Positions 1-64,000 of a stretch of 64,000 nucleotides of DNA are shown piece after piece. Where the stretch lies: NCBI GenBank assembly GCA_963707215.1, contig CAVPPB010000003.1, positions 352,001 to 416,000 on the forward strand, given 5' to 3'. The notes under the pieces were generated by a model that worked only from the letters and a program-made list of their open reading frames with translations, did not search any database and was not told the DNA's origin. The stretch comes from an uncultured Chloroflexia bacterium (lineage in GTDB: Bacteria > Chloroflexota > Limnocylindria > Limnocylindrales > CSP1-4). Positions within the stretch are counted from its first letter, which is position 1, and every line of letters begins with the position of its first letter. The position numbers and the translations under genes were made by a program.

Positions 1-1326
1 GTCTCCGCCGCCGGTGACGGCACCGGCCCGGCGGTGCCTCGCTCGGTCGGCAGCCCCGATGCGCGCCCCGGCCAGCAGCTCGCCGAGCCGCTCGAGGCTG
101 GCGACCGTGCCGGCCGCCAGGAAGTCGTCGACGAACGGATAGGCGGCAGCCATCCCCGCGGCGAGCGGGCGATAGCCTTCGGCCGAGGCCAGCGGATTGA
201 GCCAGATCAGACGATGGCAGTTCCGCCGCAGGCGAGCCGTCTCTGCGGCCACGAGGGCCGGGTCGCCACGGTCCCAGCCGTCGGAGATGACGATCACGAT
301 CCCACTGGTCCGCAGCGTCCGGCGAGCCCAGCGCTGATTGAAGTCCCGGAAGCTCTCCCCGATCCTCGTCCCACCGGCCCAGTCGACGACCTCGTCGGCG
401 ACCCGCTCCAGGGCCCGATCCCGCTGGCGGTCCTTGAGCAGCCGGCTGACCCTGGTGAGCCGGGTCCCGAAGACGAACGATTCGGTCTTGACGACGTTCG
501 CCGCGGTCAGGGCCATGACGAACCGCAGGAGCAGCCGGCTGTGGCGCTCCATCGAGCCGCTGATGTCGCAGAGGACGACGATCGGCCGCGGGTGCCGCAC
601 GAGTCGGCGCCATTCCCAGTCGAGGAGCTGGCCGCCGGTCGAGAGGTTCCGCCGGAACATCGCTCGCGGGGCGAGGTAGCGGCCGTGGCGGTGGAGCTCG
701 TAGCGGCGGGTCCTCCGGGTCTCCAGGCGGGGCGCCAGGAGGTCGATGAGGCGCTCGGCGTCGCGCAACTCCGCGCCCGTCATCCGGTCGAAGGACTTGT
801 GCTGGAGGACCTCGCCCGAGCTGTACGCCTCGGGCGAGATGGTCAGGCCCTCCACCTCGTCGCCCTCGTCCTCGGGCTCCTCCTCGGATGGGACCGCCGG
901 GAGGGCCTGCCGCGGCTCGCGGGCCGACCGCTCCTCCGCGTCAAGACCCTCCTCCTCTGCCGCTTCGTCGGCGGTGGCATCCGGGATGACCGACTGGAGG
1001 GTGGGTCCGGCCATGTCCCGCTCCGAGCGGCGACGCCACCAGCGGTCGAAGACCCGACCGTACGGCTCGAGATCGTCGCGCCGACGGACGAAGATGGCCG
1101 CGCCCGCTGCCCGGACCTGGCTCCGGTCGCCGAGATCGATCGCGACGAGGGCCCGGGCGAAGTCGACCGCCGCGGCGAGATCGGCGCCCAGGCCGACCCG
1201 GCGGAGCTCGCGACCGAAGCCGACGGCCTGGGCGAGCAGGCGGGCGCCGTCGACCGACTGATCGGTGAACGGGACGGTGGCGAAGCGCCGCTCCGGATCG
1301 AGCCCCGTCGGTGGGCGGTCGGCCAT
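1..1326 (-). CDS. coxE: CoxE-like VWA-domain protein (runs off the left edge)
   Basis: Hand translation from ATG 1326: MADRPPTG...AVGFGRELRRVGLG...FDRWW, a MIDAS-like IVVLCDISGSMERHSR and IWLNPL. Directly downstream of coxD. Absent from the ORF track because there is no stop in the window. Confidence 0.85.
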   Translation of the reverse strand, partial: MADRPPTGLDPERRFATVPFTDQSVDGARLLAQAVGFGRELRRVGLGADLAAAVDFARALVAIDLGDRSQVRAAGAAIFVRRRDDLEPYGRVFDRWWRRRSERDMAGPTLQSVIPDATADEAAEEEGLDAEERSAREPRQALPAVPSEEEPEDEGDEVEGLTISPEAYSSGEVLQHKSFDRMTGAELRDAERLIDLLAPRLETRRTRRYELHRHGRYLAPRAMFRRNLSTGGQLLDWEWRRLVRHPRPIVVLCDISGSMERHSRLLLRFVMALTAANVVKTESFVFGTRLTRVSRLLKDRQRDRALERVADEVVDWAGGTRIGESFRDFNQRWARRTLRTSGIVIVISDGWDRGDPALVAAETARLRRNCHRLIWLNPLASAEGYRPLAAGMAAAYPFVDDFLAAGTVASLERLGELLAGARIGAADRARHRRAGAVTGGGD

Positions 1327-1328
1327 CG

Positions 1329-2240
1329 TCAGACCCCGGCCGCCACCTCGGCCAGGTAGGCGCGGGCGACGTCGCCCTGGACCTGGCGGACGTCCTCCTC
1401 GTACTTGAGGACGACGCCGAGGGTCTCGTCGACGACCCCGGGATCGAGCTCGGGTCGGCCGAGGGCCAGCAGCGCCGCGGCCCAGTCGATCGTCTCGGCA
1501 ACACCGGGGACCTTGGTCAGGTCGGCCTCCCGGAGCCGCTGGACGAAGCCGACGACCTGGCGGGCGAGGGCCTCCGGGGCGCCGGGGACCCGGGCCAGGA
1601 CGATCTCGAACTCGCGCTGGGCGCTCGGATAGTCGATCCAGTGATACAGGCAGCGCCGCTTCAGCGCGTCGTGGACCTCGCGCGTCCGGTTGCTCGTCAG
1701 GACGACCCGCGGCGGTCGGGCCGCACGGATCGTGCCGATCTCAGGGACGGTCACCTGGAAGTCGGAGAGGATCTCGAGCAGGTACGCCTCGAACTCCTCG
1801 TCCGCCCGGTCGATCTCATCGATGAGCAGGACCGGCGGCTCTGCGTCGCCATCGGCCTCGAGGGCCTGGAGCAGTGGCCGCTTGATCAGGAACGCCTCGC
1901 CGAAGATGTCGTGGGCGGCCGCCCGATCGATCTCGCCCCGCGCCTCGAGGAGCCGGATCTCGAGCATCTGGCGGGGGTAGTTCCACTCGTAGACGGCCGT
2001 ATTGACGTCCAGACCCTCGTAGCACTGGAGCCGGATGAGCCGGGTGCCGAGGGCGGTCGCCATGGTCTTGGCCAGCTCGGTCTTGCCGACGCCCGCCTCG
2101 CCCTCCAGAAGCAGCGGCCGATCGAGGGCCATCGAAAGGAAGACCGCCGTCGCCAGCGAGCGATCGCAGATGTAGTCGCACTCGCGGAAGGCGGCCTGGA
2201 GCGCCTCGATGGAGGCCAGGCGGGCGGTCGTCTCGTCCAT
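1329..2240 (-). CDS. coxD: MoxR-family AAA+ ATPase (CoxD-like)
   Basis: Walker A LLLEGEAGVGKT, RLQCYEGLD, Walker B LLIDEIDRADEEFEA, TSNRTREVHDALKRRC. Confidence 0.9.
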   Translation of the reverse strand: MDETTARLASIEALQAAFRECDYICDRSLATAVFLSMALDRPLLLEGEAGVGKTELAKTMATALGTRLIRLQCYEGLDVNTAVYEWNYPRQMLEIRLLEARGEIDRAAAHDIFGEAFLIKRPLLQALEADGDAEPPVLLIDEIDRADEEFEAYLLEILSDFQVTVPEIGTIRAARPPRVVLTSNRTREVHDALKRRCLYHWIDYPSAQREFEIVLARVPGAPEALARQVVGFVQRLREADLTKVPGVAETIDWAAALLALGRPELDPGVVDETLGVVLKYEEDVRQVQGDVARAYLAEVAAGV

Positions 2241-2333
2241 CACCGGAATCTACACGGCCTGGCGGCGAGGGCCATCCGAGGCCGAGGGTCACCGGGTGCA
2301 TCGCATCCGGGGAGCGATCGGGCCGGCAGCACG

Positions 2334-3383
2334 TCACCCGTCCGGCGCATCGAGCTCACGCGCGTACGGCGGGAACCGGAAGCGCATCGACCGGGTGAGG
2401 ATGCCGCCGTGGCCCAGTCGAGCCACGGTCGCCCGGGTGACGGGCTCGCCGGTCAGCAGGCGAGGCAGGATGAGATCGGCGGCGGTCGCCTTCGAGTAGG
2501 CGCCGCACGTCGGAAGGCCCAGGATCCCGGTCCTCCCCACCCTGGCGATCCAGAGCATGGAGCCGGGGTGAGCCGGCACCCCGTGGCGGACCATCCGCCC
2601 GCCGAGCCGCTCGATGGCGACGAAGAAGGCGTCGGTCGGATCCGTCGATGCCCCACCGGCCGTGAGGACGAGATCGACCCGGTCGCGGCCTCTGGCCATG
2701 GGCCGGAGGGCGTCGACGACACGATCCGGATCGTCGGGAAGGTAGCGGACCGCGATGACCTCCGAACCGAGGCTCTCGACCTTGGCCCGGACCGAGGACT
2801 CGAACCGATCGCGGGCCACCCCGGCGATGCTCTCCTTGACGAGGACCCCGACGCGATGGTGGGCATACGGGGCCACCCGGACGACGGCGGACGACCGGGC
2901 GGCGACCCGCTCCCCGGCGGCGACGACTCGCTCCTCGACCACGTGGGGGGCGACCTTCACGCTGGCGACCAGCGCCCCGAGGGTGACCGCCTGTCCGTCG
3001 AGGACCGTGAAGACCTCGAGAGGATCGAGCCGGTCGATCCGCTCGACCGCGGCCAGGTCGACATGGACGACGCCGTCGTGGGCGGCGAGCAGGTCGACCC
3101 GGCTCTGGACCGGCCCCCGGACGGTGATTCCCGGGCCGCGGACGGCCTCGGCGAGTCGGACCGCCGCCTCGTCCTCGTGGAGATCGCCCGGGTCCATGAC
3201 GATGACGGTCGTCTCCGGCAGGCCCAGGTCGAGCGGAGCAGAGGCGAGGGCGTCGAGATCGGCGGCCGAGAGCCGCCGACCCTTCGACCAGCGAGCCGAT
3301 CCGACCCGTAGATCACGGGCCAGGACGGCGCCGACGAGCGGATGAGGCGGTCGGCGGCCCGGACGGACGCTGGTCAGGCGCAC
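2334..3383 (-). CDS. Molybdopterin-binding (MoeA/MogA-like) accessory protein
   Basis: DLHEDEAA, LTAGGASTDPTD, GVPAHPGSMLW, LGLPTCG motifs; lies in the cox cluster. Confidence 0.75.
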   Translation of the reverse strand: MRLTSVRPGRRPPHPLVGAVLARDLRVGSARWSKGRRLSAADLDALASAPLDLGLPETTVIVMDPGDLHEDEAAVRLAEAVRGPGITVRGPVQSRVDLLAAHDGVVHVDLAAVERIDRLDPLEVFTVLDGQAVTLGALVASVKVAPHVVEERVVAAGERVAARSSAVVRVAPYAHHRVGVLVKESIAGVARDRFESSVRAKVESLGSEVIAVRYLPDDPDRVVDALRPMARGRDRVDLVLTAGGASTDPTDAFFVAIERLGGRMVRHGVPAHPGSMLWIARVGRTGILGLPTCGAYSKATAADLILPRLLTGEPVTRATVARLGHGGILTRSMRFRFPPYARELDAPDG

Positions 3384-3404
3384 GCTCGAGCCGTCAGACC
3401 GTCG

Positions 3405-4265
3405 TCAGCTGCTGCGGGCGCGGGCAGTCTCCAGCGCCCGGCGGACCAGCACGGTGGCCAACGCTGCCCGGTAGGTCGCGTCGGCATGGATGTCGCTGTT
3501 GACCTCGATCCCCTCGGTCGCCTTCAGGGCCGCCGCGGCGATCCGGTCGGGTGAGCAGTCGGTCCCGGTCAGGGCATCCTCGACCGCCCGCGCCCGGTAC
3601 GGTGCGTGAGCGACGCCGGTGACCGCCACCCGGACGTGGTCGATCTCGCTGCTCCCGAAGACGCCGTGGCGGTGACCCAGCACGGCCGCGACCCCGACGA
3701 TCGAGTAGCCGGACGCCGGCTGCTCGAGGGTCACGTAGGCGCCACCGGCGCCCTGCGGCAGCGGCGGACGCTTGACCGCGACGATGAGCTCATCGGGGGC
3801 CAGGCCCGTCTCGAACGGGCCGTGGAAGAAGCCGTCGACCGGGACCTCCCGTTCGCCGCGGACCGACCGCAGGACGACGGTGCCGTCTAGGGCCAGGGCG
3901 ATGGCCGGGAAATCCGACGCCGGGTCGCAATGGGCCAGGGCCCCGCCGACCGTGCCCCGATTGCGGACCTGGACGTCGCCGATGTCCTTGACGGCCTCGT
4001 TGACCCAGGGGATCGAGCCGCCCTTCACGATGTCGGCGTAGGTCGTCAGCGCCCCGACCGTGGCGCCGCCGTCCTCCTCGAGCCGGATGCCCCGAAGCTC
4101 GTCAAGGCGACCGATGTCGACGAGGCGCTCGGCGCGAGCGAGTCGCATCTTGAGGAGGGGCAGGAGGCTCTGGCCGCCGGCGATGGCCTTGGCCCCTCCG
4201 GCAAGCGCCTGGAGCGCCTCATCGACCGAGGTGGCCCGGGTGTACCCGAAGCTCGCGGGGATCAT
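3405..4265 (-). CDS. coxM: FAD-binding medium subunit of a xanthine dehydrogenase/CODH-like enzyme
   Basis: MIPASFGY, IAGGQSLLPLLKMRLA, DVQVRNRGTVGG. Confidence 0.9.
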   Translation of the reverse strand: MIPASFGYTRATSVDEALQALAGGAKAIAGGQSLLPLLKMRLARAERLVDIGRLDELRGIRLEEDGGATVGALTTYADIVKGGSIPWVNEAVKDIGDVQVRNRGTVGGALAHCDPASDFPAIALALDGTVVLRSVRGEREVPVDGFFHGPFETGLAPDELIVAVKRPPLPQGAGGAYVTLEQPASGYSIVGVAAVLGHRHGVFGSSEIDHVRVAVTGVAHAPYRARAVEDALTGTDCSPDRIAAAALKATEGIEVNSDIHADATYRAALATVLVRRALETARARSS

Positions 4266-6664
4266 GCCTGGCCTCCCTTCGCGGCCTGGATCGCCGCCCA
4301 GACCTTGGGCGGGGTGAACGGCATGTCGAGATGCCGGATGCCGAGCGGCGACAGGGCATCGATCACCGCGTTGGCCACGGCGGCCGTGCTGGCGATCGCG
4401 CCCGCCTCGCCGACGCCCTTGACGCCGAGCGGGTTCACGGGCGACGGGGTCACCGTCTCGTCGAGCTCGAAGCTCGGCAGCTTCGACGCCTTGGGCAGGG
4501 CGTAGTCGAGCATGGAGCCGGTCAGCAGCTGACCGTCCTCGCTGTAGACCGCGCCTTCCCAGAGAGCCTGTCCGATGCCCTGGGTGATGCCGCCGTGGAG
4601 CTGCCCGTCCACGATCATCGGGTTGATCTTGTTGCCGACGTCGTCCACGGCCACGTAGCGCACGAGGTCGACCGCCCCGGTCTCCTCGTCGATCTCGACG
4701 AGGGCGATGTGGGTCCCGAACGGGAACGTGCAGTTGTCGGTGTCGTGGTAGGCCGTCTCGTCGAGGTAGGGCTCCATCCCCTCGGGGGTCTCGAAGGCGA
4801 GGTCGAGGGCGAAGGCGATCTCCGCGATGGTCTTCTTCTTGTCCGGGCTGCCCTTCACGCGGTATTCGCCACCCTCGACCTCGATATCGTCGGGTGAGGC
4901 CTCGAGCATGAAGGCGGCGTACTGCCTGGCCTTCTCGCGGATCTTGGCCGCTGCCTTGAGGGCGGCGCCGGTGCCGACGTTCGAGGTCCGGCTGCCGTAG
5001 GAGCCGTAGCCGAACGGGGTGCCCTGGGTGTCCGAGTGCTGGACGATGACGTCCTCCATCGGCACCCCGAGCTCATGGGCGACGATCTGGGCGAAGGTCG
5101 TCTCGTGGCCCTGGCCCTGCGGCTGGGTGCCCATCGTGACGACGACCTTGCCGGTCAGGTGGACCTTGATGTTGCATGACTCCCACATGGCGGCGCCCCA
5201 GCCCTCGCCGACGGCCCCGATCCATTTGCTGGGTGCCACGCCACAGACCTCGATGTAGGTCGAGAGGCCGACGCCCAGGAGCTTGCGGCGGGCCTTCGCC
5301 GCCGCCCGGGTCGAGGCGAGATCGCCGTAGCCGACCATGGCCAGGGCCTTGTCGAGGGCCGGCTCGTAGTTCCCCGAGTCGATGTAGAGCTTGGATCCAT
5401 TGACGGCCGTCAGGAGCCCCGACGGGTTGTCGTAGGGGAACGAGTCGGGCGGCAGGAAGTTGCGTCGCCGGACCTCCGCCGGGTCGATGCCGAGCTCGTC
5501 GGCGACCAGGTCCATGGCCCGCTCCACGACGTAGGTCGCCTCGGGCCGGCCGGCGCCACGGTAGGCGTCGACGAAGGTCGTGTTCGTGTAGACGCCGGTG
5601 ACCTCGCAATGGACGGCCGGGATCTTGTAGGGGCCGGACAGGATCCGTCCGTACAGGGTCGTCGGGATGCCGGGGCCGATCGTCGAGAGCCGCCCGCCGA
5701 GGTTCGCGTACGTCTTGACCCGCAGCCCGGTGACGACACCGTCCCGGGTGGCCCCGACCTCGACGTAGGTGATGTGGTCGCGGCCGTGGATGGTGCTCTG
5801 GTAGTTCTCGCGGCGGGTCTCGACCCACTTGACCGGGCGCCCGCCGATGGCCTTGGAGGCGAACATCACGAGGGCCATGTCCGCGTAGCAGAAGATCTTG
5901 CTGCCGAAGGCCCCGCCCACGTCCGGGCTGATGCAGCGGACCTTGTGCTCGGGGATGCCGGTCACGAAGGCCGTCAGCAGGAGCCGCTGGATGTGGGGCG
6001 TCTGGCTCGACATCCAGATCGTGTACTCGTCGGTCCCGGGGTTGTACCAGCCGATGTCGCCCCGGACCTCCATCGCGTTGGGGATCAGGCGCTGGTTGAC
6101 AAGGCGCTGGCGGACGACCACCTCGGCGCCGTCGATCGCGGCATCCGTGGCGGGCTTGTCCCCGACGGCCCACTCGAAGACGACGTTGTTCGGGGCGTTC
6201 TCGTGGAGCTGCGGAGCACCCGGCTGGGTCGCCTTCTCGGCGTCGACCACGGCCGGCAGGGGCTCCCAGTCGACGCTGATCGCCTCCAGCGCATCGGCGG
6301 CCTGCTCGGCCGTCTCGGCCACCACCGCAGCGACCCCCTCGCCCGTCCACTTGACGCCGTCGGTGGCCAGGGCCCGGGGGGTGTTGACGTTGTTCTGGAT
6401 GCCGCTGGCGCCCCCGGCCGGCCAGGCCATCGGCAGCGGGTTGTAGGGGATGTCCGCGCCGGTGAAGACGGCGACGACGCCGGGCATCGCCCGGGCCGCG
6501 GTCGTGTCGATGGACCGGATGTTCGCGTGAGCGTAGGGGCTCCGCAGGATGGCCATGTGGGTCATCCCGGGGAAGCTGATGTCGTCGAGATAGCGGCCGG
6601 ATCCGGTGATGAAGCGGGCGTCCTCCACCCGCTTGACCCGGGCGCCGAGGACCTCGGTGGTCAT
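4262..6664 (-). CDS. coxL: Molybdopterin large subunit, form II CoxL-like
   Basis: Start MTTEVLGARVKRVED; DVGGAFGSK; active-site loop AYRGAGR (form II, not AYXCSFR); GQGHET; GVKGVGEAG. Confidence 0.9.
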   Translation of the reverse strand: MTTEVLGARVKRVEDARFITGSGRYLDDISFPGMTHMAILRSPYAHANIRSIDTTAARAMPGVVAVFTGADIPYNPLPMAWPAGGASGIQNNVNTPRALATDGVKWTGEGVAAVVAETAEQAADALEAISVDWEPLPAVVDAEKATQPGAPQLHENAPNNVVFEWAVGDKPATDAAIDGAEVVVRQRLVNQRLIPNAMEVRGDIGWYNPGTDEYTIWMSSQTPHIQRLLLTAFVTGIPEHKVRCISPDVGGAFGSKIFCYADMALVMFASKAIGGRPVKWVETRRENYQSTIHGRDHITYVEVGATRDGVVTGLRVKTYANLGGRLSTIGPGIPTTLYGRILSGPYKIPAVHCEVTGVYTNTTFVDAYRGAGRPEATYVVERAMDLVADELGIDPAEVRRRNFLPPDSFPYDNPSGLLTAVNGSKLYIDSGNYEPALDKALAMVGYGDLASTRAAAKARRKLLGVGLSTYIEVCGVAPSKWIGAVGEGWGAAMWESCNIKVHLTGKVVVTMGTQPQGQGHETTFAQIVAHELGVPMEDVIVQHSDTQGTPFGYGSYGSRTSNVGTGAALKAAAKIREKARQYAAFMLEASPDDIEVEGGEYRVKGSPDKKKTIAEIAFALDLAFETPEGMEPYLDETAYHDTDNCTFPFGTHIALVEIDEETGAVDLVRYVAVDDVGNKINPMIVDGQLHGGITQGIGQALWEGAVYSEDGQLLTGSMLDYALPKASKLPSFELDETVTPSPVNPLGVKGVGEAGAIASTAAVANAVIDALSPLGIRHLDMPFTPPKVWAAIQAAKGGQA

Positions 6665-6678
6665 GCTCGATCCCTCCC

Positions 6679-7167
<489 letters not shown>

Positions 7168-7374
7168 GGGCTGGACCTCCTTGCGGTGGGGCCGTCGGGG
7201 ACGACCGTGGAGTGGCGGGTGCCGGCCTGGTGCGGCGGGGACCGTCAGCGGCGGGGCGCGGCGCGGGGTCGCGACGGGGTGCCGCCGATGATGGCGCGCC
7301 GTGGCCCGGGAATCAAGCCGAGGACCGTGACACGCAAGCGACCACTGGGCGGCGCGAGCCGGCTCGACGGCGGA

Positions 7375-10300
7375 TCAGGCCCGGGAGGCTGGACTCTTGA
7401 TCGGCTCGGACGACCCGGTCGCCTCGGTCGCGGCGGATCCGGCCGGGAAGACCGCGTCCAGCCGCTCCAGCAGGGTCACGGCGCCCAGGTCCTCGAGGAT
7501 GGCCCTCGCCTCGACGGCTGCCTCCTCGGCGCCCGACTGACCCGGCGCGAAGACCGCTCGCTCGAGCCGGGCCATCGCCAGCTGGAAGCGGACCCCACGA
7601 GCCCGGAGGGTGTCTGCGGCTCCGTCCATCCGGTCGACCGTCGTGGTCGGGTCCCCGCCGGCCACGAGGTCGAGCAGGGCCAGCAGGTGGGCGATCTGGG
7701 CGGCGTCGACCTCCGCCACGACGAGCTTGGGGGCTGCGGCGAGCCCATCGAGCCGCTCGCGAACCTCACCAGGCTGACGCCGCCAGGCCGACACTCGGGC
7801 CGCCACCATCACAGCCCGCTCCTGGTCGCCGAGCTGGAGCGGATCCAGCGCCAGGAGGTCGACGGTCGCCGCCTCGCCGGCCGCCGGGTCGCCGGCCGCC
7901 AGGGCCGCCTGGAGCCGAGCGGTCAGGTTGGACGCCTGCATCTGCGGATCCTCTGTGCCGGCGGAGACCGCGAGCGCCTGTCGCAGCGTTGCCTCGGCCT
8001 CCCGGGCGCGCCCCTGGTAGGCCTGGACGTGGGCGGCGAACGCGGGAGCCACGCCCCCGAAGAGCGCCTGCGCCTCGACCGGGTCGTAGCTCGTTCCGAC
8101 CAACTCGACCCAGGGCCATTCGCCGACGTCGAAGGCCGCTTCGGCCGCGTTCCCGGCGAGCGAGAGCGACCACTCCTCGTAGCCCAGCCGGCGGGCGACG
8201 TCGTAGCCTTCGCGGGCCACCTCGAGCGCCTCGCGAGGATCGATGCCCATCAGGTGGCTCGACAGGTTCATGCTGCTCCGGAAACGGGCCCTGAGCGGCC
8301 CATGGCGTTCGGTCTGCACGAGATTGCCCCGCAGGAGGGCGATGGCCTCGACCACCCGGCCGATCGCCGTGAGCGTCCAGGCCTTCGTCGCCAGGATCTC
8401 GGCGATGACCTCCTGCGCCCCAGCGGCCTCGGCCCGGGGCAGGAGCTCCTCGACGACCGGGGTCGCGGCGGCAGGATCACCGGCCATCATGTGGGCTCGG
8501 GCGAGCTCGGCGCCGAGGTCCAGCGCCTCGGCGGACGAGGAGCCACGGACCCGGTCCCAGGCCGTCGACAGGACCTGGCGCGCCTCCGAGTGGCGGCCCT
8601 GGTAGATGATGAGGGTCCCCAGTCGACGCTCGGCGGCCGCCGTCGCCGCCGGATCGTCCCTGCTCGAACGCCACGCGACGACCTCGCGCGCGATCTCCTC
8701 GAGCCTGGGGAGATCGCCGGTGGTGGCCTCGCCGAGCGCCACAAGGCGCTCCAGGATGACCATCCGCTCGGTCTCGTCCGACGCGATGGCTGCCGCCTCC
8801 TCGAGATACGTCCCGGCTCGTCGCCACGCATGGAGCTCGCTGGCGCGCGCCGCCGCGGCGATGAGGGCCTCCCGCGCCCGCTCCGCCAACTCGGCAGCAT
8901 CGTGCCCGTCGGCCGACCGGTGCGCGTCCAGGAGGTGGGTGGCCACGACCCCGGAGACGTCCTCCTCGGCCAGCTGCCCGAAGAAGGCAGCCGCAGCGAG
9001 GTGGCGGGCCACCCGCTCCCGCCGCGAGAGACGGTTGTAGATCACCTCGCGGAGGAGGCCCTGGACGAAGCCGTATTGGCCTCGCTCCGGTGACCGCGGA
9101 TCCTCGTCCAGCGCCAGGAGCTCGCGCGAGATCAGGCGCTCGAGGGTGACCCCGGCATCGTCCGCCGGCATGCCGGCGACCGACGCGATGGCGTCCACGG
9201 AGAAGGTCTGGCCGAGCACGGACGCGTGGCCCAGCAGGGAGCGCTCGTCCTCGGGCAGGCCATCGAGGCGCGCACCGAGGAGCTTGGTCAGCGAGGCCGG
9301 CACCGCCAGCTCGCCCAGCGGTCCGGCGAGCCGGTAGCGACCGTCCGCCTCGGTCAGCCGGCCCTGGTCGACGAGCATCCGGACGGTCTCGACCGCGTAC
9401 AGCGGGACCCCCTCCGCTCGCTCGCCGATGGTCCGGATCGCCGCCGGGGGAAGGCCGGGGGCGAGGCCGACGAGCAGTAGCTCCATCGCCTCGGCATCGA
9501 GTGGCCCGAGCTCCAGGCTGGTGAAGCTGCGGATCCCGGCGCCCCAGGTCGGGCGACGCTCGAGCAGCTCAGGCCTGGCCAGTGTCACGACGAAGAGCGG
9601 GCGGTTGCGGTTGGCAGTGACCAGCCGCTCCACGAAGTCGAGGAGACCGTCGTCGGCCCAGTGGAGATCCTCGAAGACGAGGATCGTGGGGCCGTGGTCG
9701 GCGATGCGCTCGAACAGCGCGCGCCAGGCGGCGAAGAGCTCGTCCGTTCCGCCGGACGGCATCTCCCCGGTCCCCAGCAGGGCGGCGAGCCGGGGCTCGA
9801 CCCAGGACCGCTCATCGGCGTCCGGAAGCCAGCGCTCGAGCGCCTCGGTGAGCCTCCGGGCGGCGGTCGAGTGATCGTCGCCGTCGACGATGCCGACGCG
9901 TCCACGGATCATCTCGGCCAGGGCCCAGAACGCCAGGCCGTCGCCGTAGGCGGGCGATCGACCAGCGTGCCAGTAGACCGTCTCGGCGACTCCGTCGATG
10001 TACTTCTCGAGCTCCCAGGCGAGACGGCTCTTGCCGATCCCGCCGACCCCGGTGACCGAGACGAGCCGCGCCCGGCGGTCCCGCCCGGTCCCGTGAAAGA
10101 GGTCCTTGAGCAGCCGCAGCTCGTCGTCACGCCCGACGAACGGTGCCTCGAGGCGGGTCGCCCGCCGGGCCCCTCGGCGGGCTGCCACCACCCGGAGCGC
10201 ACGCCAGGCCTCCACCGGCTCGATCTTCCCCTTGAGTCGCTGGGGACCAGCTGCCTCGTAGACGACGGACGCATCCGTGACCCGCACCGTTGCCTCGTCC

Positions 10301-10986
10301 ACGATCACGCCACCGGGCGGGGCGGCGCCCTGGAGCCGACTGGCGGTGTTGACCAGGTCGCCGGTGACCATCCCCTGCCCGACCGCCGCTGGATCCACCG
10401 CCGCCTCGCCGGTCATCACGGCGGCCCTCGCGACCAGGGTCTCGGTGACGCCGTCTCCGGCGGCCGGCAGGCCGGCGACCGCGTCGACCAGGTCGAGCGC
10501 GGCCCGGACGGCTCGCTCGGCATCATCCTCGTGGGCCACCGGCGTCCCGAAGACGGCCATGACCGCGTCCCCGATGAACTTCTCGACCGTGCCGCCGTAC
10601 CGTTCGATCCGCTCGCGCGAGACGGCGAAGTACCGGTCGAGGGTCTCCCGGACCGCCTCCGGATCGCGCTCTTCCGCGAACGGCGTGAACCCGACCAGGT
10701 CGACGAAGAGGACCGATACGTGGCGTCGCTCGGTCGTCGTCCCGCTCGCGGCAGATCGATCCGACGCCGGACGCTGCTCGGCCGCGTGCCCGGGCCGTGG
10801 CGGCGCCGAGGCCACTCCGACCTCCAGCGTCGAGCCACAGGTCCCGCAGAACCGGTCCTCCGGCTCGTTCGCAGCTCCGCAGGATGGACAGGACGCGCCG
10901 AGCACCGCCCCGCAGGCGCGACAGAAGCGTCGGCCCGGCTTGTTCTCGGCCGAGCATGAGGCGCAGACGAGGGACGCGGCTTCCAT
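7375..10986 (-). CDS. Double zinc ribbon + class III adenylate/guanylate cyclase + AAA ATPase + TPR-like protein
   Basis: CxxC repeats at the N-terminus; VLFVDLVGFT, VEKFIGDAVMAVFG, GDLVNTASRL; Walker A GVGGIGKS; FEDLHWAD. Confidence 0.9.
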   Translation of the reverse strand: MEAASLVCASCSAENKPGRRFCRACGAVLGASCPSCGAANEPEDRFCGTCGSTLEVGVASAPPRPGHAAEQRPASDRSAASGTTTERRHVSVLFVDLVGFTPFAEERDPEAVRETLDRYFAVSRERIERYGGTVEKFIGDAVMAVFGTPVAHEDDAERAVRAALDLVDAVAGLPAAGDGVTETLVARAAVMTGEAAVDPAAVGQGMVTGDLVNTASRLQGAAPPGGVIVDEATVRVTDASVVYEAAGPQRLKGKIEPVEAWRALRVVAARRGARRATRLEAPFVGRDDELRLLKDLFHGTGRDRRARLVSVTGVGGIGKSRLAWELEKYIDGVAETVYWHAGRSPAYGDGLAFWALAEMIRGRVGIVDGDDHSTAARRLTEALERWLPDADERSWVEPRLAALLGTGEMPSGGTDELFAAWRALFERIADHGPTILVFEDLHWADDGLLDFVERLVTANRNRPLFVVTLARPELLERRPTWGAGIRSFTSLELGPLDAEAMELLLVGLAPGLPPAAIRTIGERAEGVPLYAVETVRMLVDQGRLTEADGRYRLAGPLGELAVPASLTKLLGARLDGLPEDERSLLGHASVLGQTFSVDAIASVAGMPADDAGVTLERLISRELLALDEDPRSPERGQYGFVQGLLREVIYNRLSRRERVARHLAAAAFFGQLAEEDVSGVVATHLLDAHRSADGHDAAELAERAREALIAAAARASELHAWRRAGTYLEEAAAIASDETERMVILERLVALGEATTGDLPRLEEIAREVVAWRSSRDDPAATAAAERRLGTLIIYQGRHSEARQVLSTAWDRVRGSSSAEALDLGAELARAHMMAGDPAAATPVVEELLPRAEAAGAQEVIAEILATKAWTLTAIGRVVEAIALLRGNLVQTERHGPLRARFRSSMNLSSHLMGIDPREALEVAREGYDVARRLGYEEWSLSLAGNAAEAAFDVGEWPWVELVGTSYDPVEAQALFGGVAPAFAAHVQAYQGRAREAEATLRQALAVSAGTEDPQMQASNLTARLQAALAAGDPAAGEAATVDLLALDPLQLGDQERAVMVAARVSAWRRQPGEVRERLDGLAAAPKLVVAEVDAAQIAHLLALLDLVAGGDPTTTVDRMDGAADTLRARGVRFQLAMARLERAVFAPGQSGAEEAAVEARAILEDLGAVTLLERLDAVFPAGSAATEATGSSEPIKSPASRA

Positions 10987-10997
10987 GGCCCGCTAGC

Positions 10998-12260
10998 CTA
11001 CCCTGCCGCTGCCACCTCGCGGAGCGCCGCGTCCAGCCGCTCGGCAAGCAGCCCGATCTCCTCCTGGGTGATGACGAAGGCCGGCGAGATGTGGATCGCA
11101 TGACCACGCAGCACGCGGGTCGCCAGCCCGAGGCCGAGCGCCGCCGCGACGACCCGCTCGGGCAGTCCGGGCTCGACGGCGAGGCGCTCCGGGTCGAGGG
11201 CGACCGCGGCCATGAGGCCGATCGCCCGGACTTCCGACACGAGCGGCGTGTCCCGAAGCCGGCCGACCTCCGTGGCCAGGACCGGCTCGAGCTCTCGCAC
11301 CCGGGCGACCAGGCCCTCCTGCTCGATGACGTCGAGGTTGGCCATCGCCACCGCGCAGGCCATCGAATGGCCCGAATACGTGTAGCCGTGGCGGAAGACC
11401 GCCCCGGGCACCGGCTCGTCCCAGAAGGGAGCCCGCACCCGCGGGCCGACGAGGACCCCGCCGAGCGGGGCGTACCCGGAGGTGACGCCCTTGGCGAAGG
11501 TGATCAGGTCCGGGTCGATCCCGAAGCGCTGGCTGCCGAACATCGCCCCGGCCCGCCCGAACCCGGTCACCACCTCGTCGGCGACCAGCAGCACGTCGTG
11601 CTCGCGGCAGAGCCGACCGATCGCCTCCCAGTAGCCGTCGGCCGGCGGGATGACCCCGCCGGCCCCGATGACCGGCTCGCCGAAGAACGCCGCGATCTCG
11701 CCCGCCCGCGCCTCGAACAGCGCCCGGACGGCGTCGACGTCGTTCGCCCCGACGTGCTCGACGTCCTCGACGAGCGCTGCGCCGTAACCGGTCCGCATGG
11801 CCGCCATGCCGCCCAGCTCGGTGCCGAACCAGTGCATCCCGTGGTAGGCATGCTCTCGAGCCACGATGACCCGCTTCTCGGGTCGTCCGAGGACGGCCCA
11901 GTAGCGCCGGACGAGCTTGGCCGCCGTGTCGATGGCGTCCGAGCCGCCCGACCCGAGGAAGACGACGGCATCGTCGATGGGGGCCATCACGGCGAGGCGC
12001 TCGGCGAGAGCGAGCGTCACGTCCGTGGTGTACGAGCCGAACGACGAGTACGCCGGGAGCGTCCGGATCTGGGCGGCAGCGGCGTCGGCCAGCTCGATCC
12101 GTCCGTAGCCGACGTTGCAGTACCAGAGGGCGGCGGTGGCATCGAGGTAGCGTCGGCCCTCGGTGTCCTCGATCCAGGCACCTTCGCCGCGGTGAACGAC
12201 CACCTCGGCATCCTTGACCTGGTGCATGTCGGCGAAGGGGTGCCAGAAGCGGGTCGGCAT
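10998..12260 (-). CDS. Class III PLP aminotransferase
   Basis: FWHPF, YLDATAALWYCNVG, ADEVVTGFGR, FAKGVTSGYAPLG. Confidence 0.9.
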   Translation of the reverse strand: MPTRFWHPFADMHQVKDAEVVVHRGEGAWIEDTEGRRYLDATAALWYCNVGYGRIELADAAAAQIRTLPAYSSFGSYTTDVTLALAERLAVMAPIDDAVVFLGSGGSDAIDTAAKLVRRYWAVLGRPEKRVIVAREHAYHGMHWFGTELGGMAAMRTGYGAALVEDVEHVGANDVDAVRALFEARAGEIAAFFGEPVIGAGGVIPPADGYWEAIGRLCREHDVLLVADEVVTGFGRAGAMFGSQRFGIDPDLITFAKGVTSGYAPLGGVLVGPRVRAPFWDEPVPGAVFRHGYTYSGHSMACAVAMANLDVIEQEGLVARVRELEPVLATEVGRLRDTPLVSEVRAIGLMAAVALDPERLAVEPGLPERVVAAALGLGLATRVLRGHAIHISPAFVITQEEIGLLAERLDAALREVAAAG

Positions 12261-12302
12261 CGGGGACCTCGAGAACGATCTGTCGGGATGTCGGTCGCTA
12301 GC

Positions 12303-12797
12303 CTAGCGGTCGGGATGCCCCCCCGCGGCCCGCGGCGACACGCCCTCCGGCTCGAGGCGGTAGAACGTCCCGACCGCCTCGATGTGGCCGTGGGCGAGGT
12401 GGTAGATCTCGCGCCCCCCGACCGGATGCTGGCGGAAGGTCGCGTGGATGGCCGCCGTGCGCTCGGGACCGGCCGCGAGGCGGGCCGCCCGGACGGCGAC
12501 CGGATCGAGACCCGGGCGCCGCACCTGGGCGGATCCGGCGGCCTCGAGGTTTCGGGTCCATTGGGCCGGTCCGTTGGGATGTCCGACGTACCAACGGCCC
12601 TCGAGCTCGAGAAGGCCGACGAGGACCGGGCGCGGCCGACCGGTCATCCTGCCAGGGACGATCAACTCGACCGTGTCCGCCAGTCCCGGCCGCCCGAGCC
12701 AGGCCCGGACCAGCGGGTCGGCGTAGCGGATCAGCCTGTACTGGATCCGGAACCAGATCGTCCAGAAGGCCGAGCGGCGTGGTCGCGGCTCAGCCAT
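12303..12797 (-). CDS. Deazaflavin(F420)-dependent nitroreductase/DUF385-like protein
   Basis: GRMTGRPR and WTRNLEAAG motifs; ATG overlaps the end of the upstream gene. Confidence 0.6.
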   Translation of the reverse strand: MAEPRPRRSAFWTIWFRIQYRLIRYADPLVRAWLGRPGLADTVELIVPGRMTGRPRPVLVGLLELEGRWYVGHPNGPAQWTRNLEAAGSAQVRRPGLDPVAVRAARLAAGPERTAAIHATFRQHPVGGREIYHLAHGHIEAVGTFYRLEPEGVSPRAAGGHPDR

Positions 12798-13848
12798 CGT
12801 CGGCGGATCCGTCCCGTGGCGGCGGCAGGGGCGAAGGCGGACGTGGCGGCCGCCCCCGGCTGTCGAGCGGCGGCGTCGGGACGGCCGGCCCCAGGGTCCG
12901 TCGCGGGCGAGCCAACGCCCGCGGATCGAGCCTCCGGGCCTGGGTCTCCGGGTCGGCGGCCGCCAGCTCCGCTCCCTCGGCAAGGAGGCGCATCCGTCGC
13001 TCGGCCTCCGCCCAGGGCAGGTCCGCCAGCGACCCGGCCGTCGCGAGGCCGACGCGATCGAGCCCTCGCCGGTTCGAGGCGGCCGCGTACTGGGCCGCCC
13101 AGACGAGCACCGGCGGATCGACCTGCCGCTCCGGTTCGCCTGGCACGACACCGCAGACGATGCCCCGATCGCCGGGCGCCTGGCGCACCAGCTTCCAGTT
13201 GTCCGGCCCTGCGATGAGGTCGACGAGGATGCTCGCGTAGGGTGCCTCGAAGACCGTGGCCGGCCCGGCGAGATCGGCGCTCCCGCCGGTGATCGCCAGC
13301 ATGACGTGGGCGCCGACCCCGTCCAGCAGGCGGCGCTGGGCCCCGGCGAACCGCCGCCGCTCTCGCTCGTCCTCGCCGACGAGCACGATGTCGGGTTCGT
13401 CGACCTGGACCAGCGGGCAGCCGGCCGTCTCGAGCGCCCGGATCTCGACATTGAGCGCTTCGGCCAGATCGTCGGGCAGGGAGCCGAGGTCGGCCGGATC
13501 GGGCGCCATGGCCCGCGCCAGCGAGTACGGGCCCGGCAGTCGGACCTTGGTCGAGCGTGGCGGGTCGAGCTCCCGGGCGGCCGACGCGGCGAGGCGCCAG
13601 GCGTCAACGAGGATCGGGCGCTCCCAGCGCGACCGCCCCGACGCCACGAGGCGTCCGTCTGCGGTCTCAAGGGCCCCGAGCGCCAGCGCGACCCGCCGGA
13701 GTGGGTCGCCCCACAGATCGCCGTCCCCAACGGGGTCGAGCCCGGCTCCTGCCTGGGCCCGTACGACGACCGCGATCGCCGCCGGGGGCGCTGACCCTGG
13801 GTCGAGATCCGTCGGTGTCGGCAGGCCGCCGTGGAGTGTCGCGAACAC
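12790..13848 (-). CDS. Cobalamin-independent methionine synthase (MetE C-terminal)-like protein, degenerate
   Basis: AQAGAGLDPVGDG, KVRLPGPYSLA, GCPLVQVDEP; Zn ligands appear absent. Confidence 0.65.
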   Translation of the reverse strand: MFATLHGGLPTPTDLDPGSAPPAAIAVVVRAQAGAGLDPVGDGDLWGDPLRRVALALGALETADGRLVASGRSRWERPILVDAWRLAASAARELDPPRSTKVRLPGPYSLARAMAPDPADLGSLPDDLAEALNVEIRALETAGCPLVQVDEPDIVLVGEDERERRRFAGAQRRLLDGVGAHVMLAITGGSADLAGPATVFEAPYASILVDLIAGPDNWKLVRQAPGDRGIVCGVVPGEPERQVDPPVLVWAAQYAAASNRRGLDRVGLATAGSLADLPWAEAERRMRLLAEGAELAAADPETQARRLDPRALARPRRTLGPAVPTPPLDSRGRPPRPPSPLPPPRDGSADDG

Positions 13849-13950
13849 AGGATGCCCTCGAGGAGGGGCCGTCGGCGACGACCCGACGCCCGGATGCTAC
13901 CCCGCCGACCCGAGGGCCGCGGTGTCCGAGGCTGCCGTTCAAGTGGGATC

Positions 13951-13991
13951 GGCCATCGTCGGAGGCCATCCGTCGGAGGCCATCCGTCGAA
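13951..13991 (+). promoter_or_regulatory. Three tandem 13-14-bp repeats forming a SigK-like promoter (CCATCC-N15-TCGAA)
   Basis: GGCCATCGTCGGA/GGCCATCCGTCGGA/GGCCATCCGTCGAA upstream of the SigK-like gene. Confidence 0.45.
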
Positions 13992-14113
13992 GAGGGTGCG
14001 TGGAGATGAACGCTGCCGCCCTCGCCGCCCATCCCGTCGGACTCTTCCCTTGGTCCGGGTATCATCGGGTCGTGGTCCCGTCCGGCCGGTCGGGTCCCAG
14101 CAGGGAGTCGAGG

Positions 14114-14740
14114 GTGGCCGAGCCGAAGCCTTCGCGCGAAGACACGCGGGTCCAGGATGCGGCCCTGCTCGCCCGCATCCGGGATCGCGACGAGCGGGCG
14201 ATGGAGGAGCTCTACCAGCGCTTCTCCGGCCCGCTGTACTCGCTCGCCTACCAGGTGACCGGGGCCGACCGCTTCGCCCAGGACGTCGTCCAGGAGGTGT
14301 TCATCGCCGTCTGGAAGGACGCCGGCCGCTTCGACCCGAACCGCGGAGCCCTGGCGCCCTGGCTGTTCTCGCTCGCCCGTCACAAGGCGATCGACCTGGT
14401 CCGGCGCGAAGCCAACGTCCGCAAGCGCACCGCGGACGTGGACCTCGCGTTCGAGGAGGCCCCCGACGACGTCCACCAGGAGGCCTGGCTCCGTCACCGC
14501 AGCGAGCGGGTCCGGGCCGCCATCACCACGCTGCCCGACGCCCAGCGAGAGGCCCTCGAACTGGCCTTCTTCGCGGGGCTCACGCACGTTGAGGTGGCCG
14601 AGCAGCTGGGGATCCCGCTGGGGACTGCCAAGACCAGGATCCGCACCGCCCTGCTGAAGCTGCGCGAGGAGCTGGGCACCTCGCTCTCCGAGACCGGCCT
14701 CGTGGAAGACCGATGGATCACGGAACCTTCGAGCAGCTAG
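14114..14740 (+). CDS. ECF sigma-70 factor, SigK-like
   Basis: AQDVVQEVFIAVW, FDPNRG, WLFSLARHKAID, LTHVEVAEQLGIPLGTAKTRIR. Confidence 0.9.
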   Translation: MAEPKPSREDTRVQDAALLARIRDRDERAMEELYQRFSGPLYSLAYQVTGADRFAQDVVQEVFIAVWKDAGRFDPNRGALAPWLFSLARHKAIDLVRREANVRKRTADVDLAFEEAPDDVHQEAWLRHRSERVRAAITTLPDAQREALELAFFAGLTHVEVAEQLGIPLGTAKTRIRTALLKLREELGTSLSETGLVEDRWITEPSSS

Positions 14741-15549
14741 CCGCGGGGGCGGTCCTCGACGACCTCGACCGGAGCGAGCGTCTCGCCTTCGAGGCGCACC
14801 GCATGGCCTGCGCCTCGTGCCGGTCACTGGTCGACGATCTCTTCGCGGTCAGCGCCGAGCTTTCCCTTGCCGCCCCCCAACGCCGCCCGCCGAATGGCCT
14901 TCACGACGCCGTGATGGCAGTGGCGGGCGCCGGAGCGGGCGCCATCGGCGGGGAGATCGCGGCCGGCGCCCGGAGGGACGCGCCGCGGGCGCAGAGCGAT
15001 CGTGCCGATCCGATCGACATCGCAGGCCTGCGCCGCGAGACCCGGCGCCTCCGGTTCCTCAATGCGGGCGCCCTCGCGGCCGCCGCCGTCCTCGCTGTCG
15101 CGGCCTTCGGCCTGGCGGTCCGGACGGCCGACCTGTCTGATCAGCTCACGGAGAGCCGCCAGTCCGCTGCCTTGGCCGGGGAGCGCGTGGAGATCCAGTC
15201 CGCGGCGATGGCCGTGGCCGTTGACCCGGCCCACGAGACCTGCACCCTCGAGTCGGAGCCCATGGCGGCCGGTGCCTCGGCCGTCTGCGTCTACCGCCCG
15301 GGCTCGCGCGAGAGCTACCTGATGGCGAGCGCTCTGCCACCGACCCCCGACGGCATGGTCTACCAGCTCTGGTACGCCGATGACGGTGGCGTGCACGCCC
15401 TGGGGACGTATGCCTACGACGGCCATGGCGCCTTCGTGGCGCCGTTCACCGTCGACCTCGCCAGCGCCTCGGCTGTCATGGTGACCCTCGAGCCCGAGGG
15501 CGGGGCGATCGACGAGCCGGGTCCCGAGGTCGTCTTCGGAGAGCTCTAG
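14713..15549 (+). CDS. Anti-sigma-K factor (RskA-like)
   Basis: ZAS motif HRMACASC, one TM helix, YQLWY, VTLEPEGG; overlaps the sigma gene. Confidence 0.85.
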   Translation: MDHGTFEQLAAGAVLDDLDRSERLAFEAHRMACASCRSLVDDLFAVSAELSLAAPQRRPPNGLHDAVMAVAGAGAGAIGGEIAAGARRDAPRAQSDRADPIDIAGLRRETRRLRFLNAGALAAAAVLAVAAFGLAVRTADLSDQLTESRQSAALAGERVEIQSAAMAVAVDPAHETCTLESEPMAAGASAVCVYRPGSRESYLMASALPPTPDGMVYQLWYADDGGVHALGTYAYDGHGAFVAPFTVDLASASAVMVTLEPEGGAIDEPGPEVVFGEL

Positions 15550-16889
15550 GCCGAGGAGCCTCCGGCCTGGTCGCCGGCCGGGACGTCGAGCCCCTCACCG
15601 GACCCGATGGCCAGGATCCCGTCGGGGCCTGTGCCACCGCGGGCCTCGGTGCCCACGATCAGTCCCGCCACGATCGCCACGACGAGGGCAGCCACGCCGA
15701 ACCACGGCAGCGCGCGCGCACCCACGGATGTCACCGAGCGGCTCGATCCGGGCGGTCCGCTCAGCCCCACCGACGTCGCCCGCTGGTCGGGCGGACGCTG
15801 CCATCGCGAGGCGAGCGTCCGGCCCTCGGGCGGGATCATGAGCCAGCCGAGCCACAAGCCGGCCACAAGCCCCCCGATGTGGGCCGCGTTGTCGACGAAG
15901 CCGGCGAAGAAGCCGAAGGCCAGGTTGATCAGGACGATGGGCACCAGCTGGCCCATGAGCGCTCGGCTGCGACGGTCGAGCAGCGGCGCGTGAGCCGCCC
16001 GGACGGCGATGAGGACGCCGAACATCCCGAAGACCGCCCCCGAGGCGCCCACCGACGGGGCGTCGCCTCCGAAGACGAAGCTGGCCGTGGATCCCCCGGC
16101 GGCGCACAGCAGGTACAGCAGCAGGAACCGCCAGGGCCCGTAGAGCCGCTCGACCACGGTTCCCGCCAGGTACAGGGCGTACATGTTGAAGAAGAGGTGC
16201 ATGAACCCGAAGATCGGGAACCCATGGACGAGCGTGACCGTGAACAGCCGCCAGTACTCGCCGTCGGCGACGGCCGCCTTGTCGAGCCAGAGCACCGGGT
16301 AGAGCGTCTCGTACGGCAGGATCCAGGCGACGGCGGTCACGCTCACCGTGATCGCGATGACGACCGTGACGAACGAGGCCAGGCCGGACTCGCCGCGGGA
16401 CCGGGCGAACCAGCGGCGGGCGCCGCGGGCGTCGCCGGTCTCCTTCGACAGCCAGCCGAGGCGACTGGCGATCTCGGCTCGGTCCTCCGGCGGTGCCAGC
16501 TTGTCCGCCTCGCGGTAGGCCGCCAGGGCACCGCGCAGGTCGTCGGACCGGACGCGCGCCGCGGCGAGGTTCCGCCAGGCGGGGTACGTCGCCGGGGTCC
16601 GCGGCAGCTTGACGACCGCCGTCCAGGCCTCGATCGCCGCACCCTCGTCGCCCAGCCGATCGAGCGCATCACCGGAGCCGAGCAGGCCCGCCGCGGTCAC
16701 GGCCACGTCAGCGTTGCCGACCACCCGGCGATAGCAGGCGAGGGCCGCGAGCGGTTCCCCCGCGTCCATGAGGTCGGCGCCCTGGTCGAGCAGTGCAGCT
16801 GCCTGGGCGACCGACAGGGGGCCTTGGATCGACGGATCGGGTGCGCGCTCGGGCGGCGCGCTCGGGCGCGGTCCAGCAGGGTCGTCCAT
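15546..16889 (-). CDS. Rhomboid intramembrane serine protease with N-terminal TPRs
   Basis: EYWRL, HLFFNM, GASG catalytic Ser, AHIGG catalytic His; TPR-like N-terminus. Confidence 0.88.
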   Translation of the reverse strand: MDDPAGPRPSAPPERAPDPSIQGPLSVAQAAALLDQGADLMDAGEPLAALACYRRVVGNADVAVTAAGLLGSGDALDRLGDEGAAIEAWTAVVKLPRTPATYPAWRNLAAARVRSDDLRGALAAYREADKLAPPEDRAEIASRLGWLSKETGDARGARRWFARSRGESGLASFVTVVIAITVSVTAVAWILPYETLYPVLWLDKAAVADGEYWRLFTVTLVHGFPIFGFMHLFFNMYALYLAGTVVERLYGPWRFLLLYLLCAAGGSTASFVFGGDAPSVGASGAVFGMFGVLIAVRAAHAPLLDRRSRALMGQLVPIVLINLAFGFFAGFVDNAAHIGGLVAGLWLGWLMIPPEGRTLASRWQRPPDQRATSVGLSGPPGSSRSVTSVGARALPWFGVAALVVAIVAGLIVGTEARGGTGPDGILAIGSGEGLDVPAGDQAGGSSA

Positions 16890-16990
16890 CGGGCCGGACT
16901 CTACTATGCTCGCTCGATGACCGCCCCCGCCCCCGCCTCGTGGCCTCGCCGGACCGAGGGACGGTCGTCCCACGGGCGGAGCGGCTGACG

Positions 16991-17665
16991 ATGTGCGGGC
17001 GCTTCGCCCAGCAGCGGCCGGCGGCCGAGCTGGCGGACCGGTTCGCCGCCGAGGTCCTGGTCGACGATCCGGGTCCCCGCTTCAACGTGGCCCCCACCGT
17101 CGACGCGCTCGTGGTGGTCCAACGCGACGACCGCCGGGCGGTGACGGCCTACCGTTGGGGACTCGTCCCGCACTGGGCGGACTCGCTGTCGGCCGGTGTC
17201 CGGGCCTTCAACGCCAGGGCCGAGACGGTGTCGACCAGCCCGATGTTCCGCGACGCCTTCCGGCGGCGGCGCTGCCTCGTTCCAGTGGACGCGTTCTACG
17301 AGTGGCGACGTGAGGGCAAGCTCCGCCTGCCCTACGCCATCCGCCGGCCGGACGGCGACGTGCTCGCCCTGGCCGGGCTCTGGTCGGGCTGGCGCGATCC
17401 CGAGACCGAGGAGGTCACCAGGACGTTCACGATCGTCACCACGGCCGCCAACGAGGCGATCGCCGAGCTCCACGACCGGATGCCCGTCATCCTCCCGGAG
17501 GAGGAGTGGGTCGCCTGGCTCGACCCGGCGGGCAACGAGTCGGGGCGGCTGCGGGCGCTGCTCGAGCCGCGCGACGACGTGCCGCTCGAGCTCTACGAAG
17601 TGAGTCGACGGGTCAACGACGCTCGCAACGAGGGCCCGGGTCTGCTCGAGCCGCTCCCCGGCTGA
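16991..17665 (+). CDS. SOS response-associated peptidase (SRAP/YedK/HMCES family)
   Basis: N-terminal MCGRF, RFNVAPT, FNARAET, FYEW, HDRMPVIL. Confidence 0.93.
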   Translation: MCGRFAQQRPAAELADRFAAEVLVDDPGPRFNVAPTVDALVVVQRDDRRAVTAYRWGLVPHWADSLSAGVRAFNARAETVSTSPMFRDAFRRRRCLVPVDAFYEWRREGKLRLPYAIRRPDGDVLALAGLWSGWRDPETEEVTRTFTIVTTAANEAIAELHDRMPVILPEEEWVAWLDPAGNESGRLRALLEPRDDVPLELYEVSRRVNDARNEGPGLLEPLPG

Positions 17666-17691
17666 CCGATCCGGCTCCGACCGCAGCCGGG

Positions 17692-18363
17692 TCAGCCGTC
17701 GCGCGCTGGTTCGACGCCTGCAGCGGCGACGGCCCCGCTGAGCGCGGCTTCGGGCTCCACGCCACGGTCGATCGCGGCCGCGAACGCGGCCACGACGCCG
17801 ACCAGGGCCCCGTCCGGATCAAGGTCCGCGGCGGCCAGCACGGTCGCTCCCTCCAGGCCGGGTGCGTCTGATCCGGACGCGGCGACGACGATGACGTGCG
17901 CACCGGCGTAGCGCGAGGCCTCGGCCACGATCCTGCCGGCGCTGGCCTCGAGGGGCTCGGCGACGACGATGGCGCGGAACTCCACGAGATACCGCAGCGC
18001 GAGCTCGATGTCGGCGGCGTCGAGCCAGAGGGCCGGATCGGAGCTCGGCGGGCCAGCGGTAACGGTCGCCTCGGGGGCAGGCACCGGGCCGAGTGGGTAG
18101 GACTCGGCCAGTTCGGCATCGGGAGCCTCGCCCAGGACGGGCGTCCGGGCAGCGGGCGGCCGGAGGACCGCCACGTGGGCCACTCCCTCACGAGCCAGGG
18201 CGAGTAGCAGCTCGTCGCCCTCGCGGTCGTCCCCGACCTTGCCGACGAGCTGGACGTCGGATCCAGCCCGGGCCGCCTCGACGGCGATCCGGCCGGGCAG
18301 CCCGGCCACCGCTCCGCCGCCCGGGCCGATGCGGAGCCAGGGGGTCCCGATGACGACGATCAC
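17692..18363 (-). CDS. PfkB-like (ribokinase fold) protein, degenerate
   Basis: VQLVGKVGDDREG signature 1; lacks the DTTGAGD signature 2. Confidence 0.55.
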   Translation of the reverse strand: MIVVIGTPWLRIGPGGGAVAGLPGRIAVEAARAGSDVQLVGKVGDDREGDELLLALAREGVAHVAVLRPPAARTPVLGEAPDAELAESYPLGPVPAPEATVTAGPPSSDPALWLDAADIELALRYLVEFRAIVVAEPLEASAGRIVAEASRYAGAHVIVVAASGSDAPGLEGATVLAAADLDPDGALVGVVAAFAAAIDRGVEPEAALSGAVAAAGVEPARDG

Positions 18364-18463
18364 GCGGGCAGCCTAGCACCCGCCGAGCCCGGGGCGGGTC
18401 GCCGGCCCGCCGGTGGAGACGCGGTCGACCAGAACCGGGTCGGACGATCGGAGGCCGGCCCGC

Positions 18464-19177
18464 TCAGTCGCTCTCGTCGGTCGGCTCGGGCGTGTCCGAC
18501 GGCTTCGGCGTGTCGTCCGGCTCGGGCGTGTCCGACGGCTCGGGCGTGTCGTCCGGGTCATCCGAACCGGTCGGCTGCGGAGTCGACGTGGGGCGCGGCG
18601 TCGTGGTCGGTCGAGGTGTGGCGGTCGGGGCGGCCGACTCGGTCGGGGCGGCCGACTCGGTCGGCTCGACCGATGGGCTCGGGGCCGGCGACGGGCTCGG
18701 CGACGGGCTCGGCGACGGGCTCAGGCTCGGGGCCGGCGACGGTGCCGGTGATGCGCTCGGCAAAGGCGTCGCGGTCGCGTCATCTCCGAGCAAGAGACCC
18801 GCGCCGACGGCGACCGTCCCCCCGACCAGCGACAGCCCGACGGCTACCGCAAGCAACAGTGCTCCCGACTGGGCGCGGACGGCAGCCGGCATGCTGCCGG
18901 AGAAGGCCGCTCGCCAGGCCTCCCGGACCGACACGAGGAGCCCACCGATGGAGCCGGCAGCCACGGCGCGGCCCGCCATAGCCACGGGCGTCGGCGTCGG
19001 CTCGGCGGCGATGGAGGCCATCACCCGGTCCGAGAAGCCGGCCGTCGGCAGCGGATCGTCGGCCGCCAGGCGCTCGAGCTCCCGGGCGATCCCCAGGGTC
19101 CCCGCGAGGTCGGCGTCGGAGGCTGCCACGTCCTCGATCTCGCGTGGCTCGAAGCGACCGGGTCGGGGTCCGGTCAT
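18464..19177 (-). CDS. Membrane-anchored putative anti-sigma factor with Pro/Ser/Thr-rich tail
   Basis: Translationally coupled to the ECF sigma gene; [13 protein letters not shown], a TM segment, (SP)n and DTPEPS repeats. Confidence 0.65.
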
Positions 19178-19812
19178 CGGAGCGTCTCCGTCGCCAGCTC
19201 GGCGCGCAGCCGGGCGAGACCCCGGTGGAGCTGGACCTTGACGGTGCCGAGCGGCCGGTCCAGGTGGCGGGAGATCTCGTCGAGGGAGAGCTCACCGAAG
19301 AAGCGGAGCGCGACCACCTCCCGGTACGGATCGCCGAGCGACACCACCGCGGCCCGAAGCCGCGCATCGCGCTCACCGGCGAGGGCTCGTCCGAGGGGGT
19401 CGTCGGATGGGCGGGCCGTCGTGAGGTGGGCCCGGTCGGGATCGTCGGCCAGTCGCTCGGGCTCGGACGGGTCGATCCAGGTCACCGCGCGACGACGACC
19501 AGCCGAGCGGATGGCCAGGCGGACCGCGATCCGGCTGAGCCAGGCCCCGAGCGGACCATCACCCCGCCAGGTACCCAGCGATCGGTATGCGTTCACGAAT
19601 GCTTCCTGGGCGACGTCCTCGGCCTCGTGGAGGTCCCCGAGGACCCGGTAGCAAGCCCGGATGATGTTGCGTGATTCGCGGTCCACGATGATGCGGAACG
19701 CATCGCGGTCGCCGCCCAGGACGGCCGCCACGACCGAGGCGTCGTCGGAGGACGCATCGAGGTCTCGAGGGGCGCTGGCGTCGCGACGGCGCTCGATCGT
19801 CGTGGCTCCCAT
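19174..19812 (-). CDS. ECF sigma-70 factor (SigW/SigE-like)
   Basis: [42 protein letters not shown]. Confidence 0.9.
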
Positions 19813-19922
19813 GTGGTGCAGGTGGGACCGGTCATCGCCGGTGCTCCCTCCATGATGCCCGGGAGGACCCGGTGCGGACCAGCGCTCGCCGCCCGCACCG
19901 GGTCCCTGCCCGGTCGTGCCCG

Positions 19923-20402
19923 TCAGTCGTCGGATCCGTGGTCGTCGCCTGGCTCGTCGTCGGAGCCGCTGCCGCTCGAGTCGTCGTCCTCGTCGTCCTC
20001 GTCCTCGTCGTCCTCGTCCTCGTCGTCGTCGTCGGGCGAGGCCGTCGGGGAGGCACCGTCCTCGTCGTCGTCCGGCGAGGCCGTCGGGGAGGCTGTCGCG
20101 TCCGGGCTGTCGTCGCCCCCGGCGGGGCTCTCGGTCGGCTCGGGGCTCTCGCTGGCCTCGGGGCTCTCGGTCGGCTCGGCCGACTCGGTCGCCTCGGGGC
20201 TCTCGCTGGCCTCCGGGCTCTCGCTGGCCTCCGGGCTCTCGCTGGCCTCCGGGCTCTCGCTCGCCTCGGCCGGGGCCGCGCTGGCGGCCGGATCGTCACC
20301 GGTCGTGCGAAGGGCGTCGGCGGCGAAGGCGCCCCCGGCGATGATGAAGAGGCTGATGGCGGCGATGCCCAGCCCTCGGGTCAGACGCTGCGTTCGGTCC
20401 AT
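19923..20402 (-). CDS. Secreted acidic low-complexity repeat protein
   Basis: Signal peptide/TM followed by (EASESP)n and a D/E-rich tail. Confidence 0.7.
   Translation of the reverse strand: MDRTQRLTRGLGIAAISLFIIAGGAFAADALRTTGDDPAASAAPAEASESPEASESPEASESPEASESPEATESAEPTESPEASESPEPTESPAGGDDSPDATASPTASPDDDEDGASPTASPDDDDEDEDDEDEDDEDDDSSGSGSDDEPGDDHGSDD
20125..20268. repeat. Eight tandem 18-bp coding repeats (GGGCTCTCGCTGGCCTCC consensus)
   Basis: Directly visible; encodes EASESP/EPTESP units. Confidence 0.9.
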
Positions 20403-20565
20403 CGGTCGTTCTCGGTCCCCTGGCGGTGTGGTTCGTGGTCGGGCCGGAAGGACCCGTCACCAACCATGAGGCAGCCGCGCGCCAGAAGGTTTCAACCATG
20501 CTGGCTTGAGCTCGTCGGCGGGCCGGTCGACCGCGCGACCGGACCAGGCGACACCCGGACCCCGG

Positions 20566-21972
20566 TCAGGCCTCCTGGTCCGACCCTGTGCCGAGCTCGT
20601 CTCGCTGGATCCTCACCGGACCCAGCGACGCCGCCTCGAGCGGCTCGCGGATCGCGTCCGCATCCCCGACGAGCACCACGGCCGCCGCCTCCGGATGGAG
20701 ATGCTCACGGGCGACCCGGAGGACGTCATCGGCCGTGACCGCCTCGATCGACGGACGGTAGCGGGAGAGCTCATCCTCGGGCAGGTCGTGGACGACGAGG
20801 CCGGCCAGCGCACCGGCGACCGGGCCCGGCGTCTCGAAGCGGAGCGGGAAGACCCCGATGAGGTAGTCACGGGCCGCCCGGAGCTCTGCCGCAGTGGGTG
20901 GGCGCTCGCGCATGCGCTCGAGTTCGGCGATCGTGTCGACGACAGCCGGGACCGTGGCGTCGGTGTTGACGGCCGCCCGGGCCGAGAAGGGACCGGGTCG
21001 TCGCCGCAGGTCGAAGGATGCGCCGGCGCCGTAGGTATAGCCCTTCTCTTCCCGGAGCTTCATGTTGAGCCGGGAATTGAACAAGCCGCCCAGGATGGCG
21101 CTCATCACGGTGACCGCGTGGAAATCCGGGTGGTTCCGCGGCAGGCCCACGTGGCCGACCCGGATCTCCGTCTGGACCGACCCGGGTCGGTGGACCAGGT
21201 GGACCCGGCGGTCGGTCGCGGCCGGCCCGACCTGCGGCGGGTCGGTCGCCGCGGCACTCGCCGAGGCGATCCAGCCTGCCAGCCGGTCCTCGGCCATCCG
21301 TACGACCTCGCCAGGATCAACGTCGCCGGCCACGATGAGGGTCATGGCTGCCGGATCGAACCCGGCGCTCCAGATCGCCGCCGTGTGGTCCCGATCGAGT
21401 GTCTCGACGGTCTCCGGCAGTCCCGCTGCCGGTCGAGCGTACGGGGAACCGTGATCGAAGACGGCGGCGGCGAAGGCCTCGTCGGCTCGACGTCGGGGGT
21501 TGGCACGGGACTGGAGGATGTCGTTCAGCCGCTCGGCGCGGAGGCGCTCGACCTCGGCAGCCGGGAAGGACGGCTCGGCGGCGACCTCGGCGAGCAGCTC
21601 CAACGCCGGAGCGAGCCGCGACGCCACCACCTCGACGCCGATGCTGCCGGCGTCCCAGCCGACTTCGGCGTGAAGCGACGCGCCCAGCCGTTCGGCGGCC
21701 TCGACGAGCCCGATGGCGTCGCGCCGGGCCGTTCCCTCGGTGAGCGCCCGTCCCGTCAGGACGCTGACGCCTCCCAGCTCGGCTGGCTCGTCGAGGGCCC
21801 CACGGCGAACGAGCAGCGACGCCGAGACGATGGGCCGACCGGTCATCGGGGCGACGAAGACGGCAAGGTCGTTCGACAGGCTGGTCCGCTCGGCGGCCGG
21901 GAACTCGTAGGTCCGGGGGACCCCGGGCACGGGACGCTCGGAGACGACGACGGGGCGGATCGGCTCGCTCAC
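20566..21972 (-). CDS. M16 family peptidase, non-catalytic subunit
   Basis: ILGGLFNSRLNMKLREEKGYTYG; lacks HXXEH. Confidence 0.88.
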   Translation of the reverse strand: MSEPIRPVVVSERPVPGVPRTYEFPAAERTSLSNDLAVFVAPMTGRPIVSASLLVRRGALDEPAELGGVSVLTGRALTEGTARRDAIGLVEAAERLGASLHAEVGWDAGSIGVEVVASRLAPALELLAEVAAEPSFPAAEVERLRAERLNDILQSRANPRRRADEAFAAAVFDHGSPYARPAAGLPETVETLDRDHTAAIWSAGFDPAAMTLIVAGDVDPGEVVRMAEDRLAGWIASASAAATDPPQVGPAATDRRVHLVHRPGSVQTEIRVGHVGLPRNHPDFHAVTVMSAILGGLFNSRLNMKLREEKGYTYGAGASFDLRRRPGPFSARAAVNTDATVPAVVDTIAELERMRERPPTAAELRAARDYLIGVFPLRFETPGPVAGALAGLVVHDLPEDELSRYRPSIEAVTADDVLRVAREHLHPEAAAVVLVGDADAIREPLEAASLGPVRIQRDELGTGSDQEA

Positions 21973-23264
21973 GACTTGGGCTCCTCGTCGGACTCGAGCG
22001 GGAGGTAGGTCAGGACGACGCGGTTGTCGGCCCGGAAGGTGGCGGCGGCCACCTCCACCATGGCCTCGGGTGTCACGGCCAGGTACCGATCGAGCATGCG
22101 GTTGATGAGGTCCGGGTCATCGAACAGGGTGGCGAACATCGACAGCCGGTCCGCTCGCTCGTCGACGCGCTGGAGAGCCCCGAGCTCGTCGGTCTCGGCC
22201 AGGGCCTTGGCCCGGGCCAGCTCGTCATCGGACACCGGCTCACGGCCCATCCGCTCGAGCTCCTCGAGCAGGGCGGCTTCGACCCGGGCCACGTCGACAT
22301 CCGGACGGGCCGTCGCCCAGCCCGCCGCGATCGAGGCGCCGCCGATGAACCCGAGCACGAAGAAGGCGACATCCTGGGCGATCCGCTCCTCCCGGACGAG
22401 CCGGCGGTGGAGCCGACTGCCCTTCCCGCCCGCGAGGATGTGCGAGGCCACCTCGAGCGCGTCGAGGCGGGTGTCGCCGAACACGGGGGCCCTGAAGGCC
22501 ACGTAGACGCGGGGCAGCGGGACGCGGTCGTGGACGACCTCGCGACGTTCCTGGCCGATCACCGGCGGGAGGCCCAGGTCGCCGAGGGCCGGGATCGACG
22601 GGTTCGCGGGGATGCCCCCGAAATACCGCTCTGCCCAGGCGAGCACCTGGGCGGACTCGCAGTCGCCGACCACGGATAGGACGGCGTTGTTCGGGGCGTA
22701 CCAGGTCCTGAAGAATGACGAAACGTCCTCGACCGAGGCTGCGTCGAGGTCCGCCATGGACCCGATCGTCGGGTGATGGTACGGGTGCTCCTCCGGGAAG
22801 AGGTGCCCCTGGAGCTTCTCGTTCCAGGTCCCGTAGGGCTGGTTGTCGTACGACCAGCGGCGCTCATTCTTCACGACGGCCCGCTGGTTGTCGAGGTTCT
22901 CCAGGGACAGCGCGTCGAGGAGCGTGCCCATCCGGTCGGCCTCCAGCCAGAGGGCCAGCTCGAGCTGGTGTGACGGGACCGATTCGAAGTAGTTGGTGCG
23001 ATCGAGCCAGGTGGTGCCGTTCATGGTCCCGCCGGCAGCCTGGACCAGGGCGATGTGCTCGGCCTTGGCCACGTTGCGCGAGCCCTGGAACATGACGTGC
23101 TCGAAGAGGTGGGCGAAGCCGGTCTTGCCGGCCACCTCGTGCTTGGAGCCGACGTCGTACCACACGTTGACGGCGACGACGGGCGCGAGATGGTCCTCGG
23201 AGACGATGACCCGGAGGCCATTGGACAGACGCGTGTCGGTGAACGCGACGCGCGGGGCGGACAT
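21969..23264 (-). CDS. M16 family zinc peptidase, catalytic subunit
   Basis: GFAHLFEHVMFQGS (HXXEH), NGTTWLDRTNY, VKNERR. Confidence 0.92.
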   Translation of the reverse strand: MSAPRVAFTDTRLSNGLRVIVSEDHLAPVVAVNVWYDVGSKHEVAGKTGFAHLFEHVMFQGSRNVAKAEHIALVQAAGGTMNGTTWLDRTNYFESVPSHQLELALWLEADRMGTLLDALSLENLDNQRAVVKNERRWSYDNQPYGTWNEKLQGHLFPEEHPYHHPTIGSMADLDAASVEDVSSFFRTWYAPNNAVLSVVGDCESAQVLAWAERYFGGIPANPSIPALGDLGLPPVIGQERREVVHDRVPLPRVYVAFRAPVFGDTRLDALEVASHILAGGKGSRLHRRLVREERIAQDVAFFVLGFIGGASIAAGWATARPDVDVARVEAALLEELERMGREPVSDDELARAKALAETDELGALQRVDERADRLSMFATLFDDPDLINRMLDRYLAVTPEAMVEVAAATFRADNRVVLTYLPLESDEEPKS

Positions 23265-23362
23265 GCGCGACTCCTGATGAGCTGGCGGATCCGCCGCGAC
23301 CGAGGGTGCGACGGTCGCCCGATCGTAGCGCAGATCGGATGACCCGGCGGGCGCGACGACTC

Positions 23363-23402
23363 TTGACATCCATCATACGCGTGTTAGTGTTTCATCTAAC
23401 AC
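23363..23402 (+). promoter_or_regulatory. Sigma70 promoter (TTGACA-N16-TAGTGT) overlapped by palindromic operator GTGTTAG-N8-CTAACAC
   Basis: AT-rich palindrome 23381-23402 just upstream of the ArsR gene; a second copy lies at 24574. Confidence 0.75.
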
Positions 23403-23424
23403 AGCGGAAGGAGCGCACGGACCG

Positions 23425-24537
23425 ATGGCAGCCCGACCGGCAGGGAACCGCCCCCAGGCCGCCGCGACCCCCGCGCCGCAGGTGCGCGAGTTCTCGCCCT
23501 TCCGTGGCTCCCGGGTCCCGGTCGAGTTCGACGTCCGAACCGCCTACGACTTCGTGTTCAGCCTGTCCTCCGAGGCCGGCAAGACCGACGACCTGCCGGC
23601 CGAGGACCGGCGCTGGCGCGACAGCCAGCTGGCCGAGATGCGCGAGCTCTTCGGCGAGTCCCTGGATCGCTTCGGGTCCAACATCGCCTTCGCCTTCGCC
23701 GGGCTCGTGGTGGAGCGGCCCGAGGTCCGGACCGCTGCCGACTTCGCGACGATGTTCTCCGCCATCGACGGCGAGACCGTGGTCCGGACGATCTTCGCCG
23801 ACGAGCTGAAGCACGCTGAGAACCGGGAGCGCATCGAGCGCGCCCTGGCCGGCGAGGACGTCGCCATCGCCGAGGTGTGCGCGGAGGCCGATGCCATGGA
23901 GCCCGGCGGCGGGTTGGGCCGGATGTTCGGGACCCTGCTCCGCCATCCCGAGGTCGCGCTCGGGCCGGCCCGGGGCATCCTCGCCGAGTGGGCGGAGCGC
24001 TTCACCACGATCGAGGGCCGCGTCGACGCCATGCTCCGGCGTGACGTGGAGCTCCGTGCCGAGGACATCCGGACCCTCGAGCCTGACGACCTGATCGAGA
24101 AGACGACCGGCGGCGTCCGCTATCGGCTGGAGCCCGGCATCCGGCGGATGATCCTGGCCCCCTCGTACTTCAGCCGGCCGTACAACTTCCTGTTGAGCGG
24201 CACCGACTGGCGGCTCTGGGCCTACCCGATCGCCGACGGGGCACTCGACGCGACCGACCCGATGGCCCCGCCCCAGGCGGTCGTCCGCCTCCACCGGGCG
24301 CTCGGCGACGAGACACGCCTCCGCATCCTGCGCCTGCTCCGCGACCGGGACCTCTACCTGACCGAGCTGGCCCAGCTGCTCGAGCTGTCGAAGCCGACGG
24401 TGAAGCACCACCTGACCCAGCTCCGGGCGGCCGGCCTCGTGACGGTCACCGAGGAGGCCGGGCTGACCTACTACAGCCTCCGCCGCGATCGCCTCGACGA
24501 CGCCAGCAGCGAGCTGCGGCGCTTCCTGATCGACTGA
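23425..24537 (+). CDS. ArsR/SmtB-family regulator with long N-terminal domain (DUF5937-like) and C-terminal HTH
   Basis: LAPSYF; RALGDETRLRILRLL; TELAQLLELSKPTVKHHLTQLRAAGLV. Confidence 0.85.
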   Translation: MAARPAGNRPQAAATPAPQVREFSPFRGSRVPVEFDVRTAYDFVFSLSSEAGKTDDLPAEDRRWRDSQLAEMRELFGESLDRFGSNIAFAFAGLVVERPEVRTAADFATMFSAIDGETVVRTIFADELKHAENRERIERALAGEDVAIAEVCAEADAMEPGGGLGRMFGTLLRHPEVALGPARGILAEWAERFTTIEGRVDAMLRRDVELRAEDIRTLEPDDLIEKTTGGVRYRLEPGIRRMILAPSYFSRPYNFLLSGTDWRLWAYPIADGALDATDPMAPPQAVVRLHRALGDETRLRILRLLRDRDLYLTELAQLLELSKPTVKHHLTQLRAAGLVTVTEEAGLTYYSLRRDRLDDASSELRRFLID

Positions 24538-24573
24538 CCGGGCATCGGCCCAGCGGCCTTGACGGCCGGGCCG

Positions 24574-24595
24574 GTGTTAGATGAAAGACTAACAA
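24574..24595. promoter_or_regulatory. Second operator copy GTGTTAGATGAAAGACTAACAA
   Basis: 20/22 identical to the reverse complement of 23381-23402; TTGACG at 24559. Confidence 0.75.
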
Positions 24596-24707
24596 CCGAG
24601 AGCACGAGACTAACAGACGGGAGATGACCAGGATGTTCGGTGGGACGACGCGAAGTGACGGACGGGCAACGACCCACGGGTCGGCGGGCGACGGGAGGAC
24701 CACGGTC

Positions 24708-24977
24708 ATGTTCGAGGAGATGCAGCACTCGATCGTCGATCAACACATGGAGGAGCTCGTGAACCAGGCCGCCGAGGCCCGCCTCGCGCGGGCGGTGTCC
24801 GGGGGGCGCGGCATCGGTCGCTCGCTCCGGGCCAGCCTGGGGAACCTGCTCATGGGTATCGGTTCGGCGGTGGCCGGTCGCTCAACGACGCCCGTCGAGC
24901 CGTCGACCGGCCGCTCAGCGATCATCCGGGAGCCCTGCCCGGAGCCGGCCCGCCGCGACGTCGCCCGGGCCGCCTGA
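24708..24977 (+). CDS. Small hypothetical protein downstream of the ArsR operator
   Basis: RBS GGGAGG, MFEEMQHSIVDQHMEELVNQAAEARLAR... Confidence 0.6.
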   Translation: MFEEMQHSIVDQHMEELVNQAAEARLARAVSGGRGIGRSLRASLGNLLMGIGSAVAGRSTTPVEPSTGRSAIIREPCPEPARRDVARAA

Positions 24978-25049
24978 GATCCTGACCCCAGAGAACCGTC
25001 CTCCCAGAGGTCGCCGCACTCCCGCGGCCTGCTGACTCCCACCGGCAGA

Positions 25050-25078
25050 GCGGCCGCCCGGATCACCCGGGCGGCCGC
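25050..25078. terminator. GC hairpin between convergent genes
   Basis: GCGGCCGCCCGG-ATCAC-CCGGGCGGCCGC. Confidence 0.55.
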
Positions 25079-25140
25079 GACCTATGTCGCGATCGTCCCG
25101 GTGCCGGAGCCGGACGCCCGAACGGTCGTCCGATCGGTCG

Positions 25141-25539
25141 TCAGATCGGCACGGCGACGAAGAGGCCGGTGATGACCAGGGCCAGGCCGATCGAGCCCGC
25201 CCCGATCGCCAGCGCACGCCGGCGGTCGGCGGCGATCGCCTCGGCCTCGACGCGCTCCTGGGAACCGAGTACGCCGAAGTTGCGGAGCCCCATGAGCCCG
25301 TAGGCCGCGCAGAAGCGGAAGTAGGCCTGGGCGAAGCCGACGATGCCGCCGGTGAGCGGCACGGCGACCAGCCACCGCGCGGCGCTGGGCGCGTCGATGA
25401 CCACCAGGAACGCGGCCAGGATCACGGCGGCCGTGACACCCATGATGCCGGCCTGGCGGCGGCGGCTGATCTCGGCCGGGCCGATGTTGCAGGCGCCGGC
25501 TCGATAGCTCGGGTCCATGTCGTAGTCGATGGTCGTCAC
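25141..25539 (-). CDS. Small membrane protein (ACNIG motif)
   Basis: YRAGACNIGPAEISRRR, FQA-like FAQAYFRFC, three hydrophobic segments. Confidence 0.7.
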   Translation of the reverse strand: MTTIDYDMDPSYRAGACNIGPAEISRRRQAGIMGVTAAVILAAFLVVIDAPSAARWLVAVPLTGGIVGFAQAYFRFCAAYGLMGLRNFGVLGSQERVEAEAIAADRRRALAIGAGSIGLALVITGLFVAVPI

Positions 25540-25565
25540 GGTCGCTCCAAGGTCGGTGGTCTCAC

Positions 25566-27062
25566 CTACCTTTCGGGCGGCCGCGCCTCCTGGATGGGCG
25601 ATCCGGCGGTCTGTCCCCCGGCGATGGCACCGACGTCCCGCAGGAGGTCGACCCGGGCCGCCGGGTAGCCGGCCATGTTGCAGGCCTCGATCCGGCCGCC
25701 GGGTCCCCGCACGAAGGCGAGGGGCTCACCGCCCGGTCGCCCGCCGAGGATCGTGAAGACCAGCGGATCGTCGGTCGGCTCCAGCTGGTGGGACCTCGCC
25801 TCGGCCTGGGAGCCCGCCCGCAGGACCAGATTCCCGTCGCGCCACTCGACGACCAGGTCGCCCTCCAGGGTCGGGTCCCGGTAGGCGCCGAGGAGCTCGC
25901 TCCAGTTCGCCGGAACGGAGGAGGGCGGCGCGGTCGGCTCCACGCGGTCGGCCGCCTCGCGGAGCCCCGGCAGGACCGCCTCCACGAGCTCCCGGGCAAG
26001 TTCCGAAGCCGGACCGACGCCGTTGAGCAGGGCGATCGCGCCGACGCGGCCGGAGGGCGAGAAGGAGATGTTGGAGATGAACCCCCAGATCCCTCCAGAG
26101 TGCCCGATGAGCACCGTCTCGCCGGACCGGGTGCCGTACCAGCAGAGGCCCTGGGCCTCGGTCCAGGCAGCGTCGGCAACGAACGTGGGCCGGTGCATCT
26201 CGGCGAGCGTCCGCCCGGCGAGTACCTGGTCGTCACCCCGCTGCAGGGCAGGGTCGGTGCGCAGCTGCTGGCTGACCCAGCGGCCCTGGTCGGCGACCGT
26301 CGACCACAGCCCACCGTCGGCCCGGGCGGCCAGCGAGTCGAAGCGACGGGCCTCCGGCGGGCGGTCGTCGAAGGCCCGGGCGTCGTACCCGACCGCGCAT
26401 CGATCGAGCTGGTCCGGTCCGGGCTCCCAGACGGTGTCGTCCATCCCGAGCGGATCGAGGATGGCCGTCCGGACGTGCTCGGTGAAGGGCCGCCCGGCGA
26501 CCCGCTCGACGAGGACGCCGAGGAGCTCGAAAGCGAGGTTGCTGTACTTGCTGTCGGTTTCGGGCGGCGTCACCACCCGGGTCCGATGGAGCAGCCCCAG
26601 CAGCTCGGCCGGCCGGTACATCCAGATACGTTCCAGATCCTGCCAGGGCATCTCACCCTGCAGCCCGGAGGTGTGCATGAGGAGGCGCCGGACCGTGACC
26701 TCCTCGATCGGGCCATGTGGATCCTCGATGCCGCCGAGCTCGGGCAGGTAGCGGACCGCCGGGTCATCGAGCCGCAGCCGACCCTCGTCGCGGAGCTGCA
26801 GGACTGCCGTCGCGGTGAACGTCTTGCTGATCGAGGCGATGCGGAACAGGGTCCGCTCGTCCGGTCGCCGCCCCGAGGCCAGGTCCGCGAAGCCCGATCC
26901 GTGCCACCAGCGCAGCCCCTCGGCCGTGGCGAGGCCCGCGACGACCCCCGGCAGGCGGTGCCGGGCTCGGAAGGCCCCGACCTTCGCCCGCAGGCCGGCG
27001 CCCATCCCCTCGAGGACCTCGTCGAGCAGTGGGCCGACCGGGACGTCGTTCGTCGCGATCAC
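25566..27062 (-). CDS. Serine hydrolase, beta-lactamase class C-like
   Basis: FRIASISK (SxxK), LLMHTSGL, YSN, GHSGG. Confidence 0.88.
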   Translation of the reverse strand: MIATNDVPVGPLLDEVLEGMGAGLRAKVGAFRARHRLPGVVAGLATAEGLRWWHGSGFADLASGRRPDERTLFRIASISKTFTATAVLQLRDEGRLRLDDPAVRYLPELGGIEDPHGPIEEVTVRRLLMHTSGLQGEMPWQDLERIWMYRPAELLGLLHRTRVVTPPETDSKYSNLAFELLGVLVERVAGRPFTEHVRTAILDPLGMDDTVWEPGPDQLDRCAVGYDARAFDDRPPEARRFDSLAARADGGLWSTVADQGRWVSQQLRTDPALQRGDDQVLAGRTLAEMHRPTFVADAAWTEAQGLCWYGTRSGETVLIGHSGGIWGFISNISFSPSGRVGAIALLNGVGPASELARELVEAVLPGLREAADRVEPTAPPSSVPANWSELLGAYRDPTLEGDLVVEWRDGNLVLRAGSQAEARSHQLEPTDDPLVFTILGGRPGGEPLAFVRGPGGRIEACNMAGYPAARVDLLRDVGAIAGGQTAGSPIQEARPPER

Positions 27063-27090
27063 GTCGGCGACTCCCCTTCCATCGTCGCGC

Positions 27091-30563
<3,473 letters not shown>

Positions 30564-30567
<4 letters not shown>

Positions 30568-31803
30568 CGCGCGCGGCGGCGACCTGCGGGCGCGCGCGGC
30601 CTCCACGAACCGATCGAAGACGGCCACCGCGTCGAGCGGACCCGGCGCTCCCTCGGGGTGGTACTGGACCGTCTCGATCGGGCGCTCGCGGTGGCGCAGG
30701 CCTTCGACCGAACCGTCGTTGAGGTTGACCTGGCTGACCCTGAAGCCCGATGCGGACGGCAGCGTCTCGCCGACCACCTGGACCTCGTGGTTCTGGGCGG
30801 TCACCTGGACGTAGCCGGTGTCGACGTCGCGGACCGGGTGGTTGGCGCCATGGTGGCCGAAGCGGAGGCGGTCGGTCTCGGCGCCCGCCGCACGACCCAC
30901 GAGCTGGTGCCCGAGGCAGATCCCGAGCAGCGGTCGTCCGTCGTCGATGACGGCCCGGGCCAGCGCCACCTGCTCGGCGAGACGGGCGGGATCGCCTGGG
31001 CCGGGTGAGAGGACGACGCCGCCGATCTCGGGTGCAAGCAGGTCCGCGAGCTGGCGAGGCCGTGTGGGGGAGGATCCGGACGCGCGCACCGCGACGGCGC
31101 AGGCTCCGGACGATGTTGGCCTTGAGCCCGAGATCGACGATGGCGACGAGCGGGCCGCCGGCCGCCGGGTCGCCGAGCTCGCCGACCGCCGATGGCGAGA
31201 CCTGGGCGACGAAGTCCTGGTCCTCCCAGCGCGGGACGGCGCGCGCCGCCTCGATCGCCGCCGCGGAGTCGATCGCGCCGGGCGCCGTGAGGATCGCCCG
31301 CAGACAGCCGGCTCGATCGAAGGTGACGAGCCAGCGCGCGGGTGTCGATGCCGGCGATCGCCGGGATGTCGTGCGAGCGGAGCAACGGGCGAGCTGGCGG
31401 GCGTCCTCGAGCATCGCCGCGGTCGCGGTCGCGACGACGAGCCCGCGCAGCCACGGACGAAGCGACTGGTCGTCGTCGGGCAGCCGCCCGTAGTTGCCGA
31501 TCAAGCGGGTAGGTCATGACGACCACCTGGCCGGCATACGACGGGTCGGTGCAGACCTCCTGGTAGCCGGTCTGGCTGGTGTTCACGACGAGGTCGCCGC
31601 CGGCCGCGATCGGCGCTCCGAAGGCGATGCCAGGGAAGACGGTGCCGTCCTCGAGCGGCGAGGAGTGCCGGCCCGTGGTCGCCGATGCGCGGGATCGACG
31701 AGCGCCGAGGCGCGGGGCAGCGGTGGCCGGATCGGACGCGGCCAGGGCAGGCCGACAGGGCGCCTCGGGCCCTCGCGGCAGGCGGTGGACGCCACGGCAA
31801 CAC
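30564..31803 (-). pseudogene. carA: Carbamoyl-phosphate synthase small subunit, frameshifted (start approximate)
   Basis: [74 protein letters not shown] spread over several frames. Confidence 0.88.
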
Positions 31804-31813
31804 GGTCGACGTG

Positions 31814-31870
31814 CCTCCTTCCCGGCCTCACGGGACCGGTTCGCCGGCCTCACGGGACCGGCCGTCAAGG
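31814..31870 (-). promoter_or_regulatory. PyrR-binding RNA leader with two tandem binding loops
   Basis: Minus strand CCTTGACGG-CCGGTCCCGTGAGGCCGG-CGAA-CCGGTCCCGTGAGGCCGG-GAAGGAGG, directly upstream of carA; matches the GUCC(A/C)GUGAGGC PyrR loop with CCUU..AAGG base. Confidence 0.75.
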
Positions 31871-31877
31871 ACCGGCG

Positions 31878-34800
31878 TCAGGGTAGCACGGGGGCGCCCC
31901 CGACCCGCCCCGCGGCGGCCCGCGCTTCGAGCGGATCCTCGCGCACATCGTCCTGGACGAGCCCGAGGCGGAGGGCCACCACGGCGGCCTCGGTCCGGTT
32001 CTCGACCCCCAGCTTGCCGAGGATGTTCGAGACGTGGACGCTCGCGGTCTTGCGGCTGATGTCGAGCGCCTCCGCGATGTCCCGATTCGACCAGCCAGCG
32101 CCCACGTAGCGGAGCACCTCGCGCTCGCGGGGTGTCAGGCCGATGGCCGCGTGGGTCGGCTGATCCGCTATCTCCGTGTGGGCCGTGGCCGCCCCGGGTG
32201 ACGCATCCGCGAGGTCGATCCTGGCGACCTGGGCCGACCGATGGACGGCGTCGCCCAGCAGGCGGGCTCCGAGCCCATCCGCCGATCGGGCGGCCGCGAC
32301 CAACGACGTCCGCGCGCCGGTCCGATCGCCGGCTCGGAGCCCGGCTTCCCCGGCCCGGTACAGGGCATAGGCCTCCGGCAGCGGCCGACCCACGGCCCGC
32401 CAGGCCCCGGCGGTCGCCTGCCACGCGTCGGGATCGGACGCGCCCTCGAGCCGGGACATCTCCGCACGCAGTTGGCCGACGATCGCTGCGGCCCGTGGGT
32501 CGATGGCGCGGGCCACGGCCTCCTGCTCGGCGAGGTCGCCATCGGGCAGCCAATCGCGCATCCAGTCGAGGATGGTCCTGCTCCGCTCACCGGCCAGGCC
32601 CAGCCCGGCGACGTCCCCGATCGCCCTGGCCGTCTCGGCCACGTCCGCCTCGACCCTCAGGCCGAGGGCGCCGATCCAGGCGAGCGCGGGGTCCGGGACC
32701 ATCCCGACCGTGGGGATCGCGAGCGCCCTGTCGGCGATCGCTCTCGCTTCGTCCGTCGTCCCGGCCCAGACGGCCAGCTCCATCCCCGCCTCCAGGAGTC
32801 GGGTCCTCGGGTCAGGCCCACCCATCGCGCCACCCCGCGCCGATGCGATGGCGCCCTCGGCAGAGGACAGTTCCGTGCCCGCCTCCTCGATCCGACCTGC
32901 CGCGGCCAGCGACCGCGACAGCTGGGCCCGCAGCAGCGCCTCGGCGCGCGGCATCGTGCCGGCCGCCAGGGTCTCGCGGATCGTCCGCTCGGACTCGTCC
33001 CAGCGGCCGAGGTGGAACAGCATCCTCGCCTCGTGCGCTCGCAGGTGGCCGCCGAAGACGCGGCGCAGACCCAGCCGGTCCACCTCCGCATAACCCTCCC
33101 GGGCGACCCGCAGTGCGTCGGCCGAGCGCCCGGCGCGGTCGAGGACCGACACGAGATTCGTGTAGCCGAGCGCGAGCCCCTCGACGGAGCCGACGAGCTC
33201 GGCGATCCTGATGGCTTGCCGGAACCGCTCCAGGCCGTCGTCGACCCGGCCGAATGAGGCGATGGCCCAGCCCTCGATGCCCAGCCCGAGCGCCTCTTCC
33301 GGCAGCGCGTTGGCGGCCCGCGCGATCCGGATAGCGGCACGAGCGCCGACGAGTGCCTCGCGGGCACGCCCGGCCATCATGTCGAGGCCTGCCGCGTGGG
33401 CGAGCGCGCGAGCGCGCTCACGCGAGGGTGGCTCCCGAGGGATCAGGCGAAGCGCCTCCCGGACCGCCGCCTCGGCAGCGGCCGGGTCGCCGGCCTCCCA
33501 CAGGAACCAGCGGAGCCGCTCCTGGAGGCTGCCGGACCGGGCGGGCTCGCCGGCCGGATCGACCAGTGCGACGGCCTCTCGGATCAGAGCGAGCGACGTC
33601 CCATAGTCGCCCTCCATCGCGGCCATCTCGGCGGTCCGGTCCAGCAGCTCTGGCCGATCGAGGCCGGTCAGCGTCTCTGCGTCGGGGACGCCCGACCAGA
33701 GATCCAGGATCCGCTCAAAGTGACGGCGGGCCGTCCCGAAGGCATAGACGCGGACGGCCATGAGGGCAGCCTGGGCATGGGCTGCCAAGGCCGCCTCCGG
33801 ATCGCCGGCAGCGTCCCAGTGGTGGGCCAGGATCGACGGCCCGACGGAGGCGGGCGCGGTCGTCGCGCGATGCGCCAGGGCGGTCGCCAGAGCGGCATGG
33901 AGGCGAGTCCGCTCGCCCGGCAGGAGCTCGTCATACAGGGCGTCCTGCAGGAGCGCGTGACGGAAGGCGTAGCCGTCGAAGGCGACCGATCGATCGACCA
34001 CGCGGACCAGGACCCCGTTGGCTTCGGCGTTGCGCAGGGCGCTGGCCACCGCAGGATGTGAAGCGCCGAGGGCTTCCGCGAGCAGGTCATCGTCGATCCG
34101 CAGGCCGATGGCCGACGCGGCCCTGACGATCGCCTCGGTTCCCTCGTCCAGGCTGGCGAGGCGGGTCAGGAGGATCTCGCGAAGGCGACCGGGAACCGAC
34201 GCCCACTCACCACGGGCGGCGGCCTCGGCCAGCTCCTCGGCCAGGAATGGGTTCCCACCGGAGCGCTCGGCGATCCGACCCGCCACGTCCCGGTCGGCGT
34301 CGCCGAGGATCGCGGTGACGAGGGCCCCGACCTCGTCGCGCGTCAGCGGGCCGAGGTCGACGCGCTCGGACCCGGGCAGCCGCTCGAGCTCGACGAGCCA
34401 CGACCTCAGCCCCTCCGAGACGGTCGGTTCGTCGGTCCGGACGGTGAGCGCGAGCAGGACCGGCTGGGCACCGAGGCTCCGGGCGGTGAACGCCAGCAGG
34501 TCGCGGCTGGCTCGGTCGGCCCAATGGACGTCCTCGATCGCGACGATGAGCGGAGCTGATCGGGCGAGGCGCTCGAAGGTCCCGGTGACGAGCTCGTACA
34601 GCCGGACGGCGGCCGTCGGGTCACTGGGGTCGGTGATCGGCGGGACGTCCGCGGACCGGTCCACGAGCTCCGGCACGAGGCGGGCGAGGTCGCGTCGACC
34701 CGGCCCGAGGATCGCCGGCAGCGCTCCCGGCTCGGCGACGCGAGCCATGTCGCGGAGGACCGCGACCACCGGGACGTACGGCGCGGCCCGGCCGCCCAGC

Positions 34801-35009
34801 GGCAGGCAGGCACCCTCGAGGACCGTGAACCCGTCGGTCCGCGCCTCGGCGAGCATGCGCCCGAGGAGTCGTGTCTTCCCGACGCCGGCCTCCCCGCCGA
34901 TGAGGACCAGCCCGGAGGCCCCGGCTGCCGTCCGCGAAAGGAGGGCACGCAGTCGCCCCGACTCCGCGCTCCTGCCCACGAACGTCCCAGGGCCGGCGAG
35001 GTCCCCCAT
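31878..35009 (-). CDS. AAA ATPase-LuxR (LAL/MalT-like) transcriptional regulator
   Basis: FVGR, GEAGVGKT, IEDVHWAD, FRHALLQD, C-terminal LTPREREVL...SNRDIAEALDISRKTASVHVSNILGKL. Confidence 0.92.
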   Translation of the reverse strand: MGDLAGPGTFVGRSAESGRLRALLSRTAAGASGLVLIGGEAGVGKTRLLGRMLAEARTDGFTVLEGACLPLGGRAAPYVPVVAVLRDMARVAEPGALPAILGPGRRDLARLVPELVDRSADVPPITDPSDPTAAVRLYELVTGTFERLARSAPLIVAIEDVHWADRASRDLLAFTARSLGAQPVLLALTVRTDEPTVSEGLRSWLVELERLPGSERVDLGPLTRDEVGALVTAILGDADRDVAGRIAERSGGNPFLAEELAEAAARGEWASVPGRLREILLTRLASLDEGTEAIVRAASAIGLRIDDDLLAEALGASHPAVASALRNAEANGVLVRVVDRSVAFDGYAFRHALLQDALYDELLPGERTRLHAALATALAHRATTAPASVGPSILAHHWDAAGDPEAALAAHAQAALMAVRVYAFGTARRHFERILDLWSGVPDAETLTGLDRPELLDRTAEMAAMEGDYGTSLALIREAVALVDPAGEPARSGSLQERLRWFLWEAGDPAAAEAAVREALRLIPREPPSRERARALAHAAGLDMMAGRAREALVGARAAIRIARAANALPEEALGLGIEGWAIASFGRVDDGLERFRQAIRIAELVGSVEGLALGYTNLVSVLDRAGRSADALRVAREGYAEVDRLGLRRVFGGHLRAHEARMLFHLGRWDESERTIRETLAAGTMPRAEALLRAQLSRSLAAAGRIEEAGTELSSAEGAIASARGGAMGGPDPRTRLLEAGMELAVWAGTTDEARAIADRALAIPTVGMVPDPALAWIGALGLRVEADVAETARAIGDVAGLGLAGERSRTILDWMRDWLPDGDLAEQEAVARAIDPRAAAIVGQLRAEMSRLEGASDPDAWQATAGAWRAVGRPLPEAYALYRAGEAGLRAGDRTGARTSLVAAARSADGLGARLLGDAVHRSAQVARIDLADASPGAATAHTEIADQPTHAAIGLTPREREVLRYVGAGWSNRDIAEALDISRKTASVHVSNILGKLGVENRTEAAVVALRLGLVQDDVREDPLEARAAAGRVGGAPVLP
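31880..31888 (-). promoter_or_regulatory. Extended -10 promoter for carAB (TGCTACCCT)
   Basis: TGn-TAnnnT about 10 bp upstream of the PyrR leader. Confidence 0.5.
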
Positions 35010-35103
35010 GGCGGCCGCATTCTACGAGGGGCAGCCGATCCGACGGACCTGCCACCTGGCCCTGGGCGCGGGACGCGCCCGGCCGGATGCCGATGCGGGG
35101 GCG

Positions 35104-35664
35104 TCATGCGGTCGTACCGAACCGTGCCTCGGGCTCCGCAAGCAGCAGGCGCAGACGGCCACGAGCGCGACACAGCATCGTCCGGGTAGCCGAGTCCGAG
35201 CGACCCATGCGGCCCGCGAGCTCCGGGCCGGAGAGACCGGCCGCCGCCAGCAGCACGACCTCGCGGTCCTGGTCGCGGAGCTCTCCGAGCGCGTCCCGGA
35301 CCCTCCGGTGCTCGTCGTGCCGGACGGCGAGGTCCTCGGTCGCCGGCACAGACCCGTCGGCCCGGAGCCGTGGCTCGGCTCGCTGGGCCACCCGTCGGTG
35401 GCGCCCGTAGCTCATCGCCAGGTTGCTGGCCACCCGATGAAGCCAGGCCCGCGTGTTGTCCGGGGCCCGCCCCGCGGCGATCTCGGCCAGCAGTCGCACG
35501 AACGTCTCCTGGGCCAGATCCTCGGCCTCGCCCGGGTCACGCACGAGTGCCCGGAGATGGGCCTGGATCTCGGGCCCGTAGCGCTCGAAGGCGAGCGCTA
35601 CCTGAGCGTCGGGGGCGTCGGGCCGCGCGCTCGCGGTCGTGCCCCACGTCTCCCTCACGTCCAT
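35104..35664 (-). CDS. ECF sigma-70 factor
   Basis: EAEDLAQETF, WLHRVASNL, GLSGPELAGRMGRSDSATRTMLCRAR. Confidence 0.85.
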   Translation of the reverse strand: MDVRETWGTTASARPDAPDAQVALAFERYGPEIQAHLRALVRDPGEAEDLAQETFVRLLAEIAAGRAPDNTRAWLHRVASNLAMSYGRHRRVAQRAEPRLRADGSVPATEDLAVRHDEHRRVRDALGELRDQDREVVLLAAAGLSGPELAGRMGRSDSATRTMLCRARGRLRLLLAEPEARFGTTA

Positions 35665-35839
35665 CGTCGGTCCCTTTCGATCGTCGGATCGAGTCCTCGA
35701 GCCGATCCGGGACCGACGATGGGTCTAGGCCGGGGGTCTGGGCATCGGGCAGCTGCCCTACGGAGGCGAGAGGATCCGGCGAGCTGAATCCGACGACCCG
35801 GGGGCGCCGCCTACCGGCGCTCCACTCGGCCGCTCGCGT

Positions 35840-36904
35840 CTACCAATCCTCGTGGACCGACACCGCCAGGTCGCTCATCCCTTCGAGCGAGTAGATCCGC
35901 TTCGTCCCGAAGCCCTTGACCTCGACCTCGCCGCGGTCTTGGACCGACACGTCGTCGCGGATGAGCTCGTAGAGGTCCTCGGCCATCATGATCCCCATGG
36001 GATCCGCGAGTGCCTCCATCCGGGCCGCCAGTCCGACGCCGGGCCCGAAGATGTCGTAGACGTACTTCTGGACGCCGATGATCGACCCGACGACGGGACC
36101 CGCGTTGATGCCGATCCGGCAGATCCACTGGTTCGACTGGGTGGCATTCCGGCGCTGGAGGTAGCGGACCATCCGGAGCGCGATCCGGGCGATGTTGCGG
36201 GGGTCGTCGGCTCCGGGCTCGGGGACGCCGCAGACCGCCATGTAAGCGTCGCCGATCGTCTTGAGCCGCTCGCCGCCGAACTGCTCCACGATCCGGTCGA
36301 ACGACGTGAAGATGTCGTTGAGCTCCGCGACGAGGGCCGGCGGATCGGCCGCGATGTCCATGTCGGTCGACGACACGAAGTCGAGCATGAGGACGGCAGC
36401 CCGGTCGAACCGCTGCGGCGCCGTGACCCCGAACTCCTTCCACTCCTCGTAGATCGTCCGGGGCATGATGTTGAGGAGGAGCTTCTCGACCCGCTCCTTC
36501 TCCTTGCGCAGGTCGCGGTTCTGGCGCTCGACCATCTTCGAGTACGACTCGACCATGTACTCGAGCTCCTTGAGCTTCGTCACGTTCACGCACTCGACGA
36601 CGAGCAGGTCAGTGCCGTCACCCTCGTGGTGCTTGACGTCGACGGCGATCGTCATCGCCCGACGGTTGACCTTCAGCTCGAGCTCGGTGCGGTAGGGCCG
36701 GTCACCGTCGAGGCGCGAGCGCATCCGCTCGACGTCGAGGCCCTCCAGGAGCTCGTCGAGGGGCGGATCGCCTTCGCCGGAGGCCGGGAACCACTCCTTG
36801 AAGCGAGCGTTGGCGAAGCGGATCACAAGGGTCTCGGGATCGGCCAGGGCGAGCCCGACCCCAGCGGACTCGAGGAGCAGCCGGTTGAACCGGTCGAGAT
36901 CCAT
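35840..36904 (-). CDS. PAS + class III adenylate/guanylate cyclase
   Basis: PAS-like N-terminus, coiled coil EKERVEKLLLNIMP, LKTIGDAYMAVCG, RIGINAGPVVG, YDIFG. Confidence 0.9.
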   Translation of the reverse strand: MDLDRFNRLLLESAGVGLALADPETLVIRFANARFKEWFPASGEGDPPLDELLEGLDVERMRSRLDGDRPYRTELELKVNRRAMTIAVDVKHHEGDGTDLLVVECVNVTKLKELEYMVESYSKMVERQNRDLRKEKERVEKLLLNIMPRTIYEEWKEFGVTAPQRFDRAAVLMLDFVSSTDMDIAADPPALVAELNDIFTSFDRIVEQFGGERLKTIGDAYMAVCGVPEPGADDPRNIARIALRMVRYLQRRNATQSNQWICRIGINAGPVVGSIIGVQKYVYDIFGPGVGLAARMEALADPMGIMMAEDLYELIRDDVSVQDRGEVEVKGFGTKRIYSLEGMSDLAVSVHEDW

Positions 36905-37290
36905 CACCCCGCCGCGGCGGTCGGGCTACCCGGGGCGGCGATGATCCACGGGGCGCGGACACGGAGCTCGTGGAGGACGCTGGCGACGTCGCCATCCTCC
37001 ATCTCGAAGTCCTCGAGCGCCTCCCGCATCGTCTCGATCATCACTTCGAACGAGGGGCGATCGATGCCGAGCCGGGCATGGACCTGGGCGAGGTGCTCGT
37101 TCGTGTAGCTCGCCGGCCCGCCCATCAGGAAGGCCATGAACTTCGTCTGGTGATCGATGAGCCGTCGCATATCGACGTCCTCGAAGTAGGGAGCGAGGAC
37201 ATCGGAATCGAGCACCTTGTCGTAGAAGGCCAGCACGACGCGGCTCAGGAACGGGAAGCCACCGTATCGCTCGAGGATGCTCCTGGCCAT
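36904..37290 (-). CDS. Group I truncated hemoglobin (trHbN-like)
   Basis: RYGG, FYDKVL (Tyr B10), YF, HQTKF, GGPASY, proximal His in QVHARLGI; TGATG overlap with the cyclase. Confidence 0.9.
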   Translation of the reverse strand: MARSILERYGGFPFLSRVVLAFYDKVLDSDVLAPYFEDVDMRRLIDHQTKFMAFLMGGPASYTNEHLAQVHARLGIDRPSFEVMIETMREALEDFEMEDGDVASVLHELRVRAPWIIAAPGSPTAAAG

Positions 37291-37449
37291 CCGCCACCTC
37301 CACTCCGGAGGCCCACCTTACCGTCGGCGTCGCGGAGCGTCCACCCGACGGATGGCCCGGCCGGGACTCCGTCATCCGACGTACGCCGGGTCGGTCGAGC
37401 GCCGGCGACGGTCCCCGGGTCGGTGCCGGCCTCCGTGGTCCCGGTCGGA

Positions 37450-37938
37450 TCACCCTGCGGGACGGAGGGCCCACTCGCGCCGATAGCCGAAGCCACGGCG
37501 ATTATCGACCAGGCGGATCCAGCCGGGACGAAGCCCGTAGAGCCAGTTGCCCTCCACGATCTCGGCCAGCTCGGCCACGATCGGGAACTTGCGTCGGTAG
37601 GCGTCCCAGGCCGCGTCCCAGGCGGCGCCGGAGGGGATCGGAGCGAACGTCCCCACGACCTGGAGGCCGCGGATCCGGGTCCAGTCCGTGACCACCGGGT
37701 AGATGGCGGCGGCCATCCTCGGATCCTCGATGGCGTGGCGGACGTGGACGCTGTCGGGGTCCGAGAAGAAGACGAGGTGCAGGTCCGCCTCCGCGGCGAA
37801 GAAGACCGGGGCGGCATGGGACTCGCCTGCTCGGCTCGAGGTGGCGAGCGTCATCGTCGAGATCGAGAGCAGCTCGAGGACGGCCTCGTCCTCCCAGGGC
37901 AGGCTGGAGGATCCGTCCGACTCACGCCATGACGCCAC
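37450..37938 (-). CDS. Pyridoxamine 5'-phosphate oxidase-like (YhbP-like) FMN-binding protein
   Basis: TMTLAT, HAAPVFF, SDPDSVH, IRGLQ, DNRRGFGYR; start uncertain. Confidence 0.75.
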   Translation of the reverse strand: MASWRESDGSSSLPWEDEAVLELLSISTMTLATSSRAGESHAAPVFFAAEADLHLVFFSDPDSVHVRHAIEDPRMAAAIYPVVTDWTRIRGLQVVGTFAPIPSGAAWDAAWDAYRRKFPIVAELAEIVEGNWLYGLRPGWIRLVDNRRGFGYRREWALRPAG

Positions 37939-38058
37939 GATCGCCCTTTCCTCCCCCTGTTCCGGTGGGCCCCACGCCCTGCCGTACGGTACAGGCCCCG
38001 GTGCTCCGGGCACCCGGATCCTGCGAAGGGCCGCGCCAGCGGACGCTCGAGGCGGATC

Positions 38059-38883
38059 TCAGCCGCGGCGGGCCAGGAAGCCGAGGACCTCGGCCGTCGA
38101 GCGCTCGGGGTCCTGCCAGAAGTAGCCATGCCGACACCCGGGGACGGTCCGCAGCTCGGCGTCGGGCAGGTGGGCGGCGAGGTACTCCGACTGCTCGAGG
38201 TGGGAGCCGGTCCCCCCGACGTGGGTGTCGAGCTCGCCGACGAGGACCAGCGTCGGCTGCCCGATCCGGTCGAGCAGCTCGGCAGTCTGGTGGCCCTGGC
38301 GGGCGACCACGTGCTTGAGGTAATCGCGGAGCGATGGGCGGTGCTCCCAGAAGGCCGAGATCAGGCGATCCACGACCTCGGGCTGTCGCTCGATGAATGC
38401 CGGCGTGAAGAGCGTCGTCCGGATCTGGTGCGCGATATAGCCCTCGTAGCCGAGCTCGATCATCGTCTCGGCCGCGGCGAGCGGGATCCCGCGCGCCTGC
38501 GGACGATCGGCCCGGGACTGGCCCGGGCCCGAGGCTGCCAGGATGAGGGTGGCGACCCGCTCCGGGGCATCGAGCGCCATCCACTGGGCGACCCGGCCAC
38601 CCATCGAGTGGCCCAGGACGTGCGCTCGGTCGACCCCGAGCTCTTCCAGCAGGCCGATGGCATCGGCGGCGAACAGGCGGGTCGTGTACTCGTCGGCTGT
38701 CCCCGGTGTCGCACCCGTGCCCCGATGGTCGAAGGTGACGACCGTGTGGCGCTGAGCAAGCGGCCCCACCAGCGCATCGGGCCAGGTCGCACCCGGGTAG
38801 CCGGTGCCGGCAACGAGCATGAGGACCGGGCCCTGCCCGTGGACCCGGTGCGCGAGGGGAACGGGACCGTCGTTCGACGCCAT
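38059..38883 (-). CDS. Alpha/beta hydrolase
   Basis: FDHRGTG, GHSMGG nucleophile, LVLVGELD, GCRHG. Confidence 0.9.
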   Translation of the reverse strand: MASNDGPVPLAHRVHGQGPVLMLVAGTGYPGATWPDALVGPLAQRHTVVTFDHRGTGATPGTADEYTTRLFAADAIGLLEELGVDRAHVLGHSMGGRVAQWMALDAPERVATLILAASGPGQSRADRPQARGIPLAAAETMIELGYEGYIAHQIRTTLFTPAFIERQPEVVDRLISAFWEHRPSLRDYLKHVVARQGHQTAELLDRIGQPTLVLVGELDTHVGGTGSHLEQSEYLAAHLPDAELRTVPGCRHGYFWQDPERSTAEVLGFLARRG

Positions 38884-39073
38884 CGAGCGCCTCAGGACCC
38901 GGAGACCGGGGCCGGGACGAAGGTCGCGATACCGCCGGCGGGAACGATGCACGCGAGCCGTGTCGCGCCGGTGTCGGCGGCGAGCAGCTGTCGCCGATCC
39001 CGTTCGTCGAGCATGCGAACACCATACGTGAGCCCGCAACGGCGCCGCGCTGCGGCTCGCGAGGCTGCAGCGA

Positions 39074-39104
39074 GGGGCCCGACGATCACACGTCGTCGGG
39101 CCCC
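39074..39104. terminator. Perfect 12-bp hairpin
   Basis: GGGGCCCGACGA-TCACACG-TCGTCGGGCCCC just after the stop of the 39123 gene. Confidence 0.55.
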
Positions 39105-39122
39105 GGTCGCTACGTCTGCGCC

Positions 39123-39371
39123 TCAGCCGTTCGCGCAGTGCTCCCCGCCCTGGCCCTGCCCGGCCCCCGGCGTGCCGACCGGCGGGAGCGGCAGGCTCAG
39201 GCCGGCCTGACCGGTGAGCGCTTCCTTGGCCATCCCGTTGTCGTTGCCGGGGCTACCGGCGGCATCGGCCGCGCAGGCCGATGACGGGATGACGACGTGG
39301 TGGAACGCGAGCGCCGGGGCCGGCAGAACGAGCACCGCGGCAAGCCCGAAGATCGCAGCGAGACGCCTCAT
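39123..39371 (-). CDS. Small secreted protein with two Cys
   Basis: AGGAGG RBS, signal peptide ending ALA, mature region FHHVVIPSSAC...EHCANG. Confidence 0.7.
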   Translation of the reverse strand: MRRLAAIFGLAAVLVLPAPALAFHHVVIPSSACAADAAGSPGNDNGMAKEALTGQAGLSLPLPPVGTPGAGQGQGGEHCANG

Positions 39372-39616
39372 GTTCACCCTCCTGAGCCTGGACTGGATGC
39401 AGGTGTGTACGTCGTCATCGCAGCGATGGTTTCGACCGCTGCCACCCGAACCGCCCCGGCTGGATCATCCCTCCACCGGGCCGACGCGCGGGGCGAGCTC
39501 GCCTGGGCTCGGCAGGCGCGGTACGCTCTTGCCGCGTCCCGTAGCTCCGCAACAGCGAGTTCACCATGGAACGAGCCAGCGGGATCGAGTCGCGGGCTGA
39601 CCCGGGACCCGGGGCG

Positions 39617-39910
39617 ATGGGCTATGCGAGGGTCGCCACCTGGACCGTCGGGTTCTGGCTCCTGTGCTACGCGATCGGCGCCCTGGCCTTCGGGCTTCTG
39701 ACCGTCGGGATCCTCGTGGTCGGCGTCGTGCTCGTGCAGATCCCGGTTGCGGCGGGCATGGTCGCCTACCTCGTGGGCCTGATCCTGGCGGGCCGGCGAT
39801 GCCACCTCCGCGGCGCGACCCAGTGGGCCTGCGCGGCCGTTGTCTCGATCGTCCCCGTCCTCGTCGTGGCGGCCGTATCGGTCCTGGCACTGGCAGCGCT
39901 CGGCGTCTGA
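39617..39910 (+). CDS. Small membrane protein (about 3 TM)
   Basis: Continuous hydrophobic ORF MGYARVATWTVGFWLL... Confidence 0.55.
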   Translation: MGYARVATWTVGFWLLCYAIGALAFGLLTVGILVVGVVLVQIPVAAGMVAYLVGLILAGRRCHLRGATQWACAAVVSIVPVLVVAAVSVLALAALGV

Positions 39911-40150
39911 ACCCCGGCCTGCCCGTTCGCCTGGCCCGCTCGGGTACCGCCCAGCCTCCACGGGGTCCCACCGTACCGACCCCCGGCCGCCGACCCGGCG
40001 GGGCCTGACTCGATGGCGTCGACGACGAGCAAGGCCGCCGCAGCAGGAGCGATCACCAGCCCGACGAATAGCATGAGCACGCTCACCACTGGAAGCTGAC
40101 GCCGCGAGGTGGCTGGGCCGTGCCGACAGGGCCCACCGCGCCCCCTGCTG

Positions 40151-40543
40151 TCAGGCGTCCCCGATCACGGCGATGGCCTGGATCTCGACGAGCATCTCGG
40201 GCCGCGCGAACCCTGTGACGGTGATCAGGGCGCTGGCCGGGAACCCGTCGGGGAAGTAGCCCTTGCGGATCTGGGTGAACTCCTCGCCGTGCCGCGGATC
40301 GAGGATGAAGACGGTCATCGTGACGATGTCGGCCAGTCGACCGCCACAGCGGTCGAGCGTGCCCGCGATCTCCCGGAACGTGGCGTGGACCTGCCCCGCG
40401 AAGTCGCCCCGCAGGACGCGCCCCGTGTCATCCCGCCAGGCACCGACACCAGCCAACCAGACGAGACGACCGCCGGTCGTGACGACCGCCGGCGAGAAGG
40501 CGCGCTCCGCCTCCCAGGTCCCGGTGATGTGCTGCCTTGGCAT
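40151..40543 (-). CDS. RidA/YjgF family protein
   Basis: AFSPAV, DFAGQ, FPASALI, LVEIQAIA; GGAGGG RBS. Confidence 0.85.
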   Translation of the reverse strand: MPRQHITGTWEAERAFSPAVVTTGGRLVWLAGVGAWRDDTGRVLRGDFAGQVHATFREIAGTLDRCGGRLADIVTMTVFILDPRHGEEFTQIRKGYFPDGFPASALITVTGFARPEMLVEIQAIAVIGDA

Positions 40544-40765
40544 CGATCCCTCCAGTCCTGCGACGCCGGCCATCCTCGGGGCAGTCTACGGCTGGCGGAC
40601 GATCCGTTCCCGGGATCGCGGGAGAGGCCGCCGTCGTGGTCGCTGCCCTCCTCCTCGCATCCTCCACCGTGCCTCCATGGCCGTTCCATGCAGGGCAGGC
40701 CCAATAGGGATGCGACCCGCGTCACTCCGTGTGGCGTCAGAACGGAGCGAAAGGAACCACGTCCC

Positions 40766-41563
40766 ATGCCGCTGATGACACGATCCCGATCCACCGACCG
40801 CCTCGGTCGACGCCCGGCGGCCCTGCTGGTCGCCGGCCTCGGCGTCGCCCTGGTCGCTGGTGCCTGCGCGCCCGGGGACGTCTCCGACGCAGCCGCGCGG
40901 GGTCCGCTCGATGGCCGTAGCGGCGAGGCCGCAGGGGGCCGCGGGCACGGAGGCGGCACCGGCGTCGGGTCGACCGGTCTCGGGGAACGAGGGGGCGGCC
41001 AGGACGACGATCAGGGGACGAGCCTCGCTCCGCTCCCGATCGCCACCCTGACGGACCAGGAGGTCGAGTCGCTCCTCACCATGCGCGAGGAGGAGAAGCT
41101 CGCCCACGACGTCTACGTGGCCCTCGGCGAGACGTGGGGCAGCCGGATCTTCGAGAACATCGCCCGGGCCGAGGCGAACCACGTCGCGGCGGTCAAGGCC
41201 CTTCTCGATCGCTACGACATCGCCGATCCGGCGGACGACCTGGCCATCGGGGAGTTCACTGATCCCGAGGTCCGGGCGCTGTACGACGAGCTTGTCACCC
41301 GAGGGCGCACGTCCATCACCGAGGCCTTCGCGGTCGGCGCGCAGATCGAGGACCTCGACATCAGCGACCTGCGGGAGCGGGCGACCGACACGCAGGACAT
41401 CGACAAGGTCTTCGATGCCCTCGAGCAGGGGTCCGAGAACCACCTGCGCGCGTTCGTACGGAACCTGGACCGCCTCGGCGTGACGTACACGCCGACCTAT
41501 CTCTCCGCCGAGGAGTACGAGTCGATCATCGGCTCGTCACACGGGCAGGGTAGGCCGGCCTGA
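40766..41563 (+). CDS. DUF2202 ferritin-like lipoprotein
   Basis: Lipobox-like AGAC; MREEEKLAHDVY, FENIARAEANH, IEDLDISDL, GSENHLRAF. Confidence 0.85.
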   Translation: MPLMTRSRSTDRLGRRPAALLVAGLGVALVAGACAPGDVSDAAARGPLDGRSGEAAGGRGHGGGTGVGSTGLGERGGGQDDDQGTSLAPLPIATLTDQEVESLLTMREEEKLAHDVYVALGETWGSRIFENIARAEANHVAAVKALLDRYDIADPADDLAIGEFTDPEVRALYDELVTRGRTSITEAFAVGAQIEDLDISDLRERATDTQDIDKVFDALEQGSENHLRAFVRNLDRLGVTYTPTYLSAEEYESIIGSSHGQGRPA

Positions 41564-41593
41564 GCGCGGCAACCGACCTCACGGAGGCTTCCC

Positions 41594-42235
41594 ATGACCA
41601 CGGTCACCCTCACGGCAACGCCCATCGCGAGACCCACCCGGGCGCGACTGGTCTTCTATGTCCGCGCGATCGTCGCGATCGCGATGGTCGCGACCTGGGT
41701 GCTGTCCGCGCTCAGCGGGCTGGCGCTGTGGCTGGCCATGGATGGCCCCGGAGCCCTCGAGACTCCGGCAGCTCTCGGGCTGACGAAGCACGCCTGGGAC
41801 GACATCCACGTCGTGGGGTCCTTCCTTGCCATCGGCCTGACGCTCGTGCATGTGTCCTTGATGCGACGAGGCATCGTCGCCTACGCCCGGCTCATCGTGA
41901 CCGGGCGGCGGAGCCTCTCGACCCGGGTCGTCCGGCGGCCCAAGGCGGTCGTGTACGTCCGCGCCGTCGCCGTCGCCGTCTTGGTCGTCCTGGTGCCCCT
42001 GGCCTTCGTCAGCGGCGTCGTCCCGTGGCTGGCACCCGAGGTCCGCCGCGCGGGCCAGCAGGTCCTCCTGCTCGGCCTGACGAAGCACGGATGGGTGGAC
42101 GTCCACACAGCCGCCACGATCGGCGCGATCCTCGTGTCGATGACCCACGTCGTCGTCGTCCGGGCCGGGCTCGTGGCTGATGTGCGCCTCCTCTTGACGG
42201 GCCAGAGGAGCGGCCCTCGGGCTGTCCGTCGCTGA
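41594..42235 (+). CDS. Membrane protein with duplicated DUF4405-like domains
   Basis: Two repeats of SG..W...LGLTKH.W.D.H......HV. Confidence 0.75.
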   Translation: MTTVTLTATPIARPTRARLVFYVRAIVAIAMVATWVLSALSGLALWLAMDGPGALETPAALGLTKHAWDDIHVVGSFLAIGLTLVHVSLMRRGIVAYARLIVTGRRSLSTRVVRRPKAVVYVRAVAVAVLVVLVPLAFVSGVVPWLAPEVRRAGQQVLLLGLTKHGWVDVHTAATIGAILVSMTHVVVVRAGLVADVRLLLTGQRSGPRAVRR

Positions 42236-42258
42236 CGGCGGCGAAGGTGCCACCCTGA

Positions 42259-42291
42259 CCGGCCCCCGTCGCCCGGCCGTGGGCTGTTCGC
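42259..42291 (+). repeat. Array repeat copy 1 (left arm only)
   Basis: CCGGCCCCCGTCGCCCGGCCGTGGGCTGTTCGC. Confidence 0.9.
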
Positions 42292-42347
42292 CTTGTTGCG
42301 GGACGTCCCGCACCGACGGGGCTCCGACCGCGGGCTAGGATCGGGGC

Positions 42348-42491
42348 ATGAGCGCCATCCGTGTCATCAGCATCGCCATGACCTTGGTGCTCCTCGGCCT
42401 GACGGCCCTGGTCGTCATCGGAGCGCTGATACCGACCACACTCGGCGGGCCGATCCTCGACGTCCTTCCGAGCCCGACGGTGGCGCCCTAG
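42348..42491 (+). CDS. 47-aa single-TM protein (not in the ORF track)
   Basis: MSAIRVISIAMTLVLLGLTALVVIGALIPTTLGGPILDVLPSPTVAP*; TAGGAT -10 six nt upstream of the ATG. Confidence 0.6.
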   Translation: MSAIRVISIAMTLVLLGLTALVVIGALIPTTLGGPILDVLPSPTVAP

Positions 42492-42511
42492 ATGCGTCGA
42501 GGTAGGGGGAA

Positions 42512-42597
42512 CCGGCCCCCGTCGCCCGGCCGTGGGCTGGTCGCTCTCCCCGTGGGTCAGCGAGATCGCCCCCGGCCGGCCCGGAGCGGGGGGCCGG
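42512..42597 (+). repeat. Array repeat copy 2 (full-length 86-bp imperfect palindrome)
   Basis: CCGGCCCCC...GGGGGCCGG ends, with inner pairs CGGCCG/CGGCCG, GGGC/GCCC, TCGCT/AGCGA. Confidence 0.9.
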
Positions 42598-42641
42598 CGC
42601 GTCAGGCTCGATGGGGCTGCTGAGCGGTCGCCGACCCTCCC

Positions 42642-44162
42642 TCAGTCACAGACCGTGGTCGGGGCCTTCTCGCTGACGACGCCGGTCCCGCCGAGCATGG
42701 CGATCTGGACCGGGCCGAGGCGCTCGAGCTCGGTCGCCACGACCGGAGGCAGACAGCTCTGGCGGGTCAGCAGGAGCGGCCCCTCGACCAGGCTCACGAG
42801 GGGCACCCCGGCCAGGGCGTCGGGGAAGTTCACCCCGGTCGCGAGGTAGACCGTGTCGGCGCCACCGGGGAAGGCCTGCGCGCCGATGGCGGCACTCGTC
42901 GCGTAGCGGTCGGCACCGGACCAGCGGCTCACCGGGATCCCCGGGAACAGCGCCTTGAGGTCATCAACGACCCCCGAGCCGAGGACGCCGGTCCCGCCGA
43001 GGAGGACGAAGCTCGTCGGCGTCAGCCCCTCGTAGGGTCCGATCCCGACCAGAGGGGCGACGAGCACGTCGGGCACACCGCTCCAGGTGGCGAGGATCAC
43101 CGGCGCGCCGACGGCCGCCGCGGCCGCCCCGCCGGCGAGGGCATCGGGGAAGTTCGCCCCAGTGGCGACGAAGATCGGCCCGGTGTAGCCGGCGAAGCGG
43201 GCGTCGAGGATCGCGGCCGCGGTCGCGTAGCGGTCGGCCCCGGCGAGCCGGGTCACCGAGCCGGTGGTGAAGGCCTTGAGCTCATCGCGGACCGCGTTCG
43301 AGACGACCCCGGTCCCGCCGAGGATGCGAATCTGGCCGGGCTCGAGCCATTCGAGCGCCTCGGCCACGACGTCGGGCAGCCGGTCGGGCCGGGTCAGCAG
43401 GACCGGCCCACCGTCCTTGGCCGCCGCCGGACCGCCGGTCAACGCGTCGGGGAAGTTGTAGCCGGTGGCGATGTAGGCGACGGGCACGCCTGGCGAGAAG
43501 CCATAGGCCGTCTCGGCGGCCGTGGCGAAGCGGTCGGGACCGGCAAACCGGGTCAGCGACTGCTGGACCCATGTCGTGAAGGCGAGGTCATGGCCGTCAC
43601 TTCGGCTCCAGTGCTCGTCGTAGGAATGGGTGAGGTACATGTGGCCGCCGAAGTAGACGTTCATGTACCGCCTGTTGTAGGCGAAGCCCCAGTGACCTGC
43701 CCCTTGGGGCGTGGGCTGGACGACGAGCGCAAGCACATCGCCGGCATCGACCTGCAGCGGGTGTGGGATGGTGAATGTGATCCACTCTGCGGTGTCGACC
43801 ACGTCACTGTCGATCGGACCCACCGGGATGGCCGCCGGAGGGACGGGCTCGCTCGTCGCGAGGAGCGCGCCTTCCGGTGTGTCATCTCGGATCTCGATGA
43901 CGAGATCCTGTGTCGTGTCGGCCATCCGGTTCACCAGCAGGTCGACGTAGGTCAGGGAGCCGGCCACCCCGACCGTGAATGTCTGGGCGATCCCGTCGAA
44001 GCACATTCCGTCGTCCCGGGTAACGCAGTACATGCCGTCCGCGACATCCTGCACTTGGTCGGAGTCTGACCACTGGGCGGAGGCCGGCGTCGCAGGGGCG
44101 ACCATGACCAGGACCAACCCGGTCGCAAGACCGATCAGTCCGGCACGCATTGGCATCTTCAC
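42642..44162 (-). CDS. Secreted protein with three cell-wall-binding repeat 2 (CW_binding_2) domains
   Basis: Signal peptide; three R.AG.DR(F/Y)AT ... ATG.NFPDAL ... LGGTGVV repeats. Confidence 0.88.
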   Translation of the reverse strand: MKMPMRAGLIGLATGLVLVMVAPATPASAQWSDSDQVQDVADGMYCVTRDDGMCFDGIAQTFTVGVAGSLTYVDLLVNRMADTTQDLVIEIRDDTPEGALLATSEPVPPAAIPVGPIDSDVVDTAEWITFTIPHPLQVDAGDVLALVVQPTPQGAGHWGFAYNRRYMNVYFGGHMYLTHSYDEHWSRSDGHDLAFTTWVQQSLTRFAGPDRFATAAETAYGFSPGVPVAYIATGYNFPDALTGGPAAAKDGGPVLLTRPDRLPDVVAEALEWLEPGQIRILGGTGVVSNAVRDELKAFTTGSVTRLAGADRYATAAAILDARFAGYTGPIFVATGANFPDALAGGAAAAAVGAPVILATWSGVPDVLVAPLVGIGPYEGLTPTSFVLLGGTGVLGSGVVDDLKALFPGIPVSRWSGADRYATSAAIGAQAFPGGADTVYLATGVNFPDALAGVPLVSLVEGPLLLTRQSCLPPVVATELERLGPVQIAMLGGTGVVSEKAPTTVCD

Positions 44163-44297
44163 GGTGCACTCCCTGGGACGCCTGGATCACGGGTCGGTCT
44201 CGCCAGTGGCACGGCTCGAGCCGGCCACGGCATGGGTCACTGCACCCAGCGCCACCCGTGTGGCACCTGATCGACGCCCAACAGGCAGATGTGTTGC

Positions 44298-44344
44298 GCC
44301 CCCGTCGCCCGGCCGTGGGCTGGCCGGCGTCCCCCCAGGGTCAG
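44298..44344 (+). repeat. Array repeat copy 3 (truncated after GGGTCAG)
   Basis: GCCCCCGTCGCCCGGCCGTGGGCTGG...CCCCCCAGGGTCAG. Confidence 0.88.
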
Positions 44345-44541
44345 TAGCGAGCCGCTGCAAACAGGGCGACCAGAGCGACCGGGATCATCAGGAGCGCGAA
44401 GACGAGCCCGCCATTGATACAGGCGACCGACCCCGATCCACACCCCGAGGCGGTGATCACTCAGGCGACCAGGGCCGCGATCATGGCACCGACGACCGCG
44501 ACGAGGGAGAAGATCGCCACCCGCGCTCCCCGGTAGCCCAT
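44341..44541 (-). pseudogene. Small two-TM protein with an in-frame TGA
   Basis: MGYRGARVAIFSLVAVVGAMIAALVA*VITASGCGSGSVACINGGLVFALLMIPVALVALFAAARY*. Confidence 0.55.
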
Positions 44542-44593
44542 GCGGTAGTAGCGCCCACCCGCCCGGAACATTGCTGACCACCGCCTGTGGGCG

Positions 44594-44672
44594 GGCCCCC
44601 ATCGCCCGGGCGTGGGCTGGTCGCCTCGACGCGGCCCAGCGAGATCGCGGCGGCCGGCCCGGAGCGGGGGCC
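44594..44672 (+). repeat. Array repeat copy 4 (full-length, diverged)
   Basis: GGCCCCCATCGCCCGGGCGTGGGCTGGTCGC...CAGCGAGATCGC..CGGCCGGCCCGGAGCGGGGGCC. Confidence 0.88.
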
Positions 44673-44704
44673 GTGGCGCCAACGTAGGTGGCGCGGCTCA
44701 CCGG

Positions 44705-44741
44705 AGACTCACCAGCCATGCGACGCCGCGATCCCGAGCGC
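44705..44741 (+). repeat. Second repeat type: 5' end of the small MRxRDPER ORF
   Basis: 34/37 identical to 46970-47006. Confidence 0.85.
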
Positions 44742-44752
44742 TCCTCGCCGCC

Positions 44753-44944
44753 CTACTTCCGATCCGCCTCCTGCCTGAGCACGGTGGCCAGAGACGAGCC
44801 GGCCATCATGGTGATTCCAACGATGCCGATCATGGCGGCGGGACCGGAGTCGATGACGCCCAGGAACAGCAACGCTGCCGCGGCGAGCACTATCAGCAGC
44901 CCACCGAGCGCAATCAGCACGCCCAGGAGCCTGGCCCTGTCCAT
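44753..44944 (-). CDS. 63-aa two-TM membrane protein
   Basis: MDRARLLGVLIALGGLLIVLAAAALLFLGVIDSGPAAMIGIVGITMMAGSSLATVLRQEADRK*. Confidence 0.65.
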   Translation of the reverse strand: MDRARLLGVLIALGGLLIVLAAAALLFLGVIDSGPAAMIGIVGITMMAGSSLATVLRQEADRK

Positions 44945-44999
44945 GGCGGTCAGGCTGCCGGTCGAGGAACGTAACGGGCAAGAGGCCGAGGGCCTGAAC

Positions 45000-45029
45000 G
45001 GCCCCCGTCGCCCGGCCGTGGGCTGGTCG
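45000..45029 (+). repeat. Array repeat copy 5 (left arm only)
   Basis: GGCCCCCGTCGCCCGGCCGTGGGCTGGTCG. Confidence 0.9.
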
Positions 45030-45088
45030 GCATCAGTCCGCAGGACTCTTGCGAGGCCACGTTGCGGCGAGAACAGTTGGCTGTCGTG

Positions 45089-46267
45089 GTGCACGTCCTG
45101 GCGAGTGTGCTCAAGGTCGCACTTGGGGCTGCCCTGGTCGCGGGTGGTCTCGTCGGGGTCGTCTACATCAACGCCGAGATCGAGCGGTCGGCTTCGCTTG
45201 AGCCGTCGGCGCCTCCCGAGCCGAACCAGTCGGCCATCGACTACAACTGCAGTCTCCCCGGCATGGGCTACCCGTGGCTTCGGCAGGACCTGTCCTACAC
45301 GGTGCAGTTCACGACTTCTGCGGTCTTCGTGTCCACCGTGCCGGACGTCTCGCCGTGGGCCGCCTTCCTGCCGATATCCATTGCCGGGGACGGGACCGCG
45401 CTTTCGATGGATGACGTGTACCGGAGACTGTGTCGCGTCCACCCTCAGCTCGGTGGAGGCGGCCTGACCCGGGTCTCCACCGAGGTAGCGAAGCAGTTGG
45501 TGTGCGGGGGCCAGGACCGGTGCCTGCAGCGGGAGTGCGATGACTTCCCGGACCTCTACACCGACAGGCTCCCGCTGACAGTCGATGAGGCGCGCATGTG
45601 CCTGGAGCCAATCAGGATGTACTGGTTGCCGCCCATTCCCCAGGACCTCCGTGACGCCTTGGCAACAGCGGTGGCATCCGGAAGGACGCCGGGCCCCTCC
45701 TCGGCGCCGACACCGGCGCCGAGCGGCGAGACTCGCCGCTACCGCATCACGGTCAACGGCTACGAGAACGTGTTCTACTGGAACATCGGTGAGCGCCTAG
45801 GCGTGCGCTTCGACTACCGCCTGATCGGGGAGTTCGCGCTGGTGCGCCCGACCCCAACAAGGCCCTGGACCGTCACGAGCAGACGTGTCATCACGGCTGA
45901 CCTCAAGTACACGAGCCTGTACCCGGCGGACCGCTACGAGGTCACTCTGGACTGTGTGCGCCGGAGCCGCTCGTGTGAGGGGCATCTCATCCGGAGCACC
46001 ACCCTGCGGCTGCGGGTGCAGGTGGACGGCGACGAGATCATCGCGCGCTGGGGTGCCTTCAGGCCCGAGGTTCTGGTGACTGGGAGACGGACAGACCCTC
46101 TCGAGACGGTCCGTTCCTCCTACATCTCCGAGTACTTCGATGACGCCGTCGCGGCGGAGCGCCTGCCCCTGCGGGACCAGTACGTCGGCCCGCAGCGGGT
46201 CAAGACGTACCAGGGTCGCAGCGACATCTCAACCAGCTACGCATACCGCCTCGACCGACTCCCGTGA
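45089..46267 (+). CDS. Membrane-anchored/secreted hypothetical protein, Cys-rich
   Basis: N-terminal TM, Pro-rich linker, several Cys; long ORF with lower GC; start uncertain. Confidence 0.7.
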   Translation: MHVLASVLKVALGAALVAGGLVGVVYINAEIERSASLEPSAPPEPNQSAIDYNCSLPGMGYPWLRQDLSYTVQFTTSAVFVSTVPDVSPWAAFLPISIAGDGTALSMDDVYRRLCRVHPQLGGGGLTRVSTEVAKQLVCGGQDRCLQRECDDFPDLYTDRLPLTVDEARMCLEPIRMYWLPPIPQDLRDALATAVASGRTPGPSSAPTPAPSGETRRYRITVNGYENVFYWNIGERLGVRFDYRLIGEFALVRPTPTRPWTVTSRRVITADLKYTSLYPADRYEVTLDCVRRSRSCEGHLIRSTTLRLRVQVDGDEIIARWGAFRPEVLVTGRRTDPLETVRSSYISEYFDDAVAAERLPLRDQYVGPQRVKTYQGRSDISTSYAYRLDRLP

Positions 46268-46363
46268 TCGAGAGTCACGGAGCATCGCATCCATACCTCC
46301 GGTCCACGCGCCGTGCTCCTGGGACTTTCCGTCGAGCTCCTCGACCTCTGTCACGAGTCGAAC

Positions 46364-46437
46364 GGCCCCCGTCGCCCGGCCGTGGGCTGGTGGCCTTCCC
46401 CCCTGGGTCAGCGAGGTCGCGCCGGCCGGCCCGGAGC
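46364..46437 (+). repeat. Array repeat copy 6 (nearly full-length)
   Basis: GGCCCCCGTCGCCCGGCCGTGGGCTGG...GGGTCAGCGAGGTCGC..CGGCCGGCCCGGAGC. Confidence 0.9.
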
Positions 46438-46561
46438 TTGTGCGCGGACTGCCGTCGAGCAGCTTCTGGGCCGCGACCGACGTGCTCCGCGAGATCACCC
46501 TCGATCGCGCGGACTAGACTACGCGACGCGACGCGTCCGTTACGTGAACGTTGGTGACCTC

Positions 46562-46954
46562 ATGACAACCAGACGCCTGCCAGCGCAGCTGGCCTTCGCC
46601 TCGCTTCTGTCGCTGGCCGTCACAGACATCCTCTTTGTGTTCCTGGTGGCGGTGGACGTTCTATCCGGGGACGAAGCCCTGTCGGTGGCAACACCCAAGA
46701 TGATCTACTTCTCCCTGATGGCCAGCCTCTCCTTCTTCTCGCTTCCTCTCATTTGGTGGGGGAACAGGATTGGCTACTACGTCGCGATGGCTGTTGCGGC
46801 TCTCTCGTTGCTCGCCGGCGTTTCCGGGGTGTGGTCGGCCCTCACAGGCGCGGTGCCCGTCGATGTGAACGTGCTTTCGGGGCTTGTCGGCCTGGCCCTG
46901 TCGACGATCCTGCTTGTCTCCTCCGGGTACGCCTCCAGAGAGAAAGCGGGATAG
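46562..46954 (+). CDS. 130-aa four-TM membrane protein
   Basis: MTTRRLPAQLAFASLL...; visibly T-rich and lower GC than the host genes. Confidence 0.75.
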   Translation: MTTRRLPAQLAFASLLSLAVTDILFVFLVAVDVLSGDEALSVATPKMIYFSLMASLSFFSLPLIWWGNRIGYYVAMAVAALSLLAGVSGVWSALTGAVPVDVNVLSGLVGLALSTILLVSSGYASREKAG

Positions 46955-46982
46955 ACAGTCGCCGGCCGCAGACTCACCGGCC

Positions 46983-47210
46983 ATGCGATGCCGCGATCCC
47001 GAACGCCTCCACCTCGCCGGCTGAGCCGCCCACCTCGCCCGGCTGCTCGATGCCGGATACGCCCCAGGAGCCGCCGAGGAGGCGATGGTGACCTGGGAGT
47101 GCGAGCCGGACGCCGAGGGCCGCCAGCGCGGCACCTCGGCGTTCTGGGACGGGCTGGAGGCGCGGGCGGTGGAGCGGCGGGCTACTCGCTCGGACTCGAT
47201 CCAACCATGA
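46983..47210 (+). pseudogene. Small helical ORF with an in-frame TGA (47022-47024)
   Basis: MRCRDPERLHLAG*AAHLARLLDAGYAPGAAEEAMVTWECEPDAEGRQRGTSAFWDGLEAR...; its 5' end is duplicated at 44718. Confidence 0.5.
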
Positions 47211-47560
47211 AGGGCGCCCAGATCCCCGAGAAGCCGTCGTCGCCCTCGAGGTGGACCTCGAATGTCACGGTCTCGGCGAAGAGCTCAGCCTCTGTGTAGT
47301 CGATGCCAAGGTATCGGAGATAGATGGTCGACTCGTACTCGCGATCCCGAGAGCCGCTGCAGGGCATGTTGAAGTTCTGGAGCCTGGTTCTCGGGTGCGT
47401 ATCGGTCGTCAGGTGGATCGACCAGAACAGGTCGGGCTGGATCAGGCACCACGGCCCCTTGAACCTACATGTGATGTAGATCCCGTCGCAGTTCTGGTGG
47501 GCCTCCGAGAAGGGCCTCTGGATGCGAACCGAGCCGACCGAGTCGCCGGCGAAGATGGCG
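47182..47560 (-). pseudogene. 3' fragment of an unknown protein
   Basis: Protein-like text IFAGDSVGSVRIQRPF...GIWAPFMVGSSPSE* with no own start; abuts the Prim-Pol fragment. Confidence 0.45.
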
Positions 47561-47700
47561 GCCACCGCTCGATCGTGTCGAGGTTCGTGGTCGCGTCCTT
47601 GAAGCCGTCCGGGGCGAGCCGTGGGACCGGGTGCTTGCCCGGCGAGGGACAGTCGTCCTTGGCCCACATGCAGCCGACGTCGCTGCCCCGGTAGCGGTGG
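47561..47700 (-). pseudogene. Bifunctional primase-polymerase (Prim-Pol) N-terminal fragment
   Basis: GCMWAKDDCPSPGKHPVPRLAPDGFKDATTNLDTIERW matches the C..GKHP....G.KDATT...I..W signature. Confidence 0.7.
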
Positions 47701-47709
47701 CGGCACCCG

Positions 47710-48014
47710 ACGCGCCTGACTACTTCCGGTTCGCCGTCACGGGCCAGCTCATGCGGGCGGTCCTGAAGGAGCTGCCGACGTGGCCGTACGAGACGCTGAT
47801 CGTCTTCCGGCCGTGGCTCGACAACGGGGCGGCATATCTACAAGCCGTCGGCGACGGGGTCGTCATGCCTGAGCGATGGTTCGATTGGTTCCCCGGCTGC
47901 TACGTCGACCGGGAGTCGCTAGAGGCGGCCCAGGGACTGACCCACGCCACAGCCACCGTGACGGCGCACGACGCGACCGTCCGCACCACAAGTCCGAAGG
48001 GGGTGACCCGGTGA
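47710..48014 (+). pseudogene. 3' part of the gene preceding the integrase (5' end lost)
   Basis: DYFRFAVTGQLMRAVLKELPTW...KGVTR*; stop overlaps the integrase GTG. Confidence 0.4.
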
Positions 48015-49097
48015 GACGCTACGGTGAGGGAACCATCCTCCAGCGATCGAACGGTCGCTGGCAGGCCCGCTGGCTCGTGGACGGCCGGCGGTACTCGGTC
48101 ATGGGCGCGACGAAGCGGGAGGCCCGTGAACGGCTCAGGGCGGCCCTGGCAGACCGGGACAGCGGTGGGCGATCCGTGGACACGCGCAGGACGGTCGGGG
48201 CGGTCCTTGACGAGTGGCTGGCGGTGCGAGTCCGGCAGCGACTGCGCCCGCAGACGGTCGCCAGCTATGAGCGACTGGTCCGCCTCTACATGAAGCCGGC
48301 GATCGGCTCGGTGCCGGTCGCGAAGCTCACGGCAGCCGACATCTCCAAGATGCTCGAGCGGATGTCGGTCAGCGGCACGACGAAGCGGTACACCCTCGTG
48401 GTCCTCCGGGTGGCGCTCGCCTGGGCCGTCCAGCATGACATGGCGCGGCGCAACGTCGCGGCGCTCGTCGAGCTCCCGGAGCGGTCGACGACCGAACGGG
48501 CCCCTACTCGACCGAACAGGTCGTCCGGCTACTCGACGCCACGGCGGACGAGCCCGTCGGGCCCGTGCTGGCGCTCGTCGCCTCGACCGGGTTGCGCCAA
48601 GGCGAGGCGCTCGGGCCGGCGTGGAGCGACGTCGACCTGGAGGCCGGCGCGATCACCATCCGGCAGTCACTGGATCCGCACACGCGGACGCTGGCGCCGA
48701 CGAAGACCGAGAAGTCGCAGCGGACGCTCAACCTGCCCGGGCTTGGGCGGCGCTCCGGGAGCAGCGTCGACGGCAGCTCGAGGCCCGGCTTGCGGCCGGG
48801 CGGAAGTGGCAGGACTCGGGGCTCGTCTTCACGACGAGCGTGGGATCCCCGATGGACGCCGCGGCGGTCGTCCGCGCCGACCACGCGGCCTGTGCTCGTC
48901 TCGGCCTCGAGCGGAGGCGCTTCCACCACTTGCGGCACTTCGCGGCGACGGCGGCGCTCGAGGCCGGCACCGACCTGTATGCCGTGTCGAGGATGCTCGG
49001 CCACGCCTCGATCACGACGACGGCGAACGCCTACGGCCACGTCACCCCGGCGATGCGGCGCCGGACGGCCGAGCTCATGGACGCCGCTCGCGGGTGA
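48011..49097 (+). pseudogene. Phage/Tn916-type tyrosine integrase with two frameshifts (about 48505 and 48745)
   Basis: RRYGEGTILQRSNGRWQAR arm-binding N-terminus; TGLRQGEALG; TKTEKS; FHHLRH; MLGHASITTTANAYGH, across three frames. Confidence 0.9.
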
Positions 49098-49119
49098 GGA
49101 TTGGGCCCGGATTGGGCCC
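49098..49119 (+). repeat. Tandem GGATTGGGCCC x2, candidate integrase arm-binding sites
   Basis: Between the integrase stop and the tRNA 3' end. Confidence 0.5.
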
Positions 49120-49133
49120 AACGGCACAAGCAG

Positions 49134-49165
49134 AACGGCCCTCGGAGACGCCTCCGGGGGCCGTT
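49134..49165. terminator. Hairpin between the convergent integrase and tRNA
   Basis: AACGGCCCTCGGAG-ACGC-CTCCGGGGGCCGTT. Confidence 0.7.
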
Positions 49166-49181
49166 TCGTGCGTGGAAGTGG

Positions 49182-49256
49182 TGGTGAGCCCGGAAGGATT
49201 CGAACCTTCAACCTAGTGATTAAGAGTCACTTGCTCTGCCGTTGAGCTACGGGCCC
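49182..49256 (-). tRNA. tRNA-Lys (anticodon CTT)
   Basis: GGGCCCGTAGCTCAACGGCAGAGCAAGTGACTCTTAATCACTAGGTTGAAGGTTCGAATCCTTCCGGGCTCACCA; stem AGTGA/TCACT around CTT, T-loop GTTCGAATC, encoded CCA. Confidence 0.97.
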
Positions 49257-49372
49257 GCCGGGGCCACCGCCGGCCGACGTCGCGGAACATCGGCTCCGGG
49301 GGGCGGCCGCAGGATACCGCAAGTCACCCCTCGACCGCGAGTGGACGACCCCGGCCGGTCGCCCGCCGCTGG

Positions 49373-50455
49373 TCACCCAGGTCCACCGGGCCGGGACCGC
49401 TCGAAGACCGCCCCGAGGATGGCCAACCGCCGCTCCAGGCTCCGTCGCTCGTTGGTGCCGTGCTGCATCAGGTGCGAGAACTCGACGAGCGCAGCGTCCT
49501 GGGATTCCTCGGGCTTGTCGAGCTCGGCCTTGCGGATCCGCTGGAACTCCTCGAGGAAGGTCCGCAGCGCGTCCGGATCGATGACAGCACCCGACCGGTC
49601 CAGCTCCCGGACGAACAAGTAGTACAGCGGCACGTACGACTGGGCTCCCAGGAGGTGGTCGGCGTGGCCGAAGATCGCCTCCAGGCGACCAAGCCGGGCG
49701 TCGACGCGACCGGCGAGCTCCGTCCTCTCGGGCTTCGTCATCCGGCGATTCGCGCGCACGAACTCGTCGAGGGCCTTGCCCTTGAGGTCCGGGATCTGGC
49801 CGTCGGCGCCGCGAGCGTCCGCCGCCTCGATGAGCAGCATCCGGGCGGCCAGGTCGAGGTGCTGGTAGCGCGCGTTGGAGAAGCGCAGACGGTCGGCGAA
49901 GAACGGTCGATGGGCAAGCTCCCGGATCAGCTGGGCCATGTCCCCGCCCATCGCGTTGCGCTTCTCGGCGGCGTTCAGCGGCTCCCCGTTGTTGAGCCGC
50001 GAGAAGAGGTCCTCGATGTCGTCCTCGGTCGCGTTCTGGATGAGGACGACGGAGATGTAGGTCAGTCGCAGGACCTGCTGCCAGGCGGGGTGGAACTCCG
50101 AGAAGCGCATCCCGGCGAGCGGCGGCGGTGTCGTGGGCGGGAGGTCCGGAAGGTTCGCTTCGACGATCCGGAAGTCGGGAGCGAGTGGGAACTCGTCTCC
50201 CAGGAAGCGCCAGATCGTGGTCAGTCGCTGCTTCCCATCGACGATCGTGTAGACCTTGGTCGGGTGCTTCCCGCGCAGGTCATGGAGGTAGATCTTCGGG
50301 ACGTCATAGCCGTTCAGCAGCGAGTCGACGAAGAGCTGCTGCTTGTCGAGCGACCACAGCGAACTCTCCCGCTGGTAGGGCGGGTTCTCCTCGATGGCGC
50401 TCCGCCAGGCCAGCGCCTTGGCGACGGTGAAGTGGTGGGCGAGAACGCAGCGCAT
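49373..50455 (-). CDS. DUF262 (ParB-like, GmrSD N-terminal) domain protein
   Basis: PPYQR..W, FVDSLLNGYDVPKIY, VDGKQRLTTI, LFSRLNNGEPLNAAEKRNA. Confidence 0.85.
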   Translation of the reverse strand: MRCVLAHHFTVAKALAWRSAIEENPPYQRESSLWSLDKQQLFVDSLLNGYDVPKIYLHDLRGKHPTKVYTIVDGKQRLTTIWRFLGDEFPLAPDFRIVEANLPDLPPTTPPPLAGMRFSEFHPAWQQVLRLTYISVVLIQNATEDDIEDLFSRLNNGEPLNAAEKRNAMGGDMAQLIRELAHRPFFADRLRFSNARYQHLDLAARMLLIEAADARGADGQIPDLKGKALDEFVRANRRMTKPERTELAGRVDARLGRLEAIFGHADHLLGAQSYVPLYYLFVRELDRSGAVIDPDALRTFLEEFQRIRKAELDKPEESQDAALVEFSHLMQHGTNERRSLERRLAILGAVFERSRPGGPG

Positions 50456-50551
50456 CGGCTCCGCGATTGCGGGATCTGACGGTCGAACCCCGGACCGGGG
50501 GGGTCGGCGGCGGTCGTCCGAAGGTGCCGGTCTCGGGACGACCGCCGCCGC

Positions 50552-51640
50552 TCAGGGTCGTGCGATCGCAGTCTCGCGGTGCTCCACCTTCTCGTAGCCG
50601 CCCCACAGGGGCTCGTAGAAGTACCGGATCCCGTACTCGATCCGGAGCGTCCGGGTCCGCTTGTCCGACGGGTTGAAGTGCTCGTGCCGGGTCATCCTCG
50701 GCGGCACGTGGACCGCGTCGCCGGCCTCCCAGTCGTAGTGCTCGTAGTCCACCTCGGAGAACCCGACGCCCTCGAGGACGTAGAGCACGGCTTCGGTGTG
50801 GGAATGGCAGTGGCTGGAGGTGTGGGGGACCTCCTCGAAGATGTTCGTCATCGCGACCGACACCGCCTGGAACCCGTTGCGCTCGTCGCTGGGGCTCTCG
50901 CCGCCACCCATGAGGATGAGGATCGCGCCGTGTCGATGCGGGTTCTCGTTCCGATGGCGCTTGCCCTTGCCATCCCCGTGCCCGTGCCCGTGCCCGTGGG
51001 ACTCGACCGTCTCGCCGGCGGCGGCTGCCGCCTTCTTCAGCTCGTCTCGCCGCTTCTGCTCGTCGGGCGCGTCCTCGATGTGGAGGGCGATCCGGCGCCC
51101 CAGCGCGTCGAACTGGCCATCCTCGGCTGGCAGCTTCGTCTCGAACCCCGACTGGTTCGGCCCCTTGTCCTCGAGCTGCTCGAGGCGACCAAGGCGGACG
51201 AAGAGGTCGAGATCCATCGCCGTCGCCGTGACGTACTCGACATCGGCGTCGCCGGTGTTGAAGAGCTGGTGGGTCGACATGTAGGGGATGTGGATCGTCG
51301 TCCCGGTGTGGAAGTCGTAGCGCCGGTCGTCGACGACGAGGATCCCCTCGCCCGAGACGATGTGGATCGCTTCCTCGCCGTGACGGTGCTTTCCGGTGTG
51401 GTGCCCCGACGGGATGATCGCCTTGCAGAGGTTGGAGCCCTGGGTCGGGAAGCCGACCTGCGGGCCGATCAACATCGCGAGCTTGTAGTCCTGGGGCGTC
51501 TCGATCCAGGCCGCATCGCGCCCGCGGGCGAGGATGGGGGCCCGCCCCGTCTCGTACTCGTTGGCCTCGCTCTTCGCCAGCCACTGCGAGTAGAAGTCCG
51601 CAGGCTCGTACCGGGTCACGGCGCGCCACTGCTCGGTCAT
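50552..51640 (-). CDS. Bicupin protein with His-rich linker
   Basis: HRHGEEAIHIVSGEG...HQLFN and HSHTEAVLYVLEGVG...HEHFN; HGHGHGHG linker. Confidence 0.8.
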   Translation of the reverse strand: MTEQWRAVTRYEPADFYSQWLAKSEANEYETGRAPILARGRDAAWIETPQDYKLAMLIGPQVGFPTQGSNLCKAIIPSGHHTGKHRHGEEAIHIVSGEGILVVDDRRYDFHTGTTIHIPYMSTHQLFNTGDADVEYVTATAMDLDLFVRLGRLEQLEDKGPNQSGFETKLPAEDGQFDALGRRIALHIEDAPDEQKRRDELKKAAAAAGETVESHGHGHGHGDGKGKRHRNENPHRHGAILILMGGGESPSDERNGFQAVSVAMTNIFEEVPHTSSHCHSHTEAVLYVLEGVGFSEVDYEHYDWEAGDAVHVPPRMTRHEHFNPSDKRTRTLRIEYGIRYFYEPLWGGYEKVEHRETAIARP

Positions 51641-51787
51641 CGATCCCTCCGAGGTCTCGCGGGCCGGTCCCGACCGCCGACGCCGCAGAACGATGTGTAC
51701 ACCGCAGTATGGCGTCGTGGACACCCAGGTCGCAAGACCGCACGGCCGCGGCCAACGACTGGTCCGGGCAGACCCGGGGACGCGGTG

Positions 51788-52660
51788 CTAGGGAGCGACG
51801 CGCAGGAGCAGGCGAGCGACAGCGTTCGGCTCTTCACCGCGGTCGATCGCCTCGACCTCCAGCCAGGCCCGGCCGAACGGGAGGTCGGGGGGGATCGACA
51901 GCTCAGCGCTGATCGACCGCCAACCGTCCTCGGCGGGCCGGGTCGACACGATCCGCTCCTCCCCCACCCGCCCGTCCTCGGACGCAAGGCGGACGAGCGC
52001 GCGGGTCGCCCCGCCGCGCACCAGGGCGCTCACCTCGACGGTCTCCCCCTCGCGCCACCCCTCGAGCCGATCCGGTGATCGGAAGACGATGGGGCCGCGC
52101 GTCCGGATGACGTAGGGGACGGTCGCGAGGACCGCACCGGCCGGCTCACGGAGCTCGAGCACGACCCGTCCGCCCCCGACCGGGGGCAGGAACGGCAGAT
52201 CGGCCCGGAACCGGCCGTCCGACGCAGGGACGGCCGTCGCGGTCCCGAGCACCATCCACGGATCCTCGTCGCGAAGCTCGGCGACGACCTTGCCCGAGGG
52301 ATCGGTCACGCGCCCGAAGACCTGCAGCGTAGCCAGGACCTGCGAGGCCTCGTACGATCCGATGGCCGGCGGCAGGTCGATGCCCAGCAGGGCGACCACG
52401 CTGACCGGCGGCTCCTCGATGGCAGGCACGACGAACGGGACCGACGAGGCCGGCGCCGCGGAGGGCGACGGCGCAGCGGATGTCTCGGGCGGGCTGGTGA
52501 GACGTCCGCCGATGCCGGCAAGAGCGACACCGACCCCGAGCACGAGGACGATGGCAGGCAGCACGGCCGAGCCCTTGAGTCGGGTCGGTGGGACCAGCGC
52601 TTCGCGGCTGCCAGGTTCGGCCCATCGGCCCGGATCCCCGCCCGGATCGGCATCGATCAT
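51788..52660 (-). CDS. Membrane-anchored protein with Ig-like (Gmad2-like) domains
   Basis: TM helix, Pro-rich linker, two beta-rich repeats. Confidence 0.55.
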   Translation of the reverse strand: MIDADPGGDPGRWAEPGSREALVPPTRLKGSAVLPAIVLVLGVGVALAGIGGRLTSPPETSAAPSPSAAPASSVPFVVPAIEEPPVSVVALLGIDLPPAIGSYEASQVLATLQVFGRVTDPSGKVVAELRDEDPWMVLGTATAVPASDGRFRADLPFLPPVGGGRVVLELREPAGAVLATVPYVIRTRGPIVFRSPDRLEGWREGETVEVSALVRGGATRALVRLASEDGRVGEERIVSTRPAEDGWRSISAELSIPPDLPFGRAWLEVEAIDRGEEPNAVARLLLRVAP

Positions 52661-52746
52661 CGTCCGATCCTACCCCGCGGTCGTTCCGGGCGCCGGCGGG
52701 GCCGCGACCGGGCGACCATGGAGCCGGGCGCCGCAGCCCCCGACGC

Positions 52747-54276
52747 CTACCCGGGCTGGTTGTCGATCTGGGCCTTCTGGAGCGACCCGCTGAAGTCCAC
52801 GTAGACCGCCTTCCACTCGGTGTACGTGTCCAGCGCCGCATGGCCGGCCTCGCGGTGACCGTTGCCGGTCTCCTTCCAGCCACCGAAGGGGAGGTGCGTC
52901 TCGGCCCCCGTCGTCCCGGCGTTCACGTAGACGATGCCGGTCTCGAAGTCGCGCATCGCCCGGAAGGCCGTGTTGACGTCGCGGGTGTAGATGGAGCTCG
53001 AGAGACCGTAGCGGACCTGGTTCAGCGCCGTCACGGCAGCCGGGTAGTCGGCCACCGGGATGATGGACAGCACCGGCCCGAAGATCTCCTCCTGGGCGAT
53101 CCGGTCCATCGGCCGGACGCCGCTGAAGATCGTCGGCTCGAAGAAGTGGCCGTGCTCCAGGCCCGGCCCGGTCGCCGGCGATCCGCCTCGGACCAGCTCG
53201 CCCTCGCGCCGGCCGACCTCCACGTAGCCGGTGACCTTCTCCACCGCCGCGGCGTTGACCAGCGGGCCGACGTCGGTCCCCTCCTCCAGGCCGTCGCCCA
53301 GCCGGAGCCCTCGGGCGCCGCTCTCGAGGCGCTCCAGCAGCGGCTCCAGCACGGCCTCCTCGACGATGACCCGGCTGCAGGCCGTGCAGCGCTGACCGGT
53401 CGTCCCGAAGGCCGACCACAGGATCCCCTCGGTCGCCAGGTCGAGGTCGGCGTCACGGAGGACCACGATGCCGTTCTTGCCGCCGAGCTCCAGGCTCAGC
53501 CGCTTGAGGCGCCGGCCGGCCCGCTCGGCGATCCGCTTGCCGGTCGCGCTGGCCCCGGTGAACGAGATGACCGGCACGTCGGGACTGTCGACGAGCGCCT
53601 CGCCGACCTCGGCGCCGCCGCCGGTCACGAGGTTGACGGTCCCGGCCGGGAAGCCCGCCTCGGCCATGAGCTCGACGAGGAGCGTCGCGCAGTGCGGCGC
53701 GTCCGACGCCGGCTTGAGGACGACGGTGTTGCCGGTGACCAGGGCCGGCATCATCTTCCAGCAGGGGATGGCCATCGGGAAGTTCCAGGGGGTCACGATC
53801 CCGGCCACGCCGATCGGCTGGCGGACGCTCATGGCCCACTTGTCGGGCAGCTCCGAGGGCACCGTGTCGCCGAACATCCGGCGCCCCTCGCCGGCCATGA
53901 GGAAGGCGATGTCGATGCCTTCCTGGACGTCCCCCAGGGCCTCGGCGAGGACCTTGCCCATCTCGCGGGTCATCGCCCGGGCCAGGCGCTCCTTGTGCTC
54001 GGCCATGAGCGCGCCGAAGCGGTAGAGGATCTCGCCCCGCTTGGGAGCCGGGGTGGCCCGCCACGCCGGCAGGGCCTGCTCCGCGGCCCGGACCGCCATC
54101 GCCGCGTCGGCGGCGGTGCCGGCCTGGAACCGTCCGACCAGGTCCCGGGTGTCGGCGGGGTTGCGGCTCTCGAAGGTCCGCCCCGACGAGGCGTCGACCC
54201 ACTCGCCGGCGATGAACAGTCGGAAGGTCGGGGCGCCGGCACCCGCATCGGGGCCGGAGGCGGCGGTCTCGGTCAT
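52747..54276 (-). CDS. Aldehyde dehydrogenase
   Basis: TPWNFP, FTGAS, LELGGKN, GQRCTA (catalytic Cys), EEIFGPV, PFGGWK. Confidence 0.95.
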   Translation of the reverse strand: MTETAASGPDAGAGAPTFRLFIAGEWVDASSGRTFESRNPADTRDLVGRFQAGTAADAAMAVRAAEQALPAWRATPAPKRGEILYRFGALMAEHKERLARAMTREMGKVLAEALGDVQEGIDIAFLMAGEGRRMFGDTVPSELPDKWAMSVRQPIGVAGIVTPWNFPMAIPCWKMMPALVTGNTVVLKPASDAPHCATLLVELMAEAGFPAGTVNLVTGGGAEVGEALVDSPDVPVISFTGASATGKRIAERAGRRLKRLSLELGGKNGIVVLRDADLDLATEGILWSAFGTTGQRCTACSRVIVEEAVLEPLLERLESGARGLRLGDGLEEGTDVGPLVNAAAVEKVTGYVEVGRREGELVRGGSPATGPGLEHGHFFEPTIFSGVRPMDRIAQEEIFGPVLSIIPVADYPAAVTALNQVRYGLSSSIYTRDVNTAFRAMRDFETGIVYVNAGTTGAETHLPFGGWKETGNGHREAGHAALDTYTEWKAVYVDFSGSLQKAQIDNQPG

Positions 54277-54454
54277 GGCGGCGAGTGTACGGCGCCAGGT
54301 GACGCGGCGGCGCTGCAACGGTCGCGATCGAGGAGCGTCATGTCTGCGGGTCGCTCGGTACGGGCCGGACGTCGACCAGCGAGCCCGGAGCGACCAGCCG
54401 GAGGTCCGAAGGCCGATGGACGGCGAGCGCCGTCGGAGCCGCCCTGCGAGAGGC

Positions 54455-55795
54455 ATGGGAACGGCCGGCCGAGTCCGGCTCGATCCGCCGATCGACTTCC
54501 AGCGGCTCCGGGCGAGCGGTCCGGCCGTGCTGCTTCGACGGGCGGCCTTCCGGGCCATCGTGGGCCGCGGCTGGCCCCCCACCCTCCAGCCGGTCACGGA
54601 GGGCGAGCGCCTGCCGAGGCTCGCCGCGAGCGACCTCTACGTCCATCTCCCGTTCTGCGCGACGCGCTGCCCGCACTGCCCCTACACCACGACGTTCGAC
54701 AGCCCCGAGCTACGGGCCGTCTACGCGGCGGCCCTGGTCCGCGAGCTCGACGCCTACTTCGCCGGAGGGGATGCCCCGCCGGTCGATTCGCTGTACTTCG
54801 GCGGCGGCACGCCGTCCCGGACGCCCGAGCTGGTCGAGCTGGTCATCGAGCTGGTCCACCCCTGGCTGTCCGCCGGGACCGAGATCGGGGTCGAGTGCCA
54901 CCCGTCCGACGCCACGGCGGCGAACCTGGCCCTCCTGCGCGCGAGCGGCGTGACCCGGATCAGCCTTGGCATCGAGACGCTCCGCCCGGACCTCCTCCGA
55001 CTGCTCGGCCGGCCCTACACGCCGCTCCAGGCGCTCGCCGGGATCCGGAGGGCTCGGGCGGCCGGCTTCGACTGCGTCGACGTGAACCTGATCTTCGCGA
55101 TCCCGGGCCAGTCCGCGAAGGACGCCGTCGCGGATGTCGAGCGATGCCTGGAGCTCGGCGTGGACCAGGTCTCGGCCTACCCGCTCTTCACCTTCCCGCA
55201 CACGCCACTCGGCCGACGTATCGCCGACGGCACCATCCGGCCCGTGGGCGACCGGACCCGCCTGGCGTCGCAGCGCGGCATCGCCCGGGCCTGTCGACGG
55301 CACGGCCTGGTCCGATCCTCGGTCTGGTCGTTCACCCGACCGGGCGTCGCCCCCTACTCGACCGTCACCCACGACAGCTACGTCGGGTTCGGGGTGGGGG
55401 CCGGCAGCAAGGTCGACGGCGAGCTGCGCTTCAACAGCTTCTCGTTCGAGGCCTACGTTGCCGCCGACCCGCCCCGCCCGGCCCTCCGGCTGGCCCTCGG
55501 CGAGCGCTTCGAACGGGCCCACTGGATCTACTGGCAGGCGTACCGGACGCGCCTGGACCCGACGGCCTATTCGCGCCGCTTCGGCCGCGACCTGGGAGCC
55601 GACGCGGGTCGCTGGCTCGCCGTGCTCCAGCTCCTGCGCCTCGCCCGGCGCTGCCCGGACGGCTGCTGGGCCCTCACCGAGCGGGGCTCGATCTGGGTCC
55701 ATCGGCTCCAGGCGCTCTTCTCGCTCGCCTACATCGACCAGCTCTGGGGCCTCGCCCGCGGCGAGCCCTGGCCGGGCCCGGTCGCGCTCCGATGA
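54455..55795 (+). CDS. HemN-like (class C) radical SAM protein
   Basis: LYVHLPFCATRCPHC, LYFGGGTPS, RISLGIET, NLIFAIPGQ, YVGFGVGA; start uncertain. Confidence 0.85.
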   Translation: MGTAGRVRLDPPIDFQRLRASGPAVLLRRAAFRAIVGRGWPPTLQPVTEGERLPRLAASDLYVHLPFCATRCPHCPYTTTFDSPELRAVYAAALVRELDAYFAGGDAPPVDSLYFGGGTPSRTPELVELVIELVHPWLSAGTEIGVECHPSDATAANLALLRASGVTRISLGIETLRPDLLRLLGRPYTPLQALAGIRRARAAGFDCVDVNLIFAIPGQSAKDAVADVERCLELGVDQVSAYPLFTFPHTPLGRRIADGTIRPVGDRTRLASQRGIARACRRHGLVRSSVWSFTRPGVAPYSTVTHDSYVGFGVGAGSKVDGELRFNSFSFEAYVAADPPRPALRLALGERFERAHWIYWQAYRTRLDPTAYSRRFGRDLGADAGRWLAVLQLLRLARRCPDGCWALTERGSIWVHRLQALFSLAYIDQLWGLARGEPWPGPVALR

Positions 55796-56667
55796 CACCG
55801 ACCCTGCCGACCCTGATGGACGCCGTCCACCTGGCCCGGTTCGCCCTCCTGCGGCAGGAGGTGCCCATGGCCGCCGCGCTGGTGGTCACCGACCGCTGCC
55901 AGCTCGCCTGCCGGCACTGCCGGGTCGCCAACGTCGTCGGTCGCGACATGACCCTGCTCGAGGTCGAGGCGGCGCTGGGACGGCATCGCGCCATGGGGAT
56001 CCGGGCCCTGGCGCTCGAGGGCGGCGAGCCGTTCCTCTGGCATGACGGCCCGGCCGGCCTGGACGACGTGGTGCGGCTGGCCCGCCGGATGGGGTTCTGG
56101 CGCGTCCACGTGTTCACCAACGGCCTGCTGCCGATCCGCAGCAGCGCCGATCGGGTCTGGGTGTCGATCGACGGCCTGCGCCGGACCTACGCCGGACTCC
56201 GCGGCGACCACTTCGACCGGGTCGTCGCCAACGTCCGGGATGCCCGGGCGCGCCGGCTGGGGATCGTCTTCACGGTGAACCGCCTCAACCGGACAGACCT
56301 GGGGCCGGTCCTCGAGCTGGCCCGGAGCCTCCCCGTCGACGGGGTCATGGCGTTCCTCCACACGCCGTACTACGGCCATGACGAGCTGGCCCTCTCGGCC
56401 ACCGAGCGGTCGGCGGTCATCGACGAGCTCCTGGAGCTGCGACGGACCGGCCTCCCGGTCCTCAACACCCCGAGCGCGCTCGCGCTGCTCCGGTCGGGCG
56501 ACTGGCCTCGGCCGAACCGGATCTGGTGGGTCACCGACGCGGCCGGCGATCACCCCTGCTGTCGGGCGGCCTCGCCGGAGGTCTGCGAGGAGTGCGGCTA
56601 TGCCGGGTGCGTGGAGCTGATCGCGGCCCAGCGCCTGCGGCCGTCGGCGATCAGGGCCCTGCTCTGA
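55792..56667 (+). CDS. Radical SAM protein with C-terminal Cys cluster (DUF3463-like)
   Basis: TDRCQLACRHC, EGGEPF, FTNG, VSIDG, CC...CEECGYAGC; ATGA overlap with the upstream gene. Confidence 0.85.
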   Translation: MTPTLPTLMDAVHLARFALLRQEVPMAAALVVTDRCQLACRHCRVANVVGRDMTLLEVEAALGRHRAMGIRALALEGGEPFLWHDGPAGLDDVVRLARRMGFWRVHVFTNGLLPIRSSADRVWVSIDGLRRTYAGLRGDHFDRVVANVRDARARRLGIVFTVNRLNRTDLGPVLELARSLPVDGVMAFLHTPYYGHDELALSATERSAVIDELLELRRTGLPVLNTPSALALLRSGDWPRPNRIWWVTDAAGDHPCCRAASPEVCEECGYAGCVELIAAQRLRPSAIRALL

Positions 56668-56699
56668 CGGGCACCCGGTCTCGGTCCGGGGCCGAGCGG

Positions 56700-56870
56700 T
56701 CAGTCGTGCGGCAACCGCTCCAGGAGCGCGCGGACCTCGTGGAGCTCCTCGGCCTCCTCGTGGCCGAGGGTCGACAGCAGCAGGCGGAGCGCGGCCCGGA
56801 TGAGGTCGAGCTCGTCACGGTCCAGCTCGATGGTCACGGTCTCGGCAGGGGGCGCGATCATCTCGTTCAT
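56700..56870 (-). CDS. 56-aa helical protein (not in the ORF track)
   Basis: MNEMIAPPAETVTIELDRDELDLIRAALRLLLSTLGHEEAEELHEVRALLERLPHD*; host-like codon usage. Confidence 0.6.
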   Translation of the reverse strand: MNEMIAPPAETVTIELDRDELDLIRAALRLLLSTLGHEEAEELHEVRALLERLPHD

Positions 56871-57061
56871 CACGGTCCTCGCACTGTGGTGCCCGGGCGG
56901 CGGCCACGCCGATGCGTCGCTGGCCCGAGTCTGCGGCCCGTCGCCGGCCTGGGCCAGAGCCCTTCGGACCGGCCGATGCGGACGGCAGGCCCGTCGCTCG
57001 ACCCGCGGTTTCGGGCCGTCCCGCCCGTGGCCCGGTCGCCGTGGGGCCGCACCATCGGGTC

Positions 57062-58255
57062 ATGGAGGCGGCGACGGCGATCCGCAGACACCTCGGGACC
57101 CTCGTCGGGGGGATCGGCCCGAGGCCGCCCGGTTCGCCCGCGAACCGGCGAGCCACCGACCACCTGATCCGCTGTCTCGAGGAAGCCGATCTCGAGGTGA
57201 GCGCGCTCGAGTTCACGGCGACCTGGTGGGAGCCCGGGCCGGTCCGCCTGGAGGTCCACGACGAGATCCTGTCGCTCGACCCGACACCATTCGCTCGACC
57301 CTGCGACGTCCGTGGCCCCGTCCTTCGCCGATCGACCCGAGCGAGCCTCGCCGGCGACGAGGCCCTGGCCGGATCGGTCCTGGTCCTCGATGGCGACCTC
57401 ACGACCGAGCCGCTCTTCCCGAAGTCGTTCCCCTTCCTGGACCTGCCCGACCAGCGCGCCTTCATCGACGACCTCGAGCGCCTCCGCCCGGCCGCCGTCA
57501 TCGCGGTCGTCGATAGAGCGAGCCCCTACGCGTTCTTCGAGGACCCCGACCTCGCCTTCCCGTACGCGGTCGTCGGGCCGTCGGTCGGACGCCAGCTGGG
57601 CGACGGGACGGTCATCAGGCTGCGGGTCGCGGGGGCGCTGAACCAGGGACCTGGCGTGAACGTCTCGGCTCGGACCCCGGCGGACGGCAGCGACGGCCGG
57701 TCGGTCCTGAGCGCCCACGTGGACAGCAAGGTGACGACGCCGGGGGCGTTCGACAACGCCGGGGGCGTGGCCACGCTGCTCTCCCTCGCCGAGTCCCGCC
57801 GTCTCAACGACCGCCCGGTCGAATTCGTCTTCTTCAACGGCGAGGACCACTACGCTGCGCCGGGCGAGCAGGCGTGGCTGGCGGCGTCGGACCTGGCCTC
57901 GATCCGCCAGGTGCTCAACATCGACGGTGCTGGCGTAGCGGGGCGCGGCACCGCGGTCTCGCCGATGGCGTGTCCGCCCGACGTCGAGGACCGGCTGGCC
58001 GCCGCGGTCGCCGGACGGCCCGGCTGGTCGGTCGCGGGACCCTGGTACGAGAGCGACCACGCGATCTTCGCCATGCAGGGGATCCCGAGCCTGGCCATCA
58101 CCTCCGAGGGCGTCCACGAGCTGCTCGTCGACCTCGCCCACACGGAGCGAGACACCCTCGAGGTCGTCGATGCCGGGATCCTCGTCGAGGTGGCCGGCTT
58201 CGTCGCCGACTGGGTGGAGACCAACCCAGGACCCGTGGCGGGCCGTCGAGGCTGA
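57062..58255 (+). CDS. M28 family peptidase
   Basis: RPPGSPAN, SAHVDS, GAFDNAGG, FNGEDH, LNIDG, SDH, AHTERD. Confidence 0.88.
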   Translation: MEAATAIRRHLGTLVGGIGPRPPGSPANRRATDHLIRCLEEADLEVSALEFTATWWEPGPVRLEVHDEILSLDPTPFARPCDVRGPVLRRSTRASLAGDEALAGSVLVLDGDLTTEPLFPKSFPFLDLPDQRAFIDDLERLRPAAVIAVVDRASPYAFFEDPDLAFPYAVVGPSVGRQLGDGTVIRLRVAGALNQGPGVNVSARTPADGSDGRSVLSAHVDSKVTTPGAFDNAGGVATLLSLAESRRLNDRPVEFVFFNGEDHYAAPGEQAWLAASDLASIRQVLNIDGAGVAGRGTAVSPMACPPDVEDRLAAAVAGRPGWSVAGPWYESDHAIFAMQGIPSLAITSEGVHELLVDLAHTERDTLEVVDAGILVEVAGFVADWVETNPGPVAGRRG

Positions 58256-58293
58256 CCTCGGTCGGGCCCGTCGGCTGTCCCGAGGCCCGCCGG

Positions 58294-59522
58294 TCAGACC
58301 CGTTCGAAGGCCATCGCCACCGACCCGCCGCCGCCCAGGCAGAGCGTGGCGAGGCCGTAGCGGCCATCGCGCCGGCGAAGCTCGTGGAGGAGCGTCGCGA
58401 CGATCCGGGCGCCGGACGCCCCGATCGGGTGGCCCAGGGCGATCGCCCCGCCGTTGACGTTGACCCGGTCCCAGTCGAAGCCGAGGGCACGGCCATCGGC
58501 GAGGGTCTGGGCGGCGAACGCCTCGTTGATCTCGATGAGGTCGAAGTCGCCGATGCCCATCCCGTCTTGTCGAGCAGCCGACCGACACCCTCGATCGGGG
58601 CAAGGAAGAGCCACTTCGGGGTGACCTCGGCCTGGGCGTAGCCGACGATCCGGGCCAGCGGGACCAGGCCGTACCGCTCGACCGCCGCAGCGCCGGCGAC
58701 CACCGTGGCGGCGGCCCCGTCGGTGATGCCGGGGGCATTGCCGGCGGTGACCGTCCCGGTCTCCGCGCCGCCCCGGTCCTCGCCCTCGGGCAGATCGAAG
58801 ACCGACCGGAGCCGGGCCAGCGCCTCCAGCGAGCTGTCGCGACGAGGGTTCTCGTCGACGCCCACGACCGTCTCGCGGCCCTTGGCGTCGCGGATCGTGA
58901 CCGGGACGAGCTCGTCGTCGAAGCGACCGGCGTCGATGGCGGCGATCGCCCGCTCGTGGGAACGCAGGGCGAAGGCGTCCTGGTCCTCTCGGCTGACCTG
59001 CTCGCGGATGGCGACCCGCTCGGCGTGGGTGCCCATGTGGCAGCCCTCGATCGCGCACCAGAGGCCGTCGTGGACGGTCGAGTCGACCAGCGTCCCGTCG
59101 CCAAGGCGATAGCCGATCCGGGCCCCGGGCAGCAGGTACGGGGCGAGGTTCATCGATTCCATGCCGCCGGCGACCACCACTTCGGCATCGCCGGCCCGGA
59201 TCTCGGCCGCGGCCAGCATGATCGCCTTGAGGCCGGAGCCGCAGACGCGGTTGATGGTCGTGGCTGGGGTCGTGTCGGGGAGGCCGGCGGCGAGGGCCGC
59301 CTGGCGGGCCGGTGCCTGGCCGACCCCGGCCTGGAGGACCTGGCCCATCAGGACGTCGTCGACCTGGGCGTCGGCGGGCAGCCCGGAGCGCTCCATGGCG
59401 GCCCGGATGGCCACCCCGCCGAGCTCGGTCGCCGGGACCGTCGAGAGGGCTCCGCCGAAGCGGCCGATCGGCGTGCGGGCCGCCGAGACGATGTAGACGT
59501 CGGTACCTCGATCGCTGCTCAT
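58294..59522 (-). CDS. Acetyl-CoA C-acetyltransferase (thiolase); one frameshift near 58560
   Basis: [31 protein letters not shown]; then in another frame [27 protein letters not shown]. Confidence 0.9.
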
Positions 59523-59531
59523 GCCTCGAGT

Positions 59532-60728
59532 CTACGCTCGCCCGAGGACCTCGCCGGCGACGATCTCGCGGTGGACCTGGTTGGTGCCCTCGTAGATCTG
59601 GGCGCCCTTGGCGTCGCGCATGAGCCGCTCGATGCCGGTCTCCCGCGAGTAGCCGCTGCCACCGAAGAGCTGGACCGCGTCGGTCGCGACCCGCATCGCC
59701 GCGTCCGAGGCGGTCCACTTGGCCAGCGACGAGACCTCGGCCAGCGGCTCGCCGCGATCCTTGGCCGCGGCCGCCTCGCGGGTCAGGGCCCGGGCGGCAG
59801 CCACATCGCGAGCCATCTCGGCGAGCATGAAGCGAAGTCCCTGGAGCTCGGCCAGCGGCGCCCCGAACGCCTCGCGCTGCTTCAGGTAGGCGGCCGCCTG
59901 CTCGAGGGCCGACCGGGCCAGCCCGGTGCAGGCGGCGGCGATCGAGATCCGCCCCTCGCCCAGCGCCGAGAGAGCGATCCGGTAGCCCTCCCCTTCTCCG
60001 CCGAGCCGGTTCGCGACCGGCACGACCGCACCCCCGAAGACGAGCTCGGCGGCCGGACAGGACCGGATCCCCATCTTCTTCTCGTGGGCGCCGAAGTCAA
60101 AGCCCGGCGTCCCCCTCTCGACGAGGAAGGCCGTGATCCCCTTCGCTCCCCGGGCCGGGTCGAGCGTCGCGAAGACGAGGTAGCGCTCGGCCTCGGGGGC
60201 GTTCGAGATCCAGATCTTGGTCCCCTCGAGGCGATAGGCGGCGACCTCGTCGACGGAGGCATCCGTCGGGGCCTCCGAGCCATCGGCCCTCAGGCGGGTC
60301 GCCCGGGTCCGGATCGCGGCGGCGTCGGAGCCGGCATGGGGCTCGGTCAGGGCGAACGCCCCGAGCGCCTCGCCGGTCTGCAGGGCCGGCAGCCAGCGCG
60401 CCTGCTGCTCCTCGGTGCCCCAGGTGACGACCGGGAACTGCGACAGGACGTGGACCGACAGGGTGATCGCCGTCGCCATGTCGGCCGCGGCGATCTCCTC
60501 CATGACGAGGGTCCAGCCGAGGTAGCTGACGCCGGCCCCACCGACGGCCTCGGCGAACGGCGCGCCGGTCAGGCCGAGCTCGGCCATCCGCTCGAAGATG
60601 GACCGGTCGAAGCGCTCCGTCTCGTCGCGCTCGGCCGCGCTCGGGGCGACCACCTCGCGGGCGAACTCGCGGACGGTCTGCTGGAGGAGGCGCTCGTCCT
60701 CGTTCGGCGCCCAGCGCGGCTCGGTCAT
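59532..60728 (-). CDS. Acyl-CoA dehydrogenase
   Basis: [52 protein letters not shown]. Confidence 0.95.
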
Positions 60729-60755
60729 GGAGGCAGGATACGCGGCACGCGGGAC

Positions 60756-61112
60756 CTAGCGGGTGACGTCCACCACGCAGAAGCGGTTGCCTTCCGGGTC
60801 GGCCATGATGACGTAGTCGGCGTCGGCCGGCCGCTTGTCCCAGTGCACCTCGGTGGCGCCCAACTCCGTCAGCCGCTCGACCTCGCCGGCCTGGTCCTCG
60901 GTGTAGAGGTCGAGGTGGATCCGCGGCGGCACCTGGACCGTCGAGCGGACCCGGTCGAGCGACACGTTGGGCCCGATGCCATCCCGGGGGCGCATCAGAA
61001 CGAAGTCGTCGGCGTCCCCCATGCGAGGCTCGTAGTCGAGGGCCGCCGACCAGAACGCGACCTGGCGCTCCAGGTCGTCCACCCGGATCACGATCGAGCC
61101 GACACGGAGCAT
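60756..61112 (-). CDS. VOC/glyoxalase family protein
   Basis: FWSAALDY, RIHLDL, ADPEGNRFCV. Confidence 0.85.
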   Translation of the reverse strand: MLRVGSIVIRVDDLERQVAFWSAALDYEPRMGDADDFVLMRPRDGIGPNVSLDRVRSTVQVPPRIHLDLYTEDQAGEVERLTELGATEVHWDKRPADADYVIMADPEGNRFCVVDVTR

Positions 61113-61248
61113 GGGGGTCATGCTACATGCGAGCCCGTCGCGGGCGACGGGACCGGCGCGTCGTCGGCGGCCCGGGCGGGCACCATCCTGGGACCATGTG
61201 GCGGGCCCGGTCCGGCCCGGCAGACACTCCACCGCGAGGTGAACGACC

Positions 61249-62625
61249 GTGACGACCGCCGATCCCGCCTACCGCAGCCTGGACCGCGAGCGTCTCGAGG
61301 AGCTGATGGCCCGCGAGCTCGCGGCCTTCGATGCCGCCAACCCGCGCTCCAGGGCCCTCTGGGAGCGGGCCAAGGGCTCGCTGCTGGCCGGCGTGCCGAT
61401 GAACTGGATGGTCAAGTGGGCCGGCGGCTTCCCCTTGTTCGTCGAGACCGCATCCGGCGCGCGGTTCACCGACGTCGACGGGCACGAGTACGTCGACCTC
61501 TGCCTGGGCGACACGGGCTCGATGACCGGCCACGGGCCGGCGGCGACGATCGGGGCCGTCGAGGCGCAGCTGCCCCGCGGCATCACCCACATGCTGCCGA
61601 CCGAGGACGCGATCGCCGTCGGCGAAGAGCTCCAGCGGCGGTTCGGGCTCCAGTGGTGGCAGTTCACCCTCTCGGCGACGGATGCCAACCGGTTCGCGAT
61701 CCGGCTGGCCCGGATGATCACCGGCCGGCCCAAGGTCCTCTTCCACGAGCTTTGCTACCACGGCTCGGTCGACGAGTCGTTCGCCTGGCTCGACGACGCG
61801 GGCAGGGTCGTCCCGCGGCGGGGCAACATCGGCCCGGGCGTCGACCCGGCGGTCACCACCCGGATCGTGCCGTTCAACGACCTCGAGGCGCTCGAGCGGG
61901 AGCTGGCCCACGGTGACGTCGCGGTGGCGGTCATGGAGCCGGCCCTGACGAACGTCGGCATCGTCCTGCCGGACCCCGACTACCACGCCGGCGTCCGCGA
62001 GCTGACCCGTCGCTACGGCACGCTCCTCCTCATCGACGAGACGCACACGATCTGCGCCGGTCCGGGCGGCTACACGCGGGCCTTCGGACTGGATCCCGAC
62101 CTGCTCGTCATCGGCAAGTCGATCGGCGGCGGCGTGCCGTGCGGGACCTACGGCTTCACCCGCGAGATCGGCGATCGGATCACCGAGATGATCGAGTGGG
62201 AGGACCAGGACGTCGGCGGCGTCGGCGGGACCCTGGCCGGCTACGCGCTGTCGATGGCCGCGATGCGGGCCACCCTGGCCGAGGTCCTGACCGAGGAGGC
62301 CTTCGCCCGGATGATCCCCCTGGCGGAGCGCTGGGCCGCGGGCGTGGACGAGGTCCTGCGCTCCCGACGGATCCCCTGGCACGTGACCCGCCTGGGCGCC
62401 CGAGCCGAGTACCACTTCATGCCCGAGCTGCCGCGCGACGGCCGCGATCAGTGGGACAACGGCGACGCCGAGCTGGAGCGCTTCCTCCACCTGTACGCGA
62501 TGAACCGGGGCATCCTAATGACCCCGTTCCACAACATGGCCCTGATGAGCCCGGCGACGACCGAGGCCGACGTCGACCGCCACACCGAGGTCTTCGCCAG
62601 CGCGGTGGACGAGCTCTTCGGCTGA
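61249..62625 (+). CDS. Class III aminotransferase (glutamate-1-semialdehyde aminomutase-like)
   Basis: GVPMNWM, YVDLCLGDTG, SATDANRF, LIDETHT, GKSIGGG. Confidence 0.88.
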   Translation: MTTADPAYRSLDRERLEELMARELAAFDAANPRSRALWERAKGSLLAGVPMNWMVKWAGGFPLFVETASGARFTDVDGHEYVDLCLGDTGSMTGHGPAATIGAVEAQLPRGITHMLPTEDAIAVGEELQRRFGLQWWQFTLSATDANRFAIRLARMITGRPKVLFHELCYHGSVDESFAWLDDAGRVVPRRGNIGPGVDPAVTTRIVPFNDLEALERELAHGDVAVAVMEPALTNVGIVLPDPDYHAGVRELTRRYGTLLLIDETHTICAGPGGYTRAFGLDPDLLVIGKSIGGGVPCGTYGFTREIGDRITEMIEWEDQDVGGVGGTLAGYALSMAAMRATLAEVLTEEAFARMIPLAERWAAGVDEVLRSRRIPWHVTRLGARAEYHFMPELPRDGRDQWDNGDAELERFLHLYAMNRGILMTPFHNMALMSPATTEADVDRHTEVFASAVDELFG

Positions 62626-62690
62626 GCCCGAGCGGGCCCGGGTCCGGACGGCGGTGCGCGTCAGCCGGGTCCGGCCGGGGACCCGGACCG

Positions 62691-63551
62691 CTACCGCGGG
62701 TAGGCGTGGAAGCCGCGTCCGGTCTTCTGGCCCAGGTCGCCGGCGGCGACGAGCTCCACGAGAACGGCTGGCGGGCGGAACTGCTCCTGCCCGAGGCCCT
62801 CGTGGAGGACCCGCAGGATGTCGAGGCAGACGTCGAGGCCGATGAAGTCGGCCAGCTCCAGCGGCCCCATCGGGTGGTTGAGCCCGACCTTGGCGCCGGT
62901 GTCGATGTCCTCGGCCGTCCCGACGCCCTCCTCGTAGGCCCGCATCGCCTCGGCCAGGAGCGGCATCAGGGTCCGGTTGACGATGAACCCCGGGCGGTCG
63001 GCGCTGACGATGACCTGCTTCTTGAGATCGCCGGCGACCTCGCGGATGGCGACTTCCGTCTCGTCGGATGTCGTGGCCCCGCGGATCAGCTCGATCAACG
63101 GCATGACCGGGACGGGGCTGAAGAAGTGCATGCCGACGAACCGGGTCCGCCGGTCCTCGCCGACGGCCTCGGCCAGCCGGTCGATGGAGATGGAGCTGGT
63201 GTTGGTAGCGAAGACTGCCCGCGGCGGGGCGATCTGATCGAGCTCGGCCCAGAGCGTCGACTTCACGTCGACGTCCTCGAAGACCGCCTCGACGACCAGG
63301 TCGGCCGTGGCGACCGCCGCCATGTCGTCGGTCGTCGAGACGCGCTCGATGGCCTGGCCGGCGGCCTCCTCGTCGAGGCGGCCCTTGGCGACCGCGCGCG
63401 CCAGGTTCGCCGCGATCCGCTCGCGACCGGCCGTCGCCCGGGCGTGGTCCGGCTCGTAGAGGATCACCGTGCGACCGGCGGTCGCGAGGACCTGGGCGAT
63501 GCCGTGACCCATCAGCCCCGCCCCCGCCACGAAGACGCGCTCGATCCTCAT
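62691..63551 (-). CDS. 3-hydroxybutyryl-CoA dehydrogenase
   Basis: GAGLMGHGIAQ, VEAVFE, ATNTSSISI, GMHFFSP, PGFIVNR, HPMGPL, GQKTGRGF. Confidence 0.93.
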   Translation of the reverse strand: MRIERVFVAGAGLMGHGIAQVLATAGRTVILYEPDHARATAGRERIAANLARAVAKGRLDEEAAGQAIERVSTTDDMAAVATADLVVEAVFEDVDVKSTLWAELDQIAPPRAVFATNTSSISIDRLAEAVGEDRRTRFVGMHFFSPVPVMPLIELIRGATTSDETEVAIREVAGDLKKQVIVSADRPGFIVNRTLMPLLAEAMRAYEEGVGTAEDIDTGAKVGLNHPMGPLELADFIGLDVCLDILRVLHEGLGQEQFRPPAVLVELVAAGDLGQKTGRGFHAYPR

Positions 63552-64000
63552 CGGTCCTCCTCCCGGGCAAGGGTAGCGAGCAGCTCGTCGGCCGCGCTGT
63601 ACGGGTCCGTCTCGTGGGCCGCGACCGCCGCGAGGATGCGGTCGGCGCCGTCCCGTCGGCCGGGCGCCGCCAGCCGCTCGCGCAGCCGCTCCACGACGAT
63701 CCCCCAGACCTGGTGCTCGGCCCGGGCCAGCCGGGCCGACCCGTCGACCGAGCGGTGCGACCTCCCGATGGCGGTCGAGGGCCACCAGCAGCTCCGGGAC
63801 GCCGTCACCGGTCGCGGCCGTGGTCAGCAGCACCTCGGGACGCTTCGGGCGTGGCCGCGGCCGTCGGCCGGGTCGGTGGGGCGCCGCCATGGACAGCATC
63901 GCCCGCAGCTGGCTGGCCGTTCGCTGCGCGCCCGGGCGGTCGCCCTTGTTGACGACGACGAGGTCGGCCACCTCGAGCAGCCCGGCCTTGATCGCCTGGA
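63548..64000 (-). CDS. meaB: MeaB/ArgK GTPase, 3' part (runs off the right edge; frameshift near 63755)
   Basis: QAIKAGLLEVADLVVVNKGDRPGA, TTAATGDGVPEL, C-terminal DPYSAADELL in another frame. Confidence 0.8.

Follow-up and report, generated by a model that had tools for sequence, protein, structure and literature searches.

The window analysed here, a 64,000-nt stretch of a single contig, comes from a metagenome-assembled genome (MAG) of a member of the Chloroflexota (3.26 Mb, 85% complete; hereafter G000). We compared this genome with that of its congener, G001, and these two MAGs from one genus form our evidence base. The locus contains six copies of a 26-nt core repeat, followed by a tyrosine integrase gene and a tRNA-Lys(ctt) gene (Table 1). 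As an earlier note on this sequence had proposed, the ORFs between the cores show that each interval holds a single gene, and the genes are unrelated, most of them coding for orphan proteins that are secreted or part of the envelope. Gene orientation is mixed within clusters of the repeat. The G+C content of the 401-aa gene stretch (66-68%) and of the 130-aa 4-TM ORF (62-64%) is below that of the genome (72%). The in-frame TGA in the 'MRRRD' ORF copy corresponds to a C at position 47022 in related metagenome contigs. Window positions 47052-47559 are 96% identical overall to another G000 region (C1:103219-103728), and by eye the part from ~47120 to 47559 is nearly identical to its counterpart.

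Table 1. Genes, core copies and other features of the locus, with positions in the window.
Feature	Position	Strand	Description
Copy 1	42261..42286	+	exact core only; 26 nt past the DUF4405 gene stop; followed by its own, different small hairpin
47-aa ORF	42348..42491	+	between copies 1 and 2; one hydrophobic helix; no Pfam family
Copy 2	42514..42595	+	full unit, exact core and hairpin-forming tail; 22 nt past the 47-aa ORF stop
506-aa secreted protein	42642..44162	-	CW_binding_2 x3, E 7.9e-52
Riboswitch-like leader of CW_binding_2 gene	44183..44265	-	degenerate c-di-GMP-II-GAG, 31.8 bits, gathering score 40
Copy 3	44297..44322	+	core only, 1 mismatch
Small two-helix membrane ORF	~44337..44570	-	between copies 3 and 4; in-frame TGA, read by eye
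Copy 4	44594..44745	+	core with 2 mismatches, tail to 44672, then conserved leader and ORF start
63-aa membrane ORF	44753..44944	-	starts where paralogous units start a riboswitch
Module A	44941..44999	-	conserved 59 nt, promoter-like; between the copy 5 reverse-complement core and the 63-aa ATG
Copy 5	45000..45025	+	exact core only; module A at its left
401-aa orphan	45062..46267	+	TTG start; hydrophobic N-terminus
Copy 6	46364..46437	+	exact core, tail cut off at ...CCCGGAGC
130-aa multi-helix membrane ORF (4-TM gene)	46562..46954	+	after copy 6, within the split element copy
74-aa 'MRRRD' ORF copy	46983..47210	+	in-frame TGA at 47022-47024
174-aa orphan	47182..47706	-	overlaps the stretch matched on C1
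Phage-type tyrosine integrase	47876..49097	+	three frames; apparent shifts near 48495 and 48740
tRNA-Lys(ctt)	49182..49256	-	3' end towards integrase and array

A search with the 26-mer confirmed the six one-way cores reported in the earlier note. It found no further match with up to three mismatches in the window and none in 100 shuffles of it, and the core-to-core spacings are exactly those given before (253, 1783, 297, 406 and 1364 bp). That there are no copies elsewhere is correct for the window but not for the genome, in which 15 sites match the core with three or fewer mismatches. Copies 2, 4 and 6 alone carry a longer fold-back unit of ~75-82 nt, and copies 1, 3 and 5 have only the core in common. 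Read on the minus strand, copy 3 directly precedes the riboswitch-like leader of the CW_binding_2 gene. Homology of copy 4 stops after the first 8 codons of the recurrent 'MRRRD' ORF, and the remainder of the copy 6 element (leader and ORF) picks up at 46966, beyond the 4-TM gene. Copies 3 and 4 with both flanks are spanned without differences by short public contigs, which may derive from the MAG's own sample. The reverse-complement core contains two GGCGAC motifs, 19 nt apart, and the imperfect palindrome CCGGCC-GTG-GGCTGG.

Beyond the window, a profile built from 20 copies gave 22 matches in G000 (E<=1e-3), and the ~22 copies fall in eight loci, including four multi-copy clusters of 4, 3, 5 and 6 copies. 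Adjacent copies are co-oriented in all 14 pairs in G000 and all nine on G001 contigs (23/23 together). Relative to nearby tRNA genes, core orientation is mixed (4 same, 6 opposite). A tRNA gene lies within 3 kb of four of the eight G000 clusters (random mean 0.79, P about 0.005), and half of the clusters, the five-copy one included, are >9 kb from any tRNA gene. The repeat is present in three of 61 genomes of the family: G000, G001 and, once, a member of another genus (G058), where it is a lone hairpin directly after a small membrane-protein gene. Coding DNA of G000 and G001 is about 75-88% identical. G001 contains an exact 26-mer (C126:3337), while the orthologous copy after tRNA-Leu(caa) has diverged at 4 of 26 positions, which argues for renewal or exchange of copies rather than uniform constraint.

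The repeat clusters are variable islets with turnover. Synteny of the window locus with G001 stops near 39900, after which G001 has units homologous to those of other G000 islets; the earlier note had considered that relatives might hold the same genes in the same order, and in this congener the content of the locus is different. In G001, inserts of 2.5-4.1 kb that carry the repeat are found at tRNA-Val(tac), tRNA-Arg(tct) and tRNA-Ser(tga), and repeats are also present 3' of tRNA-Leu(taa); all of these sites are empty in G000. Conversely, the five-copy G000 locus (C3:181-186 kb) corresponds to 4 kb without repeats in G001. Within G000, C1:103793-104427 and C3:182263-182901 are 77% identical, and this similarity ends ~10 nt from a core (C3:182913). 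Judging from this similarity and the 96% identity between the window and C1, units move between islets. G000 also has true tRNA-derived repeats elsewhere, of 55 bp at tRNA-Gly(ccc) and 36 nt at tRNA-Pro(tgg).

The repeat as a whole is a genus-specific intergenic mosaic in which the core stays invariant, often followed by a hairpin-forming tail. To the left of the core stand at least three types of flank (module A, stop codons of genes, and others) and to its right at least three (the hairpin tail, 'gtcaggacc' and 'caacg' classes, and unique sequences). Identity between copies 5 and 6 is limited to GAAC + 26 nt + GT, and between copies 1 and 2 to CC + 26 nt. Removal of one core and its gene from pairs 1/2, 3/4 and 5/6 restores a canonical tail-core-promoter joint, which is found uninterrupted in G000 (C1:101155, C3:339791) and G001 (C318:1791, C121:5344, C128:3990, C139:683). 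An ordinary regulatory half of the architecture, an opposite-strand promoter-like module with c-di-GMP-II-GAG riboswitches, was overlooked in the earlier note; these elements often run into genes for small membrane or secreted proteins, and at other sites module A precedes a riboswitch.

The integrase begins 1.5 kb past copy 6 and abuts tRNA-Lys(ctt). Both of its apparent frameshifts fall at short G/C runs and may be assembly errors. Its N-terminus matches Phage_int_SAM_3 and Phage_int_M, and it scores 33.7 bits on the integron-integrase model TIGR02249 (cut-off 265), the same piece reaching 49.9 bits on TIGR02224 (XerC) and 41.1 bits on TIGR02225 (XerD); by these profiles it is a generic phage-type tyrosine recombinase. 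The earlier note linked the array to this tRNA-targeting integrase, but the repeat occurs regardless of integrases: the window locus is the only one of the eight G000 repeat loci with a PF00589 match within 10 kb, and no such match was found near the repeat islets at five tRNA genes in G001. An integrase remnant (24.6 bits) in the G001 C126 islet belongs to an element that ends in tRNA-Arg repeats, not cores. We take the window integrase to be part of the entire tRNA-Lys islet, with no activity on the core. tRNA-Lys is not the source of the core.

We tentatively propose that the core may be a joint at which host recombination inserts or exchanges single-gene units in small variable islets. On the strand opposite the core, a canonical unit consists of a hairpin tail, the core, a ~55-nt promoter-like module, a c-di-GMP-II-GAG riboswitch and a gene for a small membrane or secreted protein, and the hairpin would most likely terminate or insulate transcription before the next unit's promoter. 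One-core DNA circles or sister copies would recombine with a resident core, by Campbell-type insertion or unequal exchange, leaving the insert between two direct core copies. The window would then comprise three canonical joints that each received one extra gene: the 47-aa ORF (copies 1/2), the broken two-helix ORF (3/4) and the 401-aa gene (5/6), and other ways of dividing an array into canonical and inserted units are possible. Insertion of circles or unequal exchange at a repeat generates direct repeats automatically, which dispersal of a selfish repeat does not. The agent is assumed to be host recombination on the short identical core, with no dedicated enzyme. With 26-32 nt of identity, RecA-type exchange would operate close to its lower limit, and repeated use of exactly this stretch would better fit a dedicated recombinase. 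Circular junctions, excision products, empty sites within an array and strain-level unit polymorphism were not seen, but the only public runs, with the organism at ~2-3x in 151-nt contigs, are uninformative on excision.

A purely cis-regulatory role is a rather doubtful alternative. Here the core and hairpin would be a terminator, insulator or operator before promoters of a riboswitch regulon, and the arrays would have arisen by tandem duplication of regulatory modules and later replacement of the genes, while the core would play no special part in recombination. The order tail-core-module A-riboswitch recurs in both species, 10 of 20 c-di-GMP-II-GAG riboswitch matches have a copy of the repeat no more than 1.5 kb away, plus-strand genes end 2-26 nt ahead of several cores, and the lone G058 hairpin sits right behind a gene. 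Pairing potential amounts to 77% of cells, compared with 27-49% in slid controls, but the hairpin fold shows no covariation, the observed pairing being matched in 179 of 500 shuffles, there is no T-tract, and a scan for promoter and terminator consensus sequences, module A included, gave no matches. Moreover, copies 1, 3 and 5 retain the core without a hairpin partner, the promoter side of copies 1, 2 and 6 faces no gene, and only about 6-7 of the 20 riboswitches have a core upstream. Tandem duplication would also leave the unrelated, lower-G+C genes between identical 26-mers unexplained.

It is unlikely that the islets are a dedicated cassette system, a non-integron platform on tRNA-linked islets in which a putative trans-acting site-specific recombinase uses the 26-31-bp core as its attachment site and one-core, single-gene circles enter and leave resident cores. 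The duplicated identity of only ~28-32 nt with unrelated DNA on either side, the strict co-orientation, the exact core kept across two diverged species, the paired and palindromic motifs in the core and the integrase remnants in two islets would all suit such a system. No candidate enzyme was found, however: PF00589 matches occur at only three G000 loci (XerC-like, XerD-like and the window integrase), seven of the eight repeat loci have no integrase within 10 kb, and neither a Y1 transposase nor a serine recombinase was detected in the 85% complete G000, although such a gene may lie in the unassembled part. In pdif modules (IMEX), which are Xer-dependent, a site of ~28 bp bounds small gene modules and successive sites alternate in orientation. 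The present locus resembles these in site length and module size, and XerC/D-like genes are present in the host, but the core lacks a dif-like ATAA-N6-TTAT centre, the single dif-like site in G000 (C3:40313) is unlike it, and orientation is uniform within clusters.

A selfish repeat of the REP/BIME or MITE kind, multiplying by preference into intergenic islet DNA, is improbable. Enterobacterial REP/BIME elements are dispersed in hundreds of copies with alternating orientation and an associated RAYT transposase. Like them, the repeat is a lineage-specific, GC-rich, hairpin-capable intergenic unit that lies after stop codons and between genes and forms a mosaic with other short conserved modules, and it includes copies identical to the consensus as well as a diverged orthologous one. 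In contrast, there are only ~22 copies, clustered and strictly co-oriented, no RAYT-type Y1 transposase was found in G000, and neither terminal inverted repeats nor target duplications were seen on inspection of the sequence around full units.

The integron analogy of the earlier note, whether to sedentary chromosomal integrons or to clusters of attC sites lacking integron integrases (CALIN; Cury et al. 2016, PMC4889954), is extremely improbable: the co-oriented, near-identical sites between single, mostly orphan genes, the several integrase-less clusters per genome and the content varying among close relatives match the arrays described in that study, which also places Chloroflexi among the phyla with reported integrons, but here there is no IntI, R''/R' boxes (RYYYAAC/GTTRRRY) flanking the units are absent on inspection, half of the sites consist of the bare 26-mer and lack the second arm, no folded-site constraint is demonstrable, the repeats have no match to any Rfam family at E<=1, genes are found in both orientations, many units have their own predicted promoter and riboswitch, and clusters lie beside tRNA genes.

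The ssrA genomic islands of Dehalococcoides arise by tandem accretion of integrative or cis-mobilizable elements at tRNA or tmRNA genes, and CIME accretion is cited in the same context (PMC3146451). They and our locus have in common a Chloroflexota host, direct repeats arranged in tandem and in one orientation downstream of a small RNA gene, units without an integrase kept beside one integrase, and strain-specific content. There, however, the 3' end of the target RNA gene forms the repeat, and the units are islands of many kb with an integration module, whereas the present repeat has no relation to any tRNA, occurs in the same form at different tRNA genes, and bounds single-gene units of 0.25-1.8 kb. 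Of the cassette capture or serial accretion that the earlier note suggested, serial insertion at the repeat remains the best reading because of the co-orientation and the mosaic flanks, while the integron and integrase connections do not hold. The 4-TM gene lies in the tail/leader region rather than at a core, and other joints are inverted or deleted fragments, which suggests that, alongside the proposed exchange of single-gene units at the core, illegitimate events also shape these islets.

The 26-nt core GGCCCCCGTCGCCCGGCCGTGGGCTG matches the window six times, all on the + strand, as the earlier note had claimed, and the spacings claimed between the copies are exact. No match was found in 100 dinucleotide-preserving shuffles of the window. 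ORF and domain inspection of all five intervals bore out the further claim that each holds a single gene. An alignment of the six copies (numbered from left to right) showed that in copies 2, 4 and 6 the core runs on into a conserved tail, ...GTCGCC..GCGAGATCGCGCCGGCCGGCCCGGAGCGGGGGCC, which is able to pair back onto the core, and that the sequence common to copies 1, 3 and 5 is the core alone. The 401-aa gene of interval 5 and the 4-TM gene have a G+C content of 62–68%, compared with 72% for the genome. Most genes of this and the other islets (small variable clusters that bear the repeat) are orphans carrying a signal or membrane segment, and only a few contain domains (PKD, CW_binding_2 and SRPBCC). 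The 401-aa, 174-aa and 455-aa proteins had no family match in Pfam, PHROGs, NCBIfam or PADLOC. Between the end of synteny with the congener G001 (~39900) and copy 1, the stretch 40109-42235 holds two genes, one for a DUF2202 protein and one for a DUF4405 membrane protein, and no DNA match to either was found in that genome. A small membrane-protein family (MQDADLFLELAAIAG...) has many paralogues in the source MAG, among them a tandem trio at C1:748-750 kb; some members lie within repeat islets and others outside.

Features of the repeat array and its relatives. Unprefixed positions are those of the window, which is C3:352001-416000; C1 and C3 are contigs of the source MAG; C121, C128, C139 and C318 are contigs of the congener G001.
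Feature	Position	Strand	Remarks
Core copies 1, 2, 5, 6	42261, 42514, 45000, 46364	+	0 mismatches
Core copy 3	44297	+	1 mismatch
Core copy 4	44594	+	2 mismatches
Gene, interval 1			47-aa ORF, single helix
Gene, interval 2		-	506-aa protein, CW_binding_2 x3
Gene, interval 3		-	small membrane ORF, in-frame stop
Gene, interval 4		-	63-aa membrane ORF
Gene, interval 5			401-aa orphan, N-terminus hydrophobic
Gene after copy 6			130-aa multi-helix ORF (the 4-TM gene)
RF03169-like leader	44183-44265		31.8 bits against a gathering score of 40; degenerate, below threshold
74-aa ORF, window	46983-47210		4-TM gene intervenes between it and copy 6; in-frame stop
74-aa ORF, truncated	after copy 4
74-aa ORF, intact	C3:185889-186113
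Phage-type tyrosine integrase	47876-49097		N-terminal phage-integrase domains; catalytic domain split across two further frames
Uninterrupted canonical order, source MAG	C1:101155, C3:339791
Uninterrupted canonical order, congener	C318:1791, C121:5344, C128:3990, C139:683
CACGCACGAAAC-type motif, tRNA-Lys(ctt)	49150-49181
CACGCACGAAAC-type motif, tRNA-Pro(ggg)	C3:156785
CACGCACGAAAC-type motif, tRNA-Leu(caa)	C1:101008
CACGCACGAAAC-type motif, tRNA-Gly(ccc)	C1:717660
MQDADLFLELAAIAG-family paralogues	C1:748414-749899, C3:830542-831144, C1:257492-258018, C3:153675-154343

The source MAG (GCA_963707215.1; 3.26 Mb in 5 contigs, 72% G+C, 85% complete) contains 15 core matches with at most 3 mismatches, and the reversed control has 0. 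A profile built from 20 copies recovered 22 copies in this genome at E<=1e-3, which fall into 8 loci of 4, 3, 1, 1, 5, 1, 6 and 1 copies when copies with gaps under 5 kb are grouped. All 14 adjacent pairs are co-oriented, and every multi-copy locus is uniform. The 20 contigs fetched from the congener gave 20 repeat matches on 11 contigs, again with every adjacent pair co-oriented (9/9). Overall, 23 of 23 adjacent core pairs are co-oriented, though the orientations of the genes, and of the cores relative to tRNA genes, are mixed. Circle insertion or unequal exchange at the repeat would produce such a pattern; the dispersal of a repeat, or a site with a regulatory role only, would not. The taxonomic spread is narrow: the core is present with at most 3 mismatches in 2 of 41 related genomes (the source MAG and its congener), and a covariance model of the full unit matches 3 of 61 family genomes (12 times in the source MAG, 13 times in the congener and once in a member of another genus, where the match is a diverged lone hairpin directly 3' of a small membrane-protein gene). 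An exact 24-mer was found once each in just 2 metagenome contigs, in one of which the copy is ~1 kb downstream of tRNA-Arg(ccg), and in 2 genome records, both from the congener.

One core joins several unrelated kinds of left flank to several unrelated kinds of right flank, and removal of a core plus its gene from pairs 1/2, 3/4 and 5/6 recreates the canonical joint of tail, core and promoter. The identity duplicated at the paired copies spans about 28-32 nt. Together, the co-orientation, the varied flanks and the restorable joints suggest that the core is the joint at which single-gene units recombine. Different islets have units in common: C1:103793-104427 and C3:182263-182901 are 77% identical, and the match ends ~10 nt from a core. 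A second stretch, 47052-47559, aligns to C1:103219-103728 over 511 nt at 96% overall, with ~440 nt nearly identical by eye, and stops abruptly inside the 174-aa gene, which suggests that conversion or transfer took place between the two islets recently. The copy at tRNA-Leu(caa), which occupies the same place in the source MAG and the congener, differs between them at 4 of 26 core positions, while other copies in both genomes have cores identical to the consensus. This suggests that repeat copies are renewed or exchanged, rather than held under uniform constraint. Against the reading as a recombination joint, there are illegitimate joints (the 4-TM gene sits within the tail and leader, and other fragments are inverted or deleted) and the parsing of the array into units is not unique. 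A search of public runs gave three DNA runs (word shares 0.16, 0.07 and 0.06) and no RNA run. At 85% likeness the DNA runs yielded contigs of 151 nt at ~2-3x, in which four unreliable joints, with sides of 21-24 nt, were listed; at this shallow coverage no circle, vacant site inside an array or strain polymorphism was seen. Exchange at the core may rely on the host's homologous recombination, acting over a very short identity, or on a dedicated enzyme; no candidate for such a recombinase was found within the assembled 85% of the source MAG.

Read on the strand opposite the core, the canonical order is hairpin tail, core, module A, riboswitch and a gene for a small membrane or secreted protein. 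Module A is a promoter-like stretch, represented by the 60 nt left of copy 5, that occurs about 10 times in the source MAG by self-comparison and is usually followed by a c-di-GMP-II-GAG riboswitch (RF03169). At E<=0.01 the genome yields 20 matches to this riboswitch; 17 exceed the gathering score, at 42-72 bits, and 10 of the 20 are no more than 1.5 kb away from a repeat copy. The family is expanded for a genome of 3.26 Mb (e.g., C3:1272910-1272993 and C1:101234-101320). The riboswitches mapped to islets are found upstream of orphan genes for small secreted or membrane proteins, at times as two tandem units, and the congener additionally carries the GCG variant RF03170. To our knowledge, the ligand of the c-di-GMP-II-GAG variant is not established. 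On the core strand, a conserved leader and a 74-aa ORF (MRRRD...) come after the full unit. The ORF belongs to no Pfam, PHROG or NCBIfam family and has 7 homologues of similar length; every homologue whose source is named comes from Limnocylindrales. In the window copy of this ORF, position 47022 is T, and six contigs of public run X1 have C, which changes TGA to CGA (Arg), as in the intact paralogue.

Repeat loci are associated with tRNA genes. In the source MAG, four of the eight loci are within 3 kb of one (Leu(caa), Asn(gtt), Pro(ggg) and Lys(ctt)), compared with a mean of 0.79 expected under random placement (P ~0.005, 20,000 placements), and on 6 of the 11 repeat-bearing contigs of the congener a tRNA is at most 1 kb from the repeat. 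The islets turn over between the two genomes. In the congener, tRNA-Val(tac), tRNA-Arg(tct) and tRNA-Ser(tga) each adjoin an insert of 2.5-4.1 kb that contains the repeat, and a repeat-bearing stretch lies 3' of tRNA-Leu(taa); the counterparts of all of these in the source MAG are empty. The five-copy locus at C3:181-186 kb has flanks that are syntenic in the congener, where they enclose 4 kb without the repeat. To the left of the window array, synteny stops at ~39900 and the congener goes on with units homologous to other islets of the source MAG. Around the tRNA genes, CACGCACGAAAC, its reverse complement or (at tRNA-Gly) a partial form lies within ~20 nt 3' of four islet tRNAs, and after tRNA-Lys the motif continues into AACGGCCCCCG, the GAAC-prefixed start of the core, inverted. 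At ~4660-4685 of the congener's contig C270, a truncated core (CGTGGGCTGGTCGC) begins 8 nt past the CCA end of tRNA-Val(tac), which places the tRNA-side junction of that islet inside the core.

One known process that shares a feature with this picture is tRNA accretion, in which an islet sits at a site that is empty in relatives, as do the congener's islets at four tRNAs. Accretion also repeats the end of the target tRNA or tmRNA around each unit, whereas here the core is common to islets at different tRNAs. The orientation of the core relative to the tRNA varies (4 same, 6 opposite). Repeats of tRNA sequence do bound some islets. A perfect 55-bp direct repeat of the 3' end of tRNA-Gly(ccc), reaching ~80 bp with mismatches, bounds a 4.8-kb islet without an integrase (C1:717584-722435, where PF00589 was not found); that islet carries one gene for a riboswitch-controlled secreted protein. 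A 36-nt repeat of the 5' half of tRNA-Pro(tgg) bounds a 1.5-kb islet, and a repeat of the 5' half of tRNA-Arg bounds an islet on contig C126 of the congener that has an integrase remnant inside and cores that are internal, not terminal. For the window islet, no bounding att repeat derived from tRNA-Lys was found: no 16-mer of the 3' 45 nt of the tRNA occurs elsewhere in the source MAG, blastn-short of the window turned up nothing convincing, and in local alignment over 30000-47900 the tRNA query scored no better than shuffled ones.

A mobile dispersed repeat fits less well. According to the earlier note, a REP or MITE would be scattered genome-wide regardless of integrases; the repeat does occur regardless of integrases, but its copies are not scattered in the manner of REPs. 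REP/BIME elements have many dispersed copies and a RAYT, whereas here there are 22 copies in 8 loci and PF01797 has 0 matches in the 85% complete genome. Inspection found neither terminal inverted repeats nor target-site duplications around full units, which a MITE would have, and to the right of the tail lies the conserved leader.

The repeat is conserved in primary sequence, with a peak in GTCGCCCGGCCGTGGGCTGGTCGCC. Single-sequence folds of the units were no better than those of shuffles (z from -0.92 to 0.65), and RNAalifold on 24 full units retained just a 6-bp stem within the core, CCGGCC-GTG-GGCTGG. A proposed long hairpin of 20 pairs is formed in 77% of cells, compared with 27-49% in slid controls; it shows no covariation, and its covariation measures were reached by 142-242 of 500 shuffles. 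The hairpin potential of the unit is real; structural selection is not demonstrated. End boxes of the attC type were not visible at the repeat copies, and neither were terminal inverted repeats or target duplications; no Rfam family matched the repeats at E<=1, and consensus scans for sigma-70 promoters and intrinsic terminators gave 0 and 0 matches.

The analogy with integrons drawn in the earlier note fails on enzyme, sites and layout. Integrons have an IntI with an integron-specific extra domain, whereas the window integrase has a phage-type N-terminus, and in an NCBIfam scan of its three frame pieces the integron-integrase models were far below their cut-offs (TIGR02249, 33.7 bits on the C-terminal piece against 265; PRK15417, 21.3 bits against 435). 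Generic XerC and XerD models equal or beat the integron-integrase score on the C-terminal piece. The ends of attC are RYYYAAC and GTTRRRY; among 40 copies inspected, GAAC precedes some cores and no GTTRRRY is present at the far end. Sites of the attC type are also imperfect palindromes in which certain unpaired bases are conserved, whereas three of the six window copies have no second arm and there is no covariation. An integron has attI and a common promoter next to intI, followed by co-oriented, promoterless cassettes, whereas here genes are on both strands and the repeat units come with a promoter-like module and a riboswitch of their own. The window integrase is at the far end, past two other genes. 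Clusters like those of CALINs (at least 2 attC within 4 kb without an integrase) are present, but the sites lack these attC features. Nor is the core a Xer/dif site, which has an 11-6-11 layout with an AT-rich centre; it is unlike the genome's single dif-like site. That site, C3:40313-40340 (ACTACCGATAAGGTAAGTTATGTCCTGC), a candidate dif, is the sole ATAA-N6-TTAT site in the source MAG in a scan with the dif consensus and free flanks.

The proposed link between the array and its integrase also falls by the earlier note's own criterion, since seven of the eight repeat loci in the source MAG have no integrase within 10 kb; the window integrase is not shown to act on the array. Both of its apparent frameshifts fall at short G/C runs and may be assembly errors of the 5-contig MAG, so the integrase is not called dead with certainty. 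Tyrosine recombinase domains occur at three loci in the source MAG (two Xer-like genes and the window integrase), and neither a Y1 transposase nor a serine recombinase was found in this 85% complete genome. On the other side of tRNA-Lys, a gene at 49373-50455 (- strand) has a GmrSD_N domain (E 2.7e-19) and a PADLOC match to NsnA (E 7.9e-29), and is likely a defence nuclease at the islet edge.

The array is real, unusual and no integron. It fits best among repeat-bounded modular islets, as a new form of them: a lineage-specific mosaic intergenic repeat would provide the joints between single-gene units, and the small islets that hold these units turn over at tRNA genes. A bolder reading, which we consider rather unlikely, is that an undescribed non-integron cassette system of Chloroflexota recombines at the 26-31-bp core. 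In such a system, a putative trans-acting recombinase would insert circles of a single core and a single gene at resident cores, and thereby build co-oriented stockpiles of riboswitch-controlled envelope genes on tRNA-linked islets, which various integrases would deliver to various tRNAs. If chance recombination at a terminator or insulator is all there is to the repeat, the case would be an instructive but ordinary one of repeat-mediated islet shuffling. If the core is instead an insertion point for single genes, it would represent a second, independent route to gene-cassette arrays beside integrons. The link to ~20 copies of a riboswitch variant provides a defined regulon for ligand finding. 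Single-gene insertion at the core, if real, would mean that such building occurs in Limnocylindrales, a poorly known lineage of soil and sediment, and would show unit-by-unit diversification of bacterial envelope proteins.
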